Translations under genes and position numbers: made by a program
Source of the DNA: Paraspadella gotoi
Taxonomy: Eukaryota > Animalia > Chaetognatha
Length of the DNA: 64,000 bases
Reading direction: 5' to 3'
Assembly: GCA_051294375.1 (NCBI GenBank)
Contig: CM119264.1
Span: 20,240,248 to 20,304,247, forward strand
Shown here: one piece after another, positions 1-64,000 of the stretch
How positions within the stretch are numbered: position 1 is the first letter of the stretch
Layout of the letters: every line of letters starts with the position of its first letter
Notes under the pieces: generated by a model
The model's database searches: none
The model's input: the letters and a program-made list of their open reading frames with translations, nothing else
What the model was told of the DNA's origin: nothing

Positions 1-2218
1 AAATTTTGACTAACTTAATGACTTTAATTTTTTAATAAAAATTATATTTTTTATATCAACTTTTTGCAAGGAATGCGAATCCGGGATAAAAATTTTTAAA
101 TTATTATTTTTTAACTTTAGCCTAATTTTTATTTATAGTTATTAATAAATATAGTTAACTTTTAATAAAACCTAAAATTGAAAAATAAATTTACCAAAAT
201 ATTTTTATATATAATATAAAATTTGTTTGTTTTGATAAAACGTAAACAAAACATATTTAATAACTGTCCAGACTCAATTTTAAGCAAATCGATGATGAGA
301 AGATGTATATAAATTTTCAGCTTCATAAACCCAAATTTAATCATAAAAAAGGCGATCTATAATTTGGAACGCCGACGACGACGACGACGACGACGCCACT
401 TATGCGCAAAAGTGTTACAATATCGTCGCAAACGCTTAGCGATTGCGACGATAAAAAAGTTTTTGCAATTGAATTTTACATTAAAAGTTTAGTTTGTTTT
501 GTATTGGAAAAATTATGTTGAACTTTAAATACATATTAAATTTTAATACCTATAGTAACAGTGTTAGTATTTGAAAACAAAAAGCATAGTGATAAAGTAG
601 AAATAATATTATCTATTATATACAAACTGCATAATTTGAGTTCTGATACTTGTGGTACAATTACTGATTTGTTCAATAATGAATATCCTGTTTGTCTCTT
701 TGTATGAATTAATATCCAAATTCTTTGGATTAAAAAAAAATACTTCAATATGTTTCAATATATTGATTGCTACAACTTATATATTTTATCTTCAAAAAAA
801 AAAATATTTTTGAGTATTTTTTTTAATTTAAAAAAATCATAATTCATATACCGATAAGAATTTTAAATGAAACATGTACAGTTTTTTACGCTTTAATGAT
901 TAAAACTGGTTTCGAGTATACTTAAAGCCCTTCGACATATTAAAAAAATGCCATAATTTTTCAGTTTTTCAGCATTTTTTGAAAAGTTGGCAGCATTTCC
1001 CATAATTTTTTTTAATAAAGGAATATTGTAAAACATCCGCGCATGTATGAAGCTCGTTTTGAGCCCTACTACTAAGCTGGATCACAAACTTCAAATTTTC
1101 TGGCAGGGTCTACTAGATATACCAATATTATTTCGGTTCTTACGTGTGTGTTCGTCTAAATTTTTACCTTGTCAGAGTCAGAGACCGATTTTATTTCTAT
1201 AATCGTGGTTTCTTATAACACAAAATTAACGTTGTTCGCTGTTTCGTGATATCGACAACGTTTTTTCCTAAACACCGGCCAAGTCTGATGCTCGTCCTGG
1301 ATATCTTTGAGGCGACTTACGACCGGTTTAGAGAGAGAGAGAGACCGGTCGTGAGTCGCCTCATCTTGTAAGAAAATGAGAGGGTACTGCAGTAGCCGGT
1401 AGCCGACCAAATTCAAGATTTTAGATGGAGAAGCAGCAAAAGTAAACTAAATCCCATTATTGGTATTGAAATTATTGTGTTAAAATATGTTATTTGTTGG
1501 GCAAAAAATGTTTGCGCGAACGCTTGAAAGTAATTCGCTAAATTAAATGATTATTGATAGTCTAGCTAAATAATGTCAAAATGTTTTTGGGGCATATTTT
1601 AAGTTTTTTTAATTGATTCTGATAGAGGGCTTAAAAAGTTAAGCAAAAATAATTATCGTTACAGGCTAAATTTATTAAACAGTTTTGTTATTATTAGATA
1701 TAATAGTAAAAACTGGCTGAAAGATCATCGGATGATGATCGAATGATGATGATGATTTTTATAAGGTTTTTTCTTTTTTTAAACGGACCACATTATCATC
1801 AAAATAATTGAAAAAGAATTATACTTTGTGTAGAATAACTTTTCATAAGCTAATTTGAATCTGCTTTTAAAAATAAAAAAATTCAAAAATAATTTTTTGA
1901 CATGTTTCATATCTATAAATAAATATTTAAAAAAATTAATTACTAAATGCTTCTTGCCATTTTAGAAAAATTTTGGCTCCATTTGGAATAGTTTTTCTGC
2001 AGTAATGTAATGAAGTGTGTCCATTTGAAAAGGTTCCCCAAGATCAAACTTCTGACACCACCCGCATTGACCGAAGTTTGGCTCAAGTTATGTAGAATCC
2101 GTTATAATTTTATCACGATTTAGTGCGCGCCGCAGCGTTTCAGCTAAAACTTGGAATTCTAAACAACAGTGGCAACACATCGCCATACGTAAATTTTTTT
2201 TAACCCCATATTTCTTAC

Positions 2219-2361
2219 TCCAATTGCGTGACGTTTTCCGCCACGCGCTCCTTCAAGGCTCTAGCAGCTGACTCGCTGAGAGGAAACCCAAAGGTGGCTA
2301 AGTTAATGGCGCGGCGGAAGAGGCTCTCCCAAGGAAGTCTACCAAACCGTTGATGCGCCCT
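2219..2361 (-). CDS. GGT: Gamma-glutamyltranspeptidase exon 5 (gene continues beyond window start)
   Basis: tctctaacag| RAHQRFGRLPWESLFRRAINLATFGFPLSESAARALKERVAENVTQL |gtaaga; H.RFG.LPW..LF..AI.LA..GF motif; no further exon recognised in 1-2200. Confidence 0.93.
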
Positions 2362-2970
2362 CTGTTAGAGACGGAAAATTGGGTTAAAACTACTGCTTTA
2401 TACAGAAATATTGTTTTAACAGAGATTTAAGGAATATTAATAGGTAGATAAGCTAAAATACATTGGGGGGGAAGTCTCGTGAATTCTTCACCTATACCGA
2501 CGTGACGTATTTATGATTTATTATTTTTATTATTATGATATATTATATTTATTATTCGAGGCAAAGTTTTTATTTAATTCAACAACATGTTTCGACTTTT
2601 CTTCAGCGCCAAATTAGTTTGTGACAATGGACAGATTTTTTGTGTTAAAGAAGGGAGAGAGAGAGACAGAGAGAGTGAGAGAGAGAGTGAAAGATAGGGA
2701 CAGGGCAAAGTTTCCAATACAGATCTATTATTCTAAATCATAATTATATTAAATTCTAAATACAAATTCTTCGTAGGGTCAGAGTGGGCGCTCTGGTGGG
2801 AGCGGGTTCATGAGTTTAGTTTAAGCATTTTCTAGGTGTGACATATTATATCTTTTCAAATAAATTATCCTAATCACAATTGCTTTTAAATAGGTTCTCA
2901 ATTTTCATTTAATAATGCAATCCTCTCAAACAATTCGTTCTCGATCATAAAACTTGATTCAACAACTCAC

Positions 2971-3059
2971 CCAATATCCTTCTATTTCGCCCGGTACAGC
3001 TATGGCGAGCCCACCAGCAAGTGACGCCTCGTATCGCCCTTTGAACATCGTTTTATTGG
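2971..3059 (-). CDS. GGT: Gamma-glutamyltranspeptidase exon 4
   Basis: tttctttctcag| (A)NKTMFKGRYEASLAGGLAIAVPGEIEGYW |gtgagt; GGLAIAVPGE motif; phase 1->0. Confidence 0.93.
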
Positions 3060-4186
3060 CTGAGAAAGAAAAAAAGGTGCACGCAAGGCGATGAAAAATT
3101 GGAAGGCGGCGTGAAGAAGGGAAGGCAAGGGTAAAAAATGTAAGACTAAGTGAAAGAGTCAGCTAAGAACCTTGCGACAAAACAACAGTTAAAAATTCCG
3201 AATGGATCATCCAAATTCAGGTCCATAAAGTGAGTAACCAGTGGCTGCGCCAGTACATATAAATCGCTTTCAAGTGCTTAAACTGAATTTTACAATTTCG
3301 CGAAAGTGATTTAGAAGAATGATTATCTATAGGCTTATTTGACAAGGTCATACTAGAATCAGCGGACTATGGTTCGGAGGGAAGGGTGAGCCGACCGACA
3401 CTCGCCTTTTTTCCAAAAACTCTTCAATTTTCTCACGTCTCATGACTCGCCTAACTCCTCATATTTTCGTTTTGCTCCGCCTGAATTCAAAGAAAGACTC
3501 CCAAATAATTTTTCCGATTCATATCTCCGTTCACTTTTTCCTGTCAATTCATTTTAGTTTATTTTTCCCTTAACTTTTTTTTGCTTCGTTTTCTTTATCA
3601 TTTCTGCACCTTTATCCTTCTAACATTAGTTCTTTTTCTCAGCTTTGTTCAATTTTACTTTCTCATTTCCACCACCTATTTTTTAAGTAACAATAGACGC
3701 TCCCATCCGTATATTTCCCAATAAACTTATCGACCCTCGATGAAATTACACCTTTACTTTAGCCTTTCTTTCCCGAATTTACACGTTTCCTCTCCCATTG
3801 GTTTCCTATCACTTCTAATTTTTTTAACGCTGTTTTTACTTATTTTTCTGTTACTTTTTTGTTTTTATCTTAGTATTTTTTGGTAGGTTCTCTCGTCAGT
3901 TGAAAAATATTTTTCCAACTTGTTTTTCCATTTCTTGTTTTCCAAATTTTTTACTATTTTTTTCCTCTTTTCCGGGGACTCGGTGTTTAAGCTTTAAAGG
4001 TCAAGAGTTGTGACCGCAATTCGACTGAAATGTTATGAGGGGTCGACTCGCGTCTTTCATTTAGATTTTTGGAGCCTTTCACGTTAAAATCGTTCAGCTT
4101 AGTTCTAGATATAAATAAATCCAAGTTCTTTATTTTTTGTTAAATTATGAATTAGATAGAGATTACACATGGGAGTACAGGTACAG

Positions 4187-4700
4187 NNNNNNNNNNNNNN
4201 NNNNNNNNNNNNNNNNNNNNNNNNNNNNNNNNNNNNNNNNNNNNNNNNNNNNNNNNNNNNNNNNNNNNNNNNNNNNNNNNNNNNNNNNNNNNNNNNNNNN
4301 NNNNNNNNNNNNNNNNNNNNNNNNNNNNNNNNNNNNNNNNNNNNNNNNNNNNNNNNNNNNNNNNNNNNNNNNNNNNNNNNNNNNNNNNNNNNNNNNNNNN
4401 NNNNNNNNNNNNNNNNNNNNNNNNNNNNNNNNNNNNNNNNNNNNNNNNNNNNNNNNNNNNNNNNNNNNNNNNNNNNNNNNNNNNNNNNNNNNNNNNNNNN
4501 NNNNNNNNNNNNNNNNNNNNNNNNNNNNNNNNNNNNNNNNNNNNNNNNNNNNNNNNNNNNNNNNNNNNNNNNNNNNNNNNNNNNNNNNNNNNNNNNNNNN
4601 NNNNNNNNNNNNNNNNNNNNNNNNNNNNNNNNNNNNNNNNNNNNNNNNNNNNNNNNNNNNNNNNNNNNNNNNNNNNNNNNNNNNNNNNNNNNNNNNNNNN
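4187..4700. other. Assembly gap (others: 6025-6049, 8048-8072, 22835-23116, 23205-23412, 62673-62682)
   Basis: N runs. Confidence 1.
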
Positions 4701-5045
4701 TAATTCATTATCTCGGTACATGCGATGACTCTCAAAGAATTGTTATATTATGCTTATGGTAGACTAAAATCCACCAATCAGCAGCCATTGGTGCCGGAGA
4801 CAAGTCATCTAAAATCATTCAATCATTCAAATAAATTTTTGTTTTGGACTCCCACTCTAGTGACCGCAATTCGACTGATAATGTTATGAGGGTCCGACTC
4901 GCTCTTCATTTAGATTTTTTGGAGCCTTTCACGTTAAAATCGTTTCAGCTTAGTTCTAGATATAAATAAATCCAAGTTCTTTATTTTTTGTATATTATGA
5001 ATTAGAGGATGTACACATGGAGTACAGGTACAGTATTTTTATTTA

Positions 5046-5087
5046 TGACCAATATTTCGATCCATTGACAGATCATCTTCAGGGCCA
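5046..5087 (-). ncRNA. Minimal type I hammerhead ribozyme of the Penelope-like element type
   Basis: uggcc-CUGAAGA-u-GAUC(ugucaaug)GAUC-GAAA-UAUU-gguca: core boxes, stem I, stem II, palindromic minimal stem III, followed by AAUAAA. Confidence 0.75.
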
Positions 5088-5198
5088 AGGATCGACAATA
5101 TCTTGTCATAAATAAAAATACTGTACCTGTACTCCCAGTGTTCATCTCTAAATCATTATCTCGTACATGCGATGACTCTCAAAGAATTTTATCATTAT

Positions 5199-5421
5199 TG
5201 CTTATGGTAGACTAAAATCCACCAATCAGCAGCCATTGGGCCGGAGACGTCAATCGCCTCCCAACCAAAGTCCGGGTTTACCCGGGTGGTCGCCTAGCAG
5301 GTAAGAAGGACGCGGCGCTTAACCCGCTCTGTAACATGGTGTTACAGCCTGATCGTAAGCTCAGACTGCTTATATTGAGATGGTTCTGTCACTAACAAAC
5401 AATAAATTACTGCTCTCTTCA
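5199..5421 (+). mobile_element. Solo LTR of the TRIM family
   Basis: Colinear with 30081-30316 (ggtagactaaaatccacc...ctcttca); partial duplicate at ~4750-4808. Confidence 0.8.
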
Positions 5422-7053
5422 TGAAGGCGTAGTGAAAGTTACATACAAAAATTCTAAAATCAAGTTATGAACAACATACCATCAGTGAACATTAATTGTA
5501 AAAAAAAAATTAATTTATGTTTTTAATTTCGCAGTAGGCTATATTATATATATTACTATCTTTATAAAATCGAAAAATTTCAAATAGGCTTTCTTAATTT
5601 AATTGCAGATTTTAATTCCTCGCAAAATTTATAAAGAATAAATAATCATTTTAAAAATTCTTTCATTAATGCGGTTAAAAATTAAAAAACTATATTTAAT
5701 ATATAAAAAATTAATTTTCAGCTTAAATATTAGTTTTTCTAATTTTTGACCACTTAATGAAGGAATTTTTCAAAAAGAGTTATATTTCTTTCCATCAACT
5801 TTTTATGACGAATCCAAATCTGCAAAAAAATCTTAGAAAACTGTTTTGAAATTTTAACATTTATTGGTTTAGTACTAGTATAAATATGTCCTACTGCGTA
5901 AATTGCTAAAATTTATTATAAATTTTTTTTATACATAAATGTTTCATAAGTATAATGTTGTTCTTGTCCTCACTTTTAGAATTTTTAATTAAAGTTAAAC
6001 TTAGGAATTTTACTACGCCTTTACNNNNNNNNNNNNNNNNNNNNNNNNNTCTTCATGCTTTAAAATAAATTTTACATATATACAATCTGATAATTCGTCT
6101 ATTTTATATTAACTTAAAATGTAAAATGTGAAAACTAAACATAATTTCTAAACTAACGCTCTCTCACGTTGGCCACTTGCCCTTCTTTGTGTCCAGCCCC
6201 TAATTTTTCGTTCGAGTCGTCGCCAGGTCAAAGGTCACAAGTCAAACGAGTTTCGGTCGAACCCTTTAGTCCCTCGAGTCTCACGCCATCATTGAAAGCG
6301 AAGACTAGAAAAACCAATTTTCATTGCGACTAAAAATATTTATGAAACAAATTATATCGAATTCTTAAACGAAAGGCTTTGCAAAAATCGCCACCACTGT
6401 CATCATGGGCCTTCGCTTCTTTTCATTCCCACCTCCCCCCATTCTCTCTCTTTTTTTCAGATATTCAGGTTGTTCAACTTTCTCTCTCTCTCACCTTCTC
6501 TCCTGATCTCATTTTCAAGCACACAGCGCACGCTTACTTTTTCAATCAATCAACGGCGACTTCCAGCCACAAAGAGAATTTTTTTCCCTCGTGCCCGCTC
6601 CTGTTCGCTACTGGCCCCCCTCCCCTCAGATCTCGTTCTCTCCTTCCCCAACTCTCTTTCTCTCTTTTTTTCTGCCTCAATGTTTAGGCGAGCAAAAGGG
6701 CGCGGTGCGTCATTCGAACGCAGAGCATTTAACCGCCCACGATGCCGACATTGCCGCCCTCGACACGACGCCCTTGACACGAGACTTGAATATCAATTCT
6801 CATACCCACGGGCGGCGATGTCATCTTCGTCAGAACGACACCACCTGCTGTATCGGTCCAATGACCAGTAAATAAGCGACAAAATAATCACAAAATTAAC
6901 TCTTAAGCGTTGATCCTTTAAGTCATCAATGATGATATAACTTCCCTCCAGTGAACGTATTCTATTGCAATAGTTTTCAAGGAAAGCAGAGAAGCAAACG
7001 GGCATTCAACTTTCCCTCCCAATTTTTTGAGTCACACTTCCCTTTACCCTCAC

Positions 7054-7200
7054 CTTTAGACGGCGCAGTCTCTCGAGCGTCGACGACGTAAACTTCTTGC
7101 GACGTTCTATTGTAAATCGTCATGAAAAATCCCCCACCGATTCCCATCGAATGGATACTATAGAAGCCGTTGCATAGCAATGTCACTATGGCCGCGTCCA
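7054..7200 (-). CDS. GGT: Gamma-glutamyltranspeptidase exon 3
   Basis: ccctatag| (V)DAAIVTLLCNGFYSIHSMGIGGGFFMTIYNRTSQEVYVVDARETAPSK |gtgagg; VDAAI, GIGGGFF and DARETAP signatures; phase 1->1. Confidence 0.95.
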
Positions 7201-7205
7201 CTATA

Positions 7206-7730
7206 GGGATAGGGGTAGGGAGGGTGTTGTTGATGACCAAGAGGCCCGCGTTAGGGTTAGGCTTAGGGAAGGTACTGGCGAGGGACATTAGGGATTAGGG
7301 TTGAGGCACGGAGATGTACGGGAGGCCTGGGCCCGGTTTAGGGTTAGGGTTGGGAGAGAGGCCCGTGGGTTATATATCAAAGGCAATTAGGGTTAGGGTT
7401 GAGGTAAGGAGATGTACAGGAGGCCTGGGCCCGGTTTAGGCTTAGGGTTGGGAGAGAGGCCCGTGGGTCATATATCAAAGGCAATTAGGGTTAGGCGGTT
7501 AGGGTTAGGGTTGAGGCATGGAGATGTACGGGAGGCCCAGGCCCGGGTTAGGGTTGAGGCACAGAGTTGAACGGGAGGTTTGGTTTAGGGTTAGGGTTAG
7601 GAGAGGAGCCTGAAGGTGATGTTCATTTCATTATATTCGCTACTTTTATCACTGGCGAGGTCGCCAGTGGGGGGACTGGCGACATCGCCAAAGCCCTGGC
7701 GATATCGCCATGGCGAAGTCGCCAACCAAC
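7206..7730. repeat. TA-flanked insertion with TTAGGG-rich ~74-bp tandem units and a palindromic TGGCGA..TCGCCA array
   Basis: ttagggttagggttg repeats 7250-7600; four tggcgaNNtcgcca palindromes 7652-7724; TA at 7204-7205 and 7731-7732. Confidence 0.7.
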
Positions 7731-8819
7731 TAGAACCTAAAAATAAAAAACAATTATTTTAAAATTTAACAAATCTATAAGGATATTACTACATAAATAA
7801 TACTATACTATTATTATGTTAAAAAATTTTTAAAAGGATTTAAAATTTATTAATTATGTATCCATATGCAGCAAAAAAATGTTCAATTGATCAATCTTTT
7901 CATCACTCCACCCTAATTAGCCATAGCCGATGAAATTTAAAATATTCTATCATGACCATAGGTTATGGTATTAAAATATTTTTTGTAGAGCCTATCTGAT
8001 TGACGAAATTTTTTTTTATCTTGTTGTCCATTTGAATAGTTATTACCNNNNNNNNNNNNNNNNNNNNNNNNNTCCAAAAATCTTTCTTTCCGAGGTACTA
8101 GCCTAATTAAAAATATATATTACTATATAGAGCAAATTTTTTTTAAATTTAAAATTTTTTGATGGATTCTGATAGAGAGCATAAAAAGTTAAAAAAGAAA
8201 TATAATTACAGCTTTAAAAATTCTTACGTTTTCTAAGTAAATATAAAAACAAGTTGAGCAAACAATGTCGGATCTGCCTACGATAAATTAATTAATTAAT
8301 TGATTTAATTAATTAATTAATAAATTAATAATTAATAATTAATAGATTAATTAATTAATAGATTAATTAATAATTAATTATATAGATTAATTATAATTAT
8401 ATTCACTTGTACTATCACGATGTCCTTAAATTGAGTCAGGACAGTTATTAAATGTTTTGTTTAACATTTTATCAAAACAAACAAATAGTCCTCTATTATC
8501 GAGCAGGCGGGCAAAGCCCGTCCTGTCTAGATTTTTTCGGTTTAGCTTATCCGCGTCTCGCTATAATTTAGCATCATGGCTTCTGAAAAGTGTGATATCA
8601 TAGGGAGTTGAATTTTCATATATGGCTTCTAATCATCAGATCTTAAAATTCTCAGTTTCATATCAATATTGGTATTGTTTATGTTTTATTTACTAAAACA
8701 AAAACGTTTTAAATTATATGTCGCTCTCCTCTCTCTTCTCTTTTTCTCCGTCACTGCTCTTCTAAAAACGATTCCGGCTCCTGAGCGTCTGTCCAAGCTT
8801 CTTTTCTCTCTCTCTTCTG

Positions 8820-8851
<32 letters not shown>

Positions 8852-9360
8852 TTTACAAAAAAATTTTTAATTATATGTGGGTTCGAACTAATGTTAAAAA
8901 AATGATGCCAGCGAACAGTGCACGAACCCGGGTCCTTTGGTAGAGAATAGCTCACGCTACGTGCGGCGCCATGAAGTACTGCTGATTTTAACGAGTTAAA
9001 GGGGCTGTAGAGCTTCTCTCTCTCTCTCTCTTTTAATTATTATATATCGCTCTTCTCTTTCTCTTTTTCTCTGCAGCGGTCTTGTCTCTCCTCTCTCTCT
9101 TCTCTCTCTCTCTCTGTCTCTCTGTCTCTCTGTGTGTTGTCTGTCCATATCTGTCGATCTTTTGCTGATCGTTTGTTTTTTTTAAAAATTCTATTTATTT
9201 TTTCCTTCTAAAAACTTTTTATTTGCCATTTGATTCCGCGCTTTTTCAATACACAATCCAATTGTCATCCGAATTCGTTGGATTTATTCTCTTTCTTTCT
9301 CTCTCTTCTCTCTCTCTCTCTCTTTCTTCTCTCCTCTCTCTTTCTTTCTCTCTCTCTCTT

Positions 9361-9398
<38 letters not shown>

Positions 9399-11069
9399 TC
9401 TTTCAACTCATACACGCATTGTTTTTTTATTGACGTATCATCGCATCAATGAAATGACAATCATCGCATCAATGAATCAAATCATCGCATCACTGAATGA
9501 CTATATCACAGAGTGATGACATCATCGCATCAATAATTGATTATCATCGAATCATAATCAATTCCTATACATCAATAATACTATTACAATCAATCAATTA
9601 GTATTAACCTCAATCAATTACTAGTACATCAACAATTCGTTATCGCATGATTCATCGTTTTTTCCCTGGTTTTTTATTAATTTTCTAATAGTGGGCTCGG
9701 CCATCTTGAGTCTTTTAAGATTTTTTATTTATTCTCCTTCTCTCTCTTGCTCCTCACTCTCTCTTCCCTCTCTCCGCTCTGAATCGTTCGAACCAAACAA
9801 GTCGCATGTCCTGCCAATTTATTTTTTCACTAAAAACTGACTGAAATCGGCCCGTGGCTCAACTGGACTTAGAGAGTGCTCAAAATTACTATAAGAAACA
9901 ATTGAGGAATATGCAATCTCCTCTCTTTTTTTCTTAAAAATGTTTAAATATTCGTTTGAGCATATACTCACTTTAAGTTTTTGACTCACCTCATTGAGTG
10001 CGGCTACCCCTACCCTAATGTACATAGATATAAAAGAGCTTTTAAAAAGAAAGGGTCGAGGGTTAGGCAAAGGAAAAATTCTTTAAAATAATATTTTTTT
10101 CATTTTATTTATTTCTCAGGAAATATATACGGTAGGGAGTTCCTTTCGAAACTCAGTATATTTAATATTTTCAGTTTTTTTTGGTTAACGATCATTACAA
10201 ATTACTGTAGGACAATGAAAAATAATGTGGCGAAAATGTCTCGTGCTGATTTTGTCCCTTTAAAAATGTTTCTGAGCCAAATTAATAAATTGTTACTTTT
10301 GGTAATATGTGCGATATACATTACTGGACATTACTGTGTTTGACCATAATCCTTGACCATCAACAAAAAAGCTTACAAGATCAAAAATAGTAAAAAAGAT
10401 GAAGCAATACAGCTCGAAACGCTTACAAAATTTTAGACCATTGCTTTTATAAATGCAAAAAGAATATTAATATTATTAAAACAAAACTTTAACAATAACT
10501 TAATAGTTAACCGAGACCAAGATGAATATTTTTTACCCATCATTTCCTCAATTAATATGAATCATTAGCTTGTAATTAGTCAATTAATCTAAATAACAAT
10601 ATGACAAATTCTTTTTCAATTTTTTTTATGAATGGGAAGTTTTCTCTGCTTACTCCCCCCCTTGTGTCTAATTATCTAATATTTAAGAGGTATTTTCAAA
10701 AACCTTATATAATTACTATATTTTTCACTTTTTTTCAATTCTTTCAAACAAAAACAATATCATAAAAACATTTTAAATTAATCAAAAAAAATTGATTGAA
10801 TGATTTTGAAAAAAAAATATTTTGAAACTTAAGAATAATGGATTTAGAGTTAGGAAAAAAATTGTGCAATTCTAAAAAAATCAGCCTCTAGCCTTTCGAT
10901 TTTTCTAATGGATGATTTTTTAATTTTTTTGATAATGTGATTTTTTATGCAAAACCATTATTCTCAATGAGCCTAGGTCAGACGAACTTTTTTTTTTAAC
11001 AATTTTTAAAAATTTTAACTTTTCTAATTAGGCTTTTTTGGGGGAAATAAATAAATAAATTGTTATATG

Positions 11070-11800
11070 ATGGGTACATCTGAAGGTGATATGTCTCTAA
11101 ATGATAAAAAAATTTTCTTCAAGTTTTTTTTTTAAATTTAAGTATTGTACCAATAAAAATAAGTGAGATACTCCCGCTTTGCCGAAATTTTTATTTAAAG
11201 ATTTGTACTGCGTCGTTTAAAAAAAGTTATTTTTTTAAATAACTTTTGAAAGAAAAGAGGTAGCAAAGTGGGTGTGGTATCAAATTAAAGCCCTAATCAT
11301 GGAACACCTTTCTAAAACAGTTTTATAAAATTAAATCCATGAATCTTTACACAGCTTTTGTTTAAATCAGAGTAAAAAGTGTAACAGTTTTTTGCTTTAG
11401 AAATTTCAATGAAAGAATGTAAAATTTTTATTTTCTTTTATAATTTGAAAAAAAAGAAGACTAAAATACATTTTGATTACTAATTAAATTTTTTTTATTC
11501 CATAAAATTGCTTATTTTTCAGTTAAAGTAAAAACAAACAAAAATTTATGTTGATAGGTTGATAAAATGTCTTTTTTAATATGAAAAAGATAAATAAAAA
11601 TTTTTTCAGCTTGAATAAACAGTCTGAATGTCTACCTTTTGTCTGTGAAAAAAATCGTTATTTTTATTATCTTTAACTGCAAACAAAAGCCTGACACGCT
11701 ACTTGTTTATCATAATAAAGTTTTAAAAAATATATAGCTGGCAACATATTGATAAAGCCAACATCTTGTGTTAAATTGTATTAATAATTATTTTTTTAAA
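11070..11800. repeat. Dispersed AT-rich repeat with inverted copy at ~50550-51310
   Basis: Colinear reverse-complement similarity (e.g. ccctaatcatgg(a/g)acacctttctaaa; ataaacagtctg). Confidence 0.7.
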
Positions 11801-13539
11801 TATAGCAAGGAATTTAATTCTATTATTTATCATCATTTTAATAAGAAAAAATATTCTCGTAATAGCTCATTGGAAAAGGTTCATTGACTGACTTAATGAT
11901 CGAATTTTTTAGATTTCTTTACTACCCCATTTCATAAGATATAAAAGGTCATGGTTATCATGTCAGTAAGTCCAGATTATCTGTACCCTTTCTGCAACCT
12001 GCATTCCAAATTTTCTTTTTTCCCTTGCAAATGTATTAAATAAAAAAAATTATTTGAGAGAACAATCGGCGTGGAGGATGCCATTGGAAGCCTTAGTTAC
12101 CCCACTTCCCGATCAAATTTTTAAATAGGTTTTTTTCCATCTATTTGAAACATAACACTAACTATTGGTACTATTAATTTTTTTTTTATCTTTTACAATT
12201 CTATTAATAAATATGAATAAGTAACTTTTTAAAAAAAATTTATCATCTTTCACCCTATATTCAGTCATATCTAAAAAAAACAAAAAAAGATTTTGCATTG
12301 ATATTTTGCATATCAATATATGAAACTATTACGTTTCAAAAAATAAAAATAAATATAATAATATTGAACAGTGAATTTTTTTTAAGCACGGAACAGTAAC
12401 GTTACGCCATTTTTCATTGTGTCGTAGGTGTTAAAAATAAAATGAACGATGACGAAAAAAAAGAGATAGATTACAGCGTGATTCAAACAATGGGGGGGAA
12501 AAAAGACGTTTTTTTACTAAGGAAGAAAAAACGGAAGCAGAATAGAGGATTTTTTTGCTAGCAAAAGACTTTTTGTTTGGTGGCAGCGGTAGTTGCAATT
12601 TCCGTAATTACAGCTTCGCGCGACTGGGAAAAAAGGTGGCGCCGAGATGTTTTCGGCAACGTCGTCGCGCCATATTAGTCGGCACTGACTATTTACAGTA
12701 GGGTGGAGAGCTGAAAAGATTTCTAGATGTTACAATCACTCTCATATACAGCTGAGCCGCGTCATATTAAACTATGAAACAACTGCTTTAAAAAAACACG
12801 CCAAAGTTACTCTTTTAAATATCGACAAACTGTCTTCTGCAACCCTTTTCCTAAAGTTCTGTTGTGTGGTCTTAAGAGAAATTTTTCTTAAACAGAAGTT
12901 TTATCTTTACATGAGGTAAATTTTGCGAAAACCGTACCAGTCTTTAGCTAATATAAAAAATCTTAAAAGCATAAGGATCGTTGCAATCGCATAAGAAAAA
13001 TCTGGATTCACGATAAATTTTGATACTAAAAAAAATTAAATTTAAAAAAAGAAAATTAATTTATAAACAGAAATAAAAATTTTATTTTGCAATTGTCAAT
13101 TAAAAAAATAATAAAGTACCGAGAAAAATTAAAGTTACAGTTTCTGAAAAAAAAATGTTTTTTTTGTCATTATCAATTGTCATTGTCAAATAAACTGATC
13201 AGCAGACGCAGCCCTTGAAAAAAAATTTGAGAAAAGAAAATTAATTTATAAACAGAAAGAAAAATTCTATTTTGCGATTGTCAATTAAAGAAGAAAGAAA
13301 AAAATTAAAGTTACAGTTTCTAAAAAAAAAAAAATTTCATTGTCAAAAAATAACGTGATCAGCAGACGCAGTCCCTGAGAAAAAAAAACGAAATAAAAAA
13401 TCTTAAAAGCATAAGGATCGTCGCAATTACATAAGAAAAATCTGGATTGACGACAAATCTTGATACTAAAAAAAATCAATTTAAAAAAAAAAAAAATTAT
13501 AAACAGAAAGAAAAAAAAGAAAAGAATAAATAAAGACTA

Positions 13540-13725
13540 GAAAGGAAAGAAAGGAAAGAAAGAATAAAAAAAAGTATAGAAAGGAAAGAAAGAATAGAAA
13601 GGAAAGAAAGAATAGAAAGGAAAGAAAGAATAGAAAGGAAAGAAAGAATAGAAAGGAAAGAAAGAAAAAGAATAAAAAGGAAAGAAAGGAAAGAAAGAAT
13701 AGAAAGGAAAGAAAGAATAGAAAGG
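13540..13725 (+). repeat. 18-bp purine-rich minisatellite (AGAAAGGAAAGAAAGAAT)n
   Basis: Direct tandem units. Confidence 0.9.
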
Positions 13726-14001
13726 GGAAAAAAAAGAAATTAATTTATAAACAGAAAAAAAAAATTCTATTTTTCATTATCAAAATAATAAATATAAAAC
13801 AGTAAAATAACTTATTTTCGAGTTTAATTTTTGCTAAGACTGGAGTAACATTATTGAAGGTACTTTTGTTTTACTTTAAGCACGCATAAGCGAGCAGTTT
13901 GATCGAATGCGACCTCTCTAAACACTGTCAGCATTCCCAGACAAAAGACAAAGTGAAACTTGAATCAGACTGACGAAGTGAAGTAAAGAATAAAGTGAAA
14001 T

Positions 14002-15139
14002 AAAAACCCGATGTTACTATAACAAAATGATAACATGCACGAATGCGATGCCTAATTTTATGAGTTCAATCCCAATTCATTTTTTTAAAATAAAAACAGA
14101 GAGAGAGAGAAGAGAGAGAGAGAGAGAAAGAGAGAAAAGAAAGAAATCAAATGGCAGCAACAGAAGCAGCAGGAGAAAAGAAAGAAAAAGAGAGAGCCCC
14201 TGCAGAGCCAGCTGCAGACTCAAAAGGCAGCAGCAAAAGCAGCAGGAGAAAATAAAGAAAAAGAATAAGCCCCTGCAGAGCCAGCTGCAGACTCGTTTTT
14301 TTTCCCCTATGATTATGAATCAGTGAATAGGGAAAAGAAAGAGGGAGAGAGACATGTACTTATAAGAAAAAAGAGAGAGAGAAAGAAATATAAAAATAAA
14401 AGAAAGAAAATTTGTTTGTTTTGATAAAACATAAACAAAACATATTTAATAACTGTCCAGACTCAATTTTAAGCACATCGATGATGAAAAGCTGTATATA
14501 AATTTTCAGCTTCATAAACCCAAATTTAATCATAAAAAAGGCGATCTATAATTTGGAACGCCGACGACAAAGCCGACGACGACGCTTAGCGATTGCGACG
14601 ATAAAAACCGATGTTGCGATACAAAATGATAACATGCACAAATACGATGCCTAATTTTACGAGTTCAATCCTAATTCAATTTTTTTTTTTAATAAAAACG
14701 CAGAGAGAGAGAAAAAAAGAAAGAAATCAAAAGGCAGCAGCAGAAGCAGCAAGAGAAAAGAGAGAAAAAGAATAAGCCCCTGCAGACTCATTTTTTTCCT
14801 TTTATCTATGAATCAGTGACTAGGGAAAAGAAAGAGAAAGAGAGACATGTAATTAAAAGAGAAAAGAGAGAGAGAGAAAGAAATATAAAAATAAAAGAGA
14901 GAAAATTGGTTTGTTTTGATAAAACGTAAACAAAACATATTTAATAACTGTCCAGACTCAATTTTAAGCACATCGATGATGAGAAGCTGTATATAAATTA
15001 TCAGATTCATACACCCAAATTTAATCATAAAAAAGGCGATCTATAATTTGCAACGCCGACGACGACAACAACGCCGACGACGACGACGCCACTTATGCGC
15101 AAAAGCGTTACAATCGCTTAGCGTTTGCGACGATAAAAA
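14002..15139 (-). mobile_element. Head-to-tail dimer of a second HINE-like family (B)
   Basis: Two related units joined at ~14602-14607 (ttgcgacgataaaaa|ccgatgttg); (GTC)n tract; a partial third copy at ~215-459 shows the full terminal hairpin atcgtcgcaa..ttgcgacgat. Confidence 0.65.
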
Positions 15140-15262
15140 TTGGTACAAGCAATATAAAATTATCCATTCATTTAATAAATAAGCTTTCTTTCCCCTGACT
15201 TTGGACCGGCTTTAGTAGCTTGTAAAAATAGAAATAGTGAATAGAATTCACTGAAGACTAAC

Positions 15263-15419
15263 CTACTGAGCCGCCTTCGTCACGCATAACCTCTACGCCT
15301 TGCGTGGAGCAGGGTCCCCCGTCCGATGCAACCGCCGCCTTCTTATATCGCCCTAGCTTGGACGTAGACGCAGGGACGGGCTGCCAAGGGTTGTGCCATC
15401 GAAGATCCGACAGCAAGTG
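15263..15419 (-). CDS. GGT: Gamma-glutamyltranspeptidase exon 2
   Basis: ttttcctctccag| HLLSDLRWHNPWQPVPASTSKLGRYKKAAVASDGGPCSTQGVEVMRDEGGSV-G|gttagt; AAVASD..CS..G..V...GGS is the GGT N-terminal motif; phase 0->1. Confidence 0.9.
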
Positions 15420-15522
15420 CTGGAGAGGAAAAATAAATGCATTAATCCCTCATCCTCTATCAAAAATGACCCAAAAAGAGTAAAATTTTATATTGAGACT
15501 GTTTTTCATACAAAGGACAAGG

Positions 15523-15850
15523 TGTGGCGAATCCTAAAATCGCCTCCCGTATAGCTTGGAGAAACTCAGCTCCTCCCATTGGCTTGGACAGCTAAGTACT
15601 CGTTCACCAACCGTGAGTTCCGGGTTCAATCTCCTCACGGTCACCCTGGTTAAAGTTTGATGGTGTCGGCATAAACACGCCAGTGACATGGGGTGGTCAC
15701 TGCAGGTCCATAGCCCTGAGCGCCAGCTGTCGGGAGATGCCTCACACCCCAGGCATCACACTTGTCCCTCCGTTGCCATAAAGGTTTATAAACTTTTACT
15801 CCCCTAGACTACCCGACAAATAATCCTCAGCACCCCATGAACCAACATCC
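15523..15850 (+). mobile_element. LTR-like or SINE-like repeat with tRNA-derived boxes
   Basis: Starts TGTGGCGA..ctaaaaTCGCC hairpin like the TRIM LTR start; tggcttggac and ccgggttcaatc boxes; 3' end undefined. Confidence 0.45.
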
Positions 15851-16575
15851 ATACCCTTTCACGATACCTCATACATAACCACATTACCCCCCCGCCCCAC
15901 ACACCCAAACCCTTTTACCCCTAACTTCCGATTCAAAACCCCTAACCCCCAATCCCCTACCCCTATAGCCCTTAGCCTTGAATGAAAGAAAACTTTAGAT
16001 TAAAAAAAACCAGTTTAGAGCGAGAAAATCAGCGACTAGGTTAGAGTCCGAGTCTCAAAATTTAGGCTTAAGAAAAATAAGTTTTAAATGTTAAAAAAAA
16101 AGAGCAGATGAATTTACATTGAAACTTCTTAGCGTTAAAATAAGCCCTTTCACGCTGACGCTTTTGTTCTGAATTAATCAGGAGAGATATATTAGGAGAG
16201 AGCTCAAGAGAAAGAGGACAGGAATCTTAAGACGTCGTTGAGAGGAACTAATCTTCGCCCCCACCCCCGGTGAGGCATTTTTCGGTGCCACTTCCGGTGA
16301 CTCTCATTTCATGGTGGAATGAACTCGAGAACTTCTTCCTCCCAAAAAGACTCCAAGGTTAACGGCGAGATATTTTTCGGAGACTAGGAAAATAAATTTT
16401 TCCTTTTTTTACCGCCTTTTTTCCCCAATGGACTTGGGCCATTTCAAAAGAACTAAAAGCTGCCGAAAAATACAATAGAACGTAATTTTTTTATACTCTT
16501 GATTATCCCTTCCGTTTCTCCCAAATAATGGAGTGATTTTTACCACACAAAGAGCAATGCAATTAAAGAACTCAC

Positions 16576-16689
16576 CTCCTTTTCATGGTCTTCGTCATCT
16601 TCGCCGTCGACATAGCTGGGACGTTTCTCACTTCTGACGACGACGACGACGACGAAACAAACGGAGACGAAAAACTTCCGATTTAACAT
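16576..16689 (-). CDS. GGT: Gamma-glutamyltranspeptidase coding exon 1 (N-terminal signal/anchor)
   Basis: ATG at 16689; MLNRKFFVSVCFVVVVVVRSEKRPSYVDGEDDEDHEKE; donor GAG|gtgagt, phase 0, matching exon 2. Confidence 0.75.
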
Positions 16690-17710
16690 TGCTATGGTAT
16701 TTGTTAAATTCCTCGAGTTTTTCGCGGCTTCTTTTTTTTTAAAATAATTTTAGGGGTAGTAAGACAATTATTACGATATATTTAATAATTATCCACTGAA
16801 TAAAACGATTATAAAAAAGAAAAAAACCCAATAACCATCAGCTATATTTCATGTCTAAATGAACTTATTGCTAATTTTGTCTCTTAAAATTATTTACGGG
16901 AAAATAAGATTAAAAAGTTAACAACCACAAACTTGCTCCCGCGCAATATCCTTTACGTCTAATGTTTTTTTATTTTTTTCGAAATTAAAAAACTTAAATG
17001 TAAAAAAAAAAGATCGGTCCATCCAATGTGTTGCGCCGCAGAGACTTTCTTTTTACTTATATTTTTTTGTGATCATATATACATGATTATAAAATTTATA
17101 TATAACAAACGTCTTATGGCAGACGAAATATGCCGAATTTACTGTGATCATGTGACCATAATTTTACTTAGCCACATAACTACACAAATATAAAACACAT
17201 GAACAAAAAGCATTTAGTAATGTCTTACAAATCTACAAAATAATAACTAAAATAACTATTAGCCCAGGTATTTATGATACGCATTGCATAAAAATTATGT
17301 TTTTTGTTCTTTAAAGATTTAGGATTTCCTGAAGGCGGCGCTAGCAGTCATTTAGTTTCATATTTTTCCTGTCTTAACAAATGCAGAACTATAAACAAAT
17401 TATAAACATTTTAATAAAAGTAGGACTGGCCAATGGACAGACATACCAGCCGACCGACAGACCGACCTAAAAGTGATTGCTCCGCGATTACTCGCGGCGT
17501 AACTAAAAAGAACAAAAACAGAATAAACGCAAGAAATAAAGAGGTTTTTTTATATTACGATTCAATTCGATTTGGTGGAAACCCGAGTTGGCCGACTATA
17601 AGTTTCGCAAGATATCATAATTTTCGTACAAAAATACCGGTTTTCTAATCGACATTTTAAGAATTCGTTGACTTGCTCACATTTGTCAACTCAGCCGGGA
17701 AAAAGTTACG

Positions 17711-18440
17711 TTTTTAGTCGGATCTGCTTATCGCAGATTCCGCCTCTATAATTCACTTTGTCGGTCTCACCCCAAAATCTTTTTATCATATCAGAACCTC
17801 TAATTATGATAAATTGTCATAAAAATGTCGTCCATCCGTCAGTCTGAAGTTCCGTCCCACCAATGATCTTTAATTATTCACGATTGGATGGTTGGATTGG
17901 AATGAAATTTAGTATGTGGGGAGAAAAGTGTATGATTGCGCTAGATCTAATGTTTCGATGGAATCATGCGAGTTGAAATGAGTTTAAATGGAAAAAACAA
18001 AAATCATATTTACTTAAAGTTTTTTACTCATAATTATTATATTTATTAAAAATCAGATTGATAAATTGAAATAAAATTTTGCGTGTGGGTAAGGCTGGGA
18101 TTAAACTGGATATAAATTTTTTATGAAATCGTAAAAGTAAAAAAATTTTTAAATTAAATAACCAAAAAACAAATTTATTTAAATTTTTAAAAGTATCTCT
18201 CTCTATATATCTTTCTGATTGTTTGATTGTTAATTTGATTAAACGATTGATTGATTTTTTAATTGATTAATCTGTTATGATTAATCTGTTATAATTTATA
18301 ATGTTAAGATCTAGTTATAATTAGTTATGTTTCTCTCTATTTATAAATTGTATTATTACATTCATCGGACATTTCATCTGGTTAGCTGCTTACCGCTAAA
18401 TTATCGTAGGCAGATTCGACATTGTTTGCTCAAACTTGTT
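17711..18440 (+). mobile_element. DINE-1/HINE-like (Helentron-associated) element, family A
   Basis: T-run start, 5' hairpin gtcggatctgc..gcagattccg, (TCCG)-type microsatellite, subterminal IR gcagat(c/t)cgac near 3' end, ends caaacttgtt. Confidence 0.7.
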
Positions 18441-18591
18441 AATAGAGAAATCCTTAATGAAAAGGGAAGAGCGCACAGCAGCGAATCGATCACGAGTGCT
18501 TAATCTAGATAATCTCTGTTGATTTGTGGATTTCTTACCTTCTTCGATATCTGGAAAATTACGTAGCGTTCTGTTAAACTAGTTGGATAAA

Positions 18592-18772
18592 TTTTACTTT
18601 TGCCGACCGCGGTTTTTGAAAAATAACTTAAAAATATTTAATTTAACAAAAAATTTAAAAATATTACCTAATTACCCTAACCCTAAACCCTTTTAACCCT
18701 AACCACCCCTAACCTTTAACCACCCCTAAATCACCCTTATCCTTAACCCCTCCCCGTTCGGCGAAAGTAAAA
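18592..18772. mobile_element. Small inverted-repeat element with internal CCCTAA repeats
   Basis: ttttacttttgccga ... tcggcgaaagtaaaa around accctaa-type repeats. Confidence 0.55.
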
Positions 18773-19447
18773 GTAAGTTAAATTAAGCAAAATGAAGCTA
18801 AAAAAACTGATTATAATTTGATTTCTGAAAAACGTATTTTTTTAGATTTAAACTGTCTTTTCCTAAACTTTTCAAAATTTTTAAGAAAAAAAAACCAAAA
18901 AAAAGCCAACTTAGGAAAAAGCGATGCTCTTTTACTCTCGTATGACCATTTTTAGTTTCGTTTAGACCGATTGAATATCTTAATCATTTATTTTCCGTTT
19001 AATATCTTGTCGCGCGCTTCCCCGCGATCAGCTGTTACGCAAACTAACAGACGAGCGTGTTTCAGTTAAATCTTTTCTCAAGTCTTTTATCTTCGATTCA
19101 AATACGTGTTTAAAAATGAAATGAAAAATCCTTTTAAATAATAAAGCGAGCAGGTGCTAATTTTCTGTGCCTCTTGACCTAACTACAGATTTACAAAAAT
19201 CGTCAACTAAAAATGTCTAATAATAAAGCTACATATATATGAAGCTAATTCTATTCAAATAATTATCATTTATCTATTTAAGGCATTATGTTGAATTTAT
19301 TTTGCATACAAGTAGCCATAGCCGATGAAATTTAAATGCTAATGTATACAGCGTTAAAATAATCTAACATGACCATAGGTTATGGTATTAAAATATTTTT
19401 TGTCAAAAAAGCTTTCTTCCGAGGGTACTCGCCTAATTAAAAATATT

Positions 19448-19927
19448 GAGAGTCTTGATTGAAAGCTTGCAGGGACCTGCTATATCATTATCTTGTAAGA
19501 GTGATGGAGGCCTTAAACCACCAAAGCCTGTCCAAAGTCAGGGTCAAGATAGCTTATTTATTAAATGAATGGATAATTTTTATATTGGTTGTACCAATTT
19601 CATAAAATTCAGCTCCTTGTATTTTGATGCTAGTGCGGAGTACAATAAGTATTCCCCGATCTAATACTTAAGGGAGTGGTCTTTTTATACAATTGAAACA
19701 TTCTTTGAAAATATTATACCACTTCATTGATAGGGAAGCAGGTACTCTGGAGTGAATAAATGAGACTGTGAGAGAGTCTTGATTGAAAGCTTACATGGAC
19801 CTGCTATGTCATTATCTTGTAAGAGTGATGGAGGCCTTAAACCACCAAAGCCTGTCCAAAGTCAGGGGCAAGATAGCATATTTATTAAATGAATGGATAA
19901 TTTTTATATTGGTTGTACCAATTTCAT
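19448..19927 (+). mobile_element. Left-truncated copy of the direct-repeat element
   Basis: Partial repeat + core + full repeat ending gtaccaatttcat. Confidence 0.7.
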
Positions 19928-20696
19928 TACATTAATATATAAAGCAAACAATTTTTTTTTTAAATCTTAAAATTTTTTTATGGATTCTGATAGAGCATAA
20001 AAAGTTAAAAAAGAAATATAATTACAGCTTTTAAAAATTCTTACGTTTTTCTAAGTGAAAATATAAAAAAACTGATAAAATCATCGAAAGATGATGATTT
20101 TTTACGGTTTTTCTTATTTCTTATGGTCTTAAAATTTTAAAATTATCAAAAAATTGTTTGGCCTTTCTTATATATAAATAAATATTAAAAAATTAATTAC
20201 TAGTGTAGAGAGCCATATTAGAAATTTTTTGTCCATTGAAAGTATTCTTAAAAATGTTGAAATATTCGTTTGAGCATTTACCTACTTTAAGTTTTTGACT
20301 CACCCCATTGAGTGCAGCTACCCCTAATACAAGTTGATTTTACTTATTGGACCTGCTCCCGATTCTACCTAATTCTAACATTTTCTTTTCTATGGATCTG
20401 TGGTTTCATGAGCATGAATTTGTAAACATTCAAGAATTAAAAAACGATGAATAAGAATAACTTGTGCTATTTTTGTTTGGTTTCTTTTTTTTTGGGTTGT
20501 TTATTTTGAGTGCACTATTTACAAAATGTTAAAATTGCTTAAAAGCCTCTATGAAATATCTTTCGATTACTATTAATACAAATTTACTGATGAAAGCTGA
20601 GACAGGGACTCTTAGGTAACCACGTGGCATAAATCAAAACATGTTTGTTAAATTGAATTTGATCTCGGAGTGGAAACAAAAATTGAATTTTATATA

Positions 20697-20981
20697 TGTC
20701 GTCGGGCATTGCCTAGGTTCACCCCGCTTATAAGCATGACTCTTTCAGTTGTGACCCGGTGGCTCATTGAATAAAGCCATCAGCTCATGACCACTAGGTA
20801 CCGGGTTCAATCCCAACCCGGTACCTCCCCTGCGGGAAGAGTGAGGACGGCCGTAAGCTGCCTTTGGGGCGTGGAAAACCCTCAAGTCTGGTTCCAGGCC
20901 CAGGACCCGTTCCATGTCTGCTAGAGGGGGTTATAGAAGTTATGGATAGTCATCTTCAGCCCCCGTAGCGCCTTATCCACA
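20697..20981 (+). mobile_element. Solo-LTR-like element with internal tRNA-like A/B boxes
   Basis: TGT...ACA termini with TATA on both sides; tggctcattg (A-like) and ggttcaatccc (B-like); related copies at 31591 and ~61732. Confidence 0.7.
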
Positions 20982-23900
20982 TATATGCGTTTCCAAAATG
21001 AGAATGAGATGAAATGAAACGCAATTGACAATGTAGCTCCTGCTTGAAAACGTTTCTCCGGGACTACGCTGCAGCTTGCCGTTTTATGCAAGACGAGCGC
21101 GCCCGTCTCAAAAGATGATCCTCGTTTCCCTCGCACCATCCCGCGTGACGTCGCTCTTTTATTCTAATGAATTCCTTGGACCGACGAGATCATCCTGGGA
21201 GTTTCTTTTCTGAAGTTTTGAGTTTGTTTCTACCTTCGAGTTCGTCGCGCCAATTGAAGACGGATTCCCGGCCGTAGATGCACCAGCTGAAGAAACCCCT
21301 CCAGGACCCGGGGGGGTAGACGGAAGAAGACGTAGAGCCTCAAACAAACTGAAGACTCCGAGACCAATGGCGCCGCAAATATTTATTTTAAATGCTTATT
21401 CTTGAAAGTCACGCGATCTCCGTCCTAATATTTAGTACCTTAATAAAATAACCAAAGCATATAGATATTCAATTTTATTCATACAATACAATAAATGAAA
21501 TACTAACTAATTAATCAAAGAAGCAATATTAGACAAATTAACAAATCCACAAAGAATCCACTAAACGTCCATTAAGAATCCACAAACGTTTATTATTTTA
21601 GAGAAGAGTCCCGTTTCAGAGCAGAATCTGGAATCTGGAATCCGCAAAAGAGAGAAAGAGACGAACGTCGATATCTCCTATATAAAAGAGCATCTGAGTT
21701 GTAGATGGTAGTCCGGACTTCACATTTCCTAATTATGACTTTGTGGAAACGACAACGACGACAGAGACGACACCGACGTCTTTTCGAGAAGTATCGAGGA
21801 AAACAACGACTACAGCTTGAAACTGGGATCGGATCGGATCACTTGCCTGTGGCGAAAACAGTTCCTGTTATTCAACTATGACGAAATTTTCTTTAGCTAA
21901 TGATCGATAATAGGCAACTGAGTTTTTCGGTTTAATCGACGATCACCGAGCCGACAACAAATATTTTCGTTGATGCTAAAATTTTAGAAGAATTTTAGTA
22001 AAATTACCTCATGATCGCCTTGTTTTTCGAAAGTTAAGTTTCGAAGCTGATACACGTACGGACTGTAGTATACCGTGAGGATTTTTTGCGATCGAAAGAA
22101 TGAAAGTAAAAAAAAAGTAAAGTAAAGAAAAAAATATATATCAGCTGCGTCGTCGTCGTCGTCTCTGCAGACGATATACGACACGATGAAGTTAACGTGG
22201 CGAATTTTTATCATATTTCTTAATCTGTGAGCTAAACTTGAAGCTTTACATTAATAATACCACACGCGTTTGGTTCTACCAGACTACCTTTACATTTACT
22301 ATAACCCTCGCTTATCTACAAAAAAGGAAAATTAGTAAAAAATCCATAAGAAACAGACTCGTGGTAGCAAAGATCTCTGACAAAATTTTGTACTTCTTTA
22401 TTTGTCAGCTAAACCATATAGCCAAAAAATATTAAAAATGATTATAATTATATACCAAATGATAGCTGAGAACAAGATCTTACTGTCTGATCTATTATTT
22501 GATAATTTTGAATTAAGACACTACAAGTTTTAGTTCAACCAGTTTGAAAACTAAAATGATACATTTTTTTTCTACTTTTTTAAGATTTGACTTTCTTTTT
22601 TTACTGTATTCCTGATGTATTGCGGCAAAGAATAAGAAAGACATTTTGAGTTAAGTCATGTTATTGTAATCTTATATGTACATTTTGAAACCAATCGGAT
22701 TACAACTTCTGTACCATAAACATTCTTATTTGTTAAAAAAATAGGAAAAAATGATTTTGGAAAAAAAGATTTTGGGCATTAAGAATTTTAGATCTGGAAA
22801 TAGGGTGGGAATTTTGCATTTTTAAAAAAAAAAANNNNNNNNNNNNNNNNNNNNNNNNNNNNNNNNNNNNNNNNNNNNNNNNNNNNNNNNNNNNNNNNNN
22901 NNNNNNNNNNNNNNNNNNNNNNNNNNNNNNNNNNNNNNNNNNNNNNNNNNNNNNNNNNNNNNNNNNNNNNNNNNNNNNNNNNNNNNNNNNNNNNNNNNNN
23001 NNNNNNNNNNNNNNNNNNNNNNNNNNNNNNNNNNNNNNNNNNNNNNNNNNNNNNNNNNNNNNNNNNNNNNNNNNNNNNNNNNNNNNNNNNNNNNNNNNNN
23101 NNNNNNNNNNNNNNNNGGGTCGGCGCAGGGAAAAATGAGTCACGTGACTTCGAAGTACTTGTTTCAAGTTCATGTAGAATAAAATCGTTTGTAATAAGAG
23201 GCCTNNNNNNNNNNNNNNNNNNNNNNNNNNNNNNNNNNNNNNNNNNNNNNNNNNNNNNNNNNNNNNNNNNNNNNNNNNNNNNNNNNNNNNNNNNNNNNNN
23301 NNNNNNNNNNNNNNNNNNNNNNNNNNNNNNNNNNNNNNNNNNNNNNNNNNNNNNNNNNNNNNNNNNNNNNNNNNNNNNNNNNNNNNNNNNNNNNNNNNNN
23401 NNNNNNNNNNNNACTGACATCTAATGGAAGCTACTTAATTTAAAGACAAACAAAAGGCTTTGAAGCAACTTTAAAGCTTTAAATCAAAACTCAGACGCTT
23501 AGATTTCAAGCCTGTCCGATTGGCTAAGTGTTGGGAAGTGATAAGTCCCGACGATTAGGACCGAGTTCGAGCCCGGGCGCTGACAGATTATCTTATTCTT
23601 AAATAATTCTACTCGAAATAGACGCATATCTTTTATTTTAGAGTAGAAATAGGTCAGTTCATTTTTTTTCGGATTTTTTAAAAAAAAATAATATTTTTTG
23701 TTTAATTTTAATGTTTATACTATTATGAATAAAACCAAACTCACATAAAGGTATGAAGATGAAGGAAATGAATTGGAGTAAGGAGTAAGGAGCTAGGAGA
23801 AAAGGTAAGTAAAGAATGAGAGATTAAAGAAAAAAAAAGAAATAGAATGAAAGAGAGAAAGATAGAAAAATAAAGAGGGATAGAGAGTGAGAGAGAGAAA

Positions 23901-25171
23901 GTTTGAAATTAATTTTCAACAACGGTTTATTTCTTTAAAAAAATATTAAAAAATAAATATTTGGGTATAGAGCCATATAAGAAATTTTTTGTACATTGAA
24001 AGTATACTTAAAAATGCATAAATTTTCGTTTGAGCATTATCCCATAATAAATTTTTGACTCACCCCATTGAGAGGAGCTACCCCTATTCAGAAGAAAAAA
24101 AAGAGAGAGAGAAAGCGACATATATATATATATAAAGAGAGAGAGAGAGACCTGACAGCCGCTGGACAGCCGCTGGACAGCCGCTGCCGAGAGAAAGAAA
24201 GAAGCTGAACAGCCCCTTTACTCGTCCAAACACCGAGTCAATGTACCTATGACGCCAGAGGTAGCGCGAGCTCCTCCCATCCCAAGGGCTTCGTGTTCGT
24301 CCCCTGATGAATCACACAAGAAAAGCAAAAATAAAAATTTTGAAAAACGGAGAAAGGATGGTGAACTCCTCTCGGCATCGTCTTTTACATTGGTGAGCCC
24401 ACAATATATATATAAAAATTTTTAAAAAAAATCTTAAAAGCATAAGGATCGAGCCAGCTTTCAATGGTAACCAAATATTGATGCGATGATAACCAATAAT
24501 TGATGCGATGATAACGAAATGACTGATGTGATGATAATCAAATTATTGATGCGATGATAGTCATTTATTGATATGATGATAATCATTCATTGATACGATG
24601 ATAGTCATTCATTGATGAGATGATAGTCATTCATTACCGCGATGAATCAATCAACATAAATAACAAATGCGTGTATGAGTGAAAGAAAGAGAGAGAGAGA
24701 GAGGCTAAACAGTTTTCCCGCTAACGAGACTTTCATAAAGAATAATCAAAATTTTTAGAAAAAAAATCCACGAAAAAAGGACGGAATAATAATAATAAAA
24801 GTTTTTAGAAGGAAAAAAAAAAAGAGAGAGAGAGAGAAAGGTGGCCTTGCAACGGCGGCGTGATCTCGGTCAAGTTGATTTTTTTTATAACGTACATTTC
24901 CGTGCCATCAAAAAACGCGTCATTAGGTCATGTTCCTCGACATTGTTTACTCGTTGCCCCGCAACGGCCACGAAATCCAGGTCAAGTAAGTTTATTCTTC
25001 ACATTTTCTCATTGTATTAATCCTTTCAGCTAAATAAAATCATTGATGAAATTCTTTCTCAATCTTTGTTCAAACATTTGCTCAAAAAAATGCACGAATA
25101 TCTCAGATGTAAATTTGGGATTTTGTATTGAGAAAAAAGCGCGGAATAAATGGCGATAATAAAAGTTTTAA

Positions 25172-25900
25172 GAAAAAGGGTCATTCAATTCAACTTCAAA
25201 TAGGCTAAAATGGAGTACAAAATTCAGAAAGCTGAGCTCCTGGCGATTCCGAAAATGTATTCACTTAAAGCATTTAATGCATTCTACCCCATATTATATC
25301 GGTTTTAATTATAATATAAACAAATAAAAGAAACCTATCTGAAGAGTTGCAGGTAAAACGAAAACGAAAACGAAAAATCCATCTAATATTTTTTATGAAT
25401 TCTTTATTACTGAATTAGAAAAATGTAATAGAGAGACATTTTTAAATTTCAACTTGTATCCTTGAAAATGAAACGTTTTTAAACTTTAACCCTGAATTCT
25501 TTCTAACTGGAACACGTTTATCAAAATGTCTCTCTATTACATTTTTACAAATGTTTTTAAGATTGCTAATCAAATTTTTAATTCAATATTATTGCAGTCG
25601 TTTAGGCTGCAACTCTTCAAATTCAGTGTAGATTTATTGTAGCTCGAATTTCTTTTGTTTTCTTTTGTTCATGACTGGAAAACCAACAGAGTAACGAGAT
25701 TAATTGTTTAATTCTCCCCTTCTAAACTATCTCATACCGTGTTTTAACTTCTTACCTAGAATTTTTTAACAACCAGATTGAAAAACAAATCTTTAAAAAA
25801 TGTGCTTACCCATTTAACTTAACAATTTTGTTATTTACCCATTTAAAAAAAATTATTGAAAACAGAATGAACGTATTGTTATGCTGAATGACCTTTCCTC
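25172..25900 (+). mobile_element. TTAA-targeting MITE (Kolobok-like RR termini)
   Basis: TTAA|GAAAAAGGGTCATTCA...TGAATGACCTTTCCTC|TTAA; empty site in a paralogous host repeat at ~30764 has a single TTAA. Confidence 0.85.
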
Positions 25901-26093
25901 TTAAAAGAAAAAAAATGAACGATCACGCAAAAGATCGTACAGAGAGAGAGAGACAGAGAGAGATACAGAGAGACACAGAGAGAAACAGAGAGAGACAGAG
26001 AGAAACAAAACTGTACAGTCACTGCAGAGCCTGAACTCATTTTTTTCAGAAAAAGAGAAAAAAATATATATATAATTTAAAGAAATAAAAGAA

Positions 26094-26681
26094 AGGAAAA
26101 AAATGTTACAATTGTTTACAATTAGAAATTGTTACAATTTTTTCCAATCATAGCTTGTAAAAGATTTTATTTTTATTTGTATTAAAATTAAGATATAGCT
26201 TCTTATTAAAAAGGTCTTTTGATTTCCCATGTTTATTAAAGATTTTAAAAAAAATTTATGATATTCATCTTCAATATTATATACTGCAATATGTAAATTA
26301 GATTAAAGCATTTCTATATACTAATTTGGATATTATATTGAGTATTATAATCTAATTAGCATATTGCAGTAAATCATAATGAAGTAGAAATTCAAACAAA
26401 AAATACTTAAATCCAAATGTAATATGAAAATATCAAAGCTATTTCAATATGAGAAGCCATATCTAAATTTTTAACTTACTATGATCGCACACTTCGTAAT
26501 TCAAAATAATTTTTATTTAAAAAAAAGGTAAGTCCCAGCCAAAACTATAAAAGCATAGTAGTTTTTATATAAAAACAGCGTGACGCCGACGACAACGACG
26601 ACAACGACGACATCACAAAGAAGAAATCCTAAATCATTATAGAGCCAGGACCAGGCGAAGCCTGTCCTGGCTCGATAAAAA

Positions 26682-26714
<33 letters not shown>

Positions 26715-28715
26715 AAGAAGCAGGACAGACGCTGCAGAACCGAAACTCGTTTTTAGATAAATCAGAAGATGCAGTGACTGAGAAAAAGAGAGAGAGAGAG
26801 AGCGACATATAATTAAAAGAAAGAGAGAGAGAAAGGGACATATAATTAAAAGGTTTTTGTTTTGTAAATACGAATAAATAAATAAATACGAATATTGATA
26901 TGAAACATGACAATTTTAAAGATCTTGATCATTAGAAGCCATATATAAATTTTCAACTCCCTATGATATCACACTTTCAGAAGCCATGATTGCAAAAAAG
27001 CTTGACGCCGACGACGAAGCCGGTCCTGGCACGATAGAAATATACAATCAGGAGGTACGAAATTCAAGAAAGGAAGTACAGGGCTACAGGCTTATATAAA
27101 TTTTAAGGCTCGTACACTATTACACTAAATTCTAAGGCGGGCCAAAATTGAACACTTTTTATAACTTCTAGTTCTCTCTAGTAACTCAATCGATTTTCAG
27201 TGAAACATTTTGAATTAGATCATTGGGTTGTTGCAATGAAGCTTTTAAATATTTATTAATATATAACAAATGACAAAAATTTTGTTTGAAAATTTTATTT
27301 TTTAAGAACGGATTCCTATAGAGTTTGAAAAGTTAAATGAAAGTTAGTACTACAGTTTTTTTCAAGTTTTGAAAATAAATTGGTTAAAAAAAGAAAAAAA
27401 CCTTTAAAAAAATCATCATCATTGGCTGAATTTTATAGTTTTTTCATTAATAAAAAAAATTTTAAATTTTGTATTAATTACCTTTATCCAACTTTTAAAG
27501 CTCTATCAGAATCTATTTAAAAAATTCAAAAAACATTTTTAACTTTATAAAGTAATAAAATAATCTTTAAATGCTTCCGTGCGCTTATCAATAAACTAAA
27601 TTTTAAAAATTATTTTCATTTTCATATTCTCTAAGTCACTTAACCATTATTTATTTGAAAGAACTTCTAGTTTTCAACCTGTTAAATTTTATTAAAATCT
27701 TATGGGCAGTGATTTTTTAAAATGAAGTACTCTACCGCAAAGCTGAAAGCTATTAAGTGGCTCTTTTTTTTCACACGAGTGCATAAGAAAAACATTGAAA
27801 AAGTGACGATGAATTTCAAGAAAACAGACGGCGATCGCGATTCCTAACCCAACTTTTTGCCGCCCCTTTTCCCCTTGGTTATTCGAGATCCAATTTCCCA
27901 TTTTCATCAAGGCCAACCGGGGGATTTTTCTCTTTTTATTTAGCCATCTTTCCTTTATCTTCTTTCTTTTTCTTTTTATCGAGCCTACCGGTAAAGCCAG
28001 TTCAGGCTCGATATTGTTTCGGGTGAGGTTCTTTGTGACGTCGTCGTCGGCGTCACGCTTTTATAGTTTTGTCTGGGACTTATGAAGTTTTATAAAAGTG
28101 TGCGATCATAGTAAGTTAAAAATGTAGATATGGCTTCTCATTTTGAAATAGCTTTGAGATTTTTATATTACATTCGATATTAATTCGGGTCAGCTTCTTT
28201 GTGTCGTCGTCGAAATCGTCGGCGTCACACTTTTTTGTATAAAAACTACTACGCTTTTATAGTTTTGGCTGGGACTTACCTTTTTTTTTTTAAATAAAAA
28301 TTATTATGAATTACGATGAAGTTTTTTAAAAGTGTGCGATCATAGTAAGTTAAAAATTTAGATATGGCTTCTCATCTTGAAATAGCTTTGAGATTTTTAT
28401 ATTACATTTGGATTTAAATATTTTTGTTTGAATTTCCACTTCATTATGATTTACTGCAATATGCAAATGAGATTATAGTACTCAATATAATATCCAAATT
28501 ATTATATAGAAAGCTTTAATCTAATTTACATATTGCAGTAAATAATATTGAAGATGAAATTCATAAAAAATCTTTGAATCAATAAAAAACATGTGAAATC
28601 AAAAGACCTTTTTAATGAGAAGCTATATCTTAATTTTAATAAAATAAAAATAAAATCTTTTACAAGCTATGATTGAGAAAAAATTGTAACAATTTCCAAT
28701 TGTAAATTTTGAAAA
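26094..28715. repeat. Inverted pair of HINE-like copies (family C)
   Basis: ~26094-26680 is largely the reverse complement of ~27972-28715; terminal hairpin atcgagcc..ggctcgat, (GTC)n tract. Confidence 0.65.
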
Positions 28716-28717
28716 TT

Positions 28718-29253
28718 TGAATATTATACCACTTCATTGATAGGGAAGCCAGGTACTCTGGAAGTGAATAAACGAGACTGTGAGAGAGTCTTGATTGAAA
28801 GCTTGCAGGGACCTGCTGTCATAGTAAGAGTGATGGAGGCCTTAAACACCAAAGCCTGTCCAAAGTCAGGGGCAAGATAGCTTATTTATTAAATGAATGG
28901 ATAATTTTTATATTGGTTGTACCAATTTCATAAAATTCAGCTCCTTGTATTTTGATGCTAGTGCGGAGTACAATAAGTATTCCCCGATCTAATACTTAAG
29001 GGAGTGGTCTTTTCATACAATTGAAACATTCTTTGAATATTATACCACTTCATTGATAGGGAAGCCAGGTACTCTGGAGTGAATAAACGAGACTGTGAGA
29101 GAGTCTTGATTGAAAGCTTGCAGGGACCTGCTATGTCATTATCTTGTAAGAGTGATGGAGGCCTTAAACCACCAAAGCCTGTCCAAAGTCAGGGGCAAGA
29201 TAGCTTATTTATTAAATGAATGGATAATTTTTATATTGGTTGTACCAATTTCA
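28718..29253 (+). mobile_element. Unclassified element: two ~215-220 bp TG...CA direct repeats around a ~103-bp core
   Basis: Repeats 28718-28930 and 29034-29253; related pieces at 19448-19927, 48090-48250, 38949-39008, 36097-36130 and 15139-15220 (reverse). Confidence 0.7.
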
Positions 29254-29263
29254 TATTGTAACA

Positions 29264-30077
29264 TTTTTTTAGTCGGATCTGCTTTCAGCAGATTCCGACT
29301 CTATAATTCACTTTGTCGGTCTGTCGGTCCGCCTCCTCAATCTTGTCGGGCATTCACTTATATCATGTCAGAATATTGAATTATGATAAATTATGAAAAA
29401 AAAACGATGTCCGTCCATCCGTCCGTCCTTCCGTCCGTCCATCCTTCTAACCATCCGTCCATCCGTCCCACCTTAGCAAAAAACACCAATTACTCATGAT
29501 TGGATGGATGGATTGGAATTAAATTTTGTGTGTGGGTAGGGAAGTGTGTGATTGAGCTGGATATGAAGTTTCGATAAAATCGTCCGAGTGGAAATGAACA
29601 AAAAAATATATTTCACTATTTGAACACCAATTACTCATGAGTGGATGGGGCGATTGACTTGAAATTTTGTATTTGGGTGGAAAAGTGTGTGATTAAACTG
29701 GAAATCAAGTTTCGATGGAATCGTTTGAGTGGAAATGAGTTTAAATTGAAAAAACAATGAACCTGTTTCACTAATTGATTATGCTTCTTTTTCTTTTTAT
29801 TTTAAATGTAAATGCAAGATATATTAATTAATAAAATAATTAATTAGTTAATTAATCAATTAGTCAATTAATTAATCAATAATTAATTAATCAGTTAATT
29901 AATCAATCAAAACAAACATTTTGGATCAAATTAATTGCATAATTGCATAATTAAATAATTAACTTGTATAAATTAATTATTAATTAATTGAATAATTAAT
30001 TAAATATTTATTAATTAATTAATTAATTACCGATAATAATCGTGAGCAGATCCGACATTGTTTGCTCAAACTTGTTT
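29264..30077 (+). mobile_element. DINE-1/HINE-like element, family A
   Basis: Same termini; (TCCG/TCCA)n at 29409-29470 and (TAAT)-rich tract 29820-30030. Confidence 0.75.
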
Positions 30078-30080
30078 CCT

Positions 30081-30651
30081 TTTATGGTGGACTAAAATCC
30101 ACCAACCGTTCATCAGCGGCCATTGGTGTCGGAGGCAAGTCATTCGCCTCCCAACCTAAAGGTCCGGGGTTCTAGCCCAGTGGTCGCCTAGCAGTTAAGA
30201 GGAACGGGGCGCTTAACCCGCCTGTAACACGGTGTTACGGCCTGATCCGAAGCTCAGGGACTGCTTATATTGAACAGTTCTGTCATTAACACATAACAAT
30301 AATTACTGTCTCTTCATTGGTGAGCCCGACATCCGAACACAGCAACAAGACTTTCAGGCGACATGCCTCAACCTGGCGATGCACTTTCCACCCGCAACAC
30401 ATCAGGCGACATGCCTCAACTTGGTGACAAACTTTCCACCAACAACAACAATTCACTGAAGAGTCCTAACAGACTTCTTCCTACGGGAGAGGGGGATGTT
30501 TGGTGGACTAAAATCCACCAACCGTTCATCAGCGGCCATTGGTGCCGGAGCCAACCCAAAGGTCCGGGGATCTAGCCCGCCTGTAACACGGTGTTACGGC
30601 CTGATCCGAAGCTCAGGGACTGCTTAAGTGCTTATATTGAACGGTTCTGTC
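30081..30651 (+). mobile_element. TRIM (miniature non-autonomous LTR element) with tRNA-like cassette in LTR, copy 1
   Basis: 236-bp 5' LTR ending TCTTCA (30316); PBS ttggtgagcccgac; 180-bp internal part with a ~42-bp tandem duplication; PPT gggagaggggga; 3' LTR from TGT at 30497 (internally deleted and truncated). Confidence 0.88.
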
Positions 30652-30671
30652 AGCGGCTGTCCAGCTTTCTT

Positions 30672-30705
<34 letters not shown>

Positions 30706-30937
30706 ACTCTGTACGATCTCTTGCGGGACCGTTTTTTGAAAAAAAATGATTATTTTTTTCCTTTTAAAAACTTTTATTATCGCCATTTATTCCGCGCTTT
30801 TTTCTCAATGCAAAATCCCAAATTTACATCCGAGATTTTCGTGGATTTTTTCTCTTTAATTCTCTCTCTCTTTCTCTCTCTCTTTCACTCATACACGCAT
30901 TTGTTTGTTTTTATTTATGATGAATGATTCCTTGCGT

Positions 30938-31201
30938 CAATGAATGACTATCATCGCATCAATGAATGACTATCATCGTATCAATGAATGATTATCATCA
31001 CATCAATGGATGAATATCATCGCATCAATCATTTGGTTATTATCACATCAATCATTTGGTTATCATCACATCGATCATTTGGTTATCATCGCATCAATTA
31101 TTGGTTATCATCGCATCAATATTTGGTTATCATCGCATCAAATATTTGGTTATCATCGCATCAACCCTTTGGTTATCATCGCATCAATATTTGGTTATCA
31201 T
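30938..31201 (+). repeat. ~21-22 bp minisatellite (ATCATCGCATCAATATTTGGTT) within a dispersed repeat
   Basis: About a dozen tandem units; related arrays at 9437-9650 (+) and 24465-24650 (-). Confidence 0.85.
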
Positions 31202-31280
31202 TGAAGGTAGGCTCGATCCTATTCTTTTAAGATTTTTTCTTTTCTTTTCTTTTCCCTTCTTTCTTTCTTTCTTTCTTTCT

Positions 31281-31356
31281 TTCATTCGTTCATTCATTCA
31301 TTCATTCATTCATTCATTCATTCATTCATTCATTCATTCATTCATTCATTCATTCA
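31281..31356 (+). repeat. (TTCA)n microsatellite
   Basis: Near-perfect tetranucleotide run. Confidence 0.95.
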
Positions 31357-31590
31357 TTTTTTATTTCTTTTTCATCATATTCATCCACTATCATCGTCGT
31401 CCTCTTCTTGATCCCAAAAGCTGAATTATGGTTCATAAACGTCAATTTTTGTGTCGCTGAGGCGAGAAGTGAATTCGCGGTAACAAGGTATTCTGGTTAT
31501 GAGATGCCATTTAAAACCATTTATGTGAGACCAAAGCTATGAAACGAGAGAGAGAGAGAGAGAGAGAGATAAAAAAAATTTAGACATATA

Positions 31591-31854
31591 TGTAGTCGGG
31601 CATTGCCTAGGTTCACCCCGCCTAGAATCATGACACTTTCAGTTGTGGCCCGGTGGCTCATGACCACTAGGTACCGGGTTCAATCCCAACCCGGTACCTT
31701 TCTGCAGGAAGCGTGAGGACGGCCGTAAGCCGCCTTGGGGGCATGGCAAACCCTCAAGCCTGGTTCAAAGCCCAGGGACCCGTTCCATGGCTGCTAGAGG
31801 GGGTTATAGAAGTTACGGACAGTCATCTTCAGTCCACGTAGCGCCTTATCCACA
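31591..31854 (+). mobile_element. Second copy of the tRNA-box solo-LTR-like element
   Basis: TGT...ACA, TATA flanks; 21-nt deletion between gctcat microhomologies relative to the 20697 copy. Confidence 0.7.
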
Positions 31855-34492
31855 TATATCCGTTTTCTAATACATAAAGCAAAATTGTACATACATACAT
31901 AAGCATTCAGGCCAAGAAAATAAATAATAGAAACTAAATAAATACTTGATTTTCAAGTAATTCCTAATGGCATGCGATGCAGCAATGATTCATCAAGACT
32001 AGAATACATGATGACAATTTTAAACCCGCCGCTAAAAAAAGCTGCTATTTTTAAATTCATATATAATTTGTAATATTAAATACTAATTTATAAGTAAAAA
32101 CCAAAACTATTTATTATGATAGCAGGAAAATAGATTTGAAAATCGTCCTTTTTTTTTTTCTCTCTTACTTTCAGTAAACTTTTCTAAGAAATGTTTAATA
32201 AAATAGTATACTATCTAGAAAAAAGTATAAAACATAAATTATTAGATATTATTAGAATTATTAGATAAATAAAACATTTTTAAAAAAGAAAGCAATATAT
32301 ATTTGTTTAAATAATATAGATTAAATACTAAATCCTTCATAAAATATAAAAATAGAAAATAGTGAAACAAGTAATTTGCAAATTTTCATAATTCATTTAT
32401 TCAATAAAAAGTATACAATACATGGGTAAAACATTTTTAATATTTAGTATGCCCTTCCTTTGCATTGACTACTGCCTGCATTTATCTGGGCATGCTCTCA
32501 TACAGCAAATTGAGGTATGACAGTAAAATATTTTTCCACATCTTTAACGCAATTCTATTCAGCCCCGATGTTGTTGTTGCGCATCTTTCCCTCTTTTCTG
32601 AGTGCTATAATAGTACTTTTTTGAACCAAAAAGAGGTGCAAGGCTTTTAGCATTACAAAATTTAAAAAAAAATAACTCTAACTAAATACCAAAAATTGTG
32701 GAAAACTAAATATGATTTTTTGCGACATTTTTCATTTGAAGTAACAATATTTTTTTGCCTCTAACTTCTAAACGATTTGACCTATAAAAAAAGGAAGGAA
32801 GCTACTGAAAGGAAATTCAATGTAAATTTAGAAACATTCTGATTTTTTTTAAATAAAACAAGTTTTGGAGTAGATATCCTATTATTATTATTGTCTGAAA
32901 ACCCTTGCAAATATTAAGAGAATGAAATTTTCACCATGTAGAATTGCAGATTGATGTTGATGTTGGTCTCTTTCCCTATTTTTTGCAATATATTCTCCGA
33001 ACACTTCTCTCAATGTTAAAAATCCTCTTCTTTGAGCGTTTTTAAAAGGTAGCTGATAGAGAGAGAGTGTGTGTGTCTGTTCATACTAATTCTTGTTCGT
33101 TGGCAGTAAGCCATGATTTTTTTAAAAAGAGAGGAGAAATAAAAAGATACAAAGAGACGGCGAGAGTTAGTGAGGCGCTGCCTTGTCCCAGACAAACAAT
33201 TTCCTTGACGTTGGCAAAACGACAAGTTGTTTTGTTGATCGTTTAACTTTTCAGGTATCCATTAATCAGGCATCACCATCAGCTTCATAAATTTTCCGCT
33301 TTGTCTCATGAGTTAGTTTGGTGACTGAAAGGGTTTTGGAGCGAGGATAGCAGTGGATGGAGGACTGGAGTAGGGAAATGACTTTGTTTTGATATTGGAT
33401 TATGAAAATTCGTTCTCTACGTTATTGTTTCCTTTTTGGTGCTGCAACAGTATGTGTATTATAACCTAAAACGAGCACTGTTTCAAATGTTTTTTTAAAT
33501 CTCACTGCTTTATTTGAAAAGTTTTAACACGGCGAGTTGCCAACGGATTGCTAAAAGATTTTCGTTCGCGGTCGGAAGCTTAGGACTTTACGCCCACATT
33601 AATCGAATGGCCGCTTATGGGAATTCCTCGTATTTATCGGTCGAGAACAACTGTTTTAGCGTCGCTGACGTGAAAAGAAACGAGAATGACGATGACGACG
33701 ACGACGACTTCGAGCACAACGACGAGCATATTCACAAATATGGGATGGTCTGGTGTTCGAGGCAGGGTCCTATTAAAATTTTTGGGAAATGTATGAAAAT
33801 TTGCAAATTACTTGTTTCACTATTTTCTATTTTTATATTTTATGAAGGATTTACTATTTAATCTATATTCTTTAAATATATATGTATTTCTTTCTTAAAA
33901 ATATTTTACTTATCATTATATCTAATAATTCATTTTGGGAAGGGGAAGTCAGTGTTGTCTTCTGGAAATAGAGGGAGCATCTCTACAACACAAGGTTAGA
34001 TTACTATATATCTATATTATTATTATTATTATCTATATATCTATATTATTTTGATATGCGATGCAAGCTAAAACATTTACCTAAAATAAGATAACGGTAA
34101 GTTAAATATTTTTCTAATTGAAAATTTGGGAATATGTTAGGGAGCCTCCCACTTTCTAAAATCGTGAAATCGACCACGAATTATCGACGACGACGATGAC
34201 AACAATGAAAACAACCATGACGACGAAGGCCAAAATGTATTTCGACCTGATCGAGCTTGGAACTTAAAACTAAGAATAGAAGCCGCTTGATCAAGCCGCG
34301 AGAGGACTTGACATGCATTTTGACATGGGCGCGTATACGTTGAAAGACTATAAATAGAGAAAGGGAAAGATATCTAAAATTTCTAAATCTAAAGATTAAA
34401 AGAGAGAATTAAAAATAGAGGGCCATTTTTTTATAAAACAAAAAAAAAGGAAAATAAATTTCAGGGGTTAAGTAAATCACTAAATTTACAAT

Positions 34493-35140
34493 TGAAGAGA
34501 CAATAATTATTGTTATGTGTTAGTAACAGAACCGTTCAATATAAGCAGTCCGTGAGCTTCTGATCAGGCTGTAACACCGTGTGACGGGCGGGTTAAGCGC
34601 CCCGTCCCTCTTAACTGCTAGGCGACCACTGGGCTAGAATCCCGGACCTTTGGGTTGAGAGGCGAATGACTTGCCTCCGGCACCAATGGCCGCTGATGAA
34701 CAGTTGGTGGATTTTAGTCCACCATACATCCCTCCCTCCAGTAGAGAGAAGTCTGTTGTGTCTCTTCAGTGAATTGTTGTTGTTGGTGGAAAGTTCATCA
34801 CCAAGTTGAGGCATGTCGCCTGATGTGTTGTTGGCAGAAAGTGCATCGCCAGGTTGAGGCATGTCGCCTGAAAGTGTTGTTGATGCTGTTGTGTTTGGAG
34901 GTTGGGCTCACCAATGAAGAGACAGTAATTATTGTTATGTGTTAGTGACAGAACCATTTAATATAAGCAGTCCCTGAGCTTTAGATCACCGTGTTACAGG
35001 CGGGTTAAGCGCCCCATTCCTCTTAACTGCTAGGCGACCACCGGGCAAGAACCCAGGATCTTTGGGTTGGGAGGCGAATGACTTGCCTCCTGCACCAATG
35101 GCCGGTGATGAACGGTTGGTGGATTTTAGTTCACCATACA
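34493..35140 (-). mobile_element. TRIM with tRNA-like cassette in LTR, copy 2 (both LTRs)
   Basis: LTRs 34915-35140 and 34493-34728 (TGTATGG...TCTTCA); PBS ttggtgagccc; PPT ggagggaggga; no clean 4-5 bp TSD seen. Confidence 0.9.
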
Positions 35141-38100
35141 ATGAATGGAATGAAAGTATGTGTTCAGGAAATGTCCTCGCAAAAAGTTTTAATTTATTTA
35201 TCCAAATTTGGATAACGACAAAGGAAAAAGTGACTTTCCGCAAGTGATGAGTGAAAGAGGGAAAATCCACGCAGTAAACGCTTTTGTCACCCCACGCGAC
35301 TAAAAAGTCGGATGACGAACCGAGAATTGAGATGCGAAGAAAATATATGATCCGATAAAACTAATTTGTTGCTGCTTATTTCATCTTTGATCTCTGATAT
35401 TTCCTCAATATCTTTTTATTTACGATCTCGTTTACTTAAAGGTAATTCCGTTAACGATACGACATCCGGTAAACGAAATCCATTATCGCACACATCTTGC
35501 ACCTACAGTTTTAAAAATAAAACTCAAGTATTATGTTTTGATAAGTTTTATTAAGTTCCATTATGTATTAAGTTACTCTTATTGTTACATATTTATATAG
35601 TATACATAATTGCTTTTTTCTTATATCTGCTCGTTAAACTGCAATCTTTTGAGGGACATACATACTAAGAGATGGGTTTGTTGTTAACAAAAGACAGTTT
35701 AGAAGATAACTAATGAGCTTTTTCCGCGCGACTCCATAACCCTGAAGAATAGAGAAAGTCTTTACCGCGAGGAATTGAAAGTGCTTCGTCTCAAAGGATC
35801 AATTTATTCTAATCTCACCTGGATTGGGTTTTTTTTTCGAACTAATAATATTTAAATGTCAAAACTACATGTTTTCCTCTATTAAAATGCTTATGTTTTT
35901 AATTTATACTGATGCCAAACTGATGTCTCCCGTGCAACAAATGCTCTTTTTTCAGCTCGAAGTCTCGGTGGAGCTGATCCCTCCCATGCCGAGACTCCAG
36001 GGATTTGATCTTTTAGAAACTGGAAAAGATTAATTTTCTAGAGTTAAACTAGAAAAAATTAGAATGTACAACAACAATAATATTCTCTTTTAAATATGGA
36101 TAATTTTTATATTGGTTGTACCAATTTCATGTAATATTTTCTTTAGTCATTTCATTTCATTTCTCGAAATTCTTGGAAATGAAATGATTTTAAAAACGGT
36201 TCTTGGTTTTTTATGCTGAAGAAGAAGTTTAACATTTTAAAACACATACTGTATGTACGTAGTTTAATAAAAAAATATTTCTCGTCGTGCAACGATTTTT
36301 CTAAATTTTCTTGAAAGGCAAAAACCCCAATCCCATTGTAAAATTCCCCGCGTACACTTCCAGGTTCCCAACGCTGCCTCGTTTTAGTCTTTCACATTTT
36401 TTTATGCCCCTCACGCGTTCATTTCTCGTCATGACTTCTCGCCATCTTTTTGTTGTCGCTCGAAAAACTGAAAAAAAAAAATAGAAACTCGACAAGCAAT
36501 AATCATTTCACAAGAAAAAAGAACATCGGACTGAAAACAACTAATATTTTTCTAAGCTTATCCTCCCGAAAAAAAATTAAGGCAATAACGGCTCAACGTG
36601 ACGGGGGACAACAACGACGACTGCTGTGGAGAAGTTGTTTGCTGATTGCTCGAACGAGAATGAGATGACATCAAGTACCTAATATTGATTTTTCTCTTTT
36701 TAATTATGACTTTTTTTTCCTAGAAAAGAACGTTTGATATTGCGTCACAGTTCTTAATCGCCCTAAACGTGAAGAAAATAAAAAGTAATAAGAAAACGGG
36801 GACGATGAGACAGAAAAAGCGATCAATAATGTTTGCACGAAAAAAAGATCGAGAGAATAATGAAGAAAACGTAGTGGAAAGAAAACAGCGAGGAGCAAGA
36901 GAGGGTGGAAAGGATAGGAATTGGCAAGAGTATTTAAAAAACAAGAACGTTAAAGAAAGTGCGAACGAACGAACAAACGTTTAAAAGAAGGCAGGAACGA
37001 AGGAACAAGCAAAATGTTATTAGTGACACCGTAACAGTTCAGTTTAAGCCTTTGAATTCGATTTACATGAAATGACGCAGCCACTGCTATGGACTAATAT
37101 TTTGTTAAAATTGTTGTCAATAGAACGATAAGAGAACGATATGGCACAAATAATTGGGTCAAACGGGTGTTCTATAACGGGGAGTGAATCAAAATTTAGA
37201 ATATTATTTACCATCAGATTTTATAGGCAAAAATTATTAATTATCTTTTTATAATACACTAAAATAATAACTGATGTTTTCTGTTTTTTATATAGGTTTT
37301 ATTTTTCTCATGCTCTTACAATATGCTGCGCTACTAAAAATAATGCAACATTGGTAGAATTTGCTCTGCGCCGGTTTAGTGCTTAAAACCACTACTAAAT
37401 ATGTTAATGTTCCCTATCAGTATGTTATATTATTAAGAAGGTTATTAAGAATAAGACTAAGTCGGGAAATCGTGCGCTCAAGCCCGAGTCGATTAGAGCC
37501 ATTTATAAGGATGCTGCAGGTAGGAATTGTAGCATACTCAAAACAAACAATATGTACGCTAGTAGCTCATTTCTATGGTAAAAGGAAAATTCGAAGGAGA
37601 GCAAATAAAGAACTCCATTTAGAAATATTTATTAGGACATATTATCTTTACTATCCTATGGCCATTTAACTGTCGCAGTTTAACAAGACCTATTTTAACC
37701 TTAACTAATAAAAGTAAATAGCTTAATGCAATCTCCTGCATCATCAGATGAAAGAAAAATACTTCCTTAGATTTTTGCTACTGATAATTTTGTAGGTGTT
37801 AAAAGCTTATTTAATAGGCTATATTTTCTGTTAATTTCAACCAATTTTATTTATTTTTGTTTAACAAATTATGATAAAGACTGAAACTGCAACTTTTTGA
37901 CTTTAAAATTAATTCATAGGCAAACTATAAATGATTTAAGCAAATAAATTTACACAGGGGTAAAGAAGATAAGGAAGAACGGATTTTCAAAGTAAAAAAT
38001 ATTTCTCAACTTTTCTTGGCATTCAAATCATAGGTCGTAAGTAAAAATGGACAAAAATGGACATAATTTTTTTTCCTAAAAGTTGCCAAAATGGTACTCT

Positions 38101-39255
38101 TTTTATCATTAGAAACGGGTGGAGATGTTTCTAACCAATCCTTCGTTTGGCCCAATTTGTGTTGTGGCACAAAGTTAATCAACATTGTAAGTAACAACTG
38201 AACAATAGTGGAAAGAGTCGTTTTTTGCCTAAATGCAACGTTTGTATGCGGAACCACTCTTGGGGTTATTATGCATGGCTGTAACAAAGGGCATTGTTGT
38301 ATACAGCTGAAAAAATAAAGATTTCAGCTGCAGCAACATTTTAATTTTTGACTGAATGATTTTCGGGTCTGATAATATCCACATCTAATTCCCCTAAACT
38401 GCGAAGAGGGGCGTTTTTAAGAGTGAGACCTATATGACTTTCAACCAATATATCAATGACAATGACTGATGGTATCTTGTTCATAATTAACTTTTAGAAT
38501 TTTCGTATGTAACTTTCCACTACGCTTACTGTACATGTATTTATATATCTCTTTAGTCCTTACAAAAACCGAAAAAAAAGAATGAACGCCATTCGAGCGT
38601 TTACTGTTTTTCTCTTAATTTGTATTCAAACGGAAAATGATTTTCAACAGGCAAACAGCGTTTCTCTTCTAACAAGACGAAAATTTGCATGAATAAAATC
38701 TGAAATTCACTTTTTAAAAAAAAATTTTTCTCAAAAAAATCTCTTTGCGTGGGTACAAAGAAAGTTAGGAAATTCTTGGATGATTCCAAAAAAAGCGTGG
38801 TATCTTAAAATCCATCAGCACGTAAAGTTATGCCTGGGGTTCGAGCCCAGTGCCCGCCTTACAGTAGAGGCCCAGAAATATATATAGCGATTATACAATG
38901 CGGTTTAAATATTGAGACCAAAGAAAACCGAAAAAAGCTGTAATTAACTCAGGGGCAAGATAGCTTATTTATTAAATGAATGGGCAATTTTTATATTGGT
39001 TGTACCGATTTTTTTTTTTTTTTGGATATTATGTTTAAGCTCTATAAATTTCGCTACATAACTATTATTAAAAAAACTTGAGATTTTACTGAAAATAGCT
39101 TAAAATCAGCTTGATGGCGGCCAATGGGCGCCGACCATACAGCTACTATATACAACGCACAGCCATAAACCACTCACGGTAATGATTCTCTGAAGCATTG
39201 GTCGAGAACGTGACCGTCGTTAACAAATTGCTTGTTGACAGCGGAGAAATTGCAT

Positions 39256-39558
39256 TTATACCGTCGCCGTAAATTCTTCTTTTATTCTCCAATCTTTTTT
39301 CACTCCTTCCTCCTCCTCACGTTCCTCCTTTAAATCCTCTCTTCGCTCATCCTCCCATCCTCCATATTCTCCATTTACTCTCATCGGTACGTTCTCCTCC
39401 TCCTCCTTCTCTTCCTCCCCCTCTCCACCCCGCCTCGCCTCACTCCGCCTTCTCCACCACCGGTAACAGGCCGAGTCTTTGACGAAACCAACGACCAAGT
39501 TGACGATGAGATTCCCCTCCTCCTCGTCGTCCTCGTCCATCTCCCATGCTTTTTTTTC
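39256..39558 (-). CDS. SLC6 terminal exon 11 (acidic tail)
   Basis: atgtccag|EKKAWEMDEDDEEEGN...KEEFTATV*; phase 0, 101 codons including stop, GC-elevated relative to flanks. Confidence 0.65.
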   Translation of the reverse strand, partial: EKKAWEMDEDDEEEGNLIVNLVVGFVKDSACYRWWRRRSEARRGGEGEEEKEEEENVPMRVNGEYGGWEDERREDLKEEREEEEGVKKDWRIKEEFTATV

Positions 39559-40006
39559 CTGGACATTGGGAAAATAATGTATTACAATAGTCATTCTATT
39601 CGGGTAATTTACTTTTAGTTTAGTTTCAAATGTACCTTCAACTGAATATTTATCCAAGATTAATACATATTACATAATGTAAAAAAAGAAAGGTAATCTC
39701 CTCGATCCTTCAAAGGAGGAATATTAAACAGTTAAAAAGCAGGAATAGATTAAAAACGTGCTTTGTTAACTTATGTTTTTCCTATCTTTACATATGTATC
39801 TGTTTCTCTGCGTAACTTCGTTTCAATGAAGTTTCAAGCTTGCCGCCCTCATCGTTGAACGAGCTTTCAAGTTTTAAGCTTGGATTTACGCATTCTGTCG
39901 CGCGACTAACTTCCTAATCTCGGAGTTATAACGTAAAATTTAAATATTCACATCAGAACTAACCACTTGAACCATGTATAACTATTAACAGAAAATTTTA
40001 ATACCG

Positions 40007-40208
40007 TATGGCAACAGCCGGGTTGCCTGTGATGCCCATTGGGATGGGGCATCTCACTGTTGGCTTTAAGGGCTTCAGTGGCGCCGCCTGCCACGGTTAC
40101 TCTAGGATAGTCTTGCTTTGCCAACGCAGAGGGAAGTTGTTCCCCCTCTGAGCCAATGGGATTGGCTGAACGACGGTGGATGTGACTCAGTGTGATTATA
40201 CCGCCACA
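40007..40208. mobile_element. Hairpin-rich solo LTR
   Basis: t(a)tggc...gccaca inverted termini with ACCG direct repeat on both sides (40003-40006, 40209-40212). Confidence 0.65.
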
Positions 40209-40350
40209 ACCGACCCTTTTTTAATAAAACTGAGGCAGGGTTTGACCTTTATTCTAATATTTCTAATTATGCATATTTATGAGCTTTATGTTTCATTGAC
40301 AAAGAATCGCTTCTCGCTTCAACTCACCTTAACTTCTCGCTTCAACTCAC

Positions 40351-40458
40351 CTGAATGGGCTCTGGTTTCACCCTCAACGGAATCCCCAACTCTTTTCTGA
40401 TTTCCGCGTCGAGCTCTTCGTCAGTCGCCGCCCACTCTTGGGTGGGGAACACGATTTG
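40351..40458 (-). CDS. SLC6 exon 10 (C-terminal cytoplasmic)
   Basis: long pyrimidine tract ccttcgcag|QIVFPTQEWAATDEELDAEIRKELGIPLRVKPEPIQ|gtgagt; P...W resembles the P..WGP motif after TM12; phase 0->0. Confidence 0.78.
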
Positions 40459-41095
40459 CTGCGAAGGAGGGACGAGGAGGGATGAGAGGAGGAGGAGGAG
40501 GTGAAGGTGAGGGAGTATGGGTGAAAAAATGAATTTTTCTGTTCACTCGGCGCGGCAAGTCGGCAATTAAGAGGAAACATGAACGTTTCTGTTAGAGCGG
40601 CAAGGGAGCGAATGATTAAGACTTAAGAGAGTAAATACTGAAGAGGGCTAATTCAGGAGATTGAGCAATCTTGGTGAGTCCATGAGTATGAAACAGAAAA
40701 AAAAAACAAAAAACGACGAAACCATCAAAGTTGTAGAAAAGAGCGACAGACAAAAAATAAATTGACAAAGTACAAAATCAGTCTGGAGTATTAATTCATT
40801 TTTTAATGTTTTTAAAAAATGAAATTCGCATAAATATATGACAAATTTTATCTTATCCATCCTTTAATTCACTGAACCCGATTTCAATCGCAAATCCGTC
40901 CAAAAAGAAATGAGTCGCTTGACCCGAAGGCCAATTCGTTGTTTTTTTTTTGAACGCTTTATTTTCTCCAACTTGATTCCCCCAAAATTTATGTGTCTTT
41001 CACGAAATTTAGTATCGCTTGGTTTTCTATTTATTTCTTATCCGGGTATTTATTTGACACGTTTTTCATGAGACATTACTTGTTTTGCATTAGAG

Positions 41096-41687
41096 AACAA
41101 GTTTGAGCAAACAATGTCGGATCTGCCCTCGATCATTATCGGTAATTAATTAATTAATTAATTAATTCAAGTTAATTAATTAATTAGGCAATTAATTAAT
41201 TAATTTGATCCAAAATGTTTGTTTTGATTGATTAGTCGACTGATTAATTAATTATTGAATAATTATTTGACTAATTGATTATTTAACTGATTAATTATTT
41301 AATTAATTAATACACCTTGCATTTACATTTAATATAAAAAGGAAAAAAAGCATAATCAATTATTCAATTAGTGAAACTGTTTTTTGTTTTTCATTTAAAC
41401 TCATTTCCACTCAAATGATTCCATCAAAACTTGATTTTCACTAATCACACATTTCCTACTCACACACAAAATTTCCGATCAATCGCCCATCCACTCGGAG
41501 TAATAGTAATATTCAAATAGTGATATTTATTTTTTATTTTTTCCATTTTAACTCATTTCCACTCGGACGATTCCATCGAAACTTCATACCAGCTCATCAC
41601 ACAGTTCCCTACCCACACACAAAATTCATTCCAATCCATCCATCACAATCACGAGTAATTGGTGTATTTGCTAAGGTGGGATGGACG

Positions 41688-41718
<31 letters not shown>

Positions 41719-41765
41719 GACGGACGGACATCTTTTTTTTTGGCCTAATTTATCATAATTCGATG
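41096..41765 (-). mobile_element. DINE-1/HINE-like element, family A (5'-truncated)
   Basis: Reverse complement of ~29380-30077; (GACA/GACG)n at 41682-41730. Confidence 0.7.
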
Positions 41766-41986
41766 GATTGATATAGATTGGTAACGCGCAAGAAAAAAGG
41801 CGACGCATTTGTGCGGAGCACACGCTGACAAATGCGATAGCCAACTTAAATGTGTCACGTAAAGGTCAAAATATTTAAGATTAAAACTGGTAAGCGATGA
41901 GAGGGAAACTCGATATTCTAACCAATGTTATGCATAGTAAAGTATTTATAAAATAGAAAAAGACTCACGAAATTAAACTATATTAT

Positions 41987-44900
41987 TGTAGATTCGAACC
42001 CGGGATGAATCAGCCACGTTCGGTGATCAGCCATGTCGCCAACCTTGCAGTTAGAAATATTATTCTCACAGATATTATTTAAAGTTACACATAATATTTA
42101 TTTTACCTTTTGTTTAACAAGACAAAGAATCAAATCAATTACAAATAATCAGCTGATTTTGTTTGTTTCCATCTTGTATCCATTCAATTGGAAATCAATT
42201 TTACAAAGCAAATGAAAATATAACAACTTCCTTAAAACTAATAGTGTTATTAATTTATCTGATTATTCTTTGTTCTATTGTCTTTTCGTAATAATGTATA
42301 ATTAATATTAATTTATTCGACTTGCTTTGTTTTGCTATATAGATACTTTCAATTTGTTGTCGGCAAAAGCATGGAATTCTATCATGCTTTGATTATTTTA
42401 TTAAGGTTCCTTTTATAATATAACCAAACAAGTGGTTAGCATTAACTTTAATCCTCGAAAGTTAAGAAACTTTTATCAGCGCTAACGACGCAACTTAAAC
42501 TTCCGGTGCCATCCACATTGGTGAACTCGCGACGAATCCTTTCCACCTTCAACCGGCCCAACATCAAAGCAATATGGATGAGCGATCCCAGAGACTCGCC
42601 AAACCGCCCGCCTACGCACAACAAACGACTCTCAACGTCCGGCACAATTTCTACCCAGGCCGCGCATCCCGGGAGACGTCCTCCCACATGGCTGGTCGAC
42701 GCGACTGACGCGCTGCCTTGCGATTTTCCGCCAACGTCACCGACATCGAAACCTCGCCTCACGCGCCAACGGCGAAATGGGACCGCCCCCGCTCTGACGA
42801 CACAGAGGCGCTGCGCTCAGCCCTTGAGCGGCGCTGAAAGCCCTCGAGAAGAGAAGGAAACCGGAATTGCGTCCTTTGAACCCCAGAAATATGACATTTG
42901 GATTCGCAGGGTCGAGGCGGATTTGTCCGCGCCAGCATCAGGAAAGAAGGCGAGAAGTTTGGCAGCATCTTCGAGTCCAAAAATAAGCGTAAGACGGCAC
43001 CCGCGCGTCAAAGCGTTTCTCTACGGCGACCCATCGGAACCAAATGGAACGGAGTTGTCGCTACTCCGTAAAGAGTACGGCATGACGCGCCGCGACGAAA
43101 GCGGCGCTCCTCCCACAGCGGTTTTTGGCCGCGACGGGGTCTACGCCGTCCCAAACTAGCGCACTGGAGGAAAAAGTTAAGCCGTCACCACTTGACCGAA
43201 TCCCAGAAGGAAACGGTAGTCAGGGGTCTACCCCTCGAGTGAGGCGTGCCCTTGAAGGACAAAGTCGATGACTGGACGGCGTCGCAAACCTCGCCGACGC
43301 CGCTTGCAAATTCTTCGAGACTCGAAAGGGCGCCCGAACTCTCGGCAGTACCGGCTTCGACGAATCAACTCCACTACCATCGCAATCGTGGCGAAGACTC
43401 AAGAGTGAATGGCCGATAACGCAACGGCGGCGTCAACGCAAAATTCCAAGTCAATCGCCTGACCAAATCGCCCGCAGCAGTCTTACTGGCGCCCCCAGCA
43501 CAATCCAGCGGCTCTCAAACACATGCCCGCCCGCCAAATGCACGCCTTAACCAGATATGCCGCTGGCACTTAAAGTTGGAGACGCTGCTTACCGCTCGAA
43601 CGCGTGCGCCCGTAAAAGCGAACGCCGTGACAGGAAGGAGCCGCAGTCGGGGAAATGGCGCTTGCGGGCCAGCGGAAGGTGACACGCTGTGCCCCGCGCC
43701 AAAGATGATTCACCCGACAACTTTCTGCTTCATGTGAAGGACGCCAAGGTCGACGGCCGCCCATTGGCTCGTCGACGCGGCGCCCTCATCTCCCTTGTCC
43801 GCCCACCTGGCGCAGAAACAGCAGGACCGGTTTGGAACCCAGCTCCAACAGCCAACGGCAGCCCCATCAATTCCTATGGTGTTGGGTACATCGCGTATTG
43901 TCCTCCAGCTCAAGAGTTTCCCTTTTGACGTCATCGCGGCCGAGTGACGCAGAATATATTGGGCGCCAATTTCTTAGCTGAATCTACCTAGCCCCAATCA
44001 CCGTGAAGGCACCCTGAATGATTTTACGTGACTCTCGACAATTGCATGCCGAATTTTCGGAGGCCATTCCTCCATCTCGCGTAAACTTTAATTCGATCAC
44101 GGAAAGATAATAATAATTCAATCAGCTCCTCGACCGTAACCCCGACATTATCAACTACCGACTTTTTGAACATCAAATGGGCGCCAAAACACGGGGTAAA
44201 GCATCACATCCCAACGCTTTGGAACCATGCAAGCAAGAGCCCGGCGCCTTCCCCCGAAAGCTCGCCGTTCGCCAAGGCAGAGCTGGAGAAGCTCGTGTCT
44301 GGGCATCGCAAACGAGCCAAGAGCTCATGGGTCCTTCGCCACTTCCTGTGCTCACCCAAAGCCGACGGAAGGATGGCGGCTGCTGCGGAGATTTCCGCGC
44401 GACTAATTCGAAAACAAAGTGTACGATTCAATATTATTCCTTCCCGTCAAACTCCTTAGTCCGACTTCAATGCGGAATCGCAAGGGAAGAAAATCTCTCA
44501 AAAATAGATTACTCAAGCTACCACAAATCGCCGGTAGCAGACGAAAGACAGTTGCCATAGACGGCGGTCATCACCCCCTTCGGTCTCTTCGTCTTCCTCA
44601 GACGCCTTCGGCCTCAAAAACGCTGGGCAGGACTTCCAGCGTATGATGGATGAAATACTCGGCCGATTCTCACCACGTAATGTTTACTAGACGACATCCT
44701 CGTCGCCAGCAATGACGAGGAGGAGCATCTGAAGGACCTCAAGTCGGTTTTCCGACTCCCTCGCCGCACGGGTTGTAGTTAACCGGAAAAAGTGCATTTT
44801 GGGCGAACAGTCCTTAGAGTTCCTCGGTTACTGGTGGATTGCGACGGGTCAGCCTCTCCCACACAAAGTCATAGCAATTCGCGCCATCTCACCCGTCTCA

Positions 44901-47073
44901 TCTTATCTCTGTAAGGAGCTGCAGAGGTTCTCGGTATGGTGAACTAAATCCGGCGCTTTATTCAAAGCGCTCACCATGCCTGCGGCCGCTCTAAACGACA
45001 TACTCGCTGGAAAACCGAGAGCAATTCTCAATCACTGGTCGGAGAAATGCTCGTGCGTCCGTTCATGCCGTCAAAGACGCATTAGCCAATGTGCACTACT
45101 CTTGCCGCCATCCGCAGACGCCACGCGCACTGGCGCCTTCACGCACCGATGCCTCCGACAATTGTTGTAGGTGCCGTGCTCGAGCAGAGGAACGCCACAA
45201 AGGATGGGTAACTCTCTAGTTCATTTTTTCTCTGCGAAACTCGACGAGCGCAAAGCCGATGGAACATTCGACAGAGAACTTTTATGGAGCCTCAGAGCGT
45301 GCCGAACACTTCCGCCACTGGCGGAGGGGAGATCTTTCACCTATACAGAACAGATGCAACCAGTCCTAATCATGCCCTGCATAAGAATCCGAGCCACAGA
45401 CTACGCGTCACAATTTTCAACTGTCTGTGATATCGGGATCACGAGCGACAATCAGCATGTACGCGGCAAGGCCAACGTAAGTAACGCCGATGCCCTGTCG
45501 AGGGCCCAACCCGCCGCCAAATCGCCGCAGTCCGACGTCCAGTGCCCCGCGGAAAAGACCAAGACCTCTACAGTAACCCGTCACGCATAGGGGCAAGAAG
45601 GCGTCGATTTGGACGGAAATGGCGCGCCACCAAACCTCGAACGCGACTTTCAGCGGTTTCTCCCAAGACGCCAGAAAACAGGGACTCCAGTTTCCGAAAA
45701 GTCAAAGTCGGCAAACCAGGAACTGTTCCGTCGAGCATCTCGAACGGACCCGCGAGACCATTCGTGCCCAAGAGTCCTGGCGTAGGAAAATCTTTGAATT
45801 GCATCCAACAGCCTCGGCGCCACCCGGCGTCGCCAAGAACCCGCGAGACCCATCGCCTCAAATTCGTCTGGCCATCCCTGAAGGGCCGATGCGAACCCGC
45901 TGGGACAAGGAAATGTGTCCTTGTCCAACAGAAAAGGTCCACCCTCACGTGGACCACCAAACATTGGGAATTCGAAGTTCCCAGCAAGGGCGTTTCCACC
46001 ACATCAACGATGGACATACCATTATGCCAGCATCAAATGGCTTCAAAAACTTGCCTTACAATCGTAGATCGATTCTCGAGATGGCCTGCAGCCATCCCAT
46101 GACAGATATGGTCGTCCACATCTGTAGGTCGACGCCCTCCACCCACGGCTGGATCGCCAACCTTTGGCATTCCCATCAAACATCACCACTGACCGCGGTG
46201 CCCCTCCATCGTCGCCAGTGCCGACGCCAGACACAGCCGGAAGCGATTCAGCGTGAGCCACGCCCACCAGTGGAAACGTGTGTTGCGTCCAAGACGATCG
46301 AACTTTTCTTACAAAATAAACTCTTCAACCGACCTGATTACAAACGCCCGTCCTATGCCATTTATCGAGTTGTAACTGTAATCTAATTTGATTACCTTTT
46401 TTAAAACTGTCCGCTATTACTTACCTAGAGTAGATTTAAATTAGTCACATCTCTTGCGTTCGAATCAATAATTCGTACTCTTTGAGCCAATTGCGTTTCC
46501 GTAAACTGTAGAGTTTCCGTCTGGGGGGGATGTAGATTCGAAACCGGATGGAATCAGCCACGTTCGTGACTCAAGCCAATGTCGCCACCTTTGGCAGTTA
46601 GAAAGTATATCTCACAACAGATATTATTTAAAGTTACACAAGTATTTAATATTTATTTTACTTTTGTTTTACCAAGACAAAAGATCAATCCAATTTACAA
46701 TAATGCAGCTGATTTGTTTTGTTGTCATCTTGTATTCCAATTCACTTGGATCATTTATACAAAGCCAATGAAATTACAACTTCCCTTAAAACTAATAAGT
46801 GTTATAATTTTACTGATTATTCTTTGTTATTGTCTTTCTTTCTATTATGTATAATTAATCAATTAATTATTCATTGCTTGTTTTGCTATATAGATATTTC
46901 AATTGTTGTCGGGCAAAAGCAATGGAATATCTATATGCTTTGATTATTTATTAAGGTTTCCTTTTTATTAATATAACCAACACAAGTTGGTTAGCATTAA
47001 TTTTATCTCGAAGTTAAAGAAACTATTCTATCAGCGCTAACGACGGCCCAAACTTACTTCCGTGCCATCCACA
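41987..47073 (+). mobile_element. Ty3/Gypsy LTR retrotransposon with both LTRs, antisense in SLC6 intron 9
   Basis: LTRs 41987-42517 and 46531-47073 (TGTAG...CCACA); TTAT TSD on both sides; PBS-like tggtgaactcgcgacg at 42519; PPT ggggggga before the 3' LTR; PR-RT-RH-IN order. Confidence 0.96.
42860..46200 (+). pseudogene. Frameshift-riddled gag-pol of the Gypsy element
   Basis: Protease VD(T)GA-like ~43771; RT TAVITPFGLF ~44561, FGLKNAGQDFQRMMD ~44606, Y(L)DDILVAS ~44685; RNase H TDAS ~45143 and GKANV.ADALSR ~45465; integrase LTIVDRFSRWP ~46055 and ITTDRG ~46182; boundaries approximate. Confidence 0.9.
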
Positions 47074-47536
47074 TTATATAAAAAAAATGAATCAAGAGTT
47101 CCGTATGTGATAAAGGAAAATGTATTGTTATTATAAGAAAAAATATGAAATCGATTTTCCACTAAAAGATCGAGTGAAATAGTCACGAAATACAAAGAAC
47201 GCCAACAACAAACGCAAGAAAACAATTCTCTCTCTTGATTAAATTTGGAAAGAGGCAGCACGACCGTTTAAGCGAGACTCGTCACGCCCCGTCGTCCTCC
47301 GACTCGGCTTTTCACAATGTTCAACAGCGAATTTTGAATATCAGTCTTTTTTCATCCGAAAATTTTGAATCCCCGAGAACGCGTTGTTCTCTTAATACTG
47401 AATGATATTGATCTCTTCCGCGTCCCATTGGCCCTCTGCCCACACGGCACCACCAGCCAAGAAAGGAAATATTAATGCGCAGGTTAAAGCCTGCTTCTTC
47501 CTTTGTCCGCCTATCTCACGCAGCCCCACCACTCAC

Positions 47537-47726
47537 CCGGAGCCGCTGATTTTTTGTGCCGACGACGCCGGTGAAGGAGCGAATGGCGCCGATGATGGGA
47601 AGAAGAAAGACGCCGATGATGAAAAACATCCACCCGAGTTCGTCGAGCCAGTAGGGCACGATGTAGTAGAGGGAGAAGGTCGAGAGGGCACGCCGTGAGG
47701 GCTGGTAGGCGAAGATACCCGTCAAG
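47537..47726 (-). CDS. SLC6 exon 9 (TM12)
   Basis: ctccgccag|(S)LTGIFAYQP...YIVPYWLDELGWMFFIIGVFLLPII...QRLR|gtgagt; Y..P.W...LGW motif. Confidence 0.87.
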
Positions 47727-47792
47727 CTGGCGGAGATGGATTAGCGATATCAGTGAAGGTTCTAGTTTATCCAGCAATAAATACCTCATTAC

Positions 47793-48055
47793 CTAAAGAA
47801 CAACAACAACAGCGTGGTGACGCTCCCGCCGTACGTCACCGTCAGCATCGTTTGGCGCCAAAGCCAGCGAATGTCCTTGGCAAGCGGGAGGCGTGGCCGT
47901 CGCATCGCGAACACCATCGCCTTAACGTCGGTGTGAAGGTAGCGAAAGGTGTAGCAGGTCATCAGAAAGAAGGTGTGGAGGAAAGTGATGCAGACGGAAG
48001 GGAGATAGGGGACGAGATCGATGCTCATCACCACCAGGACGATGATGAGGCGGAC
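47793..48055 (-). CDS. SLC6 exon 8 (TM10-11)
   Basis: ttcattcag|VRLIIVLVVMSIDLVPY...YTFRYLHTDVKAM...RWLWRQ...LLLFF|gtaatg; Y......D...M motif; phase 0->2. Confidence 0.85.
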
Positions 48056-48333
48056 CTGAATGAATGAATAAACCAGTGAATGAATAAACCAGGTACTCTG
48101 GGAGTGAATAAACGAGACTTTGAGAGAGTCTTGATTGAAAGCTTGCAGGGACCTGCTATGTCATTATCTTGTAAGAGTGATGGAGGCCTTAAACCACCAA
48201 AGCCAGTCCAAAGTCAGGGGCAAGATAGCTTATTTATTAAATGAATGGATAAAAAAAAGAAGAAGAATTGAAACTAAAAAAAAATAGAAAAGAGTAAAAA
48301 ATTATCGAAAGGATGTAAATAAGTTAAACGTAC

Positions 48334-48523
48334 CAAACTGCCTACAAAGTCGGTGATCATAGCGAATCCCATCAAGTAGAAGCAAGTCAGTGTCAATGAC
48401 CCCATCGTTGCCATATAGAGAAAATCAATCTTGGACATTTGAAAATGCTCGATCAGGGCCAAAATCAGGATGAGTTCAACGTTCAAGGCCATGAAGAAAA
48501 CCATGATGTAAAGTAACATCGAC
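48334..48523 (-). CDS. SLC6 exon 7 (TM8-9)
   Basis: cctttccag|(W)SMLLYIMVFFMALNVEL...CFYLMGFAMITDFVGSL|gtacgt; phase 2->0. Confidence 0.85.
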
Positions 48524-48930
48524 CTGGAAAGGAATTGGTGTAGACTAATGTACAGAATACTTTGGCTTTTTTATGTGGAATATTCGATTTTCTTGAAATA
48601 TTTATTCTTGATTTCAGTTTATTCAGAAATCCGTTTTATCCAAGACCAAGGACAGGTGAAAAAAAACCCGATGAAATAGTTCAAATAGTCGGATGATGAT
48701 AACACAAACTAACAAACCCTCCTTTAAATTATTCAAGACAAAAGAGAAACGTAAACGATAAAAAATTAAAAAAATTAAAATGCATAAAAAATAAGGATCA
48801 TTAACAATTCACTGCCTGAGAAAAGATAGGGGCGTGATCAAAAGAAAACAAAAACAAACAAAAAGGGGAAAAGGGAGAGTTAAAATAAAAGAAGAGGAAG
48901 AGAGCGAGAAAGAGAGAGAGAGAGCGTGCG

Positions 48931-48935
<5 letters not shown>

Positions 48936-49008
<73 letters not shown>
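48936..49008 (+). repeat. (GA)n microsatellite; similar runs at 52966-53041, 53972-54019, 9290-9400 and elsewhere
   Basis: Perfect dinucleotide run. Confidence 0.95.
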
Positions 49009-49011
<3 letters not shown>

Positions 49012-49037
49012 AGGCGGAGACAACATCACAGGCTCAC

Positions 49038-49276
49038 CAAAGGTTTGACCCCGGCAGCTTGGCCAAGATCTCAGCAAAGACGACAAAAACGACGTCAGGC
49101 CCCTGGTGGCGAAATACTCGAGCGGAAGTCGATAATCTCGCGCAAGGTGCCCATGGCGCCGAAGGCGGCGAAGGAGGCGACGACGCCGAAGAAGACGTTG
49201 CAGCCGATGGCCAAGTAGGAGGCGGTGATAAAGTCAGTGTTCCACTTGTTGTAGGAACCGATCATAATCAGGCCGA
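49038..49276 (-). CDS. SLC6 exon 6 (TM6-7, EL4); contains apparent frameshifts
   Basis: GLIMIGSYNKW...AMGTL then, after frame changes, GPDVVFVVFAEILAKLPGSNL(W)|gtgagc; SYN and GP...FV...E....LP.S..W motifs; 5' boundary uncertain. Confidence 0.8.
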
Positions 49277-52200
49277 CTGGAAGCCGTTGGGTGGGGAAGG
49301 GCGAAAGAAATGGGAGCAGAAGCAGATCAGGGGAATGAAAGTACAAGTATACGGTGGGCGAAAGAAATAACAAGCTTGTTGAATTCTTCGATCGAGTAGT
49401 AGCGGGTTACAATCGTGACTTTAAAATATATAGAAGAAAAAACAAATTAACATTAAAAGAAAATCGAATCTGTGAATCTCGTTCGAAGAGAAAAAAATAT
49501 AGAGCGGAATCATATCTATCGGTGAGTCTCTCAATCGGAATTCCCTTCTCACTAACAGCGCCTCGTAAATTTTTAAGAAGGCTCCTCATTGGAAGTCGTG
49601 AATCATAACGTCACGCGGGAAAATTGAGAATTTGCATAATTTACGACCAGGAAGGGCGTCAGGGGTCAGGGGATCAGGGGTGAACACTCAACACCCGAAT
49701 AGGTCGACAAACAAAGGTAAAAAAAAACTGCAAAGACCTTGACGAAAAAAAAAGAACTTTCTGGATTCTTAATGAATTGAAAAACGACCTTTTTCCTAGG
49801 TTGTCCGTTCGAATGGTGAAATAAACTAAATAGTTCCGTTGAGAATCGGGTTTTCGTCTTCCAATCAGTTCAGTTTCTTCCCTAATTAGAAAATCTTTTT
49901 TTCTCTTTTCTTTTTTCTCTCGTTTCATTCTCGTTGATAACTTTGTTTCCCTTTCCTTCTCTTCTGTTGCCCTAATCACTCGTTCATTCTTTCACCTTTA
50001 TCCTTCCTTAATCGAATTAACCTTTTTACCATATTTAGATTCCTCCATCGATTTTTAATTTTGTCAGAACGTTTTACTCATTTTTTACCCTATTTTTTTG
50101 ACACGCTAATTTTCTGATTACGCGAAGTAGATTGGTGAATCAAAAACTAGTAATCAATAGTTAGTGTTATGTCTCGAATAGACGGAAAAAAATCCTCGTT
50201 TAAAATTCATTCGGGAAGTGAGGTAACGAAGCCTTACCAGTGCATTGTCACCGTCAAACATCTCGAAAATAATTATTTTTTTTAATATGTTTGAAAGGGA
50301 AAATACAAAAATTCAGAATGCGGGTCCGCCTTGTATGCACATACATAAAAATGTTTTTAAAAGTTTTGGGCACTTCCATGTCTTGGGGCTTGGGGCAAAA
50401 GGGCGAATTAAAAATTTTACCTTTTAATCAGTAAACAATGACATTCAAGATGAGTAGATTTTAATTTTTTTTTTTCTCACTGAAATTTTTATTTAAGAAG
50501 AAATAAAAAGAAAGCTAAAAATAAATTATCTTTTTTTCTATTAAAAAAAATTATCAATACAATTTAACACAACATGATGTCTTGCTTTGTCAAATATGTC
50601 CCCAGCTATGTAATTTTTAAAAATTTTATTATGATAAACAAGCAGTGTGTAAGCTTTTTTTTTGCAGTTGAAGATAATGAAAAATGACGATTTTTTCTCC
50701 ACAGACAAGAAGTAGACGTCCAGACTGTTTATATTAAGCTGAAAACATTTTTGTATTTATCATTTTTTATATTTAAAAAAACATTTTATCAAGCTATACA
50801 TAAATTTTTGCTTGTTTTTTACTTTAACTGAAAATGCAAGCAATTTTATGCAGTAGAGAAAATTTAATGGTAATCAAAAATGTAATTTAGGCTTTCCTTT
50901 TTCAAATTAAGAAAGAAAAACAACAAATTTCATATAGCTTCAATGAAATTTTTTAATCCAAAAAACTGTTATATACTTTAACTCCGATTTAAATAAAGGC
51001 TGTGTAAAGATTTATGGATAAAATTTAATAAAACTTATTTAGAAAGGTGTCCCATGATTAGGGCTTAAATTATACCTCGCCCACGTTCCTATCTCTTTTC
51101 TTTCAAAAGTTATTCAAGAAAATAACTTTTTTTACCGTTAGAGAACTAAAGATTTGAACTACGCAGTAAACAAATCTTTGTTAAATAAAAATTTCGGCAG
51201 AGCAGGAGTATCTCAATTTATCCTATTGGTACAATACCTAAATTTCAAATAAAACCTAAAGAAAAATTTCTGCCCTCTAGAGACTTATGACTATCAGGTG
51301 TACCCATTGTCTTACTCATTTATGGATTATGTTGGAAGAAATCAGTGAAACGTTTCCTCTTTTTTTAAATAGTTTGTACTAGCGCGTCAGAAATCTAAGA
51401 AGAAACTCGAAAATTTTATTCTGACAAATTTTGCCTTTCAAGGCTGACGTTTATGCTATATCTCAGAAATCATTGTAGGAATTTAAAAACGGTTTTTTGC
51501 AAGTGAATATTGATATCATCCTCAAGGGACCGGCATAAAAAATATATAAAAAATATATATGATATTAGCTCTCGGGTGAGGTATCTACATATATTTCTTT
51601 TTTCCGCAAACGACGATTTTTTATTTTGTTTCCGTCCTCCTTTTTCATCCCTCTGCTTTTGCCTTTTCTTCCCACTTTTTCACTTCCGTTTTCTCTCACG
51701 CTTCTTTTTTTTTTTTTTTGCCAACGGCCTTCAGGCCTTTTTGCCACACTATTCACAAATATGGGAGGGGCTACTTTTTTGCAGTACTTCTTAAACCCGT
51801 CGCATTCTTTTGTCATAATATTTTTTTTCATTATTTCCATTATCTCACTAATAAAAAAGCAGTTCAATTAAATCTCAGTATTATGTAATTTTTACATTTA
51901 TATCCGAATAAGTACTATATTAGGACTAAGCTCTGACGAAACAAAGCCAGAGGTTTTTTTAATATATTCTTATACCGGCCAAGGTAGAATGATGGCAATA
52001 TTATAAATATTAAGTTTCAAAAAATCCGACCATAAATATAGAAAATATTAACCAAAAATCTTCGGAAAATCCACCCCTTCTTTGGAAGATTTCGCCATAA
52101 AAGATTTTTCCAGAATCTGACTCCGGTTGAAAACTCTTAGAATTCTGATCGTTAGCTCCTCTTTTACTTTTACGTTAAATAAAAATTTCACCAAAATGGA

Positions 52201-52961
52201 CTAATTCACTTTCCTATGATCGTATCATATCAAAATAACCAAATAAAATGTTAAATAAAATTTTTGAGAGCCTTCAGATACTTTGCCAAAGGATTCCAAA
52301 ATTGGACGTCATTTGTTGAACAGGAACATACCTCAGTCACGTTTATATATCGTTTTCAAGGGAAAAAATCCCTTTCATTTCTATATAAAATCAGAGATGG
52401 AAAATTTTTTTCCTCCAGAAACAGTCTATTTGTTCTGGCTTGTTTGATGTTGATGATTTGACAAGAGAAAAAAAATGCGAGCCCTTCAGATACAACAGGA
52501 TCGGAATCCAGTGTTTTTACATCAATTTTTTACCGGAACGTTTCTATTGTTTGGTAGTCAGATTTGAACGAAAATCTCCATTGAAAATCTCTTCCTCGAT
52601 TGCTAAGAACGACGTAGGCTCCTAACTATATTTTCTTTCCACATGCCTTACCATCAACTTCTTTTTTTCTTACAGCACTCAAAATATCGTTTTTCTCCTT
52701 GCTCCATTTTTTTTCCCTTTTTTTCCTCGCTCAAGGCTCAAGCGCTTCTTTTTTCCTCCTCAGTTTTCTCCTTTTTTATCGTCAACGGATTCTGGCTCAA
52801 AGAATTCGTCGATAATCTTTACTATATTTATCCGAACACGTTTCTTTAGTTTATTAGTCTTTCTCATCTTTGCTTTGAATAATATTCTCTGCAGTATGTA
52901 TTCGTCTACCCAAAGTCTTATCATTTCTCTCTTTTTTTCTTTATTTCTTTATTTCTTTATT

Positions 52962-53048
<87 letters not shown>

Positions 53049-53965
53049 CTTCCTCCCGCCACCATCCTCCCCTCTCTCGAGGCAACTAAGATCCCCTAAT
53101 ATTCGGTGACGACTCTTCGACTCATTTCCCGATGGCGATTAGCGTCTATTTGGGATGAGGCGCCATCTGACGTCGCCGGGCGTCGCCTCAGGTGTTTACG
53201 ACGCTAATTCCCACTACGAGACATCGGAAACGTCTGGATTTTCTCGCCTCATTTCTCCTCCTCATCCTGTTAGATGTCTCCGTCCTTCTCCTCCTCAGTC
53301 CATCCCCTGGGGAGAATTCAATTACAAAAATATGCGGTTAAATCTCTTTCAATTCTCTAATGCCATCAAGGATAATTACGTTGCTAATGCCGCATGATAA
53401 ATCTTTTTATTATATCTAACGTGTATACATGGCTATGAAAAAATGGTCTATGAAAAACCGCTATTGGACCACATTACGGTGATTTTTGTTCTTTCTTTTC
53501 AAGATCGTGACCCATGGACATGTTATCGGGTTCTTTAGATTCGTTTGGTCGTCCCCGACCAAGATACAGCCACCCCGGTGTAACACCTGGTACTAGTATG
53601 ATATTATATAAAAAAAATATTAGATCTGAAGCTAAATGATTTTATTTTGAGTTTAAATGTTTAAAGCCTATTGGTCTCTATACTCCATCACATAGTAACT
53701 GCTGTAGTGTGAGCCTTCGTCATGATAGAGAGCTGAAATTTTTACTGCATCATCCTTAGAAGGTCACTAGGATTCAGTCAATTGACGAAAATGTGCCCAA
53801 GGTGTGCTTTTTTACCCTTTAGGCGAGGGTATCACCAATATTGACAAAAAGTAGTACAATCTTATTTTTTTACCTCCCAACATTAAGATCTGAAAACTTT
53901 TCAAATTTGGGTGAAACACCTTAACCTGGTAGTAGAGAAAGAAGGGAAAAGTGAAGGCATCGGAA

Positions 53966-54024
<59 letters not shown>

Positions 54025-54305
54025 AAGACATCCGCGTTCCATTGTTCCTGAATTGCGTCTCCATTACGGTTGATCGCCGTTTCCGCCTTCGCCCGTTCCG
54101 TCGTACGAGGCGAGAAGGGAGAACTCGCCGAAGAAAACCCAATTTGTTTAACGAGATATATAAGGAGATGGATGTCGAAAGAGGGGATGTAAACGACATT
54201 GGCCAGAATAATAAGGGTTCACGAAGTAGGAAAATATAATAATAAACCTACACATAAGATGACGGATCGAACTCTGCTTGTTCTTTTAGTTAAATGTGAT
54301 TTAAA

Positions 54306-56420
54306 TAGGGTTACGATAACCGTTTACAGTTAACGGTTATTAACGGTTAAAAATAATTTTAACCTAACCGTTAATATATTTATTGTAACGGTTAAATTCG
54401 GTTAATTTTTAAATATGATTTTTTTATTTTTTGGTATAAAATCTTTGATTTTTTAAAAGAAAAATAATTTTTTTTTGTCCTCTCTTATTTTCCTCTCCTT
54501 TTCTCACCATATTTTTTCACCTCTCTATCTTTTCCATTTTTTCCTGTTTTTTCCTTTGTTATTTTCAACCCTTTTAATCTTTTTTCTATACTAATCTCCT
54601 TCTGTACCTTTCTTTTTCTTTCTCTCTTTTCCCCTCCTTCTTTTCCACCTTTCTTTTCTCTCTTTTTTTTCTCCCTTTTCTTTTACCTTTTTCATTTTTT
54701 TTTAATTAATTTTATGCATTTACATTCAAAAATATATCAAATCAAATATAGCACATGCAAATATTGCCATACATTTTCTTGCAAATTAAATTCTTATATA
54801 AATAATATATCCTATTTTGATATTTTTATTTCACTCTTTAAGAGGAAAGGTCATTCAGCATAACAATACGTAAATCATTGATGTGTTAGAAGCTAATATA
54901 TCGAGAAATACATTATAGCTCCAGTAATACAAAGAAAATAAGTTCATTTTATTTGTGTTCATTCTGTTTTCAATAATTTTTTTTTAAATGGGTAAAAAAC
55001 AAAATTGTTAAGTTAAATGGTAAGCACATTTTTTAAAGATTTGTTTTCAATCTGTTGTTAAAAAATTCTAGGTAAGAAGTTAAAACACGTATGGGATAGT
55101 TTAGAAGGGGAGAATTAAACAATTAATCTCGTTACTCTGTTGGTTTTCCAGTCATGAACAAAATCTTCAGTTAAATAGATGGTAAAGAAATTCGAGCTAC
55201 AATGAATCTACACACTGAATTTGAAGAGTTGCAGCTAAACGACTGCAATAATATTGAATTAAAATTTGATTAGCAATCTTAAAAACATTTGAAAAATGTA
55301 ATAGAGAGACATTTTGATAAACGCGTTCCAGTTAGAAAGAATTCAGGGTTAAAGTTTAAAACGTTTGATTTTCAAGGATACAAGTTGAAATTTAAAATGC
55401 TCTCCTATACATTTTTCTAATTCAGTAATAAAGAATTCATAAAAAAATCAGATGGATTGGCCTTTTCATTTGACCTGCAACTCTTCAGATAGGTTTCTTT
55501 TATTTTATATTATAATTAAAACCAAAAATGGGGTAGAATGCATCAAATGCATAAAGTGAATACATTTTCGGAATCGCCAGGAGCTCAGCTTTCTGAATTT
55601 ACTCCATTTTAGCCTATTTTGAAGTTGAATTGAATGACCCTTTTTCTTAAAACAAACAAAGAAGCAAATGAAATAAAACCAAAATGAATGAAAAAATTAT
55701 TAAAAAAACCAAATAAAATAAATGGAATAAAAAAAAATTAATAAATAGAAGGAACTTATCTTAAAATGGACATTAAGGCTAACTAAAACTATCCTTCAAT
55801 CATGATATATTTTTTAATAAAACTGAAAAAAAATATTAATAATCAATAAATCTTGGATCAATCGATTAATCAAACATTCAATCAAAAAATTAATATTCAT
55901 AATTTATATTTATGGTTATGGCTTATGAAAAAACAGAAAACAAGCGTTCAAGAAACTAACAACTAGAAAAATAATAAGAGATACAACGAAAGAAAAAGAG
56001 AAAGAAGAGAAAAAAAACACAAAAATATAGAATTAGAATTAACATTGTGTTTTCTTTTTTGTCCTTTTATATATTTTTTTATGCTATGAGGCAAAAGAAA
56101 AAGTTTGTAAGTAAATATACACAATGCATTATCTGATTAGCTAAATTATCATATAGTAGATTCAAAATAGTTTGCTCAAACCAATTTTTTATTTACTAAC
56201 TAAAATGTGTACCTATCTATCTGAAATGGAAGATAAAAAAGATTCAGGAGCAGGAGTTAAAGATAAAATACCATTAAATACTTTAGTTTTATTTAAATAA
56301 TAATATTTTAAATTTAAAGTTAAATTATAAAATTAACCGATTTTAACGGTTAACCATTAAAAATATTATTTTTAACGGTTAAGCGAAATTTATCAAAAAT
56401 TAACGGTTATCGGAACCCTT
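54306..56420. mobile_element. Non-autonomous hAT-like DNA transposon
   Basis: TIR agggtt(a/c)cgataaccgtt / aacggttatcggaaccct; multiple subterminal TAACCG/CGGTTA motifs at both ends; TSD only approximate (atttaaat). Confidence 0.65.
54842..55646 (-). mobile_element. Second copy of the TTAA MITE, nested in a hAT-like element
   Basis: Reverse complement of 25172-25900 plus ~75 extra bp; TTAA on both sides. Confidence 0.85.
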
Positions 56421-56663
56421 GTCATTTAAATAATGATCTTGGAAAAGGTTGGTAAAAAATTGAGATCGAAAACGAAATATGTAAAAGACAAAAAGTATAC
56501 AGATCCGATTGCAGAATGAAGTGGTTGCCTTTCCGTTTTATTATGGTTTCTTTTCCTTTTTTTTATTTTCTCTTGTCTCTTCTCTCCTATTTTTATCGCC
56601 TCATTTTGCTTCTCCGCTATTCGAAGTTAAAAAGCAGCAATAGTAGAGCGACGAACTCCGCAC

Positions 56664-56859
56664 CTGTATGAAATGAAGACGTACATGACGGCGGTGTACC
56701 AGGTGCGAGGGTCGAAGGCTTTGGCGATGTCGGGGGAGAGCAACTCGCCGATGCCCTCGGCGGCGCCTTCGCGACTCACGCAGAGGATCACCATCAGAGC
56801 CATGATGCAATAAGGCAGCGTCGTGCGAAATATGGTGAATCGTGGAGAGGCGCGAATAC
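56664..56859 (-). CDS. SLC6 exon 5 (TM5, EL3, start of TM6)
   Basis: cttctcag|(G)IRASPRFTIFRTTLPYCIMALMVILCVSREGAAEGIGELLSPDIAKAFDPRTWYTAVMYVFISY|gtgcgg; T.PY, GA..GI...L.P, W..A pattern. Confidence 0.88.
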
Positions 56860-57108
56860 CTGAGAAGCAGAAAATGTTGTTTTATTATTTTTTTGAACGA
56901 TGACTAAATCAAAAGAAGATCTTTTAGCTAGAGAATGAATTGTTTTTTTTAACATAAATGTCATCTTTTACGAAACATGTCCGAAATTTTGTTTAATAAT
57001 AAAGTCCTTGTATGTTAAAAAACATTTCTTTCTCTTCCTCAAACTATTAACGCAACGAAAAAGAAAAGAAAACAAACAATAACATGTCCAAATTGTCCAT
57101 CATATATC

Positions 57109-57514
57109 AACAAGTTTGAGCAAACAAGGCCGGATATGCCCACCATCATTAGCGGTAAGCAGCTGATCAGATAATTAATTAATTAATTAATTTTCTGCTC
57201 AATCAAACACTTTTCTACCCGCATACAAAATTTTAAGTCAATCGCCCTATCCACTCAAGAGTAATTGGCGTTCAAGCAGTAAAATGTATTTTTTTGGTTT
57301 TTTTCCATTTTAACTCATTTCCACTGATTTCCAGCTCAATCACACATTTTCCTACCCACACACAAAATTTTATTCAAATCCATCTATTAAATCACGAGTA
57401 ATTGGTGTTTTTTGCTAAGGTGGGACGGACGGACAGACAGACAGTCAGACAAACAGACAGACAGACGGACGGACGGACATCATTTTTTTTGAATACTTTA
57501 TCATTGTGATTAAA

Positions 57515-57545
<31 letters not shown>

Positions 57546-57780
57546 CCAAATTCAATTTGGAAAACATTAAAATTGAATGAAAGCCGAAACTTGTCTGTAC
57601 CATGAAATAAAATCGTTGATGTAACAAGACTTCGTCTTTAATCTCAAATATAATATATCAAAATTCGATGTTCTGACATGCTATTAGTGAATGCCCGACA
57701 AGATTGGGGGGGTGCGGACCGACGGACCGACAAAGTGAATTATAGATTCGAAATCTGCTGTAAGCAGATCCGACTAAAAA
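57109..57780 (-). mobile_element. DINE-1/HINE-like element, family A
   Basis: aacaagtttgagcaaac at left end and gcagatccgactaaaaa at right end; a 3'-end fragment also lies at ~8248-8420. Confidence 0.72.
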
Positions 57781-58528
57781 CCAATCAAATAATCATTCAG
57801 TCTACTTAGAACCAAATTCCGAAAGTCCATCCCAAACCTTTTTTCATAATATTTTTATATTTTTAGATAGAGAATGACTGGAATAATGTAAATCTTAAGT
57901 CACGTCTAAATTGGCCAATGGGTTTAGAATAAATCGACCAAAAACAACCAAAATTCCTCTCCATTTTTTCAACATTCTCGCCTTTTAAGAGTCTCTCCGA
58001 TTCTGACTTCCTCTTTCAAACTTATAGTTCCGCTAGTTAATTTTTTTTCCTTAAACGAACGAAAGGAATCCATAACTTTATTATTTTATAATTTCTGGGT
58101 AAAAATATAAAATGAATTACATTAACATTGTGATATTATGAAAGTGTAATGACTTGTGAGGCCTGTGAGAGTTAAATAATTAAAAAAATTTATTATTGAA
58201 AAATAACATCAAAGTGAAGAAGTTGAACGTTTTCCGGCTCTTTTCAGTAAACATCCCTGTTCTCTAACATAAAATAATGTTTACTTTTTGCTGGTGGAAA
58301 AGAATAACATTTTATATAATTTTGTAAGCATGCTTGTAAAACCAGACAAGCAACTATTTATGTGAAAAAAAAAATATTTTCTTAATCTAAAATTTTTTTC
58401 TTTCAGAATACTTAACAAAGTTTGATTTTATTTTTGCAACGAATTTTATTTTTACAAGAGCAGACATGCTCACAATACGAGCCTTCATCAGCGCATATGA
58501 GTTGTGAACTTGATACAAGTTTTTAGTT

Positions 58529-58567
<39 letters not shown>

Positions 58568-58590
58568 AATAAATAATTACATTTGAGCAA

Positions 58591-59015
58591 TGTACAACAT
58601 AGATAAAGATAATGGAAACTGTTTAATAACAAATTGAAATAAATTAATTTTTGAAATTGAAAAGTTGAAAATTGAAATTGAGAAGTTGAAAATTGAGATT
58701 TTAGAGGGATAGATAAGTAAAGATTGTAGTGAAATATAAGAACTAAGAAAGAGCTCAAAATGAGCTGGGCCCCCCCCGGTCTTATGAAGGAGAAGCTGCT
58801 GACAGGGCCGGGTCATTGGCGCGTCATGGGTTGAGAGGATAATGGGATTGATCTCGTGTTGGCTGGCTCAGGTATTGTTCCATGAGGAAACAAACCCAAG
58901 GCCACCCTTATATCCCTCTGGCCTGATGCGCCTGCCGGCGGCCCTCTTCTCACCTGACGGTGAGGCGGGCGGGTATCCACTCTTGCCACTTTAGTGACTG
59001 GGATGGTGGAATACA
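58591..59015 (-). mobile_element. Possible solo LTR
   Basis: TGTA...TACA termini, GC-rich half with TATA-like gatataaggg on the minus strand; no matching TSD. Confidence 0.35.
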
Positions 59016-60400
59016 GAATACTTAAAAAGAATTTAATTTTTATTTATTTTTATGGGGTGTCATTAGTTTTAAAATTAATTATAATTTTGACTTAGTTTGA
59101 CACTCACCCTGTTAAGAGGTTTCAGCAAAAATAATTCTAAAATTGTATCTTGTATGTGCCCTATGATTATGGCTTCATTTTGGTACTATTGCCATCCCTT
59201 TATCTTTGTTCCTTCAAAAGATATTAGGAAAAATCACTTTTTTTTCTCAACCTTCCTTTTAATTTCTTTTTAAATAAAAATTTCGTGATGAAAACTGGAC
59301 CAATTCACTTTACCAGGAAGGCAGGATGGTTTAATATAAAAAAAATGGTCAATACTAAAAAGGAAAAAAAGTCCAGCTCTTGGGACACGAGGCTTTTGGA
59401 ATCTCATAATTTGAACTTTGAAGTACCATTTATAATGCTAACATACTGTAATTTTAAAAAAGTGAAATTTCTCTTTCATTTCTATAGTAAAAAATGAGTT
59501 TTGAAAATCCTCTTGGTAGTAAATTCTTTATCAAATGCTACAAGATCAAAAAGTCGAGCTCTTGAGATGCAACGCTATCGGAATCGTGCGTTTTTACAAC
59601 TGTTTTCTACCGGAATGTCTCCCAATGTCGTTTGTAAAGTTGGGCAGTCAGATTCGAACGGAAATCTCGATTAGAAAAATGTTAATGTTTTTTTAAGCGA
59701 GATATTCGCCTAGTCTACTGGACACTCCACTATGATCGAAGTGAACGTTAAAATCGGAAGAATTATACAATGGCATATTCGGATAGCTTAACCAGAGTAA
59801 TTCTTGAAAACTTTAGAGGTTCTTCTCATAAAATATTAATATTTCCAAAAAGGACAAAAATGTAACATTTTATTTTTTTACGATTCCTAAAGATGACCCG
59901 AACGCAATACCATTTTTTAGCTTGTTTTAATTTTTTTCCCTCTCAAATATGATAAAACAAAAGTTTAAAGAGCAATTTGATCCAATCAGTTAGGAAGTTA
60001 ATAGTACTAACGTGTTTTTAACACTATAATTTTTGAAAAAGATGAGGTATTGAGTAAAATTATAAATTGAAGTTTACAAGATATGTTTTTTTTTTTTTTT
60101 TTTTTGCATTTTCGTTCTTTTAAAGAAAACGTTTGTTGGGTTCAATCCATTTATTAAATTTATTACATCAAAAAGTTTAACAAGATTTAATGTAACTCAA
60201 TCTAACACTGAGACTGAGTGACCCTCCAATGATTTTTATCAGCATCACTTTAATTTACAAATTAGACAAAAGTGGACGTTCTAGTAACTCTCTCTCTCTC
60301 AATATCAGCTCAGACTGTCCCTCTTTCTTTCTCTCTCTTTCCACGTATAATTAATAATTAATTCGCAAATTATTATCGCTCAGATCCTCAACGCTCTTAC

Positions 60401-60597
60401 CTTTAAGTATGATCAAGGCGACGACAAAGGATGAAATGAGAAAAGTGAGGGCCAGGTGCCATCGCGGCGTCTCCCCTTCTCCATAGAAAAAGGTCAGCCT
60501 CATGAGAAATCGAGTCCAGAATTCCTCGACGGGCGAAGCCACAGTCACGTTGACCAGGGATTGACGGGTCACGCATTGGGCGGGCTGGCTCCATCCG
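60401..60597 (-). CDS. SLC6 exon 4 (end of EL2, TM4)
   Basis: atgccag|(S)GWSQPAQCVTRQSLVNVTVASPVEEFWTRF...PRWHLALTFLISSFVVALIILK-G|gtaaga; SPVEEFW and RW.LAL motifs. Confidence 0.9.
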
Positions 60598-61222
60598 CTG
60601 GCATTGGATTTAGGGTTGGCGAAAGAAATGAGAAAAGGAAAGGATAAGTTCGAGAAGGAGAGATGAAGATGATAATTAAAAATGCGTGGTGCCAGTGGTG
60701 CCAGTGGTGCCTACATCCGTAACAAGTGTATTTTGAGTATTTTGAGTCATCAATCCTTGGAAATTTACTGCGTCGAGGAATAAAAATTGCCGGAAAAATG
60801 TTACATAGTCCGATTGAAGTCGATCTGAAACGATTATGATATGCTGAAAACAGATCGAGAGAGAGAGAAAGAAGCGAAAAACAAAAAAAGCACCCCCACA
60901 AGTCAGCGAATCAAGATTTTAAGCAAAGCCAAGGAGAAATCGGGGCTCCATCAGCAATAATCTTGGATATCGGAAGCCGCAATTAATACTATTAATCAAA
61001 ATGCTAATTTAATCGAATCTCGGGAGCTAATGATTCGGTCCGTCGCCTTCTCGTCATCGAAGGCGCCACCGGAGAAATGAAACGGGGAGAGAAAGGGGAG
61101 CCTTTTCTTTTTTTCTTTTTTTTTTCACTTTTTTCGTTTTATAGGTTTTTTTTTATGATTAGCAATCAGACTGAAGATGAATGAAATACATAAATCTTTT
61201 ATTCACCGTCTTTAATACTGAC

Positions 61223-61366
61223 CTGCACAAACAAGTGACGTTGTCCGGCGTCTCGGGTTCGCAGAATTTGATTACATCATCAGGACAACGCTCAGGATGA
61301 ATGAGACAGAAGTCGCCCTTGACGCCGATGTTTCCCGCGGCGTCTTCATAGCGAAAGGAGAGGCGG
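61223..61366 (-). CDS. SLC6 exon 3 (Cys-rich EL2 insertion)
   Basis: cccccctag|(S)RLSFRYEDAAGNIGVKGDFCLIHPERCPDDVIKFCEPETPDNVTCLC|gtcagt; 144 nt, phase 2->2, open and in frame with both neighbours. Confidence 0.7.
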
Positions 61367-61731
61367 CTAGGGGGGGGGGAAGTCAAGTTGATAGTGGGAA
61401 TTCGTTCAAATCATCGGGAGAGTGAGTGATCAAAATATTTTCAGAGGTCTGAAGCAAGAATGACAAATTCTAAAAACAACAAACATATCATTTCAGTCAA
61501 GACAAAGGAAATGTAATAAAATGAAGTAGTTTTCGAAACGATTTGAATCATTGCGTTGTAAATTTTAAATTTTGATAAGTTTTTCATTTCATTCACTAGA
61601 GAACAAATATTCACGGTTTTTTCCTGTGGGCATTAAATGATTGTCATAAATATATCATCACAGAGGAATGAAACGGAATGAAACGAATGAAAGAGAGATC
61701 AAAATAAAAAGAGGAGGCAGACGAACTGCAT

Positions 61732-61948
61732 AAGTTCACCCCGTCTATAAGCATGGCACCTACATGATCACTAGGTACCGGGTTCAATCCCAACCCGGTA
61801 ACATCCCTGGGGGAAGCGTGAGAACAGCCGTAAACCGCCTTGGGGGCCTCGAAAACCCTCAAGCCAGGACCCTTTCGATAGCTGCTGATATGAGGGATCA
61901 CAGAAGATGCAGATAACACACTTCAGCCCTCTCAGCGCCCTATCCACA
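61732..61948 (+). mobile_element. Diverged third copy of the same element
   Basis: Shares ctaggtaccgggttcaatcccaacccggta and the 3' end gcgcc(c/t)tatccaca. Confidence 0.6.
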
Positions 61949-62967
61949 TAAAAGACATAGGAAGGAAATTAAGACGGCATAACAACAGGAGAAAATCATA
62001 AGAAATTTAGGTCCGTAAAATCAGGTGTTGTGAAGCCTCGAGCAAGCGTGCTGCGTGGGCGTGAAGGCAGGTGTCGAGACGGCGCAGGTGCCGGGAATCC
62101 GAAAAGAGGGGAGAGAAGGTGAAAGGAACGTCAACGAACGGAGATGTACGACCGTCAATTTGTATTCGTCGTCCATTTGCATTTTTTTTTTCGCTCCGGG
62201 AGACAGCGTTAAAGCTACCGCTAAGAGGCAGCGCTGCCGCCGCCGCCTCCGCCGCTTTATCTTTCCGCTTTATTCCTTCAAGCGCTGGCTTTTGTCTAAG
62301 CGTCTAATATTTTCTTTGCCTCGTCTGTTGCGGAGTCTACGTTTAAACGTTTTTGTCAGTCAAGAATTTTTTATTTTTTATTAGGAGTTGGTCATTATTA
62401 GCTTTGTGGCCTTTCTTAATTCGAAATTTACGAATGAGAAAGTTTTTGCTCTTAATATCTTATAAACAAAAAGAGTGACAACGTCTCTTTTCAAGTCGCG
62501 TCTCGTCGCGGCCGAAGAGAAGAAACGAGTTTGAGGGAGAAAAGCAATATTTTATTCGGCCTCTTTCACTTAGAGTTGACGCGATTTGACAGAATGTCGA
62601 CGCGGGTTAGAAATAACAAAGAGAGAGAGAGAGCAAGAGAAAGAAAAAGAGAGAGAGAGAGAGAGAGAGAGANNNNNNNNNNGAGACAGAGAATGATTAA
62701 TGGACGAAACGTTGAGGGGCAATTCTTAGAAATAGACGGGCGAGGTTAGTTGAGAAAACGACGGGCTGAATAATTAATAAATTTAAAGAGGGCAGATTTG
62801 TCTAATGTAATGGGCAGCTGACACTTTCTATGAAGGTGCTATCCTTCAGGATTTTGCTTTTCCTTAATCTAGTTTGATTTTAAAAAGTAATAGTTTGCTA
62901 AAAGCACTTCGACATTTCCTTATTTTCCTCAAGGCTCAAGCCAAATCTTTTCCGAGTTGTTCATTAC

Positions 62968-63314
62968 CTTAAAATGTGCGTCCTCGTTGCGTTGACGACG
63001 AAATCCCCTACGGAGTCCACCGAATCCCCCGGCGCGGCCCATCCCCTTCCCCGCGATAAGGACTCGTTGTGAGGTTGCCAAAGCAGTGGCGAATCCCGCG
63101 TCAGAAGCGGCAGGCAGGCGTTGGTGTTCCAAATGTTGCCGCAGTGGCTCCAGGGAAGCGGATGTTTGAAGCTGGCAACGATGAAGAGTAGCGCCAGTGC
63201 TAGGATGCAGTTGGCATGGATGGAGAAGCACATACACAGCACCTTGAAGACGGTGCCGACACCGTTGGCGATGGGTAGGCAGTGCCAGACGCCGCGGGGC
63301 CCATAGCCCGAGTA
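62968..63314 (-). CDS. SLC6 exon 2 (TM3, start of EL2)
   Basis: ccttcag|YSGYGPRGVW...SFKHPLPWSHCGNIWNTNAC...THIL|gtaatg; LPW..C.N.WNT..C motif; phase 0->2. Confidence 0.92.
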
Positions 63315-63482
63315 CTGAAGGAATGAAAGAGGCGATGTAGAAGAAAACGAAAGAAAAGAAAGAGAATATAGAGGAGATAAAAGAAAAAGGAAAAGAAGGG
63401 CGACAAGGGTCAGATTAAAGACTGACTTTTCTTTCCATCCTCTCTTCTCCAATTCTCACCCAGCTCTTTCGACTCTACCAAC

Positions 63483-63683
63483 CTGCCCGATGAAGAGTTC
63501 CAGGAACTGCAGTGGCAGCGCCACCAGAAACGTGACGGCGAGGTAGGGAATGAGAAAGGCGATCCCTCCGTTGCTGTACATCAAGTAGGGAAACGTCCAC
63601 ACGTTGTGCAAATTGATGGTGAAACTCATGAGCGAAAATACAAAGTTCCAATGATCGCACCAAGTGGGGCGACTCGTCGCCAT
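63483..63683 (-). CDS. SLC6/NSS sodium:neurotransmitter symporter family protein, exon 1 (TM1-2)
   Basis: MATSRPTW..NVWTFPYLMYSNGGIAFLIPY..LPLQFLELFIGQ matches R.TW / NVWRFPY / NGGGAFLIPY / LE..GQ; donor CAG|gttggt. An additional upstream exon cannot be excluded. Confidence 0.92.
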
Positions 63684-64000
63684 GACGACGGCGGAAAGGG
63701 TTGGAGGGGGCGAACGGGGGAAGTTAGGAATGAAGAGGATAAAGAAACGGGTGGCTCGTGTTTCCGATGGGAGCGTCGAAGGTTCGATTCTCCGGAAAGA
63801 GTTTTATTGTGTCGATCAAAACGAAAGTTAAATCGAAGACCTTTTTGACTTTCAAAGAAAATACGAGTCAGAATTATCGGTCCGCGTCTTTCCTTTGGTT
63901 TTCTCACACAGAAAATCAAAAACCTTGAGGGCTATATTTTTCACTCCATTGTCTTAATGCATATTACTTTTTTTATCATTCTGAAAAAAATCGAATGATC

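Follow-up and report, generated by a model that had tools for sequence, protein, structure and literature searches.

A predicted twister ribozyme beside a tRNA-derived cassette in the LTRs of a Paraspadella gotoi mini-retrotransposon

How does a short element with a tRNA-sized block in its LTRs move through an animal genome? The question arose in a 64-kb window of Paraspadella gotoi DNA (the whole 64,000-nucleotide stretch that was analyzed), where an earlier note had described two elements with the order LTR-PBS-core-PPT-LTR and a solo LTR. These copies of family F1 were borne out as elements E1 and E2 and a solo LTR at 5203-5421, giving five LTR copies (Table 1). F1 is a very high-copy family and is a non-autonomous, non-coding LTR mini-retrotransposon (TRIM); the tRNA-derived LTR block that the note had attributed to it is supported. 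No open reading frame of at least 100 aa overlapping the E1 core was found. The full length of E2 is 646 bp (34493-35138). The span proposed for the find, 30081..35140, does hold both elements, but E1 and E2 are inverted and about 3.8 kb of unrelated DNA lies between them. The 3' end of the E1 3' LTR was replaced by another repeat, and the 41-nt deletion in that LTR takes out the 5' half of the twister domain described below. No TSD was found around the solo LTR at 5203..5421. For pieces of a decayed 5-kb LTR element in the window, neither Pfam nor PDB gave a match. An SLC6 exon matched two unnamed proteins; the clusters of proteins similar to these are eukaryotic, most of them from Nematoda, Arthropoda and Chordata, which points to an animal host.

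The LTR had been taken to begin at 30081. In sequencing run X1, 126 loose ends lay before 30083, 94 before 30082, 32 before 30081 and 172 behind 30316; these counts place the LTR start at 30083 (TA...CA). The loose-end consensus of the same run suggests an ATAT-like target.

Table 1. Coordinates of the elements, their parts and the twister-like domains in the window
Feature	Position	Strand	Remarks
E1 5' LTR	30083..30316	+	234 nt, TA...CA; bounded by clustered loose ends (before 30081-30083; behind 30316)
5'-terminal 7-bp hairpin of E1 LTR	30085..30104	+	pair probabilities 0.7-1.0
Degenerate tRNA-derived cassette, E1 5' LTR	30116..30188	+	Gly-CCC-like pseudogene call, ARAGORN score 90.7
Predicted type-P5 twister ribozyme, E1 5' LTR	30190..30265	+	76 nt, adjoins cassette
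P5 of E1 twister domain	30190-96/30259-65	+	
P2 of E1 twister domain	30201-02/30217-18	+	
G-A positions of E1 twister domain	30203-04	+	
T1 of E1 twister domain	30205-07/30247-49	+	
Self-complementary P1 segment of E1 twister domain	30208-13	+	
UAA of E1 twister domain	30214-16	+	predicted cut between 30214 and 30215
T2 of E1 twister domain	30220-21/30252-53	+	
P3 and P4 of E1 twister domain	P3 30222-40; P4 30241-58	+	P4 closes 8-nt loop
E1 non-coding core	30317..30498	+	two ~40-nt tandem hairpin repeats
E1 PBS	30318..30330	+	12/13 nt complementary to tRNA-Trp 3' end (Kojima Fig. S2; by eye)
E1 polypurine tract (PPT)	30485..30496	+	
E1 3' LTR	30499..30652	+	decayed, truncated; 16-nt and 41-nt deletions, 8-nt duplication
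E2 5' LTR	34915..35138	-	10-nt deletion in P3/P4
E2 5' LTR tRNA-like cassette	35105-35033	-	
E2 5' LTR predicted cut	between 35007 and 35006	-	
E2 core	34727..34914	-	PBS 34913-34901; PPT ~34740-34729
E2 3' LTR	34493..34726	-	
E2 3' LTR twister-like domain	~34619-34544	-	predicted cut between 34595 and 34594
E2 TSD ATTG	35139..35142, partner 34489-34492	-	4 bp, both sides
Solo LTR, F1	5203..5421	+	older copy, 82% identity
F2 solo LTR	31586..31847	+	TG...CA, TATA TSD; between E1 and E2; twister-like domain 31708-31778
F2 second copy, twister-like domain	20836..20906	+	T1 UCC/GGA
F3 twister-like domain	19496..19545	+	T1 CCA/UGG, T2 AC/GU; Rfam Twister-P5 25.8 bits
F4 twister-like domain	15652..15721	+	T1 CCA/UGG, P4 CAGG/CCUG; behind tRNA-like B box

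The 72-nt block was present with every part that had been described, namely the 7-bp acceptor-like stem, the CU-CCC-AA loop, AGGUC and the GGTTC box. ARAGORN at default settings called no genes in the whole window, and Rfam scans of the window, E1 and LTR pieces gave no tRNA match. At the 90% threshold, ARAGORN called a tRNA-Gly(CCC) pseudogene at exactly the 30116-30188 position in two of the five LTR copies and in 1 of 500 dinucleotide shuffles, so the tRNA likeness of the cassette is above chance; at 80%, three of the five copies were called, one of them as Glu. The cassette contains a B-box-like GGTTC and a weak A-box-like TGGTG..CGG, which fits the YGG part but not the TRGCY part of the Helenus Box A motif; the Box A region of families F2 and F4 reads TGGCT. 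No match to 5S rRNA, from which the LTR promoter boxes of Cassandra and Ajax derive, was obtained in Rfam scans at E up to 10. Depth in run X1, which is not a copy number, was 2.9-4.4 million over the block and about 2.9-4.3 million over the rest of the LTR; the two ranges match, so the block is no latecomer confined to a minority of copies, a possibility that the note had considered.

A tRNA mimic had also been proposed; a folded one, recruiting tRNA-handling enzymes or acting as a primer, would be in keeping with the tRNA size of the block, the acceptor-like stem (pair probability about 0.93) and the Gly-CCC call. However, the cloverleaf does not fold: at -2.7 kcal/mol it falls about 29 kcal/mol short of the best structure (-31.7), anticodon-stem and T-stem pair probabilities in the E1 cassette are 0.0, and an inner 6-bp hairpin (probability 0.88-1.0) takes up the D/anticodon region. 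Most contigs of the sequencing runs have an even weaker anticodon-like stem (position 30157), and Kojima saw no priming role for Helenus cassettes (PMC10886601). We regard such a mimic as very improbable. The cassette is likely a relic of a Pol III promoter.

A tRNA block in a TRIM LTR is not new but already published as Helenus/TRIMp3, TRIMs whose LTRs hold tRNA-derived blocks, whose PBSs are of Gypsy type and whose TSDs in animals are 4 bp long (Kojima 2024, PMC10886601). Among the known systems closest to F1 are these elements, above all Helenus-2_SyJa and Helenus-2_SyUm, which are primed by tRNA-Trp and come from Synergus wasps (PMC10886601). Like them, F1 is under 1 kb, has a PBS, a PPT and many solo LTRs, and combines a tRNA-derived LTR block with a GGTTC Box B (seen in the E1 5' cassette), a 4-bp TSD (ATTG/ATTG in E2) and a tRNA-Trp PBS as in Gypsy elements. 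Unlike them, F1 has a twister-like domain after the cassette, no T-run and a more decayed Box A. Inspection by eye shows a type III hammerhead at the equivalent place in two of the published wasp Helenus LTRs with tRNA-Trp priming. The main text of the Helenus paper (PMC10886601) makes no mention of twister or self-cleavage, ribozymes appearing only in one reference title, and short-motif searches of the Helenus sequence file, in which line breaks can hide matches, found no relatives of F1. Pol III transcription of Helenus is itself unvalidated (PMC10886601). The plant TRIM Cassandra resembles F1 in having a small-RNA-derived Pol III cassette (a likely one in F1) in its LTR, but that cassette is derived from 5S and not from a tRNA, and the ends of Cassandra RNA are set by promoter and terminator, not by a ribozyme (PMC10886601).

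The type-P5 twister-like domain lies right after the cassette (30190-30265) and was missed in the earlier note; its presence changes the likely mechanism. We interpret the predicted fold as a type-P5 twister ribozyme. The segments match the published twister table one by one (PMC8501958 Table 1) in the P5 order of the Rfam model line, P2'-GA-T1'-P1-UAA-P2-GC-P3-P4-L4, open at P5. The twister descriptor, which tolerated a 3-nt P2 by a setting chosen after P2 had been seen in F1, scored 30 of 32, a value reached by none of 187,116 LTR shuffles, and its six best matches in the window all fell within repeat families F1, F2 and F4. P2 has 2 bp and a C-A opposition, vs. 4 bp in the published table (PMC8501958 Table 1), and P1 is loopless and unable to fold into a hairpin in cis; twister reportedly tolerates defects in P1 and P2 (PMC11662667). 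In each of the five window LTRs, at least one core element is not intact. In the E2 3' LTR, G-A is intact with one mismatch in T1 and one in P4, and T1 is broken in register in the solo LTR. The general-base position is G in 98.5% of depth in run X1 (similar in three other runs) and in the E2 3' LTR, the solo LTR, F2, F3 and F4; this G is missing in both 5' LTRs of the window, the E1 5' copy departing there from the family majority. The nested twister fold was predicted at -19.2 kcal/mol, pseudoknots not counted, less stable than a blocked hairpin at -27.8. Rfam gave no twister match on F1 at E up to 10, no match at the gathering threshold in the whole window, and chance matches only in E-value scans of E1 and the E2 3' LTR. 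Like Rfam Twister-P5 (RF02684) and the S. mansoni T-variants at Perere-3 (PMC8501958), the domain has UAA, GA, L4, T1/T2 and P3/P4 and is tied to retroelements. Unlike Twister-P5, it combines the P5 permutation with a long P3, which the Rfam model disallows, a 2-bp P2 and a loopless palindromic P1; unlike the T-variants, it lies in an LTR and not 5' of a non-LTR element.

The same fold was found in at least three further families within this one window (F2, F3 and F4). No significant BLASTN similarity exists between the four families (best cross-family E 0.03). The F2 solo LTR has a tRNA-like cassette with a GGTTCAATCC box, followed by the twister-like domain. Across the families, T1, T2, P2 and P4 are kept in 43 of 44 pairs, a count that omits F2 copy 61725 (P4/L4 deleted) and that 72 of 331,776 partner reassignments reach. 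In a MAFFT alignment of six copies, for which the three F1 LTRs with the heaviest decay and three of the five F3 copies were set aside, 91.1% of cells were paired vs. 71.3 +/- 2.8 when shuffled, and 14 of 23 pairs changed on both sides, including two of three T1 and one of two T2 pairs. The pseudoknot variants are CCG/CGG, UCC/GGA and CCA/UGG for T1 and GC/GC and AC/GU for T2. The families are possibly of common ancestry, so this covariation does not amount to four independent events. Rfam Twister-P5 matched all five F3 copies at 20.6-27.5 bits, below its gathering score of 37.6, and a model built without F4 recovered F4 (16.6 bits, E 0.0024).

The second domain might instead belong to a plain Helenus-type TRIM, as a decayed, Tyr-like tRNA or as a structured, non-catalytic packaging or dimerization signal whose palindrome is a dimer-initiation site. 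ARAGORN calls a tRNA-Tyr(GTA) at 30190-30266 (score 82.1; 92.3 and 85.2 for the equivalent F2 domains), the L4 loop looks like a T-loop/B box, and F1 lacks an Rfam twister match. Yet 45 of 500 shuffles are called at the 80% threshold, the F3 and F4 domains receive no tRNA call, and the tRNA reading of F1 is not homologous to that of F2, because its "anticodon" comes to lie in P3 in the former and in P1/UAA in the latter. In nine of nine copies the stem is closed better over 8 nt than over the 7 nt of a T-loop, and both pseudoknots covary. Weighing these points, we find a plain TRIM improbable.

The P1 segment is self-complementary in all four families; of the hexamers and octamers in these elements, 52 of 971 and 22 of 969, respectively, have this property. 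Because it is self-complementary and without a usable loop in each family, it suggests that two LTR ribozymes pair with each other through P1.

On balance, F1 is probably an animal LTR retrozyme that uses a twister. In the cycle that we infer, transcription would start at the likely Pol III cassette of the 5' LTR. The ribozyme lies downstream of that start, and the transcript would therefore include the whole of both LTR ribozymes, no T4 run interrupting the element. Pairing of P1 between the two LTR copies would favor cutting while the precursor still has two ribozymes, rather than in a product left with one, and cutting at both LTRs would free a monomer RNA of about 412-416 nt. A host RtcB-type ligase could then close the monomer into a circle; in animal retrozymes the hammerheads are dimeric, their loop is palindromic and circularization is by RtcB (PMC7229834), and twister with RtcB produces circles in cells (PMC13622603). 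At the PBS, tRNA-Trp would prime a reverse transcriptase of Gypsy origin, which would continue beyond one full round and so restore both LTRs with no need for an R-repeat jump; insertion of the copy by Gypsy integrase would leave a 4-bp TSD.

Such a cycle has precedents. Like plant LTR retrozymes (Cervera et al., 2016, PMC4918200), F1 is non-coding, with a ribozyme (here predicted) in each LTR, a PBS, a PPT, a 4-bp TSD, a presumed Gypsy partner and a monomer running from ribozyme to ribozyme. Unlike them, it has an animal host, a predicted twister in place of a type III hammerhead, a PBS of tRNA-Trp and not tRNA-Met type and a built-in tRNA-derived cassette; its monomer, predicted as are its circles, is shorter than their 600-1000 nt. 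With animal non-LTR retrozymes (PMC7229834; bioRxiv 10.64898/2026.07.22.740005) it would share small ribozyme-bounded units and a weak helix capped by a palindrome, working in dimers. Those elements, in contrast, lack an LTR, PBS and PPT, are Penelope-derived and have dimeric type I hammerheads. Schistosoma repeats also contain a tRNA sequence.

The twister could also be real but form the end of a linear RNA, taking the place of the T-run of other Helenus LTRs. If transcripts were cut in the 3' LTR alone, a terminal repeat of about 99 nt, from cassette start to cut site, would remain, and ordinary LTR strand transfer would follow, without a circle. All evidence for the twister fold fits this reading as well. 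By eye, a T-run ends the cassette in most of the Helenus LTRs inspected in the supplement; no T4 run occurs anywhere in E1 or E2, which is weak evidence, 288 of 2000 shuffles likewise having none. The predicted E2 circle (-116.7 kcal/mol, z -3.2, 0/60 shuffles) is only moderately paired, at 51% vs. the more than 70% described for retrozymes. However, a ribozyme in the 5' LTR would cut as well and remove the repeat, P1 pairing between two copies predicts paired cutting, and plants and animals circularize ribozyme-flanked monomers. We judge a linear end-former unlikely.

The LTR retrozymes described so far are from plants and have hammerheads, and those described from animals are non-LTR elements, likewise with hammerheads; our literature search found no published report of twister-bearing LTR elements. 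Few roles are known for eukaryotic twisters. If the retrozyme reading is true, twister gains a concrete job inside the LTRs of an animal element amplified on a massive scale, circular-RNA retrotransposition extends to animal Gypsy parasites, Helenus is linked to retrozymes, and the engineered Tornado system has an equivalent in nature. A P1 that is palindromic and loopless leads one to expect a dimeric twister and, if this is true, would account for profile searches missing such ribozymes. More tentatively, a clade of animal TRIMs may be self-contained generators of circular RNA, in which a tRNA-derived Pol III promoter drives a dimeric twister with P1 formed only between LTR copies, RtcB closes the monomer and Gypsy enzymes copy it. 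The ribozyme class could be interchangeable in the LTR slot (twister here, type III hammerhead in wasp Helenus), and for this reason animal LTR retrozymes might be widespread and overlooked.

Other candidates were considered and dropped. A minus-strand CUGAUGA in the LTR lacks GAAA by eye, and hammerhead gave no match in Rfam scans of the window, E1 and LTR pieces; an HDV-like reading of the LTR was likewise abandoned after inspection by eye. Pattern scans of viral contigs for relatives gave no match in one scan and two loci without a P4 stem, as by chance, in another, and a scan of metagenome contigs gave nine loci, with neither BLAST similarity to the element nor an Rfam match. Hairpins were seen by eye in F2 and F4 at an LTR place similar to that of the 5'-terminal hairpin of the E1 LTR.

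Two short LTR elements of one family (F1), E1 and E2, lie in inverted orientation in the 64-kb window together with one solo LTR. An earlier note had described two LTR elements plus a solo LTR, and this is borne out by the window coordinates, the PBS, the PPT and the ATTG TSD of E2. The borders of the E1 5' LTR (30083-30316) were set by the loose ends of contigs from sequencing run X1, where the flank consensus was ATAT-like with low agreement (about 0.4). The E1 PBS matched the 3' end of tRNA-Trp in Kojima Fig. S2 (PMC10886601) at 12 of 13 nt. The integrated LTR starts with TA, not TG (30083-30087; 35138-35134), its tail is rich in A and T, and a TG sits between the PPT and the 3' LTR. A partial copy of the start of the solo LTR and its flank at 4701-4808 (94% identity to 5149-5248), beside an N gap, is probably an assembly duplication.

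Repeat elements of the window with their coordinates (window-based)
Feature	Position	Strand	Remarks
E1 5' LTR	30083-30316	+	
E1 PBS	30318-30330	+	
E1 PPT	30485-30496	+	core between PBS and PPT
E1 3' LTR, damaged	30499-30652	+	
E2 whole element, 646 bp	35138-34493	-	ATTG flanks both ends
Solo F1 LTR	5203-5421		82% identity; no TSD seen
F2 solo-LTR-like unit	31586-31847	+	TG...CA, TATA TSD
F2 solo-LTR-like unit	20698-20982	+	TG...CA, TATA/TATG TSD
F2 solo-LTR-like unit	~61725-61950	+	
F3, 324-bp partial-tandem repeat	19448-19927, 28720-29254, 48087-48252		
F3 fragments	15137-15216, 36062-36127, 38946-39011		
F4 single LTR-like unit	~15522-15790	+	
Decayed ~5-kb LTR retrotransposon	41987-47075	+	LTRs 82% alike; TTAT TSD

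Contigs from four of nine public sequencing runs of one organism were compared with the element, and in X1 a 461-base stretch of it was matched by 15,986 contigs. Summed depth, which is not a copy number, was 3-4 million across the LTR and 0.1-1.2 million across the core, with single contigs at about 200, and indicates that the F1 family is very large and that solo LTRs are numerous in it.

Each intact LTR was earlier proposed to hold a tRNA-sized, cloverleaf-like cassette. Neither ARAGORN at default settings nor Rfam matched the block, and ARAGORN at a 90% threshold called 30116-30188 as a pseudogene of Gly(CCC) type in two of five LTRs compared with 1 of 500 shuffles. The likeness to tRNA thus stands, and the tRNA fold does not: the cloverleaf reaches -2.7 kcal/mol compared with -31.7 kcal/mol for the best fold, in which an inner hairpin occupies the D/anticodon region. 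Depth over the cassette equals that over the rest of the LTR (run X1), so the cassette is integral to the LTR and not a late insertion. Helenus elements (PMC10886601) are TRIMs that combine LTR blocks derived from tRNAs with conserved boxes, Gypsy-type PBSs and, in animals, 4-bp TSDs. The F1 cassette has the same pattern, with box B present and box A decayed, and is therefore of a kind already known. The observation in the earlier note is confirmed, and its interpretation as a Pol III promoter or tRNA mimic is partly supported.

Adjoining the cassette on its 3' side is a 76-nt segment (30190-30265) that the earlier note had passed over and that folds as a multi-stem junction. Its parts follow the order P2', G-A, T1', P1, UAA, P2, GC, P3, P4, an 8-nt loop (UCCGAAGC) and P5, and pair probabilities for P3, P4 and P5 in the LTR context were mostly about 0.9. 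Twister ribozyme segments for comparison were taken from Table 1 of PMC8501958 and the order of the P5 type (the permutation open at P5) from the Rfam model line. With a descriptor based on that table, the E1 5' LTR scored 30 of 32, and among 187,116 shuffles none reached 30, 3 reached 29 and 60 reached 28; a 3-nt P2 was permitted after F1 had been seen, for controls alike. The T1 pseudoknot is CCG/CGG in F1 and CCC/GGG in that table (PMC8501958). P2 is short in F1, and imperfect P1 and P2 are reported to be tolerated in twisters (excerpts of PMC11662667). F1 itself gave no Rfam twister match, plausibly because a long P3, judging from the model line, does not fit the Rfam model. None of the F1 LTRs in the window is fully intact, and the predicted general-base position is A in E1 and G in 98.5% of contig depth (run X1). 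Of the contig variants listed, the frequent ones affect the P3 loop, the ends of stems or CpG sites. The segment could instead be a second, Tyr-like tRNA, for which ARAGORN gave Tyr calls scoring 82-92, but the stem closes 8 nt and not 7 in all nine copies, and the would-be anticodon falls in one segment in F1 and in another in F2. We regard 30190-30265 as very probably a twister-derived fold.

The same fold was found in three other repeat families of the window (F2, F3 and F4), which share no significant BLASTN similarity with F1 or with each other. F2 (20892, 31764) and F4 (15707) were among the best-ranked window matches of the descriptor scan, and Rfam Twister-P5 matched all five F3 copies with 20.6-27.5 bits, short of the threshold of 37.6. 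The F3 domain at 19488-19552 retains all core nucleotides. Across families T1 pairs are CCG/CGG, UCC/GGA and CCA/UGG, and those of T2, the other pseudoknot, are GC/GC and AC/GU. With one chosen copy per family, 43 of 44 pairs of T1, T2, P2 and P4 are kept (72 of 331,776 reassignments do as well). When six copies belonging to three families are aligned with MAFFT, 91.1% of cells pair compared with 71.3% when shuffled (0/500), both sides changing in 14 of 23 pairs; these covariation figures are not a probability, since the structure was taken from F1 and the families may share ancestry. A model built without F4 recovered F4 at E 0.0024, above every match outside the training families, the next being the F1 reverse strand at 16.2 bits.

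In F2 a tRNA-like cassette (TGGCT, GGTTCAATCC) is joined by a twister-like domain whose P1, CGGCCG, lacks a loop, and the F2 ends (TGTAG...ATCCACA) match the ends of the 5-kb LTR element (41987-47075). F4 combines a 5' hairpin like that of F1 with a tRNA-like B box, and its P5 twister is close to the textbook form. F3 has a fixed 3' end, 5'-truncated fragments and no evident PBS, PPT or tRNA cassette, and resembles a retrozyme (a non-coding retroelement with self-cleaving ribozymes) of the non-LTR or Penelope type, with a twister replacing the hammerhead.

Between T1' and UAA, P1 is GGCGCU, CGGCCG, AGGCCU or, in F4, the 8-nt UGUCGGCA. All four segments are self-complementary over their full length (duplex -8.3 to -10.7 kcal/mol), against only 52 of the 971 hexamers and 22 of the 969 octamers in the elements. 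None of the hexamers can close a hairpin, so P1 would be formed between two copies. Amphibian retrozymes have dimeric hammerheads with a palindromic loop (PMC7229834, in part); in F1-F4 the palindrome is P1 and the dimer is predicted. P1 is described as dispensable in some twisters (sections of PMC11662667 and PMC8501958); alternatively, the palindrome may serve as a genome-dimer signal. Dimer-dependent cutting, within the full circle-based picture, is a tentative proposal that we hold to be rather doubtful.

A promoter-like cassette 5' of the ribozyme would give a transcript carrying both twisters. Neither E1 nor E2 contains a T4 run, which is weak evidence, as the same is true of 288 of 2000 shuffles. 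Cuts at both U^AA sites would release 412 nt from E2 and, going by unit length, 416 nt from E1. Folded as a circle, the E2 monomer is more stable than all 60 shuffles (z -3.2), but only 51% of it is paired. In single-copy folding the ribozyme is caught in a blocked hairpin, as described likewise for plant retrozyme RNAs (PMC4918200, in part). The monomer would be closed by RtcB, which ligates ends of this kind both in animal retrozymes and in the Tornado system (passages in PMC7229834 and PMC13622603). The PBS, PPT and TSD would then imply priming by tRNA-Trp followed by integration by a Gypsy partner. The main rival is a twister whose sole role is 3'-end formation on a linear RNA; on balance we lean towards the circle-based cycle. 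The F1 element, which shares the tested Helenus features apart from the decayed box A and departs from the definition of plant LTR retrozymes in ribozyme class and primer, likely works like an LTR retrozyme.

The decayed 5-kb element resembles F1 in PBS start (TGGTGA), a G-rich PPT, here followed by TG, and a 4-bp TSD. It contains what we take to be Gypsy-like pol motifs in broken frames; the pieces searched gave no Pfam or PDB match. It represents a candidate class of autonomous partner.

Helenus-2_SyJa-LTR and Helenus-2_SyUm-LTR in the supplement of PMC10886601, both tRNA-Trp-primed and from wasps, contain, by eye, downstream of the tRNA cassette a type III hammerhead made up of a GUC triplet, a helix I of 7 bp, CUGAUGA, helix II, GAAA, a helix III of 6 bp and a loop-loop complement of 12 nt; the main text of that paper is silent on it. 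This hammerhead occupies the equivalent slot, which supports a need for self-cleavage downstream of the cassette, and suggests that animal LTR retrozymes are more widespread. In the consulted portions of the literature, LTR retrozymes are plant elements with hammerheads and animal retrozymes are non-LTR elements with hammerheads (PMC7761336; PMC6765202; PMC10085705; PMC5680766; PMC11722881), a split also found in bioRxiv 2022.07.19.500677 and bioRxiv 2026.07.22.740005. PMC7761336 mentions type III hammerheads in insect elements that are unpublished and, at RTE elements, twisters in truncated form. The searched literature, with few subscription papers, contained no twisters in LTR elements and no dimeric natural twisters. 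The F1 family may have been annotated earlier, the Helenus sequence file having been compared mostly by motif. The Ajax-1_NGe and Ajax-1_LiLo LTRs (supplement of PMC10886601) share an 11-nt string with F1 at the predicted cut site (30212-30222), possibly by chance, and show no twister loop by eye.

Other families contribute several more repeat pairs, dispersed or inverted, at 32248-32390/33792-33929, 26115-26603/28202-28706 and 29375-30076/41096-41764. Host exons on the minus strand, which point to an animal, encode parts of a gamma-glutamyltranspeptidase (6980-7294; Pfam PF01019) and an SLC6 transporter (63456-63803; PF00209 relatives).
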